Positions 1-64,000 of a DNA stretch of 64,000 nt are shown piece after piece. The translations under genes were made by a program, and so were the position numbers. Position 1 is the first letter of the stretch; the number at the start of each line of letters is the position of its first letter. Location of the stretch: positions 62,001 to 126,000 of the forward strand of contig OY253681.1 of assembly GCA_958009085.1 (NCBI GenBank), given 5' to 3'. The notes under the pieces were generated by a model, which worked only from the letters and a program-made list of their open reading frames with translations, was not told the origin of the DNA and ran no database searches. The DNA comes from Protoeuglena noctilucae (lineage: Eukaryota).

Positions 1-487
1 TCGCCTGGGTGCCGCCATCTCAGCGCGCCATATGTTTGCCAGGCACCCAGCGCGACGGACAAGGGAATGAGGTAGATCGAGCACAGGCCAGACGCTTCCA
101 TCGCGTGGGCCCGCGAGTGCACGCGCACACTCGGTTGGTCCACGATGCACGCCACTGAATCACGGCGTCTTCATAGATCTGGGCGAGTTTTTTGTACGCA
201 TGTGTATGTCATCTAGCTCGCCCCAGCCACGCGGCTTCTCGGCAACTTTAGCCCCTTCCTTTGCCCTGAATTGGCGTCAGTGGCACCGGCTTTGCTCAGA
301 TAACCGCTGAAAGTGGCCGTTCCCGACAGCAAATCCTGCATCGAGACCTATTCAATCCATCACAGAGAGTTGTCCTCTCTACTCCCCACGATAGCGGTCG
401 AGATCCGGGACCCTAAGTCACGGGTTCCCGGCCCAAAGCGTGCCCCGCCGGGGCAGGCTCGCGTGCCTCAAGTGCGCGGATCAGAAC

Positions 488-3400
488 ATGGAGCAGTCAA
501 TCAAAGACCAGGTCGAGTCGCTGGTGAGTTTTCGGCTTAGGGGAGGAAGGAATTCGCGAGCGCACACGAGTGCCGTGGGTACGCGTCTCGCACGCGACGC
601 CTGTTGACCGGGAGTCTAAGACGCCCTCGCGAAAACATTTATGTTGATACACACATCCCATTCAGTGCTAGTATCTTTCACATCACTCCGTCACTCGACC
701 CGGGACCTGCTTACGCGATGTCGCTCGCCTCTCCCAGCGGAAGCGGACGCCCCCCGCCGCCCGCGCAGGACCGCGTGCTCACGCGCCTGGCCGTGACGTC
801 GGATGATGCGCTGGAGACGGTGGTCGGCCGGCTGCTCCCGCTCCTGCTGCCGCAGCTGGCGGTCGAGGCCCCGCCCGTCCGCAACAAGGTGCGACCGCGA
901 AAGAGAGAATCGAATGGAACAGTTCTCTCTGTTGTATCAATACCAATATTGTGACACATCTCGCGCGACCATTTTTGTTCCCCGCAGATCATGGAGATCC
1001 TGGCCCACGCCAACAAGCGCATCAAGAGCCGCCCCTCCATGCCCCTTCCCCTGCGCGCCCTCGCCGACCTCTACGCCCGCCACGCCCCGGGGGACTCCTC
1101 GAGCGCCGAGTGCCACCCCATGGTGCGCAACTTCGCTCTGATTTACCTGGAGATGGCCATGGAGAGGGCGAATGCCGAGGAGCGACTGGACGTGCTGCCC
1201 ACCGTCGTCAGGGTGAGTGAGGGACGAAAGGGGCTGGGTGGATAGAAGAGTGGAGTGATAATAGAGGAAGCATGACGTGGCAAAGTGGAGCGTGGGAACT
1301 GCTCGAGATCATCCCCTTGTGTTCCTGACCGTACCCACACCTCTCACCTCCACTTTACAGTAACCCCGCACCCCCACAGCTCATCCCCCGCCTGTCTCGC
1401 AGAACGTGTCTTGCGCGTCGTCTCAGCAGCGCGACCTGGCCCTGCGCCTGGCCATGCGGGCGCTGCAGGGACTGGCGGGGGCGTCAGCGCACCCCGACGA
1501 GCGATTGCAAGAGCGGTTCGGCCTTCGCTTGGCTAATACCGATATTGGGATCACTGGCTCGTGCTGGCTGCCCACGCATGCGCCTGCCCGTGACCTGCGC
1601 GCGCTGTTGGCGCGGGGGCGCGTGCTGCTGCTGTACCAGCCACCCTCGATTGACACCGCCGCTGTTGCTGCCGAGGAGCGTGGGAGTGCGCAAGATGCGG
1701 CGCCGGTGTCGATTGGCCCGTCGGCGTCTGCGGGGGATGTGGCCAGGGCGGTGCGGGTGGCGAGGGAGGTTATGCGGGCGCTGGAGGAGGCAGCGCCACG
1801 TGAGTGTGTAGGGGTGGGGTGTGGGGTTGCACTGGAGATGTGTTGATAGCATTTCCTTTAATGCTCATATCATGGGATTGTTTGTATTGCTGCCTTGGTT
1901 GCCTGCCGCACCCCCGCACTCGCACCCATCACCCACCTGCCCCTCCCCCCCAGGCACTACCAACTGGCCCCCCCCCGGCCTGTCTTTGAATGAGGCCGAC
2001 GGACTGTTCAAGTCCCTACCGACCATCGCCGATGTTCGACTGATGAAGGAGGGACTGCTGGTTCTGACGGCCAGGCTGGATGTCCCCCTCGAGGAGTGCC
2101 TGGGCATGTACGTGACGGCGGCATGCGACCCGTGGGACAAGTGAGTGGATACATGTGGCAGATATGGAGATGTGCAAATACGATGAGCGTAGCGTGATGG
2201 CCATGTATGTGGCAGCCGCATGCGACCCGTGGGACAAGTGAGTGGATGTATGGAATGTGCCAATGATCCCTCAATACTCATGACCACACTCTCTCCCCCA
2301 TCACTGAGTGTCTTAGTGTTCAAACAACCTCTCACCCCTCCCCACCACCCCTCTCCCCTCTCTCCCTCACCCCCAGGGTGTCCCAGTGTGCCGACGACCT
2401 CCTCCGCAAGCGATGTGCATTGACCAGCCCCCGCCCCACCGTCGACCTCGACAGCCCCGCCGCCATTCAGAGCCTCTACCGACTGGTGCTGGGCAGCCAC
2501 CCCCCCAGTTTGGCAGACATCGTGGGGGCGATGAAGGGGGAGGGGGAGCAGGGCACCCTAAGCCAGGGCGATAGAGATGCGGACGGTGACAGTCACATGG
2601 ATGGGACAGTTAATGTTAATGTCAATGTCAATGTCAACCAGTCGAGTGGGAATGGGGAGAGTGGTGGTGCGAGTGTGGTGGATAGGGATGCGGCTGGGCC
2701 GGCGGGGGCGGCTGTGGTGGCCAAGGCTCTGGGGGTGCTGTGCCGGAGCGTGGCGGCGGCGGACGCGTTTCCGCAAGCACTGCAGGTGAGGGGGAGGGGT
2801 TGGGGGTGGGGGTGAGTGGTGTGGCACTCGCTGCGGTGCTGCTTGTGAGGATGCGTGGCTGTGGAGAGCAGTATTATGATGAACAGAAGCAGCGCATGCA
2901 TGCGGTCTGGTTGCCGCTTGCCCACCTTGCTCCCTGTTCCCACGCAACTTCTCTCCCCCTCCCCCCAGGCTATATTGCTGAGTGCGTTCCTCCCCCACGC
3001 CAGCCCCCGCCTGCGTGAGTCGGGCATGTCCTTCACCATGTGGGTGATGCAGCACGCCAGCCACGACAGGCTCACGACAGGCGAGGGATGAGAAGGGGGG
3101 TGGTTGATGTGATGAAAGAGATGCGGGACAGGAACACGCCGCGCTATGTGTTGCGCCCTTGTTAGCGCCCCGTCTCCTTATCAACCCAGGTCTCTCTCTT
3201 ACCCATCCATCACCCATCTCACCATCCACTCTGACATATCTCACCCACCACCCCATCTCTCCCCACCACTCAGACATTTCCCAATCCATCCTCGACCTCC
3301 TGCTAGACACCCTCACAGTTACATCGCTGTTCACTCACTCACCACCCACTCACTCATTCACTCACTCCCCATCTCAGACATCTCCTCATCCATCCTCGAC

Positions 3401-6400
3401 CTCCTGCTAGACACCCTCACACCCACTCTGTCCATCTCACTCACTCAATCACCTCTCCCCCACTCACCCCAGACATCTCCTCATCCATCCTCGACCTCCT
3501 CTTAGACACCCTCGCCTCCCCCGCCACCCAAGGCACCGACGCGGCATCTGCCAATCTGCGCGCGTTCTGCTACGAGGGCATCGCGGCTGTGGCTAGGAGA
3601 AGACCCGAGGCAATGAGGAGCACAAAGCACGCGCAACACGTGCCACAGGCGAGAGGGAGGGGGAGGGGGAGACTGGGATAAGACATGTGGCTTTGTTAAA
3701 TGGAATTGTGATTGGCAAAGGGACTTTGCTTGCTCACGCTCCGTCATGCACGCTCGCGCTCTTACCACCCACCAACCCGCTCTCCCTCACCTCTCCCACC
3801 ACCCAATCCCTGTGTAACCACACCTCGTCTCTCACATCTTACCCCTCACCTCACCCCCCCTCTCCTCAGCTCCTCTTCGACCGCCTCTCCACCGAGCCCC
3901 CCGCCACCCGCGGCACCCTGCAAGCGTCCCTGTCCTCGCTCGCAAGCGCGTACGACCAATCGGGGTATCGACTGTCGCTGTATGGCACCATCGAGGGGGC
4001 TGCCCAGTCACCGGCGGAGGCGGCACGGGCGTGTGCGGTGGAGTGGGCCGTGAGGCTGTTTGAGTACCGGGATGCCAGGTGAGGGGAGTGGTTGGGTGTT
4101 TGGGGTGCATGCGATACATATGTTGAGATGGGCCGTGAGGCTGTCGGGATTAGGCTGTTGTAATAACAGCCTAATATCATTATGACTACGACTCTTAGTC
4201 TTATGACTCATAGTCTTATGACTATGACTACGACTTACGACTCTCATTCCCACCGGCACTTGCTCCTCCCTCCCCCCACCTGCAGGGCGCGTGCGGTTTG
4301 CGTGATGGCTGTCAGTGACAAGCGCCCCGCAGTGCAGGAGGCGGCCAGGAGGGGACTGGACCCATCGCAGTTCCACAAAACAGGCGAAGGCGAGAGAGAA
4401 CGATTGTGTATATGTTACATATATATCCAATTATGTCACGTACAGTCAGCTAAGCTGGCCCATCAGACACCCACTCACTCCCACACACCTCACCCACTTC
4501 CCCCCCATCTCAGACAGTACCACCCATCCACCCACCCACCCCCCCCTCCCTCCCCTCAGGCCCCGCCACCCCCCCCACCGCTGCTGACCTCCTCCACTGC
4601 ATGGCATCACACGCCCCATCCCTGTCCAGAGACCCAGACCCCTCATCCGACCCCGCACTGCCACCCGAGTCGATGCAAGCGATGGTGTCTCTGATGCTGG
4701 CAGCACACACCGCCAGACCATCTAAAGCATCTACAGATGCAGTGGCGAGGGTGCTGCGACATGCAGCGGCGCCACGGTCGCCCTCGTCGGTGCTCGCCAC
4801 TGCCATGCATGCGCTCGTGGCGCTGATGCTGCCGAAAGAGGTGGCAGAGGCGACGACGGGTGCTGAGGGAGTGGGGGTGGGGATGATGGCAGCAGGGGGG
4901 GCGACCGTTAAGCAGGCAGTTGGGGTAGGGTCAGCAGGGGCAACAGCAGACGCAATGACAGCTGAGCAAGCAGCGGGGATGACTGGGTCAGTGTCAGTGT
5001 CAGCGATAGCGACAGTGTCGACATGTGATGCCTCAGCATTGGGGGTGGCGCGTGAGTGGGCATCGCGAGCCCCCCGTCTGCTGGAGGCGGGGGCGGCGGC
5101 GACGGACCCCGCGGTGCGGCTGCGGGTGGCGAGGGCGGCGGGGGTGGCGCTGGCAATCGCGGGGGATGGGGCGGGGGCGGAGGCGGCGGCGGCGTGGGCC
5201 AAAGCGCGTGCCATGTGTCCGGCACCTGACAACAACAACGCAGCAGAGGGGATGAAGAAGAGTGCTTTTGATTTCCAAACGGTGGACTTTGCGATGCTGG
5301 CCGGGGCTTACCTGGCCGCTGCGTGTGCGGTGCTGGGGGGAGAGGCGATGGCGGGGGTGGCGAGGGCGGCAGCGGGGGCGACGGTGGAGGCAGGTGAGGG
5401 TTTGTGCGTGTGTGGAGGGGTGTTGTATTGGTAGTAACGGTGTAATGGCAGGTTATCGATGTTGTCTGGGACATGTGAGATTGATGTCGGCGTGTGCGAG
5501 AGTGGGCTGGGTTCGTGCGTGTTGTGTGCACTGGTTGGTCGACATGAACGCAATACAGTGCGAGTGCAAGTAAGGTTAACTTGTCAATCATCACTCCCAG
5601 TCCCTTCCTTATCTATCCCCGCAGCCCTGTCCGCGCTTTCTCACCCCCGCCACGCCCAGCACCGCCGCTCGGCCCTCTCGGCCATATCTGCGGTGGCGGG
5701 GGCGGGGATGCTTTTGAATGACGAGGTGGCGAGGGTGGCGACTGCGCTCAGTCAGCTGGTGCAGGACAGGGAGGGGGAGACGCGGGCCAGGGTGGCGCGG
5801 TGCCTGGGGATGGTGTGCATGGGGGATGCGGGTGAGGGAGAGGGACGAGGGGTGATGGTTGTGATGTGAGTGGGTGTGAGTGGGGATGGTGTGCATGGGG
5901 GATGCGGGTGAGAGGGAGATGAGGGTAGTGGGGGCGGTGGGCGATAAGAGTGGGTGTGATTCTACCAGTCGCACTCCGTTACTAACCAAACCCTCACCTG
6001 TCCATGTGTGTGTGTGCCCCACCATCAACAACAGCCCCCCCCCCCCCATCTCCAGATGCGGCCATGCGTCCCCTCGCCCCCGACAGCCGCCCATTGCTCC
6101 ACTTAGCCTGCGACTGCGCACGTGGCACGTCCGATGAAACAGTGCGGCTGGCAGCGGGGCAGGCCATGTGCCTCGCATTTGGGTGTCCCGCCGTCACCCC
6201 CCGCCATCTGCTGGCCGTGGATGAAGTGAGGATCGACCGGTGGGGGGGCGTGGAGAGGGTGTGGGAGGGGATCGGCAACGGTGAGAATGGGGGAGGGGGT
6301 GAGGGAGGGTGCGGGTGGCAGTGTAGGTGTAAGTGTGGGATTGCTTACTGCTGACCAGCAATGCTGCATGGCAGAGACTCATATAGTTAGCGACTGAGCA

Positions 6401-9400
6401 TCGTGACAAACACCGCGCTTGTCGTTGTGTTGTTGCACGTAACAACAACCACCCCCACCCCTCCCCTCACCCCCCCCAGGCACCCCACCCCCCTCTGTTA
6501 CCCCCACCCCATCCGACCCCCGCACCTCATCCCAATCCTGGGTGCTCTCCCTGCTCCTGCAAGAGCTGCCCAACAGCGCGTCGTCCGCCGACCGCGAGTG
6601 CGGCTGCGCGTGGCTGCATGCGCTGGTGCGCGCGTGTGGCCCCTGGTCCCGTCGATTGCGTGACTGTCTGGTGGAGGTGCAGGAGGTGCTGGGGCTGCTG
6701 GTGGGGGAACCCAGCGACGTGGCGAGCGAGGCGGCCAGCCGAGCCATGTCCATGGTGAGGGAGATGTGTATATGTATATGTATATGAATAGATGTGTTTA
6801 TCGATATGATGTGCATGCTGACATGTCAGTGGTGATGGATGCGAGTGGGATTGAGATTGCCACCACCATCATCCGATCCCATCCAATGTCACAAGATAGC
6901 ACTGGACGCTATCACGTGTCTCTTCCCATCACCATCACACACTCCCCTCCTTCTCCCCCTCAGGTGTATGCGCTGGGTGACGGTGAGGTGCGGTCTCGCC
7001 TGGTGTCGGGGCTGGCGGATGTGCTGAGCGGGAAGGCGCGGCAGAGGGTGGCCAAGGTGGACGCGGACAGCGCAGTCATGCCGGAGGGGGAGGTGAGGGG
7101 GGTGAGAGAGGGAGTGGTGTGAGAGTGTGTGACAAGAAAGGGAGGTGAGGGAGGAATGGGGGAGGTGAAGGGTGGTGAGGGAGTGGTGTGAGAACAGAGC
7201 GATGTGAGAGCAGTGGGGAGAGTGGTGTATAGAAAGAGGGGTTGAGGGAGGTAGCGCTGCCCCTCTCACTGCCATTCACCCACCCACCCATTCACTTCCC
7301 CATCACCATCCCTCAGCCCCCCCAGGTCAGCCGCGGTGGCCAGGGCCTCACCACCTACCGCGAGCTGTGCAACATGGCCAACGACATGGGGAAGCCGGAG
7401 CTGGTGTACAAGTGAGGGAGGGGCATGTGCATGGGGTTGGTGGGGGTGACGAGGGGGTGTGACGAGGTGTGGCAGATGGTCAGCCACTACCAACACAGCA
7501 ACTGCATGAATATTGACATCAACCCCACTCTCCCCCTCCCCCACAGATTCATGGAGATCGTCAACCACTATCGCGGCTTGGCAGCCGCGCGGTCGACGGC
7601 GGCCGGCCTTGGGTCGGTGATGCGGGCGGCGGGGGAGGAGCTGAGGCCGCACGTGGAGAAGATGCTGCCCAAGCTGTACAGGTGACGGTCACTGTCAATT
7701 TGTTAGTTACTCGCTCGCTACTTCCCTCCCCCCTCACTCCCTCACTCCCTCAACACCCCCTCCCCCCCCCTTCCCCGCCATTCAATCAACACCTTTAATC
7801 CACACCCAGGCACGAGTTTGACCCCTCCCCCTCCCTCCCTCACTCACTCACAGCCACTCTCACTCACTCACCCCCTCGCTCAGTCATTCACACTCACTCA
7901 CTCACTCACTCACTCTCTCCCTCATCTCAGGCACCAGTTTGACCCCTCCCCCGGCGTGCAAGAGGCCATGCGGGGCATCATGACAACTCTATTAGACGAC
8001 CCCAAGAAGGCCATATCGCAGCGATTGCCAGATATCGCATCCGATCTGCTGACTGAGATTGGGGGCCGCACGTGGCGGGGCAGGGAGAGCGTGTGCCTGG
8101 CGCTGGCGGACCTGGTGCAGGGGAGGAGGTGGCAGGCGAGGGGGGGATGGGGTGGGGTTGTATGTTATTGATGGAATTGTGTGTAATTGAATGTGTGTGA
8201 GAGGTAACGATGCTAGAGTGCTCTCGATGATGGCAATGGCTGGCTTGGTGCAGGGCAGGAGGTGGCAGGTGAGATGAGGAGAGATGGGAGCTGTGTTTGT
8301 AACAATGTAACAAGTAACAACGAGCAGTCACCACTCTCGCTCATTCCCAATCACAGCATGCCGTACCCCACGTATCATCAATCCCCACTCACCCTCCCGC
8401 ACCCCCCACTTACTCACCCATTCACCCCACACATTTTTAATCTCCCGTCACTCTATTGCGGTTCTACCGCAATATCAACCCCCTCCCCCCCCAACCCCCT
8501 CCCCAATCTCTCCTCCCCCTTCAGGACGTCTCCCCCTTCCTCACCGACGCCTGGCTGATGGCGGGTCGAGCCATGGACGACGTGAAAGACAGCGTGCGCG
8601 TGGCTGGCCTCACATTGCACAGTGCGCTGACGTCGCTGTCGGTGCGGCTGGCCACGCCGGGGACGACGGGGGATGACAAGGCGGTGGAGCAGGTTAGAAA
8701 GGGGGCGGTTATAATGATTATAATTGTCATTACTAGTGACGGGTGTGACTGGCTGGGAGCATCAGGGGACGAGGGGGCGGTGGTGCAGGCGAGGGGTGGG
8801 GTGATGGGGGTGGAAGTGGTGGTGGTCGAGTAGCGCAGTGCAGCGTCTGTGTTCGTCACAGGTGCTACCAACCACTCTCAACCTCCCTCTCCCTCTGCTG
8901 TCGTGCCTCATTGATGCATCCCTCTCCCACCCACTACCATCACTCACTCACTCACTCACTCACTCCCCCTCTCTCATCCCCCCCAGTCATCCTCCGTCCT
9001 GTCATGCCTCCTCGACGCCTCTCTCCGCCCCGGCTGCGGCCTCGCGTCCTCTGCTGCTGAGGTCCGCGTGGCGTGCGTGATGACGATGGCGCGACTGCTG
9101 AGCGTGTGCGGGGCGCAGGCAGCAAGGCAGCACCTCAGCCAGGCGAGCAGGGCGCTAGTGCAGTTGCATGGCAGTTACTTTTTGTGTCACAAATAACTCA
9201 CTGCACGTGGTTGCGACGCCTACGTCACTGCATCTCAGCCAGTCGAACATTGACTGCCATCGTATCATTGCCCATCCACCATTGCACACCCACATCCACC
9301 CCCCCCCCCCCCCCCCTTCTCCCCATGTGGTCCATCGTACATCTCTCACATACACACACCCTATCTTTATCCTTATCCTTATCCCATTCCCACCACTCAG

Positions 9401-12400
9401 GTGGTCCCCTCTCTGCTGGATGCCCTGTCAGGGATGGAGGACCCAAGGCTCAGTTACCTGGAGATGCAGGCCACGCACCTGGGGGCAAAGACGGCGGGGG
9501 CCATTGATGCCGCGAGGGGTGAGGGAGGAAGGGGGGGTGATGGTTCGTTGGGGTGGGGGTACTGGGGGGGATGGGTACGGAGTGTAAGTGACACAAACGG
9601 TGGGGGTTGCAGTGATGATGTGATTGATATTCAATAGTTGCTTACACTCTCTTCATCTGATAACACCACCCCTGTCACACCCCACGCTGCCCCCATCGCA
9701 CCTGTCATGTCCCCACACCCCTTACGACGCCCCCTAATTAGTCGGGAAACTTTCTCGAAATTTGTGTTATAACCCCAATGCATTCGTGTCATCTCTTTTA
9801 CCATCGCATGCAAAGTGCCGTGGGTTCTCAGGGTATAAAATGTAGGGTTCTGAAAAAGTGATTACCCCCTAATTTATGACACCCCCTTAAACGAACCCCC
9901 CACCCCCCCCCCCTCCCCCCCCAGTGCGCGCCGCCCAGAGCACTCCCATGGCAGAGGCACTGGACCTATGCGCTAGATACGCAGACCGCGACTGTCTGGA
10001 TGCATTGGTGCCGAAGCTGACATCGACCATGCGCAAGGGGGTGGGGCTGAACACGAGGGTGGGGGCGGCCAGGTTCGTGCAAGCATTGGCTGCCAGGCAG
10101 GGGGCGGATCTGGCTCACAAGTGCGGGCATCTGATGAAGGGGGCGGTGGAGGCTGCGAGGGGGGCGGGGGGGAACGCGGCGGTGCGGACGGCGATGGCGG
10201 CGACGGTGGCGGCGGTGGCCAAGCACGCCAAGGCGGAGGTGAGAGATGAGAGGGTGGGGGTGGAATTAGAGTGGACGGATGTATATTGAATAGCTGTAGA
10301 GTACAGTAGTGTAGTAGCCAACCAACCACGCCGCACACGCTCCCTCCACCCCACCCAAACCCACACCCTCTCCAACCCCACTCACCCCCGCCCCTCTTTC
10401 CCCCCCCCAGCGTCTCTCCAAATTTGCCGACGACCTCCTTCAATCGTGGGAGGACCCCACAAACACCGACGCCCGCGTCACCAGCGCCCTGGTGTCACGT
10501 GCACTGGCGCGATCGGCCCCTGACGCCTTCGCCAGAATCGCGTCTGCCCTGGCGCCCGCTGCGTTTGTGGGTCGATTCGACGGCGATGCCCTCGCTGCCA
10601 GGCTCAGCGGGGAGGCGTGGGAGGAGGGGACCGGGGGGGGGTCAGGGGCCGTGCGGTGAGGGGGGGGGGGGAGTGGGTGGGTGGGTGTGTGGTGGGGGTG
10701 GGGGAGTGGTGGTGGGGTGGGTGCATGGGTAGTATGGACAGGTAGAGAAGGGTCGGGGGCCGTGCGGTCAGGGGGTGGTGTTGGGTGGTGGGGGAGTGCA
10801 TGGGGTGGTGCTTGCATGGGGTGGAGGGAGTGTGCATGTTCACAGGCAGTGTGACAACGCATCGCATTGCACCGCCATTTACAGCTCAGTCACTCCCACC
10901 CCCCATCTTCCCCCCCCCCAGTGCCTATCTCCCCGAGATCGTCGCCATCGCCTGTTCCCGCATGCACAGCCAGGCACGCGACTGGCGACTGTCAGCCATG
11001 CGGGCAATCAAAGCAGTGGCAGAGGAAGCGCCGAGAGTGGTGGGGGCAAACAGGGCGGCAACAATGCGCATGGCAAGGGCGGTGGAGGGAGGTGAGGGGG
11101 GGGGGGGGGGATGGTCGCAGGAGGGGTGGAAGAGGTATGAGTGGCGCTACTGTTGCGATCTCTCATTTAGCACCTGCCATGCCACCCACTGTCCCACGTC
11201 GCACGTCTCACATCTCACGTCTCATCTCACCCCCTCCCCATCTCCCCAGACCTCTCCTCCGGCATCACATGGGACGGCAAGGAGGAGGGATTCCACGCAC
11301 TGGCGGCCCTGTGCGCGGCAGCAGCGGCCACGGACCCAGCAGCGCTGATGGAAGAAACCCTCACAAACGACGACAATAAGCATGTTGATGGTGGCAATGC
11401 GAGTGGCAACGCAAGTGGCGATGTGGAGATGGCAGATGGGGCTGATGCAGGGGCGGGTGCGGGTGGCAGTGCGGGTGGTGGTGCATCCACAGCCACACTT
11501 GCAATTGCGGATGATGACAGGGCATCGCTGGCGGTGCGTGCGGTGCGCGCGTGCGTGGCGGGGAGCCGCAAGCGCCGCCGGGCGTTCCGAGCAGCGGCGC
11601 TGTCTGCCTTGGCGCGCGTGATGGGGTCGGTGCGGGAGGGGGGGGAGCGGGCGGCGGGGGCGGCGGGGGAGGGGACGAGGGCGGCATTGCGCGAGTGTGC
11701 GGAGGGGCTGGTGGAGGGGACACTGCGGCCGGCGATGGCGGCGGTGGGGGCGGAGGAGGGCAGTGGTGGCGGTGGGGGTGGCGGTGGCAATGCGGGTGGT
11801 GCGGGTGGTGGCAGCACTGGTGGTGGCGGCACTGAGGGTGCAGCTGCGGATGAGGGTGGGCATGCGCCTCTGGCTGAGGGACTGGAGGTGAGGGAGTGGG
11901 TGGGGTCATGTATGAACAACACAGCGCAACGCCGTCACTTTTGCTATTGCTATAACAACCTTTCTGTAACAACCACGTGCACAGCTGCTCAGCCACTACA
12001 ACACTGCTCACCCTCACCACCCTCACTTCTCCCCCCCAGGCCTTCCGCTCCCTCCTCCTCACTGACCCCGTCATCCTCCACCAATGGTCCCCCTCTCGCG
12101 ACGCCACGCGCGACCTCTTCACATGCACCGCTGTGCTGGTCAGAGAGGGGCGGGCGGCGAGGGCGGCGGGGCTGCAGTGCTGCGCGGCGGCGATGGGGCG
12201 GGGGGGGGAGGGGATGGGTGAGATGGGATGTGGGGTGGGGAGTGGGGCACAGAGGGCTTTGAGGTGTTTGTGAGATGGGGTGGGGAGTGGTTTACAGAGT
12301 GGGGCTCAGAGGGGTGCTTGTGTGATGAGAACATGCGATGATGGGTTGCCACGTGCCATGATGTTTGGTCAGGCTTTTACGGCTGCAGCCCTGGTACCCC

Positions 12401-12965
12401 GCATGCCATCGCATGTGCTTTGTTCTTATTACACCACCCCTGCCACTGCATGCCTGCCTTACACCTCCGCCCCCGTAAATGCAGACGCGGACAGCTTGCG
12501 TGGTCTGCTGTGCGGGGGACTGTGGGCCGCGGTGGGCGACGTGGGGAGCGCGGCGGTGCGGCAGGCGGCGGTGGAGCTGGTGGGGGCGTGCGTGGGGGCG
12601 TGCGGGGGGGCGACCGTGGCGGCGGCGATGGGGGGGGAGGGCGGGCAGCGGCTGAGGTGAGGGGGTGGGTGTGGCTGCGACTGAGGGTGGCTGGTGAGAT
12701 GGGAAGCCACTCTGCATCCCAGCACCAACAAGTGCCGTGTCGTGCATCGCTACCCATCGCTCACCGCACGCTCGTCGCATCACCACCCCCTCGCTCTCTC
12801 TATATGCTCACCCGCCCCTCCGTTGACCTTGCCTTTCCTCCCAGGGATGCCCTGGCTCTGTCGGCTGCGTCGGAGCGGGTCCCTTCCATCCGCGCCAAGG
12901 CAAAGGAAGCAGCAGACGCGGTGGGGGGAGCGGGGGTGGCGGTAATGGAGACTGGAAGAGGCTAG
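488..12965 (+). CDS. ECM29: Proteasome adaptor/scaffold ECM29 (HEAT-repeat), multi-exon
   Basis: Hand-spliced N-terminus MEQSIKDQVESL|DRVLTRLAVTSDDALE...VRNK|IMEILAHANKRIK, then MVRNFALIYLEMA, LTTYRELCNMANDMGKPELVY, KMLPKLYR, WRGRESVCLALADLVQGR, RAMDDVKDSVR and GVGLNTRVG, all matching remembered ECM29 motifs. Exons are bounded by GT/GC-AG; stop is TAG at 12963-12965. Confidence 0.92.
7843..7915 (+). repeat. (CACT)n microsatellite-like tract in an ECM29 intron; similar tracts near 3335-3370 and 8940-8965
   Basis: Direct reading of cactcactcact runs upstream of acceptors. Confidence 0.8.
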
Positions 12966-13849
12966 ATGAGATGGGCACGACGGATTCGGTTGTAAAACGT
13001 TTCCTTTAACTTCCCCACCAAAAGATTTTGGGGTTTTTACTGGGGTTTTGGATGCGGCTTGCGTTCAACGGTTTTGGGTCGACGGTTAGGGTATCTTCCC
13101 ATCCCAAGGACCCATCATCTCATCGTCAGCGGCTCTGCAGCCACTCAGACTCGAGTCCGCGACGCCAAGTTGTATGGTTGCCAGGCCTCAGGCTCTGACC
13201 GCTGCGTGCAAGGACTCTGGAACCGTTGGGAGGCTGCCAACAAAGATTCCGGCTGCTTCTGTCCCACTGTGCGACGAACGTGAAATTGTGCAGCATATGG
13301 AGTTTGGAAACTTGCCTCGTCAATGCGTAATTCTTGAAGAGTGGGCAGAGAGCTTTGTGGAGTACGCCAGGCGCAATGAAGCGGCCGCAGTGTTTGCACT
13401 GTTCAGTGCACGGAGGCATTGTGATTCCTGCGTATGGAGCAGTGATCAGTGAAAAATTGTGACGGATAGGGAAGTTTGACCAAAACTGCGCGCTAGTGCG
13501 TCGCAAAAGAGGCGAGCAAGCTGGTCTTTACTTTGCGACTGAGGTCATGCAAGGTCCCAAAAGCCAGAAGATTGCACGAAAAGTCCACTGCTGCACAAGC
13601 CCCGTCGATTAAACCAGAATAACGCGGCGAACTCACCTCGGTCTTAACAATTGTCCGCGGACGAGCTGATATACACAAGCAGTGGTGGTCGAAGCTCTTT
13701 TTAACAATTTCATGGGCAACACGGCGTTCTGGCCAGTCAGACTCCATGAGTCTGATTCTGAATCAGCATCGGGCCGCAGCATAAGATTGAGGGCTGAGGC
13801 GTGGAGTAAGTATGAGGGTTTGATGCCAGGGCATGTGCTCGCCTGACCG

Positions 13850-14450
13850 CACCACGCCTGCCTGCCTCCACCCCCACAGCTTGCGTGGTCTGCTGTGCGG
13901 GGGACTGTGGGCCGCGGTGGGCGACGCGGGGAGCGCGGCGGTGCGGCAGGCGGCGGTGGAGCTGGTGGGGGCGTGCGTGGGGGCGTGCGGGGGGGCGACC
14001 GTGGCGGCGGCGATGGGGGGGGAGGGCGGGCAGCGGCTGAGGTTAGGGGGTGGCTGTGGTTGCGACTGAGGTGAGGGGGTAACTGTGGCTGAGGTGAGGG
14101 GTGGGGCAGGTGGGCTGCAATACTGTGTCCTGGCATCCCCAAGGTGTCATTCAACACTACCAATCGCTCACCGGACGCTTGTCACATCACCCTCGCTCCC
14201 TGTGTATGCTCACCCACCCCTCCGTTGACCTTGCCTTTCCTCCCAGGGATGCCCTGGCTCTGTCGGCTGCGTCGGAGCAGGTCCCTTCCATCCGCGCCAA
14301 GGCAAAGGAAGTGGCAGACGCGGTGGGGGCAGCCTTGACGAGTGCCATGGAGACTGAAGGGAGCTAGATGAGAGGGGCAAGCGTGTGGACGGTGGGGGGA
14401 GCGGGGGTGGTGGTGATGGAGACTGGGGGAGGGTAGATGAGATGGGCAAG
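13850..14450 (+). repeat. Duplicated copy of the last two ECM29 exons with flanking intron sequence
   Basis: 13877-14042 is near-identical to about 12491-12657 (SLRGLLCGGLWAAVGD...GQRLR). 14160-14370 matches about 12755-12970 (RDALALSAASE.VPSIRAKAKE). A third partial copy lies at about 14385-14450. Confidence 0.95.
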
Positions 14451-14899
14451 CATGTGTATTACATGGAGGGGGTGGGGATGGCTGCCATGCCATGGAGACC
14501 GGGGGAGGCATTGTGCTAGATGAGCATGACTGCCGCGCGCGTTTCAACGCTCGCATGATGCGCAACAAGAGGGACGCACTTGCGCCAACAAAGCACTGCA
14601 TATGACATGACTTGCAATGGCCGGCTGCTGCTTGCAAACCCGCTCCCGCTCCCTCCTCCCTCCCGCGCCGCACTCGTCGCCCGGCCACTGCCCCACGCCT
14701 GTCCGCTGCATGCCCACCAAGACCAACACTCTCATGTAAAGAGCGCTGCATGACACCACACAATCCCCTTATGCCTCGATCGCACCGCTGCCGGTCATGA
14801 GTCGGACGCGGTGGATCCCCAACAGTGTCAAGTCCCACGGCATTGAGGCCCAGGCCGTGGGCTGAGAGCGGAGCGGGCGGTGAGTCCTCTGCAGGCGAG

Positions 14900-16380
14900 G
14901 CACGCATGAGCGAGTGTGAGCAGCATAAGCATCCATGCTCTGTGTCGTCATGAAGGTGCACCTGCTTTGCCAATCAAGCCTGCCCTCACCTGTTTCTCCC
15001 TCTGTTAGGCCAGCCGCATTGGCCGCCAACTCCTGCACCCCCCCGTCCTCTCCAAACATCGCACCCACGAACGCCGCACCCATCGCCTCCAGCCCCACGC
15101 TGCTTGCTTGCACTCTTTCAACCCCGTGCACGCCCCCGCCCCCTGCACCCCCACCATGTCGCTCCAAGGAACAGCCGCGTCCGCTTCCCACGCTGCCGAT
15201 GCCCCGTGCATCACCTCCGCCATCGCCACCACCCACGTCACTGCCGAGCACTGCCATGGCGCCCCACCCGCCATGCCCCCCGCGTCCGCCCTCTGAGACC
15301 GGCCCCGGGTCATCGCCCCCGACAGCCTCGTCAGCAAGGCGTCGTGAAGCGCAGCGAGGTCTTCTGACCCCATCGCACTTGCCGGTGACGCAAGGCGGGA
15401 CGGCGATGCCTTGGGGAGCGCCACGCCCCTTGCCTGGCCAAAAGGCGGGCTGCCAGAGCCCTTGCCCTGCCCAGGCACCGCAGCACGTTTGCAGGGCCGC
15501 GTAGGACGACTTGGTGTGCAGGTAGAGGAGCCCAGGGGGCGTGCGGGGCAGGTGGGGGGCGGCGGCGGTGGCAGGCGTTGCTGCATCGACCCCTTCAGTG
15601 CGAGGTCGATCCCCGGCGTGGTCGGGTCACAGGGTGGCCCAGGTGCCCGGGTCGGGGGTCGAGTGGAGCAGGAGGGCGGCGGTGCTGGCGTCAAAGACCT
15701 GTGCGAGGCGTAGGAGCGCGACGGATCCAGTTACGCCATGTTAAGACAACCCAAAAGCAAAGTCAGCCAATCAGTGTCTCCGACCATTCAATGTGAAACG
15801 CCTCGCTGACGCGGCGGGCCCCGGCGACCCGCGTGGCCGCCGCTATTCTCCCGCAGAGCTTCTCGACGGCGTCGACAGATCCAGACGCCGCCTTTGGCAT
15901 CGCCTCCCACATCTCCATCATCCCGCACAGCACCGGCCACGGCACCGCCTGCCCCGACACCCCACCCCACGCCACCGCCCCTCCCTTGGCGCCCACCACG
16001 GGAGCCTCGGGTACAGGCGCATCGCTGGAACGGGGCCATCCACCCCTAGGCTTCCTGTCGGAGTGGCCCAGAGCTGAGTCGCCCACGCCCCATCCCCGCT
16101 CAGCATTGTCAGCGTCACCATCCCCGGCCCCCAAGAGCTCCCTCGCCATGTCCTCATATGCGCCATAAGCACCCAACGCCTCGTCACTCCCCCTCTCTGC
16201 GATGGGCGTACCGTACTCCCCGTCCATATCCACCTCGATCTCCGCATCTGCCGGGTCCTTGCTGGGTGCCTGGCCGTCACCGTGGCCCTCGATTACGGGC
16301 TCGGTCCCCGCCAACAGCTTTCACATCAAAGTCGAGCCCCGGGAAGAGGCCGTCGTCTGCCAGGACCTCTGCATGTTAGG
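14900..16380 (-). pseudogene. Unidentified, apparently disrupted coding remnant
   Basis: Coding-like stretches (ORF 15763-16314 and segments such as LLRLAQVFDASTAALLL and LLYLHTKSSYAALQ) are separated by an in-frame TGA and frame changes. No family recognised. Confidence 0.3.
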
Positions 16381-16902
16381 CGGGGCAGTGTTGGATGCTT
16401 GATACTATTGCCTCCCTGGCGGTCAGTCAGTCCATGTCGACCACTCAGCCTCTGATCAACGAGTCAGGCAGAAGAAGGGCAGCAGCGTCGTCACACCATC
16501 ATCACACTCTGTCTTACCCGCGACCTCCCGCCCCTCCACTCGTTGTCCCCGTCGCCAGCATTTGCGGGTCAACACCGCTGCAAGGGGGCATCGCAGGTCT
16601 TGTGTGCGCTTCATGGCTTCTTGGGTGCACGATTGCCGACTGTCACGGCGCATCGTGCATACTGGACGGCGCGGGAGGTACGCACGGTGCCATCAGAGCC
16701 GTCCGCAGGGCGCAAGCTTGGACGGTTCCCACAACCATGCTCTCGTGCGCTTGCGGCCTGTCACGTCATCGTTCGCGGTCGCAGCTGTGCGCTTTCTGTG
16801 GCATTCGCGTTCAAAGAGCCATTCCAAAGCGTCACTTTCCCCTGGACGTCCCTGCTCAATTGACGAGACCGAGCGCATGCCGGCCACCCACAGCAGCCTT
16901 GC

Positions 16903-19900
16903 TTAATCTGCCGCATCTGCTGCGATGACCGCCTCGTCCCCATCGAACTCAAGCTCTCCGCGCAGTTTATCCAGCTCTTCCAGCGCGTCGCTGAGCCCAA
17001 GCGCCTTGCACGTCTCCCCGCATTGGTGGCTCTGGAAGAACTTCAGCATGCCCAGCCTCCCAAAGCTGCACGACTCGTCCGCCAGCAGCGTCGGGTGCAC
17101 GCAGTGAATTTCGGGGTCCGTGAGCTTGATGGCCGTCTTGCCCACACGCACACCCCGGATGCCAGCCACCATGAGCCGGCCCTCCGTAGCTTGGTAGGTC
17201 CAGTGGGTGAAGGCGCGCGTGAGCTCGTCCCATGCCTCCATATTGACGTAGCCTGCATGAAGGGGGGCAAGGGGGGCCAAGGTCGCATCACGACACCATG
17301 CAGGGGCTAGAGCCACGACAGGTACCACGTCAATACATGACACAACCTTGCTGGCTCCTCAGACCACGGCGCCCTCTTGATGCAGCGCACGCACTGCGCC
17401 AGTGCCTCACCGGCGTTGGACGACCACTTGATAAATTTGCCCAGTACGAGCTGCTGTTGCAGGCGGAAGATTGTCGTGGGTTCCTTTTGAACAGTGCCAG
17501 AAACCGTCCCTGACGGGATGCCCTGGTAAGAGACCATGCACGTATCCAGGTAGCTCAGGGGCTTGGGCGGGGCGGATAGCTTGTCTTGGACCTACGGAGG
17601 GCACTTTCGGCAAAGGAATGTGTCAAAGCTGTGACATCACAGCTGCGATCTGCATGCCGTGTTCCATGCATCACATTTGACAGTTGGCCATCTTTCTCAC
17701 CTCACTGACACGATCGTTAAAGAGGCTGGCCAGCATGGAGGCGACCCCATATGCTTGAAGCTCCTTTTCGTACCTCTTGGCGCTGCGCTGACGAGCAGTC
17801 TGCAGATGGGAAACAGGTCCATTACAACTCCGCGATAACTGCCAACCACGGCATCGCGGCTGGCCTTTCTGTGCTGACATGCACCTTGAACTCCTTGAGG
17901 ACGACAATGGGGTATTCCATGCTACTGCTGTAGACGACCACTGTGCCATCAGCTGCCTTGCGCTCGACCCTTCGGTTGTTGTCCTTGATCTGCTCCTGGG
18001 CCAGGAAGGCGACCTTGTGCGTTCCCTCAAAGCCTGGCGGAGGATGGTTGCGGATGAGGTAGTTCCGGCATGGTTGCGAAGGCTTTGTGCCGGGAGCGAT
18101 GAAGTGGTCATCGACGTCCTCAAGCAGCCTCTTCAGGTCGCCCTGGTAGTCCGGAGGCATCGTGATCTCGACCTGCGTTGCCGCTTGGTTTTTCCTCATG
18201 ACTTTGAACGCTTTCTTTTACTTGGCCAGCGTGGCTTCCCATGCCTTCTTGGTCTTGCCCTCCAGGCTCCACTCCTCGAGCATCTTCTGGATCTCCTCGG
18301 ATGCGGTGTCGCTGGTGCTGCTCTCGCCCTCCTCGCCCTCATCCACAGGGGCCATCTCCGCATCCACGTCGTAAGCCCATTTCAGCCCACGCGGCAGCTT
18401 CCTCGCCAACGAAACCCTGGACAAGCTTGCTGAAATGGTGCCCAGCACTTCTCTGATCAGCTTGGCTACCAGGTCTGCAAGGCGCTGCTGGGACGGCAAA
18501 ACACTTCCTGCAGGCAACACATACCAGATGCGGTCATGTATCACACATGTACCAGAAATCGATGATCGGTAGTGGCACTACTCGTTCATCCAGGCAATCC
18601 ATTTGAGGACACGTACAAGTAACGTGCACAGTGACTGAATGAATACCCACAGGACTGCTGGCGCTTACCTTCGTCACGCTTGACCTCCGTCTCCACGAGC
18701 CAGTGGCGGCCCTCGTCAGCCCTGTCAATGTCACAATCGCGCAGAATCTCCCGCAGCTTCTGCACCATCTTGGCACAATGCTCTCTCTTCAGGTGGCACA
18801 GCGTGTAACGCTGCACCCCCAGGCTCTGCAGTCTCTGCATGGCTCTTTGTGCCTCGACTTCAGGCTGGTTGCGGCCCTCGGGGGGACTGCGAAAGTAGTC
18901 GTCGTTTGGCTCCCCGAGGTTGTGCATGCCTTGGCCATGCGCCGGTGCATCCAGGACGTGGAAGATGGCCTGCGTCGGGGCAGTGACGTCGACTATGTGG
19001 GTTCGACTCAACAGACGCCAACCATGGCACATCGGGACCGTGCGGCCCACCCACCTTGTTCCTGTGCCCCCATCCCATGTTCCCCGCCTCGAGCATGGCT
19101 CCAATGACGTCCTCTGCGTAGTCGTAGCCACCTCCAGCCTTCACGTTGCTAAGGAACTCGACAACCTTCTCCGGGTCGGGTGTAAACTCCAGGCGCTCGA
19201 ATTGTTCGTAGTCGGATGTGCTGCGCACCACATCACGATATATCAGAACTCCATACCTCACATTCCCAACCGCCCTCGTGTACCTCCTCTGAACCTCCGT
19301 GACCAACTCGTTGCTAAAAGCGTTCTTGATGCTGCAAAGAATCGCACGATGCATTAGTGGTGCCCCTTTCATGCCAAGGAGCGCATGCCTTCAAGGCTTG
19401 TTCCTCTGGCACAGCACGCACCTCTTAATGTACGGCTCCATGCTGTGGGTCCCGTCCATGATGAACAAGATGTCGAGCTGCAAGTACCGCGGATCGTACA
19501 AGTTGGGGGAAACGCAAGTAAATTCTCAACCCGGCTGCGATGCAGAGCACAACAACGCACCTGGGTCTGCTCCTGCTCCTCTCTTAAATGCTCTTGGAAC
19601 TTATGCATTTCCAAGTACTTCTCTTTCCTGAGGTTGTAGTCAACTTCTTTCCTCAACTTCTTCCGCCCCTTCGCCTGCAATTTAGTGGCGTCACCCCCCT
19701 CCCGCGCTTCGTACATCTGCCTCAAGTGCGGCAGGTAGTCCAGCCTGTGCATCTCCATAAACCGACTGAAGTACTGCGACGGAAAAAGATCCGGTGCCAA
19801 TGGATGTGCTGTGACTGACGCTGCTTAATACAGGGAAGCTTCGCTGATCTTCTGGTGGCGCCCGGCATGCGCACCTGCTGCCAGTGGGCCAGTTCGGACA

Positions 19901-22900
19901 GCTCTGTGCTGGTCGCCACTCTCTCCGGCGTCAGCAAGTACACGTTGATCCCTGCGCAATGATGAGCCCACTGTCAGTGCAACATCCGAGCTGACCTGAC
20001 GCTTTTGCAGCGAGCATTGAGGCCCACCCGGCACGCACCGGCGTTCTTGGCCTCCCTAACGACTGACACATAGTCTCCGTCACCGCTTATGAGGACGATG
20101 GCGTCCCCACGCTGTCCTTTGCGCACAGCATGGTCGATGAGAGGCTTGATCACGTTGTCCGATGCTGCGTGCCCAAATAGCTACAAATGGCTTTGGTTAC
20201 GGGGGAGAAGGGTTACATACGTCAACGCTCCACCCACTCCCCCTTTGCTCACCGTTGATGCGGCCACCAACATGGAATAAGACGTGGGGGTGCACCACTT
20301 CGATGCGCTTTCTGACCTCTGGAGGGTACAAATGGAGCCTGTCCTCCGCAATCGCAACAGTCAGGCTCACACGTACCTTCTGCCCCAAATCCTTCCCAAA
20401 CACCCTCAGCATCACATCAAACTGGTCGTGTGGGAAGAGGCCGTCCTTGTCGCAGGGGAGATACAGCGGGACCTGTGGCGCAAGAAACAACATGCTCACG
20501 GACCGCGCAAGGCAGACTTACCGAGCATGCGATACATCTACCGCACAGCTCACGCTGTTCATGTCCCAGAAGACGGCGACACTCCCCGCCAGGGCGCCCT
20601 CTGGGGCCGGCCACTTCTGGTCGTTGTTGTTCGACTTCCAGAGCACCATCTCCTCCCAGCCACACGTCCTGTCTGGCCAGTTCTGCCTGTCGCGTATCAT
20701 GACTTTGTAACCCTCAAGTTCTGGAAGCTGGGCGCGTCTCCAGGTGCCAAACACGGCGTCAACATCAGCCGGCGTTCTGCATGAAAAACACTTCCAAGCA
20801 TTTTTTATTACGTGCTCATCGTATTTTGAACCCCGACAAAGCATAGCCTTGATGATGGACGACTCACCCCACGCTCTGCACCCACGGCTCCAGCAGCTGC
20901 CTCATCTCCTGTATGGTGGGGCGCTTGCGGGGGTCCGGGTCCAGGCATCGCGTCAGGACCGGCCTGCACGGACAATTGGCATCGGTGATCAAAACCATCC
21001 TCGCTCCTGCTTTGCGATCTCACGACATGACCGGCCGCCCTCACCTGAGATCGTCTGGCACCTCCTCCAGGTGCCGGTGCTGCAGCGCCCTGCCTTTGTG
21101 GTGCTCGACAGGAATCATTCTCGGCGCGATAGTGTCAAAAGGCTTCTTGCCCGTGGCCAGGTGCGCCAGGGTGGCTGCCACTGCATATACGTCCCACGAC
21201 ATATCTGCAGCGGCGGAGAGCCTAGCTAACGTAAAGTGGGAAAATCTGCAAACAACTGTCGACGTTTCAGAGGCTACAGTGCCTCGCCTGTCCCCGCAGT
21301 CTCGGTCGAGGCTATCTGGTCAGGGGGGGCGTATTGGTATGTCAAGCCCAGCAGTAATGGAACATTGACGGAGATTCCCTGCATTCATAGAGGCAGGGCC
21401 ACAGCTTACTACCTTGCAGGAAAGTGCGAATCTGGCCTCACCTTGGCCGCTCCGAAGTCGCACAAAGCCACGGACCCATCACTCCGCACGAGACAGTTGG
21501 CGGGTTTGACGTCACAGTGCACCACCCCGCACGTGTGCAACTCAGCAATAACCGCGCAGATGTCAATTATGGCCCTGGAGAGCTCTGCTGGCGTCAGCGG
21601 TCCGTCCCTCTCCCGCAGCACGTCAGCCAGCGACCCCTTACACCGCTCCATCACCATCATCAGCTTGAATTCCATCTGCACAGCCCCGTACGTCCAGCAA
21701 ACTCGCTTGGTTTGTTGCGACACCCACATGGACAACACCACCTCTGCGCGACTGTCGTCCTTGTCGTCCATGATCTTGACAGCCACGGGCTTCTCCGCGC
21801 CATTCGTCTTCAGCTTAGCCTCCCTGACAATGCTCTGCCCTTCACCCAGAACGGAACCGATATTCGACACGGTTGACGGTGGCAGCAGCACCATGCGCCC
21901 CAGCTCCCTCCTCTGCTCCTCCGTGAGCGTCACATCCCCCCTCGTGACGGTCCGCAGCGTATGCACGACCGTCCGGGCGTCTCCCGACTGCAGTAGCGAC
22001 GCAAGCCTCACCGGGGCTGCCGAGGTGGTGCTGTGCTGGTCGGTGGATGCAGCTGCGTGCCGGGCACTGCGGGGGGATGGGGTCGCGAAAGACGCGGTTT
22101 ATCATGCATTCCTGCAGCATCGCATAACACCCCATCCTCTCTGCTTCCTCCCTCACACCTGACATCCTCCTCCCACCGCCGCATCTCCTCCACCAGCACC
22201 GCCACTGTTGGACGCCCCGCAGGGTCCCTGTCCAAACACTGCGCCAGGATGGGCATGCGGATGCGGGACGCCTCGAAGCGAGCTCACAATAACGCACTCA
22301 GCGCCCTTACATCTCACGCCAGGCCGTCTGTGCAGGCTGCCTGGTCGTCTGTGCAACAGTCCCCCACGCTCACCGGATGCGCTCGGGCACCTCGTCCAGG
22401 TGCATGTGCTGCATGGCCCTGTCGTACGCGTGCTCAAGGGCGATCAAATTCTTGGCGACCGACGCAAAGGGCCTCTTCCCCGTGGCCAGGTGCGCAAGGG
22501 TGGCGCCCACGGACCACACGTCCCACCGCGGATCTGCACAGGGGGACACCAGCAGTGGGACAGATCGGCACCGCCGCAGACGATGGCAACATCACGATAC
22601 GCCCACCATCCCCCCGGCGGCCTAGCAAACTCACCCGGCCTGACCCCTGGCACGGCGCTCTGCTGGTCCAGGGACGCGTACGGCGCCGTGTGCGTCAGCG
22701 TGCTCTGGGCTGTGCGGTCCATCGGCTGCGGACAGCGACGCACACCGGTGACATGCAGCGACTGAGCCCGCCACCCAGCGACCATGCATCCCGCCCGCCC
22801 ATCCGCACCCCCCCAGCTTTGATATACACTCGCCTTGGACCCGCCAAAGTCCGCCAGCACCACCGTGGCGTCCTCCCGCACCAGGCAGTTCGCGGGCTTG

Positions 22901-23631
22901 ATGTCGCAGTGCACCACCCCGCACTCGTGCAGCTCCGCCAGGCTCGCGCACACGTCCCGCGCCACCCGCGCCAGCTCCGCCGTGGGCAGCCCCGCCCCCC
23001 CCAGCTCCCGCAGCCGCCCCTCCAGCGACCCCGCGCACCGCTCCATCACCAGCCACACATCCACCCCCCGCCTCACGCACCCGTACACCTTGCACACCCG
23101 CGGGCACTGCAGCGAAGCCCGCATGGCCGTCCCCACCTCCCGCGCCATGCGCCGCGCGTTGTTGACCTGCAGCGACTTGACCGCGACCGGCACCGCCATC
23201 GTCTCCCCCACCGGGCCGCGTATCGTCAGCGTCGCTGTCAGCACCCGTGCGTTCGCGTCCTCCGCCCCGATGCGCTCTGCCACGGACAGGTCGGACAGGT
23301 TGCCCCCCGGCAGCAGCAGCGCGCGGCCCAGCCACGCCGCCGCGTCCTCGACCGAGGCGATCGGCAGCGACTCCACGTAGCTCGACGCCGCCTCCGACAT
23401 CCCCGCGATCGCCTCCGCCGCGAGGTCGTGGCCCATCCAGCATCGCCGCGCGCCCTCCCCGCCCTCCTCCCCGCGCCGGCCTTCCCATGTCAGCCACCGC
23501 GCCGTGCACGCCTCGCACGCGATGCACTCGCACGGCAGCCGCTTCAGCACGCGGCCGGCGTCCGCCGCGTCGACGCCCCGCGCGCACAAAATGCACGTCG
23601 CATCAAGCTCGCCCTCCGCGAGACCCATCAT
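16903..23631 (-). CDS. Multidomain protein: RING-like Zn finger - Ser/Thr kinase - Ser/Thr kinase - NYN (PIN-like) domain - vWA - alpha-kinase-like domain
   Basis: Phase-compatible hand splicing across roughly 18 exons. Kinase 1: VAVK/HCDIKPAN/DFG/WDVWSVG. Kinase 2: VAVK/HCDVKPAN/DFG/WDVYAVA. NYN: VAVFWDMNS|VP, RINASDNVI, IVLISGDGDY. vWA: LDILFIMDGTHSM, YRD, GGGYDYAEDV, HVLDAPAHG. Alpha-kinase: VVLKEF, FIKWSSNAG, AFTHWTY, LTDPEIH, HQCGETC. One acceptor (22255-22257) reads CAT instead of CAG. Confidence 0.8.
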
Positions 23632-24538
23632 GGCTCCCGGGCGTCGAGAGCGGCCGCTTCAGCTTCACGGACGGCCGATCATTGCCGGCGGGCCTCGATC
23701 CGACGACGACCGCATGGGCCTTATTTGTCAGTCAGACTAATGGAGTCTGACTTGTGCAGGGTTAGGGTTAGGTGCGCAGTGGGACTGCGGGCGATGCCAA
23801 ATATGGACCTCCACTTTTACGCGGTGCTGGATGGAGCGCCAGCCAGCGCCTGAAGCGGCGTCCGCGCGAGCAGTCCCGTCGCTGGCCGGCTCCTCGCCCA
23901 GCATGCGCCTCTCGGCTACCCGTGTCGAGAGGGATTTCAGGGACAGGCCATGCATGCGGCGCCTGGCAGACTAGGGACGCAGTGGCTGGCATGGCTGGCA
24001 CACCGATGGCATCCCAGACCCGCCCTTGTCCCTCTACAATCCCTCCCTTGCCATGGCGTGCATTCGTCTCACGCACTCGCCTACGAGCATGCACCTACAG
24101 TACCACGCGCCCCCATGTCAGCAGTGTCGCCATCTTTGCGGAGTGTGATGCCCGTCCCCGCGACCCTCCTGCTGAGGACATCAGGGCCTGTTGAGCCGCC
24201 GCCCCGCCTCTCCTGTCTCTGAATGCGCCCCGCCACATCCCTCTGGATCAGCAGCTTGTTGTGCTTGGCCCGAAGGACCTCGGAGACTCGTCACTGACAG
24301 TTGCGGTGGCTGGGGATGGAGGACAGGGGCGGGGTGGTCAGGGCCGAGTGAGGGCGAGACGGGGTGATGAGCACGTGCGGCAAACGTCGCATAGACGATG
24401 GCAGGGCAGCCGCAGCCGATGCCCCGACCCTGTCACCTGCCGCGCCCACTTGCATGCTGCGGCACACATCACACGCTATGCACCACCTGACATGCGCTAA
24501 AAGCCCACCCCACTCCCCCACCTGGCTATTGCGATCAT

Positions 24539-26230
24539 TCAGCCGGGCTGGTCACCGCTGCGCTTGGCCCGCAGCTTCTTCACCCAGAGCTCCACCAGCG
24601 CCGGCTCCCCGCACGTGTTGACCAGGTCCGTGCCAAGGTCGGCCAGCGGCAGCACCGCATCGAATCTGCGCGACAACTTGCTCACAACAGCGCCAATGGG
24701 CGTCCTGCCCTTCCTGTCCCGCGCCTCGAGGTCTGCCCCGGCGTCCAGCAGCAGGTCCACGCACGCGGCGTGATGGACCCTGTGCAGGGGCGTCTGGCCT
24801 TGGATGCTGATGGCCCTGACGTCAGCTCCTGCCGCCAGCAGCAGCCGCGTAATCTCGACAGCCTCGGGCTCACTGTGACGTTCCACTGCCAAATGGAGAG
24901 CCGTGAGGCTCTTGCCCCCGAATGTAATGGACGTCCGCTCCCAGCTCGATCAGAGCTCGGACGGCGTTGACGCGGCCTTTACCGCATGCAAGTTGAAGCG
25001 GGGACTCGTGAAACCCATCGCTCTGGATGCTCGCCCCACGCGCTGCCAGCCGCTGCACCATCTCATAACTACGCGCCCAGTGAATCGGGGTCCATCCATC
25101 CATGTCCTTGGTCGTCACGTCGGCCCCCAGATCCACCAGGGTCTCTATGATGACCAGCTCGTCGTCGCGTGCTGCATGGAAGAGTACCGTGCGACGGCCA
25201 ACGACACGGACATCGACATCCGCCCCCGCCTCCGTTAGCCGCCTCACGATGCCCGGGGTCGGCTGACCTTCGCACACCGCGAATATCGTAAGATCTATGA
25301 CACCCGGCGCAACCTTGGCTGATGCCCCCGCCTCCAGCAGCGCCTCCACCACTGCCTCGTGACCCCCATACCCATCATGCACCAACGCCGTCGGCCAGTT
25401 ATGGGGTAGGTTGGGGTCGCCAGGCGCATCCACCTCTGCCCCCGCTGCCAGGCACATCTTCACTGCCTCCACGCAGCCCCGCGCCGCGCAGTATGTCATC
25501 AGCGGCCACGCTCCGTGCAGCCGCCGGTTGACGTCCGCCCCCATCGCCACCGCCGTCCGCACCATCCGCGCCACCTCCTCGTCCCCCAGCACCTGCACCC
25601 ACTCCACCTTGCCGTCCGCTCCACGCCCCACTGACCGCCGCGCCCGCACCGCCACCATCAGCGGCGATTGGTCCGGGAGCCCGTCGCCATCGCACTTGTC
25701 ATCGGACTCCTCGTCAGATGCCCACTCGTCACCGTGGTCGGCACCAACGGTCCAGGAAATGCCGTTCATGTCCGACTCCTCCGCCACCAGCAGGGCCAGC
25801 CACCACAGACCCATGCTCGCCAGGTGGTGCGCATGGGAGCCCTCGAGCACCCACACCGCCAGCGTGGAGACGATGAGCTGATCATCTCCTCGCTCGAGAT
25901 AATCGAAATCACTACGTATGTCATTCCTCCTGTCCTCCGCCGTGGCCCGGATGCCCCACGCCCTCCACACCTCGTCCACCTCATCGCGCATCTCCGGCGA
26001 CACCTGCCGCGCCGCCGTCGCGTCGCTCAGGGGCACCAGCCGCAGGATCTCGCGGTGCAGCTCCGCGGGCAGGTCGCCCCACCCTGCGCGCGCGACCGGC
26101 CGATGCCGGGGGCGTCCCGGCCCAGCCAAATGCAATGCAACTGCAGACGGCCTCGCTGCAGCGCCTCACCCACGCGCGGATCCCTCCGGCTGGCCCTCGA
26201 CGCTTGCTTGGTCTTCTTGCCTCCCGCCAT
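24539..26230 (-). CDS. F-box + ankyrin-repeat protein, with one apparent frameshift
   Basis: MAGGKK...[33 protein letters not shown] is F-box-like, followed by ankyrin repeats ([28 protein letters not shown]). A frame change in a G run near 24914-24919 joins ...DVHYIRG to [13 protein letters not shown]. Confidence 0.8.
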
Positions 26231-26777
26231 CGCGATCCCGTCTGCGGACACGCCCCCCGCGCACCGTCACGGCTGCCCAGGCACATGCCCCGCTCAACCA
26301 GTGCAGGCGCGGCGTCCGAGGTCCCGATGCCGGCGGTGTCCTGCCCAGCAGCAGCACGTCCACTCACGTGTCCTGCACTCGGCCTCGTCGGCCCCCGAAC
26401 AACGCAGCGCGGGCGCAGAGAAGGTTTCAAGTGACCAGGCTGGGTCCGGCTCACTCCGCTCGCGTCATTGCGACCGATGGCTCAGGCTCGCATCTGATGA
26501 CTCGCGAGATGTGCGCCACGACGGTCCCAGGGCCCGCTGTCGTCGGACGGGCCGCGCATCAGCAAGTGTCTCTCCGATCGCTTCTATGCACTCCACGATC
26601 GTCCACGGACACGCACAGGCAGCCGACTGCACCACGTGCGTCCTCGCTTGCTTGCAATCCGAGCCCGGCCGATGGGCTGGCCGGTCCGCGCAGCCGCCTT
26701 CAGCGTGTCCCCTAACCAGCTTTCTGGTCCTTCAAATCCCCTTACGTTCGTCACAACAATTGCCATCACGCTGTGAG

Positions 26778-28467
26778 TCAACCCCCCACGACCCCCGTGA
26801 TCCTCCACCTCCAGTAGTCAGCCCATTCAAACACATTGCGAGGCGAGCCATCCACACGCGTGACGCACGGGCCGCCCCCTGGGAGCGCCCATGACTCGCC
26901 CACAGCCAGGCGAGGTGCCAGGGCCATCTCGGCGCCACTCGACGACGCGGCAGGATCCCCTCCCTCCACGGCGCGCCCCACCCACCCCGCGACCACCGCG
27001 TTGACCACGTCCGGCGCCTCGTGGTGGGGGCTGCGAGCGGCACGGAGGAGTCAGCCTCGTGGGAGGCAGTGAGGCACTTGGGGCGTCGCGGCGTGCAGAC
27101 GCGTCCACCTCGGCAGCACAAGCGCCTCACCAGTGTCCCCCGGTCTCTTGCAGAGGCATCCATTGCAGCAGCACAAGCGCCTCACCAGTGTCCCGCGGGT
27201 GCGATCTCCCAGTACTCGAACGCCCTGCTCTGGCCCCGCAGCGCGCGGCTGGCCCGCTGGCCCCACAGGGGCACCACCCAGGGGTCGTCGCGGCCGTAGA
27301 GGAGGAGGGCGGGGGCGGTCACGGACGCGAGGGCCTCGTGGAATGGCCGGGAGGGGCGGGGGCTGAAGGCGATGGAGGCGAAGGCGTCGAGCGCGGCGGG
27401 GTGGAGGGTCGGGCGGAGGATGCCCGCCGTGAGGACGGGGCACGCGGCGGCAGAGGCGTCCACGTACACCAGCCGCAGCATGGCCGACACGGTCTGCGGA
27501 GGCGGCGGGGTAGCCAGGGCGCGTGGCACATTGTTCACTGGATGACCTGTTCGCGGGTTTGGGTCGCGGAAGTGATGTAGCTGCTGCCAGCGACACCCAC
27601 CTCTGGCCGGCGCAGCTGGTCCCACCAGAGACGCTGAATGACGGCCTTAAGCGGGCCCGGCGCAGGCACGGCGCCGTCCCAGAGCCACGAGGCCCGGGGC
27701 GCCGCGTCGGCCTCTGCCTCCGCGTCGGTCTTTGCCTTTTCGGGGGGCAGGAATCCCCAGAAGGGCGTGGCGTTGAGCAGCACGAGGCCCCTGCACACCT
27801 CCGGGTGCGCGCTGGCGAGGTGGGTGGCCAGGAAACCGCCCAGGGAGTTCCCGACCAGGACGACGGGCTCGCCGACGACGTGGAGCACGAAGTCACGCAG
27901 CATCCTGACCCAGGTGTCTGCGCTGTACCTGAGGCGCTCGCCGTCGTCCACCGCGCCCTCGCTGCCGTACTCCGCCGGCCAGCTGCGGCCCTGGCCGAGG
28001 ATGTCAAGCGCAAAGACGCGGTGGGTGGCAGAGAGCGCCTCCACCTGCCGAGAGAAGTGGAACCAGCCGACGCCGAAGCCCGGAACCAGGAGCAGCGGGA
28101 CACCGCGGTCACCCCTCCTGGGATCACGGAAAGGCTGCTAGGCTGGTAAAGAGAGGACACCTGGCGTGTCCTGCGCGCAGCAGCGCTCCTCGATCGTGGC
28201 ACACCTGACGAAGTGGATTCGCGAGCCCCACCGCCAGTCCCAGTACTCCCCCTCCTCGTCTATCGTGTACGTTACCGCCCGCTCGACTGGCGCGGCGCTG
28301 GAGGCCCTCGCCAGCACGCGACGACCCGATACGCGGCGCGCATCGCGTGCACCGAGGCATACTGGTGCTGGCAGCACTGGGACCACCGCCGACCGCGATG
28401 AGGTGGTCGCTGGCTCGCCCCCCCGTCCGGCTACGCTAGGCCGGGCGCGCAAGGCAATGGTTGTCAT
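26778..28467 (-). CDS. PPH: Pheophytinase-like alpha/beta hydrolase with putative plastid transit peptide
   Basis: Ala/Ser/Arg-rich N-terminus, LLLVPGFGVGWFHF, GNSLGG nucleophile elbow, LLNATPFWG (PPH-type motif), GRDDPWV, AGH|CPHHEAP. Confidence 0.8.
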
Positions 28468-29093
28468 CGACGGGGCCAAAATCAATGCCTGAGCCCCGCG
28501 AGGCTGGCTGGCGTGGTTCGCCGACGGCCCAGCTAGGTCCGAATGTCGCAATGTGACACAATGCGACACATCAGCGCTGAGATGAGATCGCCAGCTGTTG
28601 AAGGTTTGCTTGAAACCGCTAGGTCTGGCTTCCCACAGCCTGGACTGCAGCTTGCAGCATTGCTGCGCATGAACTATTGAAATCCTGCAGCCCCACAGCG
28701 GTGTGTGCTGGTTGCAGGGTGGCACGAATGCAAATGCTGAGCCGGGCTACGACGGGATCCGCGCAGCGGGGCCCCCACCAGGGTGAGAGGAGCCACGGAG
28801 TCGCACGAACGCATCGCTGCCTCGGGCCCGGCGGCGCTGCGGTCGCTGTGGAGCAGATTCCAGAGCGCTGATCCTGAGGACGGCACGCACCGGCGTGCCG
28901 CGAGGACAGGACGCGGCGGAGATGATCCTGACCTTGCCATCGCTTTGCACTTTGATCGCATGTGCTGACGTGACCGCGCTTGTGGCGCCGGTGGCTGAGG
29001 AACGCGTCGTGGAGTGGGTGCATGTCAACTACCCGCCCCGCGCGGCGTGGGCGCGACTGATGTCGTAGCGACGTTACCCATACAGATTTCTCT

Positions 29094-30040
29094 ATGCGAC
29101 CAATCTGCAGCGCGCAGGCATCGGCGAATGCGTTTGCTCCCGCGGCCGCATCGACCGGGTAAAGGGTCCCCACCCTCGCAGGGCCCCGCGCCGTCCCCTC
29201 GATCGCGCCAGCCATCGCCGCTGGCGTCGCCGCCGTGCATCTCTTCGTGACGCCCGTCGCCAACGCGGAGGTGACGAATCGGCCGCCCCTCTGGCCTGGC
29301 GGGCCCTGGTCCTGGTCCTTCGACGCCCGCACCGATCCCCCGCTCGCCCTGCGCGCTTGCAGGTTCGCCTGCCGCCCATCTCTAGCGACCCTTACCGCTG
29401 CCAGCGCGCGTTCGTGGGGAACACGATCGGCCAGGCCAACGCCGTGTCCGACACGGTCGTGGACCTCCGCCTGTGCGACCTCCGGGGGGCGGACCTGAAG
29501 GGCAAGACACTCTCGGGCGCGCTCATGTCCGAGGGCGACTTCTCGGGCTCCAACATGGTCGAGGCGGTGCTCACCAAGGTGTATGCCGTCAAGGCCAACA
29601 TGGTGCGCAGGGAGGGGACGACTGCTGTCATAACCACACAAGTGCCACCAGTGCGCCAGGGTGCGCTCACCCGACGCCTCTTTCATCTCGCAGTCGGGGG
29701 TGGACCTGACCAACGGGGTGGTGGACCGTGCGGACTTCTCGGGCGCCAACCTGTCGAACGCCAAGCTGGTGAACGCCGTCATCACGGGCACGACGTTCGT
29801 GGGGGCCAACCTGGAGGGCGCGGACTTCGAGGATGCTCTGATCGGGAACGAGGACGCCAAGGTGGGGACCAAGGATAGAGGGACGTGCGGTGCCGTGCTT
29901 AAGCCCTGCACATGGCGTTGGTGGGAGCACGCTGCAGCTGGATGGAAGTATCTGTATCGCGTCGCCCGCAGAGGCTGTGCGACAACCCCACCCTCAAGGG
30001 GACGAGCCGGGCGCAGGTCGGGTGCAAGGCCGGGCGGTGA
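29094..30040 (+). CDS. Thylakoid lumenal pentapeptide-repeat protein (TL17-like); start uncertain
   Basis: ANA cleavage-like site, then RLPPISSDPYRCQRAFVGNTIGQANAV, pentapeptide repeats (ADFSGANLSNAKL) and C-terminal LCDNPTL...VGC. The N-terminal frame has a TAA at 29160-29162. Confidence 0.85.
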
Positions 30041-30230
30041 CGGGCGTTGACGGTTGTGACTGTGAGGCCAGCGGTGTGCTACTTGAAAGCAGCGGCGGGA
30101 GAGCCACCCGTCCGACGGCGATAGGCGGGCGAAAGGAGCAGCGGCGCCCACGCGCGTAACTCGTGGGCCTGACTCTGAAACGCATGCGGCGCCCCGACTG
30201 GCCGGGGTGGCTGTCGCTGCGAGCGCCACG

Positions 30231-31351
30231 CTACTTGGCTCCGTCCTGGTACTTCTGGAGGACGTGCCTGGCGTACTCGTCCTTGTTGGCCCAGAGCTGC
30301 GCGGCGAGCTCGTTGAGGGGGCTGCTGGGGTTGGGGTCCCCCAACAGCGACTGGATGGACACCAAAATCGTCTTGACGCTGTACGCCGGCGACCACTTGT
30401 TCTGCGGGAAACTCGGCGGAGGTGGGCGGGGAGTCACGAAAGTGCGTCGCAAAAGCCTCGGGCCTCCATGCCAGGAGCCAGGGGAGCGGACCCGTGCCCA
30501 CGCACCCTCAGGATGTCGAGGCAGATGTCGCCCGCTTGGCTGACGTTGGGGTGGAAGCATGGAGTCTCAAATCGCACAGCGGGGGGGCGGAAGGGGTAGT
30601 CGCTGCCGAACTTCAGGGACAGCTTGAACCGCAGGCCTGCATATGGCGTCTCCTCGGCCCCCTCTATCGTCCCCAGCCATTGCAGGATGTTGTCGTTGGC
30701 GGGAAACGCCGAAATTCCCTTCTCTCCCGATGTCTGCGGGGACATTCGACCCAAGCGTGCGCGGACGGCCCGGCGGAGGCCGCAAGACCTAGCCACGTCC
30801 GTCGCTGCCCCGGGACGACGCGGCGCCCCGAGTGCCGGGTCCGGCGCACTCTAGGGGCTCTCCACGGCCTTTTGAACGCAACGCCGCTCACCATCACCGC
30901 CATGAGCTCCTGCTGAAGCCTGCGGAGACGGAAGGGCAGGAGGGGGGTTTCGCGGCTCTGGCCCTTCGCATCGAGCTCCACCGCGTCACGGAAGCGAATC
31001 GGGCGAAACAAACGACGCGATGGGGACGTAGCACCGCGGCTGAGGCGGCCGCAAGGCCAGGGGCATCCGCGTGGCGACGTGGAGGAACGGCGGGGCAGCA
31101 GCGGTGCGCGAGGCAGCGGGAGGGGCGAAAACCATGGCTAGTGCACGCGCACGGCAGCTCGGGAAGGGCTGCTCTCGCCGCTCGACGGGCAAGGCCGTGC
31201 GAGTCAACAACGCGTCGTCGCGGCGCGCTCCAGGGGCAGGCTCGCACCTCCGCGTCACCGCCTGCATGTCCGTGCTCCCAGCTTGTGCCTGCGCACACCC
31301 CTTCCCCGAAGCGGAGGCCGGCCCCGAGGGCTCCGAAGCCCGCTCCTCCAT
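30231..31351 (-). CDS. UBE2C: Ubiquitin-conjugating enzyme E2 C (UBC19/20-like)
   Basis: [25 protein letters not shown]...[40 protein letters not shown]...PLN; four exons. Confidence 0.92.
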
Positions 31352-31589
31352 CACGCGCCCAACCAGACCGCTGCTGTCCGCGATGTCACGGGTTAGATGC
31401 GGAGATTCGCGTGCGCGGGACTGGCCGGCCGGTCGCCGCGGCGCTGCGCCTGGGCACGCCGTCAGCCAGGCCTGCGCTCGCTGGCACGCCGTTGCCAGCC
31501 AGTCCGGACCCGCCCCGGGCCCTTCTTCAGCGCCGGCAAAACGCTTGTCTTTTACTTCAACGCATCCCGGTAAGGGACCCGACGAAGGC

Positions 31590-33997
31590 TCAGTTCAGGT
31601 CCGGCTGGCGGTTGGCCATGCGCAGCCGGTTCCACTGCCGGCCCGAGGGGTCGACCTGGCGCGGGGCCTGGATGATGACGGGGATGGGGAGGAAGCAGAA
31701 GTGCGTGTTGACGAGCCCGACCGTGGTGCACGTGTAGCCCGCGAAGGCGGCGTGGACGGCGCCCTGGGCGAGCGTGGTGCAGTAGATGCGGTCCTGGGTC
31801 ACGGTCGGGATGGAGCGGATCATGTACGAGGGGTCGATGTACTTGACGTCCGCGTCCTTCACCCGCGCCTTGACCTCCCGCTTCAGGAATAACCCGAAGT
31901 CCTGCAGGATGGGGTTGCCCGAAGCGTCCTTGGCGTCCGCGCTCTCGCTCTGCAGCAGGTCCTGCCCCGCGCCCTCGGCCACGCAAAGCACGCAGTTGCC
32001 CTTGCGCTCGAGGACCTCGTCGATGTACGTCATGACCTTGTCCAGCGTGAACCGGATCTGCAAGCGAGGCACACGCGGCAATGCGTGGGAATGTCGGTGC
32101 ATCCTGCATGTGTTGGTGGGGGTGGCAGGGGTCCCCCGCACGCGCGGGCGCGGTCCCAATGAACGCAGCTTGCCTCGGGGATGAGGCAGATGTCGACGAC
32201 GCCCGAGGCGAGGGAGGCATTCATGGCGACGAACCCCGACTGGCGTCCCATGAGGCGCACGATGCCCACGCCCCGGTGGGCACTGGAGGCCTCCACCTTG
32301 GCGGCGAGAATGGCGCGCTGGGCCTCCTCCACCGCCGTCTCGAACCCGAACGTCTTGTCGATGACCAGGATGTCGTTGTCAATCGACTTAGGCACCGCCA
32401 CCACCGAGCACACCACGCCCGCGCGGCGGCACTCCATGTCGATGGCGTTGGCAGCCGCGTTGCCCCTGCGAGCGGGCGACGGCGCGGCCCCGTCGCGCCC
32501 GGCAGGGTCCCAGGTGGCAAGCACGTGCGAGAGCTGTGATGAGGGTGCCCCCTGGGCTGCTCGTCTGCTCACCCGTTGCCCCCGAGCACGAACAGCATGT
32601 TGACTCCCCACAGGTCCAGGCGCCGGACAATGTCTGGCACGTTGGCGTTGCCGCGTGAGGTGCCCAGGATGGTGCCGCCCCTGCAGGTGTGAGGTGTGAA
32701 GAAAGGCAATCGCCTCAGAGAGAGACCGAACCGGAGATTGCAGCAGCCGATCAGCGGAAGGCGAGCGGGTCGTAGCTAATGCCGCCGCTGCCGCACTTGA
32801 GGTGGATGCCGTCGACGACCTCGCGCGTGAGGGGCATGGGCGGGATCTTGCGGTCAATGAAGCCACGGAGGCCGTAGCGCACGCCGAGGATCTGCTCCTC
32901 CGGGACGCCGTAGTCGAGCAGCATGTAGACGATGTTCTGCACGGGCAGCGCGAGGGCAGCGTGTCGGGCGAAGGTGAAGCTGGCGAGGCCCAAGCCTCGG
33001 TCCGTGCTACCGTCTGCGGCGCAGCTCGCCTGGATGATGTCGTTCAGGCCGGGACAGAGGCCCCCGCACGTGACGATGGCCGCCGTGACCTGCTTGGGCT
33101 CGAAATACACGTTGCGGCGGGGCCCCGAGCGAATGGCCCAGCTGCGGAAGCAGGGAAGGCGGCATCGTTCACTCGACTATAGTCAGGTCAAGTAGCTGGC
33201 TGGGACAGGACATCAGGCCGCAGGCAGCTGCTGAGACGGGAGGCGCCGGGCAGGGCGTTAAGCAGCTCACTTGGGGAGAGGCGCGCACTCGCCGTCGATA
33301 GACATCCCGTCGCATCCGCTCCCCGACGACTCGGGCGACTCGTACCGCACCGCCCTCAACGCCACGATGTCGTGGTCGCCGACAAACCCTGCGGGGGACG
33401 CCCCACCACGCTTCGCCATGGCTCGGTTCTCGCGTCGCCGCCCCAGCCGCGCCGGGCCCCCGATCCCCCATCCGCGCACGCTCACCTCCGCCGTAGTTGT
33501 TGTCGCGCTCGACAAGGGGACTGAGCCTTCTTTCGAGCTTGTCGCGGAGGTTGGGCAGCACCAAGACATCGTCTGCGCGCAGCGAGCGGGACGGCTTGCT
33601 CTCAGGGATCGCGGGATGGCGGACATGACGAGCCCACGTCATCCGATGACAGACGTCGAGTGGGATTGGACGCCAGCCGCGGCGTCGAGCGCGCGGGGGC
33701 AGCCAGCACGGGGTTCGTTGCTGTTTCATCGTCACCTTGCGACACCCCCGGGTACGCGCCGCCTTGCACGGTTATGATCTCCGACTTGACATTGGTGATG
33801 ACGTCGTCGTCCCTCCTCGAGCCGTCCTTCACGGCGTTCCCGTCGCTCGGCGTCCCGTTGGCGACGACCCGGCGCGCAGAGCGCTTAGATCCGCGCGAAG
33901 AGGACACCACCGCCGCAGTGAGTCTCCTAGATGCCGAGGACGGCGGGGCGCCGGCCCGGCACGACGCCCCGTGGGCGGCAAGGAGGGCGCCCGGCAT
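31590..33997 (-). CDS. PFK: ATP-dependent 6-phosphofructokinase, plant plastid type
   Basis: [75 protein letters not shown]; transit-peptide-like N-terminus. Confidence 0.93.
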
Positions 33998-34377
33998 CTC
34001 GGCGCGACTGGGGCGCGCTCGCTGCAAAATTCTCTCGACGATGGGTCTCCCGGCAATGGAAACGACGATTCTCGCCGCTCGCCACCCGCGTGGTGCGCCG
34101 AGGAAGGCCGGGGGCGCGGACAAACGGCCCTAATTCGTGTCAGTGAAACGGCAGGCGGATTGGCGCATCCCAGCGCGATGGAGGCTTGTTCAAGCATCGT
34201 GCAGGTCATCGATACTAAGATGAAACTAACTGCGATGCGTGTGGGTGGATGCCAAGAAAAGTGCATCAGAGTGGGTAAGAGTGCGCGAGTCCTAGCTGTC
34301 CTGCCTGTCCGGCCTGCCCTCAATTGCACTCTAGGTATATCACAGATCGTCTGCTATCTAGCTACTTCGTTCCTCAA

Positions 34378-37300
34378 TCACCTCCCCTTCTCCTCCCCAG
34401 TCGCCTCGTCGCCCTTCTCCTGACCCATCTCTTGCTCCCCCTCCTCCTCCCCAGACTTGCTCCCCCTCCCCCCCGTCCCCTCCAGCCCCTCCAAGTCCTC
34501 CTCATCCCCCTGCTCCTCCCCCTTCGCGCCGCTCCGCGCCTGCAGCCGCGTCATGCAGCCCCTCACCGCCGCCTGCACCGCCACCGCCGCGTGGTGGTGC
34601 GCCACCGAGTACTTGGGCGGCTTCGTGGGGTCGTGGCCCACCGTGCGCTTCAGCTTGCGCCAGAACCGCGCCTCCTCCTTGTGGTTCGACGCCACCAGCG
34701 CCTGCACCTCGTCCCGCAGCTGCAGAGATGAGGCGACAGGGGTCACGCGAAAGGGACGCTGAACATGAGAGAGGGTCGTGAACAAACATGATAAATGCGT
34801 CGCAGCTAAGGTGTACAAGTTACATCGGGGTATCACATGTCATGTCATGTCTTCCACCCACGCCCCGTGCTACCGGACCCCCCCCCCCCCAACATCACTG
34901 CTCGCCTGTGGCATGGCGTCGAGGGCGGCCTTGTGCGCCAGGGCGTAGAGGACTTCGTGGAAGGTCACCAGGCCATCGCGGTCGGGGATGTCGCAGCGGA
35001 GGAGGAACTGGGTGAGGGCCGAGAGCGACGCCTGCTGCCCGCCCATGCCCAGGGGGGGCGGCAGGTCATCGACGATGAAGGGCAGGCGGGGGGCAGGCAC
35101 GCGGCCTGTGCCGTCCGGGTCGTGCTTGCTCCACACCTCCCTGCGGGGATGAGATAGGAGCGGTGCGATGAGAGTTGAGTGGGGATTGAGATATGATCGA
35201 TGCATGGCTCGCGGCGCGCGTGGGACACGTAGGGGCATGCAGTGGCAGTGTGCAGTGCGAGGCGTGGCTCACCGGAAGAGCTGTATGTCCTCTTTGCGGA
35301 CAGCAAACGTCTCATCCTCGGAGGAATTCATGTAGTTGTCCAGAATGACGGCAATGATCATGTTGACCTGTGGGCGAAGGGTGAAGGGGGAGAGGCCGGT
35401 GGCAAGAGAGAGGTTATCGGCAAGAAAGAGACGCCTGAGTGATCAAGGCTGCCTCCGTCGCCTTTCTGTGATCGCCGCCGTCCGTCTCAGTACATGGATG
35501 CCTACCACTCTGTGTGCCTGCCACTCTATACATGCCGCCGCCGCCACGCATGCAACCCCCCCACCCCCGCGCAAGCAGCGCCACTCGCCATGAGGTACGA
35601 GATGAAGATGACGTAGGAGAAGAAGTAGAGGATGGAGTAGGCCGCGCCGATGGAGCACTGGTTGCGGTAGTCCACCCCGGCAGTCAGGCCGTACGTGTGC
35701 ACGTTGGGCTGCGACCCGTGTGGCCCGTTGACCCAGTCCCCGCTCCGCAGCCCCGCGGACGGCACGTCCCGCAGCATGAGCGCGCACGAGTCCACCACCA
35801 GCGTGTCGCGCATCACTTCCGTCCACGTCTCGCCCGTCGCAATCTGCAGCACCACGCCCATCGACCCCAGGAAACTGCCGAAGTTCTCGTGCCTGCGGGT
35901 GAGGAGGGAGGCAAGGGGCGCTACAGCTTGCAGGCTCAGGGCTAAGAGGAACGGCTCCCTGTGTCAGTTAAGTGACAGCAGCACTCGAGTGCTTGAGAGG
36001 GAGGCCAGGGCACGGGCCAGGCCTGCGCAGAGGCCAGGTCACCCCACGCGCGCCCTCGCTTGCACCAAGCTCGCGCCCTCACCTGTTCAGCGCGGTGCCG
36101 AAGCGGATGTTGCCGAACAGCTGCATCCCGACCACGGCGTAGATGAAGCTGAACAGCAGGAAGATGGCCCCGACGTTCCACAGCGCGGGCAGCGACGTCA
36201 GGAGGGTCTGCAGGAGCAGCCGCAGCCCCCGGGCGCGGGGCACGAGTCGGAAGATGCGTGCGACACGGAACACACGCACCAGCGCCACGACACCGAGCCC
36301 ACCCCGGGCGCTGGCGGTGGGCGCGGGCGCGAGGCCGATGCCGACGACGCTGGCGGCCGCGACGGCAAAGTCGAAGACGTGCCATGGATCGCGGAAGTAC
36401 CCCGTGGGCCCCAGGGCGGTGAGCTTGGCGGCGGCCTCGAAGCAGTAGCAGGCGGTGAAGGCGACGTTGGAGTAGAAGGAGAAGCGCTGCCATGGAGGGG
36501 ACATGTCGTAGTGATCCATGGCCATGGCGGCGATGTTGGCGACGACCACCGCCACCACCGCAGACTCGAACGCCGGGGCGGTGACGAGGTCGTAGCACGC
36601 GCGGCGGATGGGGCTGCGCTCGGGGCGCGGGGAGCGCCGCAGGGTGCCGGTAAGGATGGCCATGCGTCGTAGGTTGATCCACCGCTGCTGGTTCTCTGTC
36701 AGGAAGAGCGACCGCCCCTCGTTGCGTCGCTTCATCTGGCTGAAGCGGTCGACGAGGATGCCGACGAAGAGGCGGAGGAGGAAGAAGTTGGAGAGGAGCA
36801 TGAAGGCCACAAAGAAGGCCGAGGCGGCGCGGCGGGCGCCGCGGACGGGGGGCCGCGGCTGGCCGGTCGCCGGGTCGGGGCTCCGGGAGTCGACGGCTCG
36901 GAACATGACGTCCGACCACCCCTGCGCCGAGCTGACTTCGAAGAGCGTGAGGAGCGCGGCGCCCGTGTCGTCGAAGTGCTCGGGGTAGCGCTCCCACCGC
37001 GTGCTGACGGAGTAGGGCGGCACGGTGGCGTTGATGGCCGAGTGGAACCACGTGGAGGTGGCGGTGAGGATGCCGCTGGCGCACTCGGCTTGCGTGAAGC
37101 ACTGCCCGCGGGGACGGAAGCGGTAGCAGGGGAGGTCGTCGCCCGTATCCACGTCCACGCACCGCCCGAAGGCGCCCCCGAAGAACTGCACTCCCATCAC
37201 CGCTGCCACTAGGAAGAAGAGGAAGCACACGAGCAGCACGTTGACGACGGCGGGGAGGGTGCCGACGATGGCGGACACGATGACGCGGAGCTGGGGCAGG

Positions 37301-40300
37301 CGCACGGCCATGCGCATGGGGCGGAGGGCGCGGGCGGCGCGGAGGGCCCGGAGGCCCGACAGGTTGCTGCGTCCGACGCCCGAGGCCTGGAGCGCCTGCA
37401 GCACGATGCTGAGGCACACCACGGCGAAGTCGAGTACGTTGTAGCCGGACCGGAGGTACGAGTGCGGCCCCAGGCAGAAGCCCAGGGCGGTGATCTTCAC
37501 GGCAGCCTCTGCCGCGAACGCGACGGTGAAGAAGACGTCGAGGGCGTTGATGGTGCGCTTGAGACGGCCCGCGGGGTCCAGCCCCGGCTCGTCCATCGCC
37601 AGCATGAGGCTGCTCCAGGCGATGAGGAGGAGCGAGGTGCCATCGAACCAACGCTGCCGCATCGCCCAGGCCGCGGCGCGCCGCAGCGGGTGCAGGTGCG
37701 GCTCCCCCGGCAGGCACAGCAGCGCGGGGTCCCGCAGCGCCGCCTCCAGGTCCGCCCGGTCCCGGTCCGCCAGCCCCACGCTCTCGGTGCGCCCCTCGCT
37801 CGCGGGCACCGACGCCCCCTCCTCCTCCTCCTCCCCCTCCCCCGGCGCCCCGCTTGCCTCTAACCCCACGAACGACCGCAGGTGGCTCACCAGCGACGCC
37901 CGCTTCCTCAGCCGCCCACGCCGCCCCGCCTGCGACTGCATCCGCGCAAGCAGCCCCTCGGAAAGGCGCGCCGAGGGACTCTCCCCGCTCCGCGCCGACA
38001 CCAGGCCCTCGCCGCTGCGCGCCACGTCCAGCGACGCCCGAGCCCCCCCCTTCAACCGCGACGTGCCCGGACCCCCCCGCCCCCCCCGCCCGTCCCCCGG
38101 CATCGTCGCCTCCGTGCGTGACTCCGCCCCTGATGACAGCCCCGCATCTCCCCCCGCGTCGCCCCCCTCCGTCGCCGCCCGCGGCCGGCACGCCTCAGGT
38201 CCCCCGGGTGACTCCTCCTCCCACTCCCCGGGTGACTCCTCCTCCCACTCCGGCGTGCCCCTTCGCGTCGGCTCCGACTCCAGTCGGAACATCACCCGCG
38301 CCGTGCCCTTGCGGCGGGGCGCCCCGCCCTCCCACGCCCGGCCTGGCCCCTCCCCCTCCCTCTGCGGCTCGTCGCTCGCACGCGACGGCCGCGCCCCCGC
38401 CCCCGCTGCAGATGCGGGCGCCGTCTCGGATGTGCCACCCGCGGTGTCTGCCGGCGATCCACGGCCCCAATCCGCCGACTCCGCCACGGGGCCCGGGCGA
38501 ACGGAGGGCCCGTGCATGGAGTCGGCATCGCCCTCGCTGCGCTCACTGCGCTCACTGCGCTCGGCCCCAGCCTTGCGATCTCCGTCGGGCGTCCCGCCCT
38601 CCGCCCGCCTTGCGCCTGACACACCCAGCCTGGCAGCAGAGCCGTGCCGCGAGCCGCCCCCCCCGCGCGACCCAGTCCCCGACCCAGTGAGGGACCCCAG
38701 CATCCGCGACCCGGCAGCCCCGATGGCCCCGCGTAGGGCCGACACGATGCGCCCCGCTGCCCCAGTCCCCTGCGACGCCTCGTCCCCGTCAGCCGCGTAC
38801 CCATCGAAGTTCTCCAAAAGGATGGCCAGGAATAGCGACAGCAGCACGAACACCCCCGCGACCACGAGGGTGAAGTAATAGAAGAACGCGCCCGGCCCCG
38901 TGGCAGCCATCGCACGGAAGAGCTGGGCAGACCACTTGTAGATGGCCAGGACCTGGAACGTGCTGAGCAACGCCCAGCCGAAGGAATCGTAACTCGCGTA
39001 GGGGACGTCCGCGGGGCCGACCTGGGCCAGGTAAGCCGGGACACCGTGGAGCGTGAGGACCTGGCAGAGTGCGCGGCCGCCGTAGGGAGACTCGGGGACG
39101 TCGATCCACGCGCCGGCCTGGGAAGGGTCGCAGTCGACGAAGCAGTCGCGGTGCAGGGGGCAGGGGAAGCCGAGGTCGTCGGGGCAGAGCTGGCGGGACC
39201 CGGGGACGGGGCATGTGTCGAGGTAATACCCGAACAGCTGCATGCCTGCGGGGCAGTGAGGAGGGGTGGTCAGGGTGAGGAGCAGCGTGGTTGCGCATTG
39301 CGGAACTGCGCTGCAGCTGGTGCACTAGCCCTAGCCCGGGATTAGAGCGCATGGTGCGGGGTCTATGTCTCGCTGCCGGCTCTCACCGAGGAGCGCGTAT
39401 ATGACCAGGATGAGGGCCAGCAGGACCAGGAGGTAAGCCACGGAGTTGATGCTGGCGGCCATGGTGGCCAGGAGGCGGTGGAGCTCTCGCCATCGCTTGG
39501 CGAGCTTGAAGACCCGGAAGATGCGGAAGGCGCGGAGGACGCTGAGGGCGGCGCTGCTGCGGCCGGGCAGTGCAGCGGTGATGACCAGCTCGGCCACGGA
39601 CGCGGCGACCACCGTGGCGTCGAAGACGTTCATGCGGGCGGTCCAGTACCGCCGCCACCCCAGGGCGACGTGCTTGAGGAGCATCTCAGCGGCGAAGAAG
39701 ACGGTGAGGGCGACGTTGATGACGTCGCTCGCGCGGCGCTGGGACTCGGGCATGCCCACGTGCTCGGCGGCGAGGACCGCCACGTTGGCGACGATGAGCG
39801 CCATCGAGACGTAGTCGAAGGCGGGGTGGTGGCACAGGCGCCAGCACGCCACCCGCACCGCCGCCCACCACCTCGGCCCTTGCGCCACATCCGCAGGCAC
39901 CTCCCTCGCCCCCTCCTCCTCTGCCCCCCCGGGCGCCTCCCACTCGCGCGCCTCGCGGTCCCTCTCGCTCTCCCGGCGGAACTGCTTGTACAGAACCGCG
40001 ACGAAGGTGGGTAGCGTGAAGTACACGCCCAGCACGAGCAGCAGAAGCAGGAAGATGGAGGGCAGCCAGGGGTTGACGCCGTCCTGTAAGGCGTAGAGGA
40101 TCTCGGTCCATCCCTCGATCGTCAAGACCTGGAAGACGGTCACCGACGCCTGCAAGATGTTGTCGAAGCCGGTGACGCCCGCGTGGGGGTTCTCGTAGGG
40201 CGCGCAGACCAGGCCCGGGTCGCGGTCGGGGGGCGACGGGCACACGAACCCGGCCCCCGCGGGCCCCAGGCGCGTGAAGGCGAGGCCTTCGGTGCCCGGG

Positions 40301-41602
40301 GCCGCGGGCGCGAAGGTCGTGCCGCTGGCGGCGTGCCCCGTGCAGACGGTGTCCTCCCAAACCACCGTGTCGTCCGGCAGCTGCTCGGGGATGACGTAGC
40401 GCAGTGCGCCGTTGTCGTCGAGCACTGCCTCCTGGCACCTCTTGCGCAGTGCGCCGCCGAAGAGGTCGACGCCGACGATGCCGAACAGCACGAAGAGGAA
40501 GAGGCACAGCAGGACGACGTCCAGCAGCATGGGGAGCGACGCGATGATGGCGGTGATGAGCACGCGCATGCCCCGGATGCCCCGGATGGTGCGGAGGGGG
40601 CGGAAGACGCGCACGACGCGGACGGAGCTGAAGTTGGACCCCGAGTTGACCCAGGGGAGGAGCGGCACAACGCCCAGGACCACCACGGCGAAGTCGAGAA
40701 CGTTCCACCCGTCCCTGGTTGGGGTGTGGGGGGAGTTGGGTGTGTGTGGGTTACCCTGACTGAGTTGAGGATTGGAGTGCGGTCAGGGTAGCGATTAAGA
40801 GAGTGGTTTAGAGTGGCTCACCGGATGTACGCCCCCGGTGCGCCCACGAAGCCCATCGCGACGACCTTGACCAGCATCTCGGCACTGCGGGGTCGGGGGC
40901 GTGTATGGGGCGATGTGGGTGTGTGGATGTATAGGCATGGGGTGTAAACAAGGGCGCGTGGCTGCTCACAGGAAGGCGAAGGTGAAGAAGAGCTCTGCGG
41001 TGGGCATGGCACGGCCGATGCGGGTGTCGGGGAAGCCCGGTGCGTTGGAGGACATGGCCAGGAAGATGGTATTAGCCAGAATGACGAGCTGGATGGCGAT
41101 GCCAAAGGCGCGGTGCTCCATGAGGCGGATGGCCGCCTGGCGCACGGGGTTGTTGAGGTCCAGGACGAAGCACGAACGCCACGGCCACACGCGGCGGCGC
41201 TCCCCGTTCTGGGCCGCACGCTCCTGGGTGCAAGGCGCGGCAGCGTGGGCGGTTCGGCAGGCCGAGCTGATGTCGTCGGCGACACGCGCAGGTGACAAGG
41301 GGCGCACGGGACTCACTCTTAGGGCCGTCAGGAAGGCGGCGAAGCGGGCATCGCGGATGCAGAAGCGCTCGTCGTCTGGGTCAGCGCCACTGAAGAGCGG
41401 GTCAGGGCGGGGCGGGGCCTGCGGAGGAAGCAACGCGGCTGGGGTTATCCGCGATGTAATCTCTCATCGCATGAAAGATCGCTCACGGCGCGGGGGACCG
41501 GGAGCTGTCGCGCCGGCGGCAGAATGCGCAGCTCACCTGAGCTCGCCGCTTGCAGTACGCGTCCAGCGTCTTGGCCGCGCCGGCACTCGGGGCCTGGTAC
41601 AT
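34378..41602 (-). CDS. Four-domain voltage-gated Ca2+/Na+ channel alpha subunit with C-terminal EF-hand-like and IQ motifs
   Basis: Four 6-TM repeats with Arg-rich S4 segments (VRVVRVFRPLRTI, LRAFRIFRVFKL, LRALRAARALRPMR, VRVFRVARIFRL). Pore loops TIEGW, AIYKW, SAQGW, TGETW. Also WSKHDPDGTGRVP and AVAVQAAVRG. Probable first exon MYQAPS...RAQ. Confidence 0.92.
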
Positions 41603-42594
41603 GACAGTGCTGCGAGGGGGGATGCAATGGAGTGTCCGTGCCGTATACACTCCGCATTCCCCGGTTAGATGTGCACCGGAGCAGCAGCATCGCGGCCGGT
41701 CGCCCCACGAGCTCGTCCGTGCCGTCCCCTGCCACTTGCCTGTCCTCCGCAAGAGCCTGCCCCCTCGGCAGACCGTCCGGTAATGCGGAGGGCATGGATA
41801 CTCTCCACCCTGCGCGTCCGTGCCTATGGTGGCGGAATCCTCGCAGCCAAGCCGACGATTCGTGTTTTGAGAGAGTGCTTACGAAGAGAGGTGCAGGCGT
41901 GGATCACGGACGGCAATCTCCGTCGCCGCGGCGATGCGCGGGAGGGCGGCGCAGTCTATGCAAGGAGGGATGCGAGTGCCGCGCACGGGGCCGTCCACTC
42001 TCGGCGAGGGGCGACCTGCCTGCAATATACCATTTCCACTACCACAAACAGCACCCGACGGCTCCGCGCAGCCACGCTGCGCCTCGCGCCTCGCGCCCAG
42101 CGCGGCCTGGGGCGCCGAGGTGACGAGCGGCGCAGGCTGCGGGTGGATTTTTTTTGCAAAAGCACGGGAAACGGGCACTTGCTCGGCGCTTCGGCTGGGT
42201 GGCCGCGCGGGAGCCGCGGTTGACCCTTGCCAGTGCCCACATGGCGTGACTCGGAGGAAGAAGCGAGAATGCCGGGTCTTTGCTCGCAGCACTGCGATGG
42301 TGGGTGGCTCACGCGCGCATCGGACACGTGTCCGCCCGCCAACCCGGCTCGCGCGAGGCGGGCGTAGAAGCCGTGCATGCAAGCTCTGACTCGCGCCCGC
42401 CCGCCGCGAGATCCCGCGATTGCTGAGGCGCGCTGTCACTGACGCGTAGCGACATCGACCTGGCCGCCGCGCAAGCATGGAAAGGACCGTCGGGGGCCAC
42501 GGTGCGTTCCGATGGAGTTGCGGCGCCGGCCCGGGCTGCCAGGGCTTCTGTCTCCGCGCCTGTGGCAACGCTGACCCTCCCCTCACCGCGACTG

Positions 42595-43339
42595 ATGCTC
42601 TCCCCCGCAGCGGGCAGCGTGCGCCCGCGCCGGGCGCACCCGGCGACGGCGGCCCTCCGCGCGTTCCCGCTGTGGGTCTCCTTCCTCGTCGCCAACGCCG
42701 CGCTGGCCGCCCTGAGCATGCTGGCGCCCGGCGAGCCCATCACGGCGCTCGGTGCGCGCGTCGCCGGGGCCGGCTTCCTCACGACGCGCACCGCAGTCCA
42801 CGCGCTGCTCTCTGCCCTCGCCTTCGCGACCATTTTCGGCGCGACCTTCCACGGCCGGCCCTTCCCGGGTGAGCTGGGACGAAGATCACGATGTATGACA
42901 TGCTGTCGATGTGCTGCGGGGCCGCGACTCATCGCGAATCCCCCACCCNNNNNNNNNNNNNNNNNNNNNNNNNNNNNNNNNNNNNNNNNNNNNNNNNNNN
43001 NNNNNNNNNNNNNNNNNNNNNNNNNNNNNNNNNNNNNNNNNNNNNNNNNNNNNNNNNNNNNNNNNNNNNNNNNNNNNNNNNNNNNNNNNNNNNNNNNNNN
43101 NNNNNNNNNNNNNNNNNNNNNNNNNNNNNNNNNNNNNNNNNNNNNNNNACGCGGTGCGGGGCGGTGGTGGCCGTGCAGGAGTGGACGAGCGGCAAGAAGC
43201 CCACGCGGAAGGGCCCCGCGGGGCAGCCCAGCGCCAGGCGGGGGGACTACGGTGGCAGCGTGGCCGGGCCGCGCGCCAAGGGAGCCAAGCCCGGGCCGGG
43301 GGCCGCCGTGCGGGAGCCGCACATGCCCGGGTTCGTCTG
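42595..43339 (+). CDS. Small hydrophobic (membrane) protein of unknown function, interrupted by assembly gap
   Basis: ORF with two hydrophobic segments (LWVSFLVANAALAALSML, AVHALLSALAFATIFG) ending at a GT donor near 42869. Coding-like sequence after the gap ends ...EPHMPGFV-TGA. Linkage across the gap is assumed. Confidence 0.45.
42949..43148. other. Assembly gap (200 N)
   Basis: Run of N bases. Confidence 1.
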
Positions 43340-43659
43340 AGGGGGTGTGCTGCGGGGTAGTGGGACGTGCGGATTTTGAACTTGAAACTACTCGTGGCGG
43401 CCGCTAGGGAAGAAAGGGCGCATCATGTATGGCGTAGCTGGACGAGGTTGTTGACAACGACCCGGCCTGAGCAATTAAAGACGTACTTGTTACCAGAAAG
43501 CTTCATTCATGGACTTTTGAAATTCAGTTTTTGCATTCCATCGACCACTGTGAAGGGGGCAGGGGCGGTGCGTTACTGAGTCGAGTAAGTGTAAGCTAAA
43601 AAGTGGAACATGGGTGCAAGCACATGGAATTAAAAAGCTTTGTATACTTTACTAGCCCC

Positions 43660-46600
43660 TTAATTAAATTTTATAACATTAAAAGCCTGGTAGTTCTTAC
43701 CTGACTCCAATTCCCTTGAATGTGGCTTCTTCGAAGAGGAGCTCCTCTGAGATTTGCTTTTCGAATTTGGCGGGCCAGGAGTGGGCGGTTCAGGCGGAAC
43801 CGCACCCTCGGAGCCACCCCCATTGTCAGCCACGACCAAAGGGCAGTCGGCCATGATCATGGTGTGGTCGGTCAGAGGCCTGCCATCAGAAAACGTCATA
43901 TCTCTGTATGGAACGACCTGAAGCGACCTCCCTGTCTGCAAAGAGGATAACATGTAAAAAATTTTTTTTGTACATAATCACATTGTCATATTACATCAGT
44001 AGTTTTGTCACCTGAAAGTCCGTTCCAACGTCGACCTCCAGTATCCTTTCATCAAAGAGGATAAAGTCGTAAGTATGCGGGTCCCCGACAGACATGTTCG
44101 TCTGTCTCGGCAGGTCGTGCTTGCCTGACTTGCAGACAAACGTGAGGCAGTCGCGGGGGGGCTCTTGAATCACACGAAGTGCGGGGAATGCGCATGTGGC
44201 CTGTGCAAATGTGACGTTAAGAAACGGAATAGATTTGGACACCAATTTTTGATCCTCTGTTGCCTTCACCTCGGTCGTGGAGCTGTGGTTGAAGTCCCCC
44301 GCTAAGACAATTACCCCACGCTTCTTGAAGTTATCCAGCGTTCCGATGTGCTTTGCGATCTGTTTAATCTCGGCCTCGATGATCGGCAGTTTGGCAGCTT
44401 GGAAGCCCGTCGTGTGCACCAGCACCACCGTCATCCTGGCCCAGATGAAGTCCAGCGTCACCACAAAGCCCTTCCTCCTCTCGCCGGCGTCGGGCACTTC
44501 AACGGCAAAGACACTTGGTCCAGGACTCTTGTCTCCTAAAGCAGCATCTTGCTTGCTCGACCCAGGTTTGCCTCCTGAAGCAGGATCTTTCTTACTTGGT
44601 CCAGGTTTGCCATTTTTGGTTGCAGGTTCTTCACGACAGATGGCGTCTCTCTGCATGACGCATAATAGGTCTTGTTTAAGGTTTTTACAAAATTTGCAAT
44701 TACAGTTATACTGTTTTATTCCACAGGCAATAAATTGCATCACCAAGTTAGTATAAATTGAAAGAGAAAAAAGTATAATTTACCATATTCTCACCTGGCA
44801 CCCCGTGCACGACGAGCGTACGAAGAGCACGGCAACCTCAGTACCCCCCATTCCCTGGCCGAGCTCGTCACTGATGCAGAATGTCCAATACTCTCCAGGC
44901 TGCTCCTCCTGCAACTTTTCTATGAACATGTTGCAAAACCTCTGGGCGACCTCCTTCTCAACCTCAACAAGCCCAAGGACGTCAACGGCATACTTGCTTA
45001 CAAGCTGAGATAGTTTTTTTGACACCTCAGAAACCCCCTTCATATAAATTTTCATATTTAAGTTAAGGCAGGCAAACCGAACGAAAGCCGGCCTGAAGTT
45101 GCGGTCTACAAAGCCCCTTTTATCATTGACTCCGACACCAGTGATGGACAGCTGACCGGTGCTGCTTTAAGTAACAGGTTCGCGGAAGCTGTGTCCTTAT
45201 GCGGATACCCAGAGATCATTTCCAGCTCCATCTTCTAACGCCCTCATTCTCCTCACGACGCCATTCCTTGTGCTGGTGGCAAGGGTGTTCATGTCATCCA
45301 ACACACGCCTTTTTAGCTGTAGGTCAGCGGCTTTTTTAACCTCCGTCCAAAATTTTGCAACGTTCTCCCTCAGTCTTTTGGGAAATATCGGCAGGTTGCG
45401 CATCTCAGCAAAGGTGCATTTGTTTACAAAGGCCATGCTGTTGGCGACCCGTGACGCCAGCTCATTACTGGGGAGCCAAAGAGCCTGGTATCGGATGGGC
45501 TGCTGACTTGTGTACATTTCTAATACTCTGCAAAAGATGGCATATATTCCGCACCCCCAGGCGTTGTCTATTAGCTGATCAGCACCCTGGACCAGGGTAT
45601 TACGCCATTGGCATAAAAAACCGTAGCTCCAGTTTCGCAGACTACGGCTGCGGCTTCCTGTGCGGTGTAAACCAGCGAGTCCCCACGAAACCGGATTTCT
45701 GACTCCTGCCCACCCACATGCACGCCCCCCTGGTACAGTAGTACGTTATCCAGTGTCAATTTTGCTGTGCCCGATACCCTGATGCCTACCGGCGTCTGTG
45801 CAACCAAAGTGCCGTTCTTTATGGACACTGTGACCCCTCGTATTTCGAGCGCGGATTTGAGAACAACCATTTGCTTGTGGAGGTCGATGGTGGCAGGGGC
45901 GTTCACGGCCTCCTGCAGCAGTGCATTTGTCCACTCGGAGGGGGCCTGCGTGAATTTAAAATAATATAGGAATACATACTTCTTATAATTCGATAATATG
46001 ATCAAAAAAAACAACAATGCAAGCGAGTGTACACGCACCTCAAAGTTCTCCCCCTCATTCTTGTCTTGCAGTTGTACTCTGCCATAAACGACCTTTTTTA
46101 GCCCTGAACCATTAGGGACGACATTTGTAGGTGTCACAACAGCCCCTGCACAGTCCGTGACGGTACATCTACTGACGTCAATTTCACTGCCTGCGACGCA
46201 AAGCATTTCGCTACCCTTGCAACTTGCAATGGTGCAGCCCTGCACGACAGCAGTGCCTCCACGCTGGACCCAGACTCCGCTACCCTTGCAGCCTGTGACG
46301 GTGCAGCCCTGCACCACAGCATCGCCCTCACACTGAATCCAGACCCTGCATGCCCACACCTTGATATGCTCGATGTTGCTTCGTCACTGAAAGTAACACT
46401 CCCCTCGCAATAGACCCCGTAAGTCGTGCAATCCTTGATCTCAACACCAGGGCCTATGATCACACCTGCCCCATTCCTAGCGTAAATGCCAGCCCCTCCA
46501 CAACCAACAACACGTGTTTTATTAGTTAAGGTAACATTCCCGTCTTTTTCGCACGTCACTCCATTTTGCTCAGCTCCATCGACCTGCACGCCATCCATTG

Positions 46601-48472
46601 TGAGTCTATGTCTGGCAAAAATTCGGACTCCAGCCCCGTGCACCTCAATATTGTCGAGGCTCACTGAGACATCAGCAATGGGCACATTTAGGCCCCCCAC
46701 CATGACATGGGTGCTGTGGCTCCCCGCCTCCAGGCGCCCGTTCTGGAGCGTTGTGTTTAGCTCAATCACCAGTAGAGTTGTTAGCTTTACCACGGCCTTT
46801 TGCAGGTCTATAATCGCGCCATCCTGTTGAAGCTCTTCCCTGAGCCAATTCTCAGAGTAATACTGCAGTGCAAAACACAATATAAATCAATATAAATCAA
46901 AAATATTAACAAAACAAAATAAATATCAAAATAGTTACTTACCTCAATACTGTCAGCCGCTGGTGGAAGCCTGCTGTCTCCTTCTTGTGTTGTGACCGCT
47001 TCCAAAGTATCACCCATTCCCCCTCCTCTCTTTTGCCACAGCGGCCCACCGCAGCCCTCCACCCTTGTTTTTGCAAGCTCATCCTGAACAATCACACAAT
47101 CCTTTTCATACAGTACCCCCCCCGTGCCACAGTTTCGAATACTGGCACCACACAGCACCAATTTACTGCCGCCACTTGCAAACACTCCTCGACTCTTGCA
47201 GTCCCGGATGTGGGCACCAGTGATACATGCCTCACCGTCAGCTATTTCTAGCCCATGAGATTCGCCATCCCAAACACGGACATGATTTAGCATCACACGC
47301 CCGCCTTTTCTGCATGAAACGCTCGATTTTTTGCTGCGAAGTATGCTACCGCCCAGCACTATGGCTTGCTGTGACACCGGGGACTTGCTTGGGTCGCCCT
47401 CCACAAGCAAGCCATTCACGCAGTCCTCCAACAAAGGGCTCACAAGAAGCACCTTGCCCGCTTCTTCGCAGTGCACGCCCTGTTCGCAATCTGAAATGTG
47501 TGCTGAGCGGAGGACAGCAACGCCTTCTTGTACATGAACGCCGGCAACACAGCAGCCGCTGATCTCCACTTCGGACATGTCAATCAACGCTGCAGAGCCA
47601 CTGCAGAGCAAGCCATATTGTAAATAATCAAGGGTTATGTTGTGCCCAACCGCAGTGCTGGTGTCAGTGCATATACCTGCGGAGCAACTGGTGATAACCA
47701 CATCCGTCGCCTCAAGACGGCTTTTACTGTCTACAAACAATCCAAAGAGAAAGTTGGTGATTTCGCAACGTGTTACTATTAACTCCCCGCCTCCCACGCT
47801 CGCTCCAATTAACGCCCATTCCCCAATGCCACTCAAATCCGTGTCCTCCAACTTTACGGTGCCCCCTCTACAATCCACGAGTGCCAGTTCAGTATCCGAC
47901 TCTATTTCAGAGGTGACGGTGCATTTCGAAAGGTGCACTCTCCCACCGTCCACGGACACAGAGGTAGTTTTACACCCCTCCACCACTACATCCTCCAGCT
48001 GCACATCCCCATTCCCTTCACAGTGGACTGCATAATCCATGCATTCAGAAATGCACCCCTCCATGTATTTAGCCCGTCCCTGGCCCACAATTTTCAGCCC
48101 GTGGCATTTGCTGTCCTGAATGGTCACATTCTGCAGTGTAAGTCTGCCTGCCACAACGAATCCATTCCCTTCGATCGTGCCGTCTCTGATGGTCACGTCC
48201 GCCCCTTCAGGGATCTCCAACGGACCTGTCAGTGGGATCGTCACACCCTCTTCCTGCCTGATGCACAAGACGATTGGCTGGCCCCTATCCCTAGCCTCCC
48301 CCACCCTCCGAGTGAGGTCATCTTCTGACAAAACCTCAAAAGTCATCTCCTGCGGAGACAGTGGGATGAACACCAGGGCACTACGTCAAAACACAAAGAC
48401 TCTGCATGCCTCACAAAAGAGCCATCATGTGAGACATGTGAACATACGGCTTGGATAAACCCTCGCCTGCAT
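43660..48472 (-). CDS. Right-handed beta-helix repeats + helix-hairpin-helix-like + EEP (DNase I-like) nuclease/phosphatase fusion; one apparent frameshift
   Basis: Parallel beta-helix repeats (e.g. ISGCCVAGVHVQEG, VTGCKGSGVWVQRGG); FVNKCTFAEMRNLPIFP and LSITGVG (HhH-like); EEP motifs FACLNLN, VLGLVEV, VLAGDFN, TYDFILF, LTDH. Introns are AT-rich. Frame slip in a G run near 46344. Confidence 0.75.
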
Positions 48473-49129
48473 CCGCACAACGCCCGGCGTCGCCCGGGTG
48501 CCACCCGCAGCAACGTTGACCGTCGCAGCTGGCTTCGCTCCCGACCGCTTGGCGCCGCCTTTGCCGCGCGGACCCTGCGAAGGCAATGAACATACATTAA
48601 TGAGCACCGTCAGCACATCCACGCTTCCAGATGCCCGCTGCGCCGCGCGACAAGGGCGATGCTGCGGTGTCCACATGCGCCGGCCGCGCCGCGCCCTCCC
48701 GGGCGCGAACAAGCCGCGGTACCAGGCTCCCGATGCAATCACAGTCGCAATCAACGCATCCACCACCCGTACGTCCCCGCTCGCCCCACGACGCGGCGCC
48801 GCGGGCGTCGTGCTCTCTCGCTTCCCAGCCGCCCGCGCTAAGCTCACCCGCCCGCCGACGCCTGCTCTCCTCCTCGCTACGCCCGCTCAGACCGGGCCAG
48901 ACACCGTCGCAATCCACGCCCGGGGGGACGCGCCTCGCTCCCGGGGGCCACGACGACTCTCACGCACTCTACGCTCGTACTCGCTGCTCTCTGCACTCTG
49001 ACCGAGACGCCAGACGCTCGCACCGCACGCTATCTATGTCCCAGCAGCGCCCAAGCACGGTTCGCTTGGCAGGGCCGGCTCCCTGACGCGCTTTTTGGCG
49101 TTGGTTTCAAGCACGGCTGCAGCCCATCT

Positions 49130-52020
49130 CTACTCCTGGGCCCCGCCCGCCGCCGCCGCCTTCTCCTTCCACTTGAGCGTCTCGTAGATGAGCGTGCGGT
49201 AGAGCTTGAGCAGAAAGGTCTTGGTGTCTGCGCGAGCGGCCGTGAGCGACTCGCAACTGCAAAATGGCCTCTCTGCGCCTCTCCGCCGCGCCTCCCCCCG
49301 ATGAACTCACCGCTGTCCAGGACGTCCTTCATGAAGTCGTGCATCTCCGCCGGCCCCGCGTGCTCCCCGACCTTGCCCATGATGAACTCGGCCAGGCTCG
49401 GCTCGTCGGCCCCCAGGTACTCGCGGATCTTCTTCGACACCCACGACAGCAGCTGCTGGCGGACGCGGGAGTCGCCGGACATGCCGTCGTACGCGGCCCA
49501 GTCCACGTCGTACGCCAGCAGGCCCTGCCACGTGGACGGGATGCGCGACGCCAGCTCCCGCAGCGCCTCCTTGCCGGCAGGGGCGGGTGTGGGGGCAGGT
49601 GCGGGGGCGGAAGGGACGGAGGCGGGCGCCGGGAGGGGCGCGGACAGCTTGGGCCTGCTGTCCTCCTCCTCCCCAAACACCCCCTGCAGGCCTCCCCCGG
49701 GGCGCTTGGCGGCAGCCGCCCCGCCCGCGCGCACGCCCCACTGGGGCTTGACGGGCTGCAGGCGCATCGGCGCAGCTGGCGCCGGCGCCGGCTTGGGCGG
49801 CTCCGGGTCCGCCCCGCCCGTCTCGGGCCTCGCCAGGGCCGCCTGCTGCATGGCGCGCAGGATGGGGTCGTCGGACGGGATGCTGACCGCCTTGGGAGGC
49901 TCGGGCGGGGGCGCCGACGCCTGCGCCGACTCGGCCGCATGCGCAGCCGCTGCCACCTCCTCTCTCCGCTCCTGCGCGGGCTCCTGCGCCGGCGGCCCTT
50001 GCGTCTGCGCCTGTGCTTGTGCCTGAGCCTCCCTCTCCCGCCTCTCCCGCGCCTCCTGCTCCTCTCTCCGCCTCCGCTCCTCCTCCTCCTCCCGCATCCG
50101 ACGCTGCATGAGGTCACAGACAGCGTCAGCCACCGCCACTTGCACCCACGCGCACCGTGCTCGACAAGCCATCTCTCACCTCGTCCTCCTCCTTCTCCCG
50201 CAACGCGTCCGCCTCGTCCTCGCACCGCTCTCGCTCCAACCGCCGCCGCCGCTCCGCCGCCCCCCGCCGCTCCGCCATGGGCGCGCGCCGCCACAGCTCC
50301 TCCCCGATGTCTGCATGGTTGAACATTCTCGATTGACGTTCAACCACAACGGTCGCCAGACCCACGCAGCTCTGCTGGCATGAGCCCTCCCCGCACGTGC
50401 CACTCACCGCTGTCCCCGTCGGCCTCGTCGGCCTTGACCTGCCGGTGCCAGTCCTCCTCCGCCTCCCTCTCCCGCTTCTGCGCCCGTTGCAGCTCCCGCA
50501 CCCGCTCCTGCTCCTCCTTCTCCCACGCGGCCAGGCGCCGGCGCCACTCCCGTGACTCCGCCTCCGCCTCGCGAGGAGAGGGGCCCGGCGACGCGTGGCG
50601 GGGGGGAGGCGGGAGGCCCCCGCGGCCCCGGTCCCGATCCCTGTCTCTGTCCCTGTCACGATTCCTGTCACGATCCCTATCCCTGTCTCTGTCCCGGCCC
50701 CAGCGGTCGGGCGAGCGGGACCGCGACCGCCCCCCCTGCCGCCCCCTCCCGTCGTCCCCGCCGCCCCGCTCCAGGCTCGCCATGAACTGGTCCGCCATGC
50801 GGCTGTCCGTCCGCGTCCCCCGCGCCCGCAGCAGGTCCGCCACGCGCTGCCGCGCCTCCTCCGTCCTCGCCACCTCCTCCTCCTCCTCTGCAACAGCCGG
50901 GAGCACCGGCGAGTCAATGTGTGGTTCGACCTCAGCCGCGCACATGCACGCGTCACACCACCACAAGCACTCACCCGTGAGCCCCTCGCCAGCCGCCCCG
51001 TCCGCCCCCCGCATGTGCTGCGCCTTCATGTGCAGGTAGTACTCGACGAACTGGTCGGTGGCCGACGACGTGCGCAGCGCGATGCGCTCGCCGTCAATCT
51101 CCACCTCCCCCAGCACCGCCTTGGCCCTGCGCATGCCGAGAGGCCGATCGTGCAACAAAGCCCCCAGCAGCTGTGCGGCGACAGGCACCCCACCGCCTCA
51201 CCTCAGAAGCTCCTCGACGGACTGATACTCGGCGAAGCCGAAGTTTTTCATCTTCCGCGTCTCGGGGTCCGTCAGCCGCTTCCACGAGCGAGCGCGGCCG
51301 CAGGCGTGAATCAGAGACTGCGAATTGGAAAGTGCAGTGATTGTTTGCAACAGCAGCTGCTATCTGGTGCCATTCGGCCCTCAGCCAGTGCCACACCGGC
51401 CCCGTCTCGCACCTGGACAAAGTCGTCCGAAACCGACTCGGGGAGGGACCCCACGTAAAGCGTCGTAGAGGGCTTGGGCTTGTTGGCGTCCATCGGACGC
51501 ATCATCGGGACCCCGGGCGGCGTGCCGTAGCCGTGCATCCCCGGCGGGGGGCCTGCGGGGAGGGCGGGCGGCCGCACGCTGGCCCGGATGCGGGCGCGGG
51601 GGGGCCGCGCCGAGCGATGAAGCGGGCCAGTCGAACGGCGCCGATGTCAGGATGGCAAAGGCGCAGGGGATCGAAAGCGGGACGCAGGCCGCGCGGAGCG
51701 GGGGGCGAGCGGAGACGCGCACTCGAGCCGGAGGAGCGCAGGCGCCCAGCAGCAAGGCGGGGGGAGGCAGCGCGGGCGCAGCGTTGTCAGACGACGCATC
51801 GTCGACCATCGGCCCTGCCCGGAGCCCGGATGCCCCCCTCCCCGGCCTGCATCATGCCCGCCCGCCTGCAGCGACGCCCCGCGAGTCTCGGGGGTGCGGC
51901 GGCGTCCCCCCGCGCGGCAAGGCCCTCACCGGGCGGCATACCGTACATCGCCGGCCTCGGAGGCATGCCTCCCGGCGCGTAGGGGGGCACTCCCCCCGGC
52001 GGACCGTAGGGAGGGTTCAT
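49130..52020 (-). CDS. RBM25: RBM25/Snu71-like splicing factor (RRM, RD/RE-rich region, PWI)
   Basis: Pro-rich N-terminus, TTLYVGSLP, SWKRLTDPETRKMKNFGFAEY, RD dipeptide run, PWI domain (IPSTWQGLLAYDVDW...WVSKKIREYLGADEPSL...FLLKLYRTLIYE). Confidence 0.9.
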
Positions 52021-52374
52021 GGCCGGCGCCCGAGAGCCCTCGCGCGACGCTCGGATCGAGTGTAGAGTGAAAAACCCAGCGAGCGGCGCCGCGCCCTCCG
52101 CGTCAGCCCCCTCCGCGGTGGATCCCAGCCCACGAGCGCGCGCGAGCGGGGCGGTGTGTCGTCGACTCGCTAAACAACTGTGCTACCTCGGGTGTCGAGC
52201 GGGGCCCTGGCGTCCGACGCGGGTGTTGCCCTCGTTCCCAGCGGTCAGACGCGCTCAGCTCTTCGCGCTCGCGCTTGGGACGTCGATCGTATTTCGGAGG
52301 TGTCCCCGTGGGTCCGGGGAACGCGTCGTATTCTTGTTCTGGGCTCGGCGAGGGACGGTCCGACCGGGCGCGGG

Positions 52375-55300
52375 ATGGCAAGCGGGTTGGCGCAGCGCGG
52401 CCCCCCCGCGCTGTCGCACTCGCCCCTGTGCAATTTATTAGCTTCGAGATGGCGTTCGGGCGACCGGAGCGCGGCTTCGGCGGGGCCCCGAGGGCGCCAC
52501 AGCCCGCCCAGGGCCACGGCCGAGCGCAACGTCGCGGCCCGGATCGGGGATCTGGGCGACGGCGCTAGCGCGTTCAAGGGATGCCGGTCCGGCTCGCCCT
52601 CCTGCAAGCCGTGGGCGTCCGCTGATCTCGTCCCGGAGGATGCCAAGATGCACACCGGCAGCCCGGCCTGGGTCCACTTCGTCGGTGCGTGGGCCCGCGG
52701 ACGGACCGCGCGGAGCGTGTCGGCGGCTCTTTTGCAACTCCGCCGTCCCGGTCGGGGCGCCGGAGCGCCACGCGCCTGCGCGCCGCGTCGCGGCACCCCC
52801 CCGCGCGCAGACACCTGTGGCAGCCCGACCTTGTCTCGCTCCCGCCGCGCCCCCCGCCGCTCCGGAGCTCTCATGGCATTTATTGCGACTGTTCCGCTTC
52901 CCTCGACGCCCGCCCCGCGTCACGCGTGCGGCCGTCCAGGAGATGCAGGCCCGCGTGGGGCCCTGGAGCAGGCTGCCCTCGCCCGGCGACCTGCGCCCCC
53001 GCGCGCCCCCGCAGGCATCGGCGGCGCGGGCCTCGCGCCCCTGGCGGTGCTCGCGAAGCGGCAGGGCTGGCACGTGACGGGCTCGGACGCCGCCGAGTGC
53101 TCCAGGGTGGAGGATCTCTTGGCCCAGGGAATCAAGGTCCATGTCGGCCACTCAAAGGACCACCTTTACAGGCGACTGCGCGCGCAGAGCCGCCTCGTTT
53201 CATGTCGTCGAAACAGCCGGGCGCCGTCCGGCCGCGGCGGACGGCCCGCGCGGCGGGATCTGTGGCGTCCCCCCAGGGCGGAAAGCATCTGGGCGCCGCC
53301 GCGTCCGCCGCCCCCGCCCCGCCCTGGACGCCGCGCGGGCTGCGTCCGCGGTCAGAGGGGTCCGTTTACCCGTGCCGGAGCGCCCTCCGGCCTTGCCCCG
53401 GCCCCGAGGCGCGCCGCTTTCCCCCCCGCAGGCAAACCGGGGGTCCGACGACGCGCCCGGCCTGCCTGGTCGTCTCCTCGGCGATCGGCAGCAACAACCC
53501 GGAGGTTCAGGAGGCCTTCCGTCTGGGCATCCCCGTCGTGGACCGCCGGCAGTGGATGCCGGCCGCCACGGAGGGAGCGGACGTCGTGGCTGTTGCAGGG
53601 ACGCACGGCAAGAGCACGACGTCCGCGATGCTCGGCTGGGCGCTGGCCGGAGCTGGACGGGGCCCGTATGTCTCCCTCGTCGGGGCCCAGGTCCCGCAGT
53701 TCTCCCTCCCGGCCCTCGGGCTGCACGTGGAGCCCGGCCCGGAGGGACGCGGCGCGGATCTCGCCCCCGGGTTCGCCGCGGATGCGCGGACGGCGGGTGA
53801 TTTGGCTTCTCCCGCTGCCGGCGCCGTCGCTGCGGGCGAGGAAATCCCCGACGAGGGCCTGCGGGCACGCATGGTTGTTGAGGTGCGTGCGCTTTTCGCC
53901 TTTCCCGACGCCCGGCGCGCCGATCTCTCTTGCGGGTGTCGGAAGTTGTCTTTCGACTCTCAATCGTGCTAGCTGCGCCGCGGCGGGAGGAATCGCCCGC
54001 TCCCGCGCCGCACGGCAGGTGCACGCGTTTGTGCGGCTTTCTTAGGCCCCAGCCTCGGCCGGCCCCGCTCACGGCCCAGCCTCGCTTTGTCCGCAGGCGG
54101 ACGAGTACGGCTTGATGTTCCTGGGGCTGCGGCCGCTGGTGGCTGTCGTGACGGAGCTCGACTGGGACCACCCGGACCAGTTCGGTGAGGATGCTTCGCT
54201 GGCTTGTTTAGGCATTTTTTGCCTAGCCATAAGCATCGCCTTGCTCACCCTATCTCGCCACGTAACGCCCCCAGATTCGGAGGAGGACGTGGTGGAGGCC
54301 TTTGGGGCGTTTGCCAAGACGGTGCGCCCGGGCGGGCTGCTGCTGCTCAACGGGGACAGCCGGGGCTGCCAGCGGCTGCGGGAGGCGCTCGCGGCGCACC
54401 CGGGGGGCCGCTTCCGGGCCATGGGCAACGAGGGCGGCAGCCCCGGCAGCCCAGGGTGCGAGGCGGAGGGGCCGCTGTCGTTGCCGGCGGAGGACACGGT
54501 GGTGGTGGCAACGTTCGGGCGCGGGGCCGGGTGCGACTTCCGCCTGCGGACGGGCGGCGCGCCGGCGGGATCGGACGTGGCGCGGCCGCTGGGCCCGGCC
54601 ACGGGGCTGCCGCTGGACGCCGCGTGGGTCGAGTTCGGGGACGCGGGGGCGGTGCCCCTGGGCCCCGTGCGCATGCCGGGCGCGCACAACGCCATGAACG
54701 CCTGCGCGGCGCTGGTCGCGGGTTGCGCGCTCAACGCCCTGACGGCCGGGGGCCCTTCCGGCCGCGACCCCCGCGCCATGCTGTCCTCTGCGGGGGTCGT
54801 GGCGGGGCGGGTGGGGACCTTCGAGGGCCTCGCGCGCCGCACGGAGCTGCTGGGGCAGATCCAGCTGGTGAGTTTGAGGGTGCTAGTGGTAGTGGAGGGC
54901 CAGGCTTACAAGGGCGCGCATGCGGTGTGCTGGCATCAGAGGTGTGTGCAGAGCCATGCAACCGTGTCACAGTCATGCACCCTGCTGCTTCGTCCCCGCA
55001 GGGCCCCAGCTTACGCGTGGAGGTGTACGACGACTATGCCCACCACCCCACGGAGATAAGGGCGTGCATCGCGGCGCTGAATGGAGCTGGGGGCCGCGGC
55101 CGGGTGGGGGGCTGGTGCGCGGACGGCCTGATGTCGCTGATGGGCTCGTCGGCATCGACGTCGGCGTCGGCATCGGGGGAGTGGAGTGATGGGGAGGGCG
55201 CGGCGTGGGGCGGGGGCGCGCCGTCGACGCTCGCCAACGGCCACGGGCCCATCAATGGCCACGCCTTCGTGAACGGCCACTCTGCCAACGGCCACGCCCA

Positions 55301-56477
55301 CACCAACGGTCACGCTTACACGAACGGCCACGCTGTCGCCAACGGTCATGCACCCGTCAACGGCCACTCCTACGGCCCTGGCGAGGTCCTTCCCCTCCGT
55401 CTCCCCGACGTCCTCGACGAGGGCGCCCCGGCGAGCGCCCCCTCGGCCCTGGGCGTCGCGGTGGGGGTGGGCCTGGCGCACGGGCGCGAGTTCCCGCCCG
55501 TGCAGGGGGAGGGGCGCAACGGTCACGGATTGCAGGACGAGACGTGGGCAGTGATCCAGCCCCACACCTTCTCGCGCGTCCAGGTGAGAGAGATGCAGGT
55601 TGCAGCCAGCCGTGCGTAGACGAAACAACGTCATAGTGTCACTTGTGACGCAGCGTGACGCTCTATCGCTGCTCCTGCCTCGCACGCAACGCCCTATGCC
55701 CTTCACTGCCTCTCACCCTCCCTCGTCATCCTCCATTCATGTAATTCCACCCCACCCCTCTATCCTGTGCCTCCAGGCCTTCCAGAGTGGGTTCGTGGAG
55801 TCAGTGAGGGGCGCGGCCCGTGCCCTGGTCATGGACGTGTACGGGGCGAGGGAGGAGGGCAACCCGGTCTCCACGTCTCAGGCGAGCACCGCGTGCTTGC
55901 GTGTTTTAGCATGGCTGAGCGTGATCGTGTGTGTCAGCATGGCTCTGCTGCCCTCAGCATAGGGGCGGCACACTGCGTGCTGCAGTGCCACCAGTCGCAG
56001 CCATGCCATGTGGTGCATCAACTCCATGCCTTGCTGCCACCTCTCCGCAGGCTCTTGTGGCCAACATGAACGACGACTGCCAGGTTCCCATGGCGAGGTA
56101 CACGGGGGACGTGTACAGCACGGTCCTGGACATCAAGCGGCAGCTCCTCTCGCTCGCCCAGATCAGCAGCAAGGTGAGCGGCCAGCAGATGCGGCGCGAC
56201 GGGACCAGGCCTGGCTCAGGAACACGGTGTGCGTGGTAGGCAGTTGTATCTTGAGAGTAACTGTAACACGCACCTGTAACTCACAATGACCCTCATGCGC
56301 TGCTGTGTTGCACTGCCCATGCAGGAGCGTGCCCCCATCACGGTGCGGGTGGTGTTCATGGGGGCGGGGGACGTCGTGCAGGCCTCTAGGGGTCTCCTCT
56401 CCGCCCTCCACGAGAGCAACTTTGAGCCCTTAGTCCCCCAGCACAGCCAGGACGGCACCGACATCCGATGGGCGTAA
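52375..56477 (+). CDS. murC: UDP-N-acetylmuramate--L-alanine ligase, nuclear-encoded with putative plastid transit peptide
   Basis: VHFV|GIGGAGL, VTGSD, VVSSAI, VAVAGTHGKSTT, E|ADE, DWDHPD, PGAHNAMNA, DDYAHHPTEI, QPHTFSR, MDVYGARE, MGAGDV. Spliceosomal introns; Ser/Arg/Ala-rich N-terminal extension. Confidence 0.92.
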
Positions 56478-57520
56478 TGCCCGTGCCCAGCCTATGACGG
56501 CACGCCTGGCCATGGGACTCAGAAACTCAGAGGCTTGCCTGGCTCTGGTCGGGCTTCCTGCAGGCCCCCCGGCGCTGTTTCTCGCTCGTTTGCTCTCGCA
56601 CCTGCTCCTGTGGCCCACCTGCCTGCCTTGTGTCGTGTGTTGTCCCTCCATGCGACCGTCCCCCTTGTGCCACCGCCCCTGCTTGCTCACCTCCCGCCCT
56701 GGCAGCCTCACAGAGGCTGGCCCTCCGCTCGCATCGGACTCGCCTCCCCGCCCGCACGGTTGCGAGCTGCGTGTCACGACTCGCGTCTCGCAACTGCTAA
56801 GGGCGCCGAGCCTCCTTTCCGCGCTTTTCCCTTTCTCGGTCAGCAGCAGCGCACCCAGGGATCATCGCTCGACCAGACCCGCCCTGCCCACCAAGCCGCC
56901 GACCCCACCCACCCCACCGCAGCTTTGCGCCTTTGCATACTGCGCAGCCGTGGCTGCGGAGGGCTCCCTCCTTTGGCACGGAGTGCGTGGGTCCGGGTGG
57001 GTGTCGGTCAACCCCTCTAGCTTTCACCCCTCTCAGCCGCACTCCCTTTGCTTGCATGCCACCCAGCGGCCCTACGCACTATTGCCCGCGCCCCCCGGAG
57101 CACGCGGGGGGCGTGAGGACTCCCTGCCACGTCCCCATTGTCACGTCCCCGCATTGCGGGAACGGTGCGTTCCAAAAGCTTGCCACGGCCATGCGCATGC
57201 CACGCTTGGCCTGCCCAGCCGACCCTATATCGTTGGATATCCTCCGTCCAGGGGCACCTTCCTGGCATGCCGCCTTCGCTTTTGAGGGTTAGGCATGCCG
57301 GCGCAACAGCCCAGACTACGTGTGTTGAAACGCTGTAGCTAACTTCCTGTATGGTTAGCATCCAAGCCAGCGTCACAGACACGAAGGGTCGTGCAACTGC
57401 ACCCGCATGTGCGCACGCAGCAGAGCCGCTGCTCTTTGCATGACGTGGGTATCGCTACACCTGCCCTGCTGCCACGAGGTCTGGCCGGCGCACGCATGCC
57501 ACCCCGCTCTTATCACCCCG

Positions 57521-58636
57521 TCATCGCCTCGAGCAGTTGTTGCACACGGGCCGCCCCATGCGCTCCATGAAGAGCCCCATAATCTTGCGCCCGCACGCCA
57601 CGCATCGGAAACATTTGGCGTGCCAGTGCAAATTCATGGCCTCGATTGTCTTGTACTCCTCCTTGTTGATCCCCTGCACGCCACAGGGCCTCACATGGTC
57701 CTGGCCACTTGGGTCCCATCCAAGCCGCACCCACTCCCACATGCACCCGCGCAATGCACCCGGCCCACGTGCCACACCCCGCGCTGCCCGTCACCTGGCC
57801 GCCCACGCAGGGGTCCCCGCACCCCGCGCACCGCGGTGCGCAGAACTGGGCGAAGCATCCGGGGCAGTAGGGTTTGTCCCCGTGAAGGTGGAAGCCCCCT
57901 GATTTCCCCGACAGGTCCTTGGAGCATTCCCGGCACCGGAAACAGCTCTTGTGGAACGCCCGGTCACCGCTCGTCGTCACGACCGGCTGCCCCTGCGACG
58001 TTGGAGCCGAGCGGCGGTGACGTTATAGGCTTCTGGGTGTGCTTTGCTTTAGGCGCTGCGATGGCTCTGCTGGCGACTCGCCTTCACCGTCTTGCCGCAC
58101 ACGAGGCACGGCGAGGAGTCCGCTGTTGACAGCGACGACATCCCTGCTATTCCCTTCTTGGCGGCCTTCTCGGCTCGCTTCTTTTTCTGCGACGGAGGAG
58201 AGGCATCGAGTAGCACGCGTGCAATGCGCGCTGCTGCACCCGCGCACGCAGAGCCTGAGAGCACAGCTCGAGCACCTTGCGTGTAAGTGCGCCACCCGAG
58301 ATCGAAGACGTCCCCGCATGCGCCTCCTTCCGCTCCGCGTCGCCGCCTGCCGCACCGCCCTGCGTGACGAAGGCCGAGGTGGAACCGCGCGGGCTTCAGA
58401 GCTTCGGGAGATAGCATGCCGGGCATCATGGCAATATTATACACCCTCGCGATGCCCGAGGCAGGGCGCGCTCGCACCCGAATGCGCCTGAAAAGCGTGA
58501 ACGCGACCAGGATGGCCGCAGCAATCCCGATGGCAACGATTCCGGGCACTCCTTGGGCCTCGGACGCAGCTTTTGCTCTCGTCTTTTTCCGGCTGGGGGC
58601 TCGCGCAGCCGCGGTGCCCCGGCCCTTCGCGCTCAT
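57521..58636 (-). CDS. LIM-domain protein with N-terminal transmembrane segment
   Basis: Hydrophobic GIVAIGIAAAILVAFTLF, then CLVC...FHKSCFRCREC...PYCPGC and CAGC...WHAKCFRCVAC...VCNNC (two LIM domains). Confidence 0.8.
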
Positions 58637-58980
58637 GGTCGGACGTGCGCTGCAGTCGACGGCAGGCCTGCTATCGGGCCCCGATGCACTCGCGCCCTCG
58701 CCGGCGATGCTTGCTTTAAGAAGTGAGATCTCTAGCGACCTGGTTTGGACTCTGCTGCTCGGCGATGGGCTTTTGGGGAGGGCGCGGAGACTGGCGCGTT
58801 GTGCACTGCGCAGCGCAGGAACGCCGAGGAAGATCGCCGACTTGCTAAACACCCTTCGGCGGCCTGCTCGGGTCGAGTATAGCATGGCCATTGACTCTGC
58901 GCTTGCTTCGGTTCGGCGATTTCACTGTGCTCGATTCAGAGGTCATTATCGGCAAGCACAGTGGGCTCGAGCAATCGGAG

Positions 58981-61697
58981 ATGGGGCTGCTCGCGAAGTG
59001 GCGCGAGCGGCGCTCACTGAGGAGGGGCGAGCGAGCGGATGCAGGCTACCTGCTCCCCGACGATGGGGCGGAGGGAGCGAGCCCATCGACCACCCGTGCC
59101 GCCGGTGCGTCCCCGCCGTCGATGCCTGACCCACTGGGTCGCGCAAGGCGTATCTAGATGTCGTATAGGCGACACGTGGCCTGCCACGAGCCTCGTGCGG
59201 TGCTGGGCTCCAGGAACTGAGCATGCGTTGCTTGAGGTTACTCGTTCTGGCTTATCCAGAGGCCGCAGGAGGATCCGTCCGGCCACGGGTGCAGTCTTCT
59301 GTCGTCGCAGATCACGCGGCTGGCGTTTTTGCGGATCGGTTCCCGGGGCACGCGGCCGCGTTCGCCGGCGATCGAAGGGCGCTTGGAAAGTGGCTGGACG
59401 CGACGCCCCGCGACGACTGGGCGCGGCACGATCCCCAGGGAATGACGGTGGCGCATTTAGCTGTGCTGCGGGGCCACCTGCCCTGTTTGGAGCTGCTGCT
59501 GTCGCGGGGCTTCCCAATTGACGCCGAAGACGCCCGCGGATGGGTCGTTCTGGAAGATGCGATCGCCAAGAGAGATAGGGCAGCGACGAGAGCTATTATG
59601 GAACGCAAGGTGAGGTTTGGGAAGCGAAACGGGACCGAGCGCAGTGGGCGGTGTGGAGACATAGCAAAATCGTCAATCGCGTGCACGTAACCCTTCGCAG
59701 GTCAACGACGCGCTCGCCAAGTTCGACCGTCTGCAGCGGGAGCTGGTGCAGCGCGTCCGTGAGATGCCCGACTTCACTCTGCAGCTGGACTGGCGACTCA
59801 CGTCCCCCGTCTTTGGCCTTCTGCTGAAGAAGCTCGCCCCCTCGGACACCTACACCATCTACAAGGTGCTGGGCGCTTAGATGACAGCAAGACAGCACGA
59901 TTGCTGCCCCCCTCACTGTGCCTCACCCTCGCTGCCATTCCCACTCACCCTCACCCTCACCCCCATCCCCACCCTCACTACCACCCTCACTGCCACCCTA
60001 ATTGCTACTCTCACTGCCACCCTCCCCCCCACCTTCATCCTTTCCACCCCAGCGCGGCGCTCGTCTCCGCATCGACGGCTCCCTCCGCGGCGCCGAGAGC
60101 AGCGGCGGCCTCATCCCCCGTTGGGTCCACGGTGCCTTCTCCCTCCTCGTCATTGGCGATGAGGCCGTGCCCCGGGTCGTGATCGTGGACCATGTCAGGC
60201 GTGCGGTGTTCCCATTGATGTCCAAGGTCAGCCGCAGGGAGGTGGACGTGGCGGGGCAGGTGGACGAGGCGATGGAGGCGGGGGCGGCGCAGGCGAGGGG
60301 TGGGATGGGGTGGGGTGGGGGTTGATGGATGGGGTTAGTAGGGAGGGATGGAATGGGTGGTGGATCGGGTTGATAGATCAGCAAGCGTTGCCAACTCTCC
60401 CTTGCTTTTATCTCCCATCTCTCCTGCCCCACCCTTCGACAGATGCGCTTTGAGGTGCGTGACAAGCGCCTGACCCCCGTGGGCAACTGGCTGGGTGGCA
60501 CGCGGCAGGAGGTCGTGAATGGGTACAACGCGGGGGTGTATGACATGAGTGGGCACTGCTACACGCGATTCAAACAGAAGGCGGAGTACCGGGCGCTCGC
60601 GTCGGGGAGGGCAGCGCGGATGACCTATGAGGTGAGGAGGGGGAGGAGCATGGAGGGGGTGGGGTACGGTGGGAGTGGTAAGGGTGCGGATGGAGTGGGG
60701 GGTTACTAGCAACAATAACACGAGCAGTCTCTGCACCCACCACCCCTGTACCCCACACACCCCACCGCCCCTGTACCCCCCACATCCCACCACCGCCCTC
60801 GCCCGTCACATTTCCAGGACTTCTGCCGATTGGACCTGCCCCCTGACCAAGAGGAGGAGATGCCCGTGTCATCGCTCTTCAGCATGGGAGACGTGGACCC
60901 CAGGAAACTCAAAAAGGCAGCAGCCGAGGCGGCGGCACAGCAGGTGGGGTGGGGGGTGGCTGCGTTGGGGGGTGGGGTGTCATGCGATGTGCGGAGGCTG
61001 GGGTAGCAGCGGGGTCGCTGGTGGGCACAGGGAGCTGGGTATATGATAAGGAGGTTTGCAAAGTATCGTGGCTGTTACCATCATCTAGCTTCACCTCTAT
61101 ATTCATCCCACCATGACGCCCCTCCCTTTCACTCACACTATCCACACAAGCCCCTCTCCCCCGTTCCCATTCCCACCAGACCTCCCTCCCTCGCCTCTCC
61201 AGGGCGCCGCAGCGGAAGAGGACGTGGCGCGGCTGAGGGAGGAGGTGGCCAGGGAACAGAGCGCGGCGGGGCGGGCAGCGAGGCGCTCCCGGCCCCTCAA
61301 AGCCCGCTGCTGGATGACGTCCGTTTTTCCCCTCAAGCCCACGCACCTCCGCCCCATCCTCGACATCCTTTCCGTCGCAAGCAACCCTGCCCTGCGCCGC
61401 GCGGCAGACCTCGTGGAGGCGTTTGGGGGCCGGCAGTTCCCAGTCAAGGCCCAAGTGCCGTTGGCGCTGTCCGTGTCGCTGGAGCTGTCCTTCGGGGCAT
61501 TCGCCTTCCTCAACGCACGCGGCGCGGGCTTACCCGACATGGGCCGGCCCGCGGGGTACCGGGAGGCTACGATGGACGAGGCGCGTGCTCTGGCACTCGA
61601 GCGTCAGAAACGCAGGGAGGACCTGCTGGCGGGGAGGGGGGCGCCGAGGGCGCCGTCAGACTACGGGAGCGTCAGCAGCGCGGACTCTGACGGGTAG
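58981..61697 (+). CDS. ANKRD13-like protein (ankyrin repeats + GPCR-chaperone-type domain)
   Basis: GMTVAHLAV, GWVVLEDAI, MPDFTLQLDWRLTS...APSDTYTIYK|RGARLRIDGSL, KARCWMTSVFPL, PILDILS, FPVKAQVPL. Confidence 0.85.
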
Positions 61698-62213
61698 CGT
61701 GGCAGCGTGGCGAGGAGAGCATCATCGGACGTTGGGGTGACGGTGCGGTAAGCTGGGCCGTAAGTTGAGACCATGAGGAGTGGGCGGGGTTGCGGGATGG
61801 TGGCACACGCCGCTTTTGCGGAAGGGCGGCAGTGGCAGGGCATGGTCTGAGGGGTAGCATGGTGTCTGCGGCATCTCTGCTGTCAGGCGCCGGATGCTGT
61901 CGGGAAGACTGGCAGAACCGCACTTGTTGAATGGCGGGGCTTTGAATGCGCTGCCGCGGTTGTGGGGCGTTTCAAGTCATGGGACGCTGCCGTTCAAACG
62001 TGCCGTGTTTTTGCACTGGGCGTCGCGGAGCACGATAGCACGATCCTGGCCCGACCGGGCCTTGAGACAATATTAGCTGACCTAGGCGTCACGAGTCAAT
62101 GCCTACCGACTGGCGCAAGCGTGGAGTTACCATCATGTCAGTGCCCTTACGTTCGCGAGGGCAGTAGATGCTGCGGTGCAAGGGGTCACGCGCCGGATAC
62201 TCGGCTGAGAGAA

Positions 62214-62294
62214 AAGGGAGAGCCTCACAAACGAAGGAGATGCCTCACAAGGGAGACGCCACACAAGGGAGATGGCTCACAAGGGAGATGCCTC
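62214..62294 (+). repeat. Imperfect tandem repeat, about 16-bp unit AAGGGAGATGCCTCAC, about 5 copies
   Basis: Units read directly: aagggagagcctcac, aaacgaaggagatgcctcac, aagggagacgccacac, aagggagatggctcac, aagggagatgcctc. Confidence 0.85.
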
Positions 62295-62947
62295 GAGGCA
62301 AACGCGACGAAAGGGGCGCAAGAGAGGCGTAACTGCATGGGACCCTGGGGTCACAAAATGACGCTTTGTGACGCGCGGCAGGGCCACAAGCGCCTCCCTA
62401 TCCCCGCCACGCGCACGCGAGGGGCGGGCGTGGCAGAGGGCTGGGTGGACGGACTACGTGCAGGGCATTGCACTGCGCGAACTAGGACGAGGGACGGCGG
62501 CGGGCGCAAAGGCTTGCGGAGAGAGAGAGCGGGGCGGAGCGGAGAGCGGAGCGAGGGCTTGGCGGGGTGCCACGGCGCGGCCAGAGGGGTGCGTGCGGAG
62601 AGAGAAACGGCGAAAGGGGTGAGGTGAGGTGTGAATGAAACAGCCCCTCTGGCGCAGCCGCTCTGGCACGCCCGCGTCAGGCCTCGACTGCCAGTGCCGA
62701 CACCGCGGCTCGCCCCTTGGCGTGGATGCTGCTGGGACGCGGGGGGCGGATGCTCATGGAGGCCCCTGCCGACTCCCTGCACGGGACAGGACAGGGTACG
62801 GGGGGCTGTAGGGTGTTTCCAGCAGTAAAGCTGACGTTGTGACCACGCAGGCGAGGTGACAGCGCTGGATGACAAGTGCCGTCAAGGCCAGGGCCAGGTG
62901 ACGAGGCTCCTAAAGTACACTTGAGCATCTCGCACACACGCGGCGAC

Positions 62948-64000
62948 TCACGGGTTGTGGGAGGAGCGCCGCAAGCCTCGGCTGGTGCGCGAGGGTGCCG
63001 TGCCCATAGGCTGGGCCTGCCCGGGGGGGTGGACCACCACGCACGCCGTCTCCGCGTGTCCGGGGAAGCGCGCCTGGTCCAGCGGCACCATCAGGCGCAT
63101 CTCCACGACCACGGCGCCCTTGGGAGCTTGAAGGACCACGCGGGGCAGCTGCGGGGGCGGAAGGGTGGGTCGAGGGTTGGAACAGTGGTGTGTGCTGTGG
63201 AGAGGGAGCAAAGCAAAGGCTGGTCGGACTCAAGCCGCGCCGCACTCGCGTCGGCTGAGCGTGGCAGATAAGGCCCAGCTGTAGCCGAGTGACACTCCGG
63301 CTTGTGCGTATCCCACGCACCACATGCCCCCGCCCTCTCGCACGCACCTCGGCCGGCTGCCGCTCGTTCCACGGTCCCGGCAGATTGAGACTCCGCCTCA
63401 CGAACGCCCCGAACCCCGTGGCTATCTTCTTCTCGTCTCCGGGCCCCCGGCCACGGCTCCGCGTCGCCCCCATCCCCATGCCCTTCTCGGTCCCTGGCGC
63501 TGGCGCCATAAGGCCCCCCACCGGCACCGTCTCAGCTTCGGCTGGCAGCCGGGGCGACCCCGGCCGCAGATCCTGGGACAGCTTGGCCCAGGGGTCCCCC
63601 GGCAAAGGCGGCTGAGCCTCCGCCACACGGGGCTTGGCAAAGCACCGCAACAAAAAGCACCCGGGGGGCGCGTCGGCCTTCACCGCGCGGTTCCCCGCAG
63701 GCCGGGCCTCCTTCCGCGGCCCGCCCGTCTCTACGAACGTGGGCGCGGCCTTGCGAGCGTGCATGGCCAAGGGCGAGTGCACGGGCAACGCTCCGGGGTG
63801 GAAAAGGCACCAGCCGGCCCACACCCCGGCCGAGGCGTGGGGCGGACGCATGCGCGCCTCCCAGAGACCCCCGGACAGGGGCACGGGCGTCGGGATGGGG
63901 CTGGCGTCGCCAGAGAAGCGACTCACGATGTGGCTCAGGATGCTCGGCCGCCGCGCGGCCCAGGCGCCGTCGACGGACGCCGACTTGCGCTGCGACCCGG
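62948..64000 (-). CDS. 3' part of an unidentified gene running off the window
   Basis: Coding-like ORF segments with a plausible acceptor before LPRVVLQAPKGAVVVEMRLMVPLD. No family recognised. Confidence 0.35.

Follow-up and report, generated by a model that had tools for sequence, protein, structure and literature searches.

Direct copies of exon-intron junctions inside the introns of an ECM29 gene of Protoeuglena noctilucae

The introns of the ECM29 gene of Protoeuglena noctilucae repeatedly contain diverged direct copies of the exon-intron junction next to them, here called echoes. Seven strong echoes and up to 13 events in total were found in this gene, none of them inverted, and in every case the extra copy is found intronward of the used site. 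The echoes are probably, though by no means certainly, relics of short local direct duplications, tandem or near-tandem, across exon-intron junctions, with inner copies in decay and an origin linked to strand skew. All tests were made within one 64-kb window, the whole stretch of 64,000 nucleotides analysed here (GCA_958009085.1 OY253681.1:62001-126000).

The ECM29 model reads through 2119 codons in open frame to the stop, and its identity is based on exon 988-1212, which matches Pfam ECM29_N. Metatranscriptome contigs support 11 of its 27 introns. A metagenome scan with exon 7932-8135 found no close relative and returned a single distant locus, a fungus-like, intronless ECM29 with 45% identity, which is collinear with the Protoeuglena protein across residues 1094-1567 and was used solely to check exon borders. 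The long exon 4562-5392 retrieved no homologues when used as a query, and no known RNA families were found in positions 1-30000. The echoes and related repeats are listed in the table.

Table. ECM29, junction echoes and related repeats in the window (positions counted from its first letter)
Feature	Coordinates	Strand	Identity or matching columns	Offset (nt)	Score	Remarks
ECM29 gene	488..12965	+				28 exons, 27 introns
Intron 5 donor echo	2101-2155 / 2198-2252	+	87%	97	27.5	Real GT 2141, echo GT 2238
Intron 7 acceptor, three copies	3257-3317 / 3361-3421 / 3456-3516	+	87% and 75% (copies 2 and 3 to copy 1)		35	Last copy is the real acceptor, AG ending 3472
Intron 9 donor echo	4038-4059 / 4122-4144	+	21/23	84	16	Junction part of copy degenerate
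Intron 12 donor echo	5800-5842 / 5876-5918 (feature 5800..5955)	+	91%	76	27	RNA joint 5832, echo GT 5908
Intron 15 donor echo	7086-7149 / 7158-7208	+		72		RNA joint 7093; only ~10 exon bases copied
Intron 17 acceptor echo	core 7807-7831 / 7928-7952 (feature 7724..7952)	+	96%		19.5	C-rich portion of unit likewise repeated, 7724-7762 / 7823-7859
Intron 18 donor echo	8098-8147 / 8231-8280 (feature 8098..8301)	+	80%	133	23	Real donor GC 8136, echo GT 8269
Intron 19 weak donor echo	8641-8712 / 8742-8805	+	46/72		11.5 (exon-only)	Echo donor 8789
Intron 19 weak acceptor echo	8872-8932 / 8968-9031	+	46/66		12.0
Intron 20 possible donor echo, weak	9130-9149 / 9230-9249	+	17/20		10.5 (rank 1/25)	Real donor GC 9143; echo without splice dinucleotide
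Intron 23 donor echo, whole unit	10639-10740 / 10750-10856 (core 10639-10667 / 10750-10778)	+		111		Echo 5' site decayed to GTCAGG
Intron 26 intron-head repeat beside donor	12231-12254 / 12276-12299 (feature 12218..12299)	+		45		No clear exon portion
Alpha/beta-hydrolase gene donor echo	27094-27143 / 27149-27198	-		55		Real GT 27185, echo GT 27130; ~12 exon bases copied
Last two ECM29 exons and their intron	12449-12977; copy at 13853-14379	+	81%			Copy lies 1.4 kb downstream
Stop-codon region of downstream partial ECM29 copy	14347-14387 / 14416-14456 / 14492-14524	+				Three repeats

The spacing between copies is 51-133 nt (median 96.5), with a narrow range of 72-133 nt within ECM29, and donors account for 10 of 14 events. 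A sequence-only reading of the stretch had listed ten pairs or groups in ECM29 and one pair in a second gene, there called PPH. The junction copies are real and seven of the ten are clear, whereas those at about 8670/8766 and 8897/8997 are weak and near the noise limit. The pair of the second gene, near 27113/27168, is real too, in a gene of which no more than its membership of the alpha/beta hydrolases was established. The echo of intron 15, the possible echo of intron 20 and the repeat of intron 26 are additions to that list. The stop-codon repeat was also absent from it, and other arrays away from junctions occur in the window at 44529 and 46209.

To score the echoes, the 40 exon bases adjoining each of the 54 ECM29 junctions were aligned to their own intron, and 1404 junction-versus-other-intron alignments served as controls (maximum 15.5, 99th percentile 12.0). 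Because the queries consist of exon bases only, shared splice signals add nothing to the scores. Own-intron scores of at least 16, above all controls, were obtained at 6 of the 54 junctions, scores of at least 14.5 at 7, and scores of at least 12.0 at 9, where about 0.5 would be expected; the intron 19 acceptor echo stands exactly at the 99th percentile. Reverse-complement exon queries gave no inverted echoes (0/54), and with all copies direct the earlier claim of local duplication holds. In an independent marine metagenome run (X5), single contigs bridge the pairs 2101/2198, 4038/4122, 7086/7158 and 8098/8231 as well as the weak pair 8641/8742, without differences. Since both copies lie inside single independent contigs, mis-assembly of the four pairs is excluded. 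The X5 contigs break off in repeats around 3313-3471, 5834-6041 and 7754-7928, so that independent bridging is confined to the pairs named above.

The extent of copying differs between introns. Head-to-tail whole units are evident in introns 7, 15 and 23. In intron 7 the units measure about 95-104 nt (TRF period 104, 2.5 copies) and align in 81 of 102 columns, and none of 74 controls equals the spacer similarity of intron 23, nor any of 127 that of intron 15. In introns 5, 12, 18 and 9 the spacers following the two cores resemble controls (fractions 0.10, 0.26, 0.69 and 0.85), and demonstrable copying is confined to a core of about 22-55 nt; these represent four of the six donor events tested. 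The exon-derived part of the echoes in introns 5, 12, 18 and 23 is 84-94% identical and the intron-derived part 51-66%. This exon-derived part is kept better than would be expected under simple neutral decay. Median length is 258 nt for the 11 echo introns and about 185 nt for the other 16 ECM29 introns, in agreement with the proposal that the copies lengthen introns. The echo introns span 207-392 nt with units of 45-133 nt, and most of their sequence is unrelated to exons.

The inner copies present look-alikes of splice sites, as had been suggested, and four echo donors score equal to the real ones. Use of the sites was assessed from RNA contigs, in which 15 joints are listed among 38 found and rare forms are lost. 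All five echo introns with a listed joint (12, 15, 18, 20 and 23) are spliced at the outer site, including the GC sites of introns 18 and 20; in intron 23 a loose RNA end connects 10655 to 10922. Introns 5, 7, 9, 17 and 19 have no RNA cover or no listed joint. For introns 15, 17, 18, 19 and 20, homology backs the outer site, with donor 8693 preferred in intron 19. At the introns with listed joints, splicing thus takes the original outer site and leaves the mRNA unchanged. No use of an echo site was seen among the 15 listed joints of 38, a sample that is compatible with low-level use. For 8 of 11 echo sites tested (position 12269 being disregarded), use would lead to an early stop. Echo donor 8789 is exempt, as it lies 96 nt downstream of the real donor, in frame and open. 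Echo donor 10767 is another exception, with a shift of 111 nt and a first stop at residue 1694, directly at the junction. The echo sites 9243, 10767 and 4145 have decayed. Predicted accessibility did not differ consistently between real and echo sites in the six introns examined, with one exception, and masking of echo donors by RNA structure was therefore dropped as an explanation.

The ECM29 introns are distinguished by G-rich heads and C-rich tails, with a G/C skew of +0.68 and -0.72, compared with +0.15 and -0.14 in 47 predicted introns elsewhere. The latter came from a crude predictor and are 60-230 nt long, all on the minus strand past position 16500, five with RNA support; longer introns and plus-strand predictions outside ECM29 were excluded because the predictor chains genes via false long introns. 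The distribution of echoes bears on one alternative, in which duplications arise evenly, exonic ones are purged and most survivors in a gene with short introns happen to span junctions, with neither hot spot nor function. Given an intron length of about 150-250 nt and a unit of about 100 nt, most exon-sparing duplications must cross a junction; for pre-duplication introns of about 150-200 nt, this holds for some two thirds of the tolerated positions or more. The use of the outer site fits such filtering, as do the stop-codon echo at 14347 and the arrays at 44529 and 46209, which sit outside junctions. However, 7 of 27 ECM29 introns hold strong echoes, compared with 0 of the 47 predicted introns of other genes (Fisher p=0.0005), and an annotation-blind scan detected no independent duplication wholly within ECM29 introns, microsatellites and low-complexity tracts aside. 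In none of the 14 events does the exon share of the unit exceed 0.51 (mean 0.31; for the difference from 0.5, p=0.0007), and the presence of echoes is tied to exon-edge skew, which is 0.44 at echo junctions and 0.22 at others (p=0.008), the former being more intron-like; both tests were devised after the data had been seen, with n of 12-14. Pure filtering is considered an unlikely explanation. The concentration in ECM29, the exon share and the skew point to a hot spot of sequence context. The earlier proposal of a junction-focused process is supported in part only: aiming at junctions as such is unsupported, and short-intron geometry and selection against exonic duplications account for much of the bias. 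The sharper question is why the G-head/C-tail introns of ECM29 gather such events and the short plain introns of its neighbours do not, a point of relevance to the influence of sequence context on the growth of introns.

A second alternative assigns the junction itself a role. A process linked to splicing or transcription, for instance break repair at R-loops or G-quadruplexes of G-rich donor regions, could copy about 40-55 nt of exon edge with the splice site into the intron, or the echo core could be maintained, either through gene conversion or because selection favours it as an enhancer or a decoy that binds U1. Core-only copying in four of six donor events, the far better preservation of the exon-derived part, the four echo donors of real strength (with an echo GT against a real GC in intron 18), the narrow spacing and the excess of donors over acceptors are all consistent with such an element. 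On the other hand, none of the listed joints uses an echo, three echo sites are decayed, accessibility shows no consistent difference, mutation and slippage may just be quicker in G-rich tracts, and the stop-codon echo is unrelated to splicing. The kindred repeat on the stop codon of the downstream partial copy indicates that this repeat type is not specific to splicing, and a directed or maintained element is judged improbable. In one version, likewise judged improbable, transcription- or structure-linked repair in G-head/C-tail introns would copy the exon edge of about 40-55 nt with its splice site about 100 nt into the intron, and the exon-like cores would then be kept alike by conversion or selection. 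If true, this would imply junction-centred intron growth, and possibly exon-edge evolution, specific to one intron class. Mis-assembly or chance similarity is very improbable: the intron ends are of low complexity, two of the previously listed pairs are at the noise limit and X5 short-read contigs break at three repeats, but the exon-only scores far exceed the 1404 controls, the bridged pairs, four and a weak one, are intact in independent DNA, and four sequencing runs of the organism itself contain 0.97-0.98 of the sampled words.

For the preferred reading of the echoes as duplication relics, the following course can be suggested. Each duplication would have covered one exon-intron junction and may have originated by replication slippage or misaligned break repair. 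Likely sites are the skewed tracts that straddle ECM29 junctions, presumably the G-rich exon end and intron head on the donor side and the C-rich intron tail and exon start on the acceptor side. Duplications that disrupted exons would have been purged by selection. The inner copies would represent pseudo-splice sites in decay, and their occasional use would mostly lead to premature stops and be cleared. Speaking against this course are the core-only copying in four of six donor events and the unexpectedly good preservation of the exon-derived part.

A comparable arrangement is described for intron 7 of human F7, where the first unit of a head-to-tail 37-bp minisatellite (VNTR) spans the exon 7/intron 7 boundary and only the most upstream donor is used (PMC1557585). 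As in that description, the ECM29 copies are direct and close, one of them holds the real junction, the repeat begins in the exon, and look-alike donors follow the real one, with the outermost site used at introns 12, 15, 18, 20 and 23 (15 of 38 joints listed). Whole head-to-tail units of the F7 type are seen in introns 7, 15 and 23, and only a core stands above controls in introns 5, 9, 12 and 18. F7 is a single locus whose 37-bp units are numerous and nearly identical, whereas ECM29 shows at least seven and up to 13 events, each of two or three diverged copies spaced by 51-133 nt, that also affect acceptors and in part comprise the core only. Boundary-spanning duplications are known at single loci such as F7, and the ECM29 echoes exemplify this known mutational outcome clearly but locally. 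If they occur genome-wide, they would offer many natural cases of two equal splice sites in competition, an arrangement that was constructed artificially in F7 for work on the choice of 5' splice sites, and would illustrate the part of short duplications in the lengthening of introns and the seeding of alternative sites.

One model of intron gain (PMC2891723) starts from an exonic AG|GT proto-splice site that is duplicated in tandem. It likewise has a short tandem duplication yield a second set of splice signals, with splicing hiding the duplication from the mRNA; its new intron, however, is one exon-derived duplicated unit, whereas the ECM29 copies occupy part of longer introns that have a G-rich head and a C-rich tail of their own. 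This indicates that duplication enlarged a pre-existing intron. Intron gain by unit duplication does not fit the echo introns, which are longer than their units and mostly non-exonic in sequence. Introner elements are transposon-derived intron families, and ECM29 resembles them as a single gene with a dense set of introns of common style. Unlike introners, its echoes copy the local exon and not a mobile consensus. An all-versus-all blastn of 25 ECM29 introns returned only C-rich or CTCA low-complexity matches of at most 53 nt, which argues against an introner family. The terminal inverted repeats and target-site duplications of introners also have no counterpart, as the echoes lie 51-133 nt from the original, inside the intron and not at its far end. 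The ability of the G-rich heads to pair with the C-rich tails reflects composition and no common terminal sequence.

In the green alga Chlamydomonas reinhardtii, tandem repeats are reported to be over-represented in introns (PMC9940879, PMC9977147). Protoeuglena noctilucae is likewise a GC-rich green alga with intronic tandem repeats, and the available portions of the two reports contain no mention of repeats that include a splice junction or exon sequence. In the collection searched with the protein of an ion-channel gene near ECM29, this green alga has no close sequenced relative; the top matches, from Pedinophyceae, Ulva and other green algae, are 44% identical and that of Micromonas is 34% identical.

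The existence of junction echoes, i.e. diverged second copies of an exon-intron junction inside that junction's own intron, was confirmed. Repeat search and pairwise alignments recovered seven of the ten pairs claimed for ECM29 by the sequence-only reading clearly and two weakly, and the pair reported in a second gene, a minus-strand alpha/beta hydrolase (27113 vs 27168), is real as well. To rule out likeness from common splice signals or low complexity, exon-only queries were used: the 40 exon bases beside each junction were aligned to their own intron and to all other ECM29 introns. The 1404 controls against other introns reached a maximum of 15.5 with a 99th percentile of 12.0, whereas scores of at least 16 were obtained against the own intron at 6 of 54 junctions (see table). 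Lowering the threshold to 14.5 added intron 23 (7/54), and nine of the 54 junctions scored at least 12.0. Inverted echoes were not found, as none of the 54 reverse-complement queries exceeded their own 99th percentile.

Junctions of ECM29 with an own-intron score of at least 16 for the exon-only query
Intron	Junction	Own-intron score
5	donor	27.5
7	acceptor	35
9	donor	16
12	donor	27
17	acceptor	19.5
18	donor	23

An annotation-blind scan compared each of 6366 40-nt windows with the 260 nt that follow it. It recovered the same events and added two pairs, 7086/7158 and 12231/12276, along with a small number of arrays in other places. Mis-assembly is contradicted by single contigs of an independent marine metagenome run that cover 2101/2198, 4038/4122, 7086/7158 and 8098/8231 with zero differences; the weak pair 8641/8742 likewise lies inside one independent metagenome contig with zero differences. 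The independent contigs stop at the repeats of introns 7, 12 and 17, as expected from a word-graph assembler, and these three pairs are thus left without independent bridging.

ECM29 is a plus-strand gene starting at ATG 488, and its exon 988-1212 matches Pfam ECM29_N (E=5.5e-17). The exon-intron model was built by dynamic programming and then corrected by hand; it contains 27 introns, and its reading frame stays open for 2119 codons. Metatranscriptome contigs support 11 of the 27 introns, ten by listed joints and one by a 14-nt loose end (10655 to 10922). Residues 1094-1567 of the model protein, a stretch that includes the junctions of introns 14-21, align collinearly with an ECM29 locus that is fungus-like and has no introns. 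Five introns (3081, 3649, 4390, 8136 and 9143) start with GC instead of GT, far more than the approximately 1% typical of eukaryotes; two of these, 8136 and 9143, are confirmed by RNA contigs as GC-AG introns. The window is GC-rich (57-74% per 2-kb windows) with spliced nuclear genes, and its sequence is present in the organism's own runs, marine metagenomes and metatranscriptomes.

The copies are direct and lie 45-133 nt apart (median 96.5 for 14 compiled unit lengths). Ten events occur at donors and four at acceptors; the additional copy invariably falls to the intron side of the junction, after the donor (downstream) or before the acceptor (upstream). Exon sequence makes up 0.06-0.51 of the unit, on average 0.31 (t-test vs 0.5, p=0.0007). 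The whole unit is repeated in introns 7, 15 and 23, with 81 of 102 columns identical and a TRF period of 104 in intron 7. In introns 5, 9, 12 and 18 the spacers after the first and the second core resemble each other no more than control intron heads do, and the demonstrable copy is the core only, approximately 22-55 nt comprising the exon edge and the first 10-25 intron bases. Among donor events, to which these figures apply (the intron 7 acceptor was left out), identity is 84-94% over exon-derived sequence (64% in intron 9) and 40-66% over intron-derived sequence with gaps counted.

Some echoes leave look-alikes of splice sites. Scored with a matrix built from the 27 ECM29 introns, four echo donors match the real ones (8.2 vs 8.2, 8.4 vs 9.0, 8.8 vs 8.6 and 8.6 vs 7.4); others have decayed. 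Intron 18 has GC at its real donor and GT at the echo. For 8 of 11 echo sites, use would introduce a premature stop; one of the other three was disregarded. The exceptions are donor 10767, where the first stop is met right at the junction (residue 1694), and echo donor 8789 of intron 19, which lies 96 nt past the outer (original) donor 8693, is in frame and open, and outscores the real donor. Its use could yield an ECM29 form 32 residues longer; homology to the intronless relative favours donor 8693 and the shorter form. At introns 12, 15, 18, 20 and 23 the RNA contigs are spliced at the outer site. Of 38 joints detected, 15 were listed, and splicing at an echo occurs in none of those 15, although contigs can miss rare forms. 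Predicted RNA accessibility did not separate real from echo donors.

The 27 ECM29 introns (488-12965) are a distinct class compared with the introns of 16500-64000, with G-rich heads and C-rich tails. The comparison set comprised 47 introns of other genes, 60-230 nt long, from our own predictor, five of them RNA-backed. Median length is 221 nt in ECM29 and 105 nt in this size-limited set; G/C skew is +0.68 vs +0.15 over the first 50 nt (p ~3e-8) and -0.72 vs -0.14 over the last 50 nt (p ~2e-10). Five RNA-backed introns of a neighbouring minus-strand gene, 83-161 nt in length, have no C-rich tract. In ECM29 the skew reaches the exon edges (+0.31 ahead of donors, -0.23 past acceptors). Beyond low-complexity tracts these introns share no common sequence, and therefore they do not form a recognisable introner family. 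Intron 21 (9339-10005) carries an AT-richer insert at about 9720-9900 without an Rfam match; its contig depth greatly exceeds that of its neighbours in one metatranscriptome (186.7) and in one metagenome (72.9 vs ~15), which suggests a multi-copy element.

The interpretation of the echoes as products of a junction-focused duplication process is partly supported. Pure filtering of duplications remains a rival, as by our own arithmetic most duplications that spare coding sequence must span a junction, because units are ~100 nt and pre-event introns were ~150-200 nt long. Besides this geometry, repeats away from junctions call for caution about a junction focus. The end of ECM29 (12449-12977), comprising its final two exons with the intron between them, has a second copy 1.4 kb further on (13853-14379, 81%), where the stop region is present three times at 69-76-nt spacing, a repeat of the same type as the junction echoes. 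Arrays at 44529, 46209 and 55231 are also unrelated to junctions. One stop-region sub-copy (14390-14448) matches the real stop region at 92% identity; RNA contigs of run X8 showed no depth across 14008-15341.

Filtering alone, however, does not explain the concentration in ECM29, the low exon share or the link to exon-edge skew. Nearly all events sit in ECM29: by the exon-only criterion, echoes occur in 7 of 27 ECM29 introns vs none of the 47 predicted introns elsewhere (Fisher p=0.0005), the hydrolase echo with its 12 exon bases falling below this criterion. In G/C skew, exon edges at echo junctions resemble the adjacent intron end more than those at other junctions do (0.44 vs 0.22; one-sided p=0.008 in a test designed post hoc on data already seen). 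A junction-directed or maintained element also remains a rival. The best-supported explanation, in which both the hot spot and the mutational step are inferred, has short local duplications forming preferentially in the skewed, repeat-prone tracts that straddle ECM29 junctions. The duplications would persist because the outer site leaves the mRNA intact, and inner copies would then decay, faster in slippage-prone G- or C-rich parts.

The nearest published parallel is a minisatellite in intron 7 of human F7: the exon-intron boundary lies within its first unit, and the look-alike donors downstream are silent (PMC1557585). The echoes differ from the model in which introns are gained by tandem duplication (PMC2891723), because there the entire intron consists of duplicated exon sequence. 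Chlamydomonas introns are reported to be enriched in tandem repeats (PMC9940879, PMC9977147), and a limited search of open-access literature found no description of many junction-spanning duplications in one gene. The ECM29 echoes, concentrated in one intron class, are thus an unusually dense new instance of an already known type of event.

The intron density of ECM29 contrasts with the neighbouring four-domain voltage-gated cation channel gene (Pfam Ion_trans; 34381-41463, minus strand), which has very long unbroken exons of 1081 and 483 codons and whose top protein matches, 44% identical, are from green algae. The region 42000-48000 has a lower GC content (50-57%), a 200-N assembly gap (42949-43148) and 39-nt and 69-nt tandem repeats; it does not resemble the surrounding genes and could be an insert of mobile or foreign origin.

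Follow-up and report, generated by a model that had tools for sequence, protein, structure and literature searches.

A likely fusion gene of Protoeuglena noctilucae combining a RING-like finger, two tandem kinases, NYN, vWA and alpha-kinase domains

In RNase L and IRE1 a protein-kinase fold precedes an RNase within the same chain, and this RNase is a KEN domain. NYN RNases of the LabA/limkain-b1 (MARF1) type are represented by PF01936, and no NYN domain fused to kinases was found in a literature search. Cereal tandem-kinase proteins with a vWA carry two tandem kinases in addition to that domain and, to our knowledge, contain no NYN, alpha-kinase or RING domain. Lr9 (PMC10260399) and Pm57 (PMC11153570) are reported as wheat tandem-kinase-vWA resistance proteins. 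Proteins of the Dictyostelium VwkA type (VWA_4/VWA_2 + Alpha_kinase) have a vWA domain, a linker and a C-terminal alpha-kinase, and vWKa and eight Tetrahymena vWA-alpha-kinases are described in PMC2827801.

A 64,000-nucleotide stretch of Protoeuglena noctilucae DNA (contig OY253681.1, positions 62,001 to 126,000; hereafter the window) was analysed. Minus-strand ORF pieces from 23631 to 16903 join in phase to give a single frame of about 1,620 codons (script translations), as the initial annotation had proposed, and the resulting model comprises 20 exons and 19 introns, 17 GT-AG and two GC-AG (Table 1), with a GC3 of 0.80 in the CDS and a GC content of 0.57 in introns. We consider it likely that this is a single nuclear gene, expressed and rich in introns, from a marine eukaryote of high GC content, and that it encodes a six-domain protein of about 1,620 residues and was formed by fusion of two older units. 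The domain order is RING-like finger, Ser/Thr kinase 1, Ser/Thr kinase 2, NYN, vWA and alpha-kinase. The last two domains stand in the order of the VwkA type; unlike that type, NYN precedes vWA here, the finger and the two ordinary kinases precede NYN, and in this organism the catalytic Asp and Gln of the alpha-kinase are replaced by Gly and Arg. Only the layout of two tandem kinases plus vWA is shared with Lr9 and Pm57; the present kinase pair consists of duplicates from a RING-kinase family of algae. The order of kinase fold and RNase recalls RNase L and IRE1; the RNase here, however, is NYN/PIN-like (PF01936), and no ankyrin or lumenal sensor domains lie inside the gene. Judged by sequence, the locus falls outside the RNase L/IRE1 family, the homology shown being confined to the kinase fold, and the parallel drawn initially does not extend to the RNase, which is KEN there and NYN here.

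Table 1. Features of the gene (window coordinates; a slash marks an exon-intron boundary)
Feature	Position	Strand	Evidence
Whole coding region	16903..23631	-	script translations; RNA joints, pieces and loose ends; depth arithmetic; P0022 alignment
Exons 1-5	23631-22834, 22725-22635, 22533-22374 (or -22391), 22257 (or 22271)-22159, 22066-21442	-	
Exons 6-10	21378-21288, 21204-21045, 20963-20868, 20776-20554, 20472-20253	-	
Exons 11-15	20164-20039, 19951-19875, 19773-19561, 19477-19422, 19331-19055	-	
Exons 16-20	18969-18669, 18507-17885, 17799-17701, 17591-17411, 17252-16903	-	
RING-like finger, residues 13-68	23428..23595	-	C-x2-C-x17-C-x-C-x2-C-x2-C-x21-C-x3-H
Kinase 1, exons 1-4	22159..23280	-	VAVK 23187-23176, HCDIKPAN 22911-22888, DFG 22851-22843; Pkinase 67.6 bits
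Intron 1, GC-AG (AAG/GCGAGT...CCGCAG/CCG)	22726..22833	-	RNA loose end 22727, run X1: exon 1 end fused to exon 2
Ambiguous exon 3/4 junction	22257..22391	-	8-base direct repeat CGCATCCG at both candidate ends
Kinase 2, exons 5-8	20868..21862	-	LGEGQS 21849-21832, VAVK 21786-21775, HCDVKPAN 21519-21496, DFG 21459-21451; Pkinase 75.4 bits
Intron 6, GC-AG (ACAG/GCGAGG...CTGCAG/AT)	21205..21287	-	X2 record 8 depth: 4.01 expected from spliced model, 4.01 observed
Intron 8, links kinase 2 to NYN part	20777..20867	-	exon 9 spanned by X2 record 8 and X3 record 12
NYN domain, exons 9-12	19875..20590	-	FWD 20571-20563, ASD across intron 10, SGDGD 20087-20073
vWA domain, exons 14-16	18669..19477	-	DGTHS 19456-19442 at MIDAS position, VLDAP 18957-18943
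In-frame TAA, codon 1300, exon 17, between vWA and alpha-kinase	18218..18220	-	script translation
Alpha-kinase domain, exons 17-20	17008..17959	-	VVLKEF 17905-17888, FTHW 17211-17200, LTDP 17124-17113, SHQCGETC 17031-17008
AGIRGV, Gly and Arg in place of relatives' Asp and Gln (DIQGV)	17149..17166	-	P0022 alignment, structure matches
Terminal stop TAA	16905-16903	-	end of exon 20

Spliced marine metatranscriptome RNA contigs (runs X1-X3, all from one single study) tile the gene from kinase 2 through NYN to vWA, with the alpha-kinase exons covered separately (X1 records 1 and 2 and X2 records 7 and 8, over 21467 to 20115, 20650 to 18220 and 18013 to 16804), and these spliced contigs confirm that the gene is expressed. 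Six introns are marked by RNA-only CT..AC joints and four further introns by RNA loose ends, one of the latter being GC-AG; depths computed from the spliced model for the same four records matched the observed bins within 0.1 (depth arithmetic). Four of the five junctions initially predicted are correct. The first, WEEDV/SARHAA, falls at acceptor 22066, where a piece of X1 record 3 begins, and the link from kinase 1 to kinase 2 rests on 44 unlisted letters of this record 5' of the acceptor, together with frame and splice sites. WVQSV/GTPADV is crossed by X2 record 8 and its observed bins are reproduced by the depth arithmetic, HWQQ/YFSRF was seen as a joint from 19773 to 19875 in three RNA runs, and EQTQ/LDILF is borne out by X1 record 2 and by the continuous ORF of the relative P0022. 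The remaining proposed junction, KTKK/VEITM, is wrong: RNA contigs run unspliced through its donor down to 18220, and the 24 codons that it would skip are near-identical in P0022, that is, conserved coding sequence; the splice had hidden the in-frame TAA (18220-18218). No RNA contig lies over 18014-18219 or 23405-24524, and such gaps prove nothing; the link from vWA to alpha-kinase, which spans the first of these, is supported by the open frame, DNA and P0022.

At the exon 3/4 junction, RNA contig X3 record 15 stops at 22374 plus two unmatched letters, no in-frame AG acceptor for a donor at 22374 was present in the sequence read, and the canonical in-frame option (22391/22271) does not fit that contig end. 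The segment SVSCAVDVSHAR, which follows FWDMNS, proved to be intronic (joint 20470 to 20552). An upstream ankyrin ORF was rejected as a source of 5' exons, as it has its own stop, an in-frame stop lies 27 bases above ATG 23631 and no RNA contig joins the two. Two GC-AG introns in 19 fit a GC-rich alga; a share of 14-17% is given for a pelagophyte in a preprint, though such a share does not single out a lineage.

Pfam searches of stop-to-stop pieces gave matches in 5 of 18. The RING-like finger scored 18 bits against zf-RING_2 (E 0.0035), under the cut-off of 27.3; its Cys pattern is common to eight of nine aligned family members, the ninth being without an N-terminus, and the relative P0042 scored above the cut-off (28.5 bits, E 1.9e-6). 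Both kinases, scored as N-lobe-to-DFG exon pieces (PF00069, cut-off 31.7), keep VAVK, HCD(I/V)KPAN and DFG as initially annotated, with the beta-3 Lys and the catalytic-loop Asp and Asn all present, and both are non-RD (HCD). The glycine loop is LGEGQS in kinase 2 and the degenerate IGAEDANA, with the first Gly only, in kinase 1, and APY and APP stand in place of the APE motif. At 45% identity over 166 aa (E 8e-37), kinase 2 is by sequence a duplicate of kinase 1. The best solved structures for the kinases were MST1/MST3, PAK4 and PknB (about 1e-9).

Stand-alone RING-kinases from marine eukaryote contigs (P0001, P0176, P0194, P0042) are 37-50% identical to exon 1 (P0001, 40% across 97% of the exon) and share the Cys pattern, HCD(I/V)KP(A/G)N and DFG. 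They end where kinases 1 and 2 end; in P0176 (383 aa) and P0194 (427 aa), both complete proteins of this type, the chain stops just past the kinase domain. Whereas these proteins end after a single kinase, the unit in the window is doubled and then spliced to NYN-vWA-alpha-kinase. Several of the relatives sit on large contigs, and DNA contig depth at exons 1-3 sums to 186-354 versus about 110 elsewhere, summed depth not being copy number. The first of the two older units would be a member of a multi-copy, stand-alone RING-kinase family of about 380-430 residues. Matches of the kinases to PADLOC models (mad6, 99.9 bits; PD-T4-6) were set aside as generic Hanks-kinase likeness, not membership. 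A recent viral origin was likewise rejected: a kinase alignment recovered 51 viral-contig loci, but the identity (21-57%) was limited to short segments in giant-virus bins and was judged generic kinase likeness, and neither that search nor one with P0022 found a close relative in viral contigs.

The second unit is paralleled by P0022, an 881-aa single ORF with NYN, vWA and alpha-kinase that is 72% identical to the window (626/870 aligned). It was the lone match in 2,702 candidates (E 1.1e-51) and the only NYN+vWA+alpha-kinase relative found, and its continuous ORF supports all junctions from exon 9/10 to exon 19/20. P0022 may lack the kinases, because its ORF begins at a Met matching window codon 749 and about 530 bases of its 3,175-base contig lie outside the ORF. 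The NYN domain, split over four exons in the window, gave 23.5 and 20.5 bits on exon pieces (PF01936, cut-off 24.2) and 43.8 bits (E 4.8e-11) on residues 24-175 of P0022. FWD, ASD and SGDGD, whose retention had been noted initially, occur in both, and their Asp residues are presumably the catalytic ones of a PIN-like active site; the NYN match of P0022 and these acidic motifs (FWD, SD, SGDGD) are shared with the LabA/limkain-b1 type. A PADLOC NYN model matched P0022 weakly (E 1.3e-5), and a sequence search with its NYN part found no solved NYN structure (best E 1.3, an unrelated design).

No Pfam vWA match was obtained on window exon pieces alone; P0022 scored 27.9 bits for VWA_4 (cut-off 27), 23.7 for VWA_2 (27) and 15.8 for VWA (23.8). 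The MIDAS motif is DxSxS, and the corresponding site reads D-G-T-H-S (DxTxS) in the window and D-G-T-N-S in P0022. A homologue search among longer proteins with vWA exon 16 gave 57 candidates, none of them scored. NCBIfam assigned P0022 to no family, its structure prediction without alignment was unusable (mean pLDDT 35.4, pTM 0.23, no residue at 70 or above), and an alignment of P0022 with 13 window exon pieces was discarded for several misplaced rows (23-25% identity).

The full architecture was absent from 21 long relatives of exon 1 and from the 32 representatives scanned among 150 listed, and searches of metagenome contigs with P0022 and with an alignment brought up no relative among 63 and 544 pattern matches, respectively. 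Among the Atlas clusters nearest P0022, the best 6 of 30 are all vWA-alpha-kinases (615-800 aa; fungi, Chlorophyta, diatoms). By sequence comparison, then, the complete RING-kinase-kinase-NYN-vWA-alpha-kinase chain, which the initial annotation did not recognise from elsewhere, is new among the proteins scanned and the NYN addition is rare. The vWA-alpha-kinase pairing was correctly cited as known, being a common eukaryotic module; the second unit would be a NYN-vWA-alpha-kinase gene, a rare extension of that module.

The alpha-kinase (PF02816, cut-off 21.3) scored 67.2 bits on the last exon alone and 128.4 bits (E 4.4e-37) in P0022, with PDB matches to 4kuj, eEF2K, ALPK1, MHCK A and TRPM7. 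It keeps VVLKEF, TDP (LTDP) and the zinc-binding His/Cys (FTHW, SHQCGETC); C-lobe motifs were aligned to solved structures via P0022, the N-lobe Lys was assigned by position alone, and the role given to each catalytic residue is carried over from other families. D1767 of human TRPM7 we take to be the Asp of DxQG. The domain is probably catalytically dead, because VAGIRGV replaces the (V/C)DIQGV of P0022, 4kuj and eEF2K, and RNA contigs X1 record 1 and X3 record 10 show no other letters at this site. In PMC2827801, the invariant Lys and two Asp (K1648, D1767 and D1777 of human TRPM7) are the key catalytic residues. The two unrelated kinase folds annotated in one chain thus probably amount to two live kinases and one dead one, the latter lacking its invariant Asp. 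At the in-frame TAA preceding this domain, the single DNA contig of run X5 (same-labelled organism) has G at 18218 on the + strand, giving TAC, and P0022 carries Tyr (...ATLAKYKKAF...). Reading TAA as a sense codon was rejected, because the terminal stop of the gene is itself TAA where P0022 ends. One base at 18218 (TAA or TAC) thus decides whether the alpha-kinase is included in the protein, a lesson for annotation.

Conjoined or split products are an unlikely alternative to the fused gene: RING-kinase-kinase would end at a TGA in intron 8, NYN-vWA(-alpha-kinase) would start from Met 749, the TAA would precede the alpha-kinase and the fused chain would be a minor read-through. The intron 8 donor (GG/GTGAGT) does overlap that TGA, with the intron retained the chain would terminate at ...WVQSVG (Gly, then stop), and the stand-alone relatives stop at exactly this place (P0001 ...WAKSLGV, P0176 ...WASSMGAL); P0022 starts at the matching Met, RNA and DNA contigs both break at 20650 beside it, and the TAA is in the window. 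X2 record 8 and X3 record 12, however, are spliced in frame across 20650 and intron 8, the X5 DNA reads TAC at the stop, and X1 record 1 shows expression and splicing of the alpha-kinase exons. A decaying gene or pseudogene-to-be is very improbable. The TAA, the lost catalytic Asp and Gln and a donor at 22374 without a canonical in-frame acceptor could be read in that way, but the frame has no frameshift in 1,620 codons and a GC3 of 0.80 throughout, identity to P0022 is 72% with the zinc-binding His/Cys and TDP kept, spliced mRNA occurs in natural samples and run X5 is without the TAA.

For the preferred single fused chain, a mechanism is offered tentatively. The end formed by vWA and the dead alpha-kinase would be a platform for partner binding or self-association; once brought together, the two non-RD kinases would phosphorylate in trans, and this would switch the NYN RNase (perhaps also the RING) on or off, making the protein a kinase-gated, RNA-cutting signalling protein; by analogy, RNase L/IRE1-like control of RNA cleavage via kinase-driven association is plausible. 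A more specific version, a recently assembled NYN RNase switch triggered by self-association, would be a convergent counterpart of RNase L/IRE1 with a sensing or oligomerising dead alpha-kinase/vWA end, a fast-duplicating RING-kinase trigger and an antiviral or cell-death use; we regard it as improbable. We rate no higher a sensor role against viruses or in cell death, in which ligand detection by vWA and alpha-kinase, together with kinase signalling, would release the NYN RNase, making the protein a functional analogue of RNase L/IRE1 or the cereal tandem kinases. Kinases and an RNase in one chain, the multi-copy RING-kinase part with its raised depth at exons 1-3 and relatives on large contigs, and the precedent of Lr9 and Pm57 would suit such a sensor. 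So would two non-RD kinases, non-RD kinases being enriched among innate-immune kinases. Against it, RNase L and IRE1 cut RNA with a KEN domain rather than NYN, the PADLOC matches are to generic kinase models and a weak NYN model, viral contigs hold no close relative, and summed depth is not copy number. The immune or kill-switch role first suggested is speculation by analogy.

The gene is an apparent example of gene fusion in which splicing bypasses what was once a stop codon. The catalytic Asp and Gln persist in P0022, and its comparison with the window could test what is gained when the domain becomes a scaffold. Should the fused chain be the main product of the locus, it would amount to a natural experiment on fused domains, with an NYN/PIN-type RNase placed between two live ordinary kinases and a vWA plus pseudo-alpha-kinase module, in a gene that is expressed in the open ocean. 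It would offer a concrete candidate with which kinase control of RNA decay can be tested beyond animals and fungi.

Stop-to-stop ORF pieces from the 23631–16903 region of the minus strand were tested against Pfam (5 of the 18 gave a match; see table) and assembled by hand and script into a splice model with 20 exons and 19 introns of 63–161 bases (17 GT-AG and 2 GC-AG), giving a CDS of 4,860 bases plus stop. The window is GC-rich and eukaryotic (GC 0.50–0.74 per 2 kb); GC3 of the CDS is 0.80 against a GC of 0.57 in the introns, and this contrast, together with 20 in-phase exons, is far from what chance ORFs of GC-rich DNA give. The pieces thus splice in phase into one frame, as the initial annotation had read them, and RNA joints agree. 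Within the gene, GC3 steps sharply from 0.93 in the RING and kinase 1 (22834–23631) to 0.76–0.79 from kinase 2 onward (16903–22066), which fits a 5' module that is younger or gene-converted.

Of the stretch's sampled words, 22–52% occurred in four metatranscriptome runs from a single marine study and 96–98% in four runs labelled organism A. Contigs were compared from three of the RNA runs (X1–X3, all of that study) and from one organism-A run (X5, library kind unrecorded, read as DNA). RNA-only CT..AC joints marked six introns and loose contig ends of the RNA runs four further ones. Expected per-bin depth of each long contig was computed under the spliced model and compared with the observed bins; the two agreed within 0.1 for contig records 1 and 2 of X1 and 7 and 8 of X2 (expected vs observed 4.01 vs 4.01, 7.86 vs 7.86 and 13.4 vs 13.4, for example), so the RNA contigs tile the mRNA in three segments. 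X1 record 3 has exon 5 from its acceptor at 22066 onward and carries a further 44 letters 5' of it, whose placement lies outside the listing; by arithmetic on bin 21718–22118 (10.10 expected, 10.1 observed) the intron 5' of exon 5 is without X1 cover. DNA contigs (X5) and RNA contigs (X1, X2) all break at 18013/18220 and 20650, the latter just upstream of the Met codon 20649–20647 at which relative P0022 starts; the shared breaks suggest branch points with near-identical paralogous segments.

Features of the gene under study and its neighbourhood, in window coordinates
Feature	Position	Strand	Evidence
Pkinase, two pieces		minus	Pfam, 67.6 and 75.4 bits
Pkinase fragment, kinase 1 C-lobe piece			Pfam, 20.5 bits, below cut-off 31.7
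NYN, single ORF piece			Pfam, 23.5 bits, just under cut-off 24.2
Alpha_kinase		minus	Pfam, 67.2 bits
Intron between exons 1 and 2, GC-AG	22833-22726	minus	RNA loose end
Introns	21441-21379, 17884-17800, 17700-17592	minus	RNA loose ends
Introns	about 20473-20553, about 19952-20038, 19774-19874	minus	RNA-only CT..AC joints
Introns	19332-19421, 18969-19053, 18507-18667	minus	RNA-only CT..AC joints
Intron	17410-17253	minus	RNA contig pieces
RNA tile: kinase 2 from DFG through C-lobe into NYN (exons 9-11), including second GC-AG intron	21467 to 20115
RNA tile: NYN, linker, vWA	20650 to 18220
RNA tile: alpha-kinase exons and ~100 bases of 3' UTR	18013 to 16804
Ankyrin-repeat gene, just upstream, own stop	24539-26165	minus	Pfam Ank 1.2e-22
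Alpha/beta hydrolase	27538-28137	minus	1.7e-18
Phosphofructokinase fragment	32033-33043	minus	9.8e-22
Long ORFs, five Ion_trans stretches in all	36082-40782	minus	2.4e-101 and 7.4e-77
Right-handed beta-helix ORFs	in 44000-48400	minus	Beta_helix 2.2e-19, NosD 8.4e-9
ORF with Mur_ligase catalytic-domain match	52174-54042	plus	2e-8
ANKRD13 C-terminal domain	61089-61694	plus	1.5e-13

When longer proteins were searched with the last exon as query, one of 2,702 candidates matched, the relative P0022 (881 aa, from a 3,175-base contig; 76% identical over the last exon), which in its whole length aligns from codon 749 of the model to the end with 626/870 identical residues. Since P0022 is one uninterrupted ORF, it confirms each of the eleven junctions between exon 9 and exon 20. 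Its Pfam matches are NYN (4.8e-11), VWA_4 (27.9 bits, cut-off 27) and Alpha_kinase (4.4e-37). Because its ORF begins at the Met matching codon 749, with ~530 contig bases outside the ORF, P0022 may represent a separate NYN-vWA-alpha-kinase gene without kinases.

Four of the five junctions initially proposed were correct; the remaining one, KTKK/VEITM, was wrong, as RNA contigs continue unspliced past its GC donor (18244) as far as 18220 and the splice would drop 24 codons that are almost identical in P0022. Exon 17 is continuous over 18507–17885 and in this assembly carries an in-frame TAA at 18220–18218, codon 1300. P0022 has Tyr at this position (...ATLAKYKKAFKVMRK...), and the single X5 contig at the site has G at 18218 on the plus strand, giving TAC. 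Reading TAA as a sense codon was ruled out: the gene itself terminates with TAA where P0022 ends, so TAA is a true stop in the organism. The TAA at codon 1300 is therefore either a consensus error, which is the probable case, or a strain allele. RNA does not bridge this point, because no RNA contig of the three runs covers 18014–18219.

One RNA contig stops at the end of exon 3, at 22374, followed by two letters that do not match, and this donor is also indicated by family homology (VPxxLR/PxL); it has no in-frame AG acceptor in the sequence, and the canonical in-frame alternative is 22391/22271. The downstream frame is kept under all three exon 3/4 options considered. In 22257–22381 (minus strand) the 8-base direct repeat CGCATCCG lies at both ends of intron 3, which resembles a target-site duplication and may reflect transposon-like intron gain; the intron shares position and phase with intron 7 of kinase 2.

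Exon 1 contains eight zinc-ligand positions in RING-like spacing and a weak zf-RING_2 match (18 bits, E 0.0035). The pattern is common to its relatives in both a word search and an exhaustive search, the latter with 73,584 matches at E <= 0.001 and five at <= 1e-30, and one family member, P0042, scores above the cut-off of the RING profile (28.5 bits). Two further members, P0176 (383 aa) and P0194 (427 aa), have a RING and one kinase, end just after the kinase and look like complete spliced RING-kinase proteins; several members of the family are recorded on large contigs of identical length. Summed X5 contig depth, which is not copy number, is 186–354 over 22119–23321 vs about 110 elsewhere and suggests near-identical copies. 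Kinase 1 and kinase 2 align at 45% identity over 166 aa (E 8e-37), which marks the second as a duplicate of the first. The intron 8 donor (GG/GTGAGT) overlaps a TGA; if the intron stayed in, translation would stop after ...WVQSVG, at the very point where stand-alone RING-kinase members end. On this ground the gene apparently arose by a fusion in which splicing bypasses what was once a stop codon.

Both ordinary kinases retain VAVK, HCD(I/V)KPAN and DFG, and the NYN domain its acidic motifs FWD, ASD and SGDGD, as initially described. The HCD motif makes both kinases non-RD, and the glycine loop of kinase 1 is degenerate; no kinase group can be named for them, because the best solved-structure matches (MST1, MST3, PAK4 and PknB) all reach only ~1e-9. 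At the vWA site the sequence is DGTHS. Zinc ligands, TDP and the presumed Lys are retained in the alpha-kinase, which has VAGIRGV vs (V/C)DIQGV in P0022, 4kuj and eEF2K; the residue replaced belongs to the invariant Asp class of alpha-kinases treated in PMC2827801. RNA contigs show the identical Gly and Arg with zero differences. Given retained zinc ligands and TDP and a replaced catalytic Asp, this organism's alpha-kinase is very probably inactive but folded.

The vWA-alpha-kinase module is common: the 6 Atlas clusters listed for P0022 are all of this type, with NYN in none of those 6. NYN, vWA and alpha-kinase were found in 0/21 long relatives of exon 1 and were absent from 32 scanned representatives, the best-scoring of 150 listed within size limits (P0032, P0002, P0052, P0053, P0056, P0057 and P0059–P0061 were left out). 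In the literature searched, no paper contained both 'NYN domain' and 'alpha-kinase', and among the matches listed by a broader search none dealt with such a protein. The initial annotation did not recognise the combined architecture, and no other protein among the relatives and literature searched has it.

Part of the upstream ankyrin-repeat gene looks like a highly repeated element, because summed X5 depth is 4,600–5,000 over 25327–26128 vs about 110 nearby. The Ion_trans ORFs would fit a gene for a voltage-gated cation channel with multiple repeats, and the Mur_ligase match is unexpected on a nuclear eukaryotic contig unless folylpolyglutamate-synthase-like or plastid-wall-related. The hydrolase, phosphofructokinase and ANKRD13 neighbours are ordinary. 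The stretch 44000–48400 is low in GC (0.50–0.51 vs 0.57–0.74 elsewhere).

An antiviral or kill-switch role, as the initial annotation suggested, has analogy only as its basis and is improbable. The preferred reading, tentative and judged from the parts, is that the kinases of this protein might gate the NYN RNase, with the vWA and dead alpha-kinase end serving as a binding or self-association platform.
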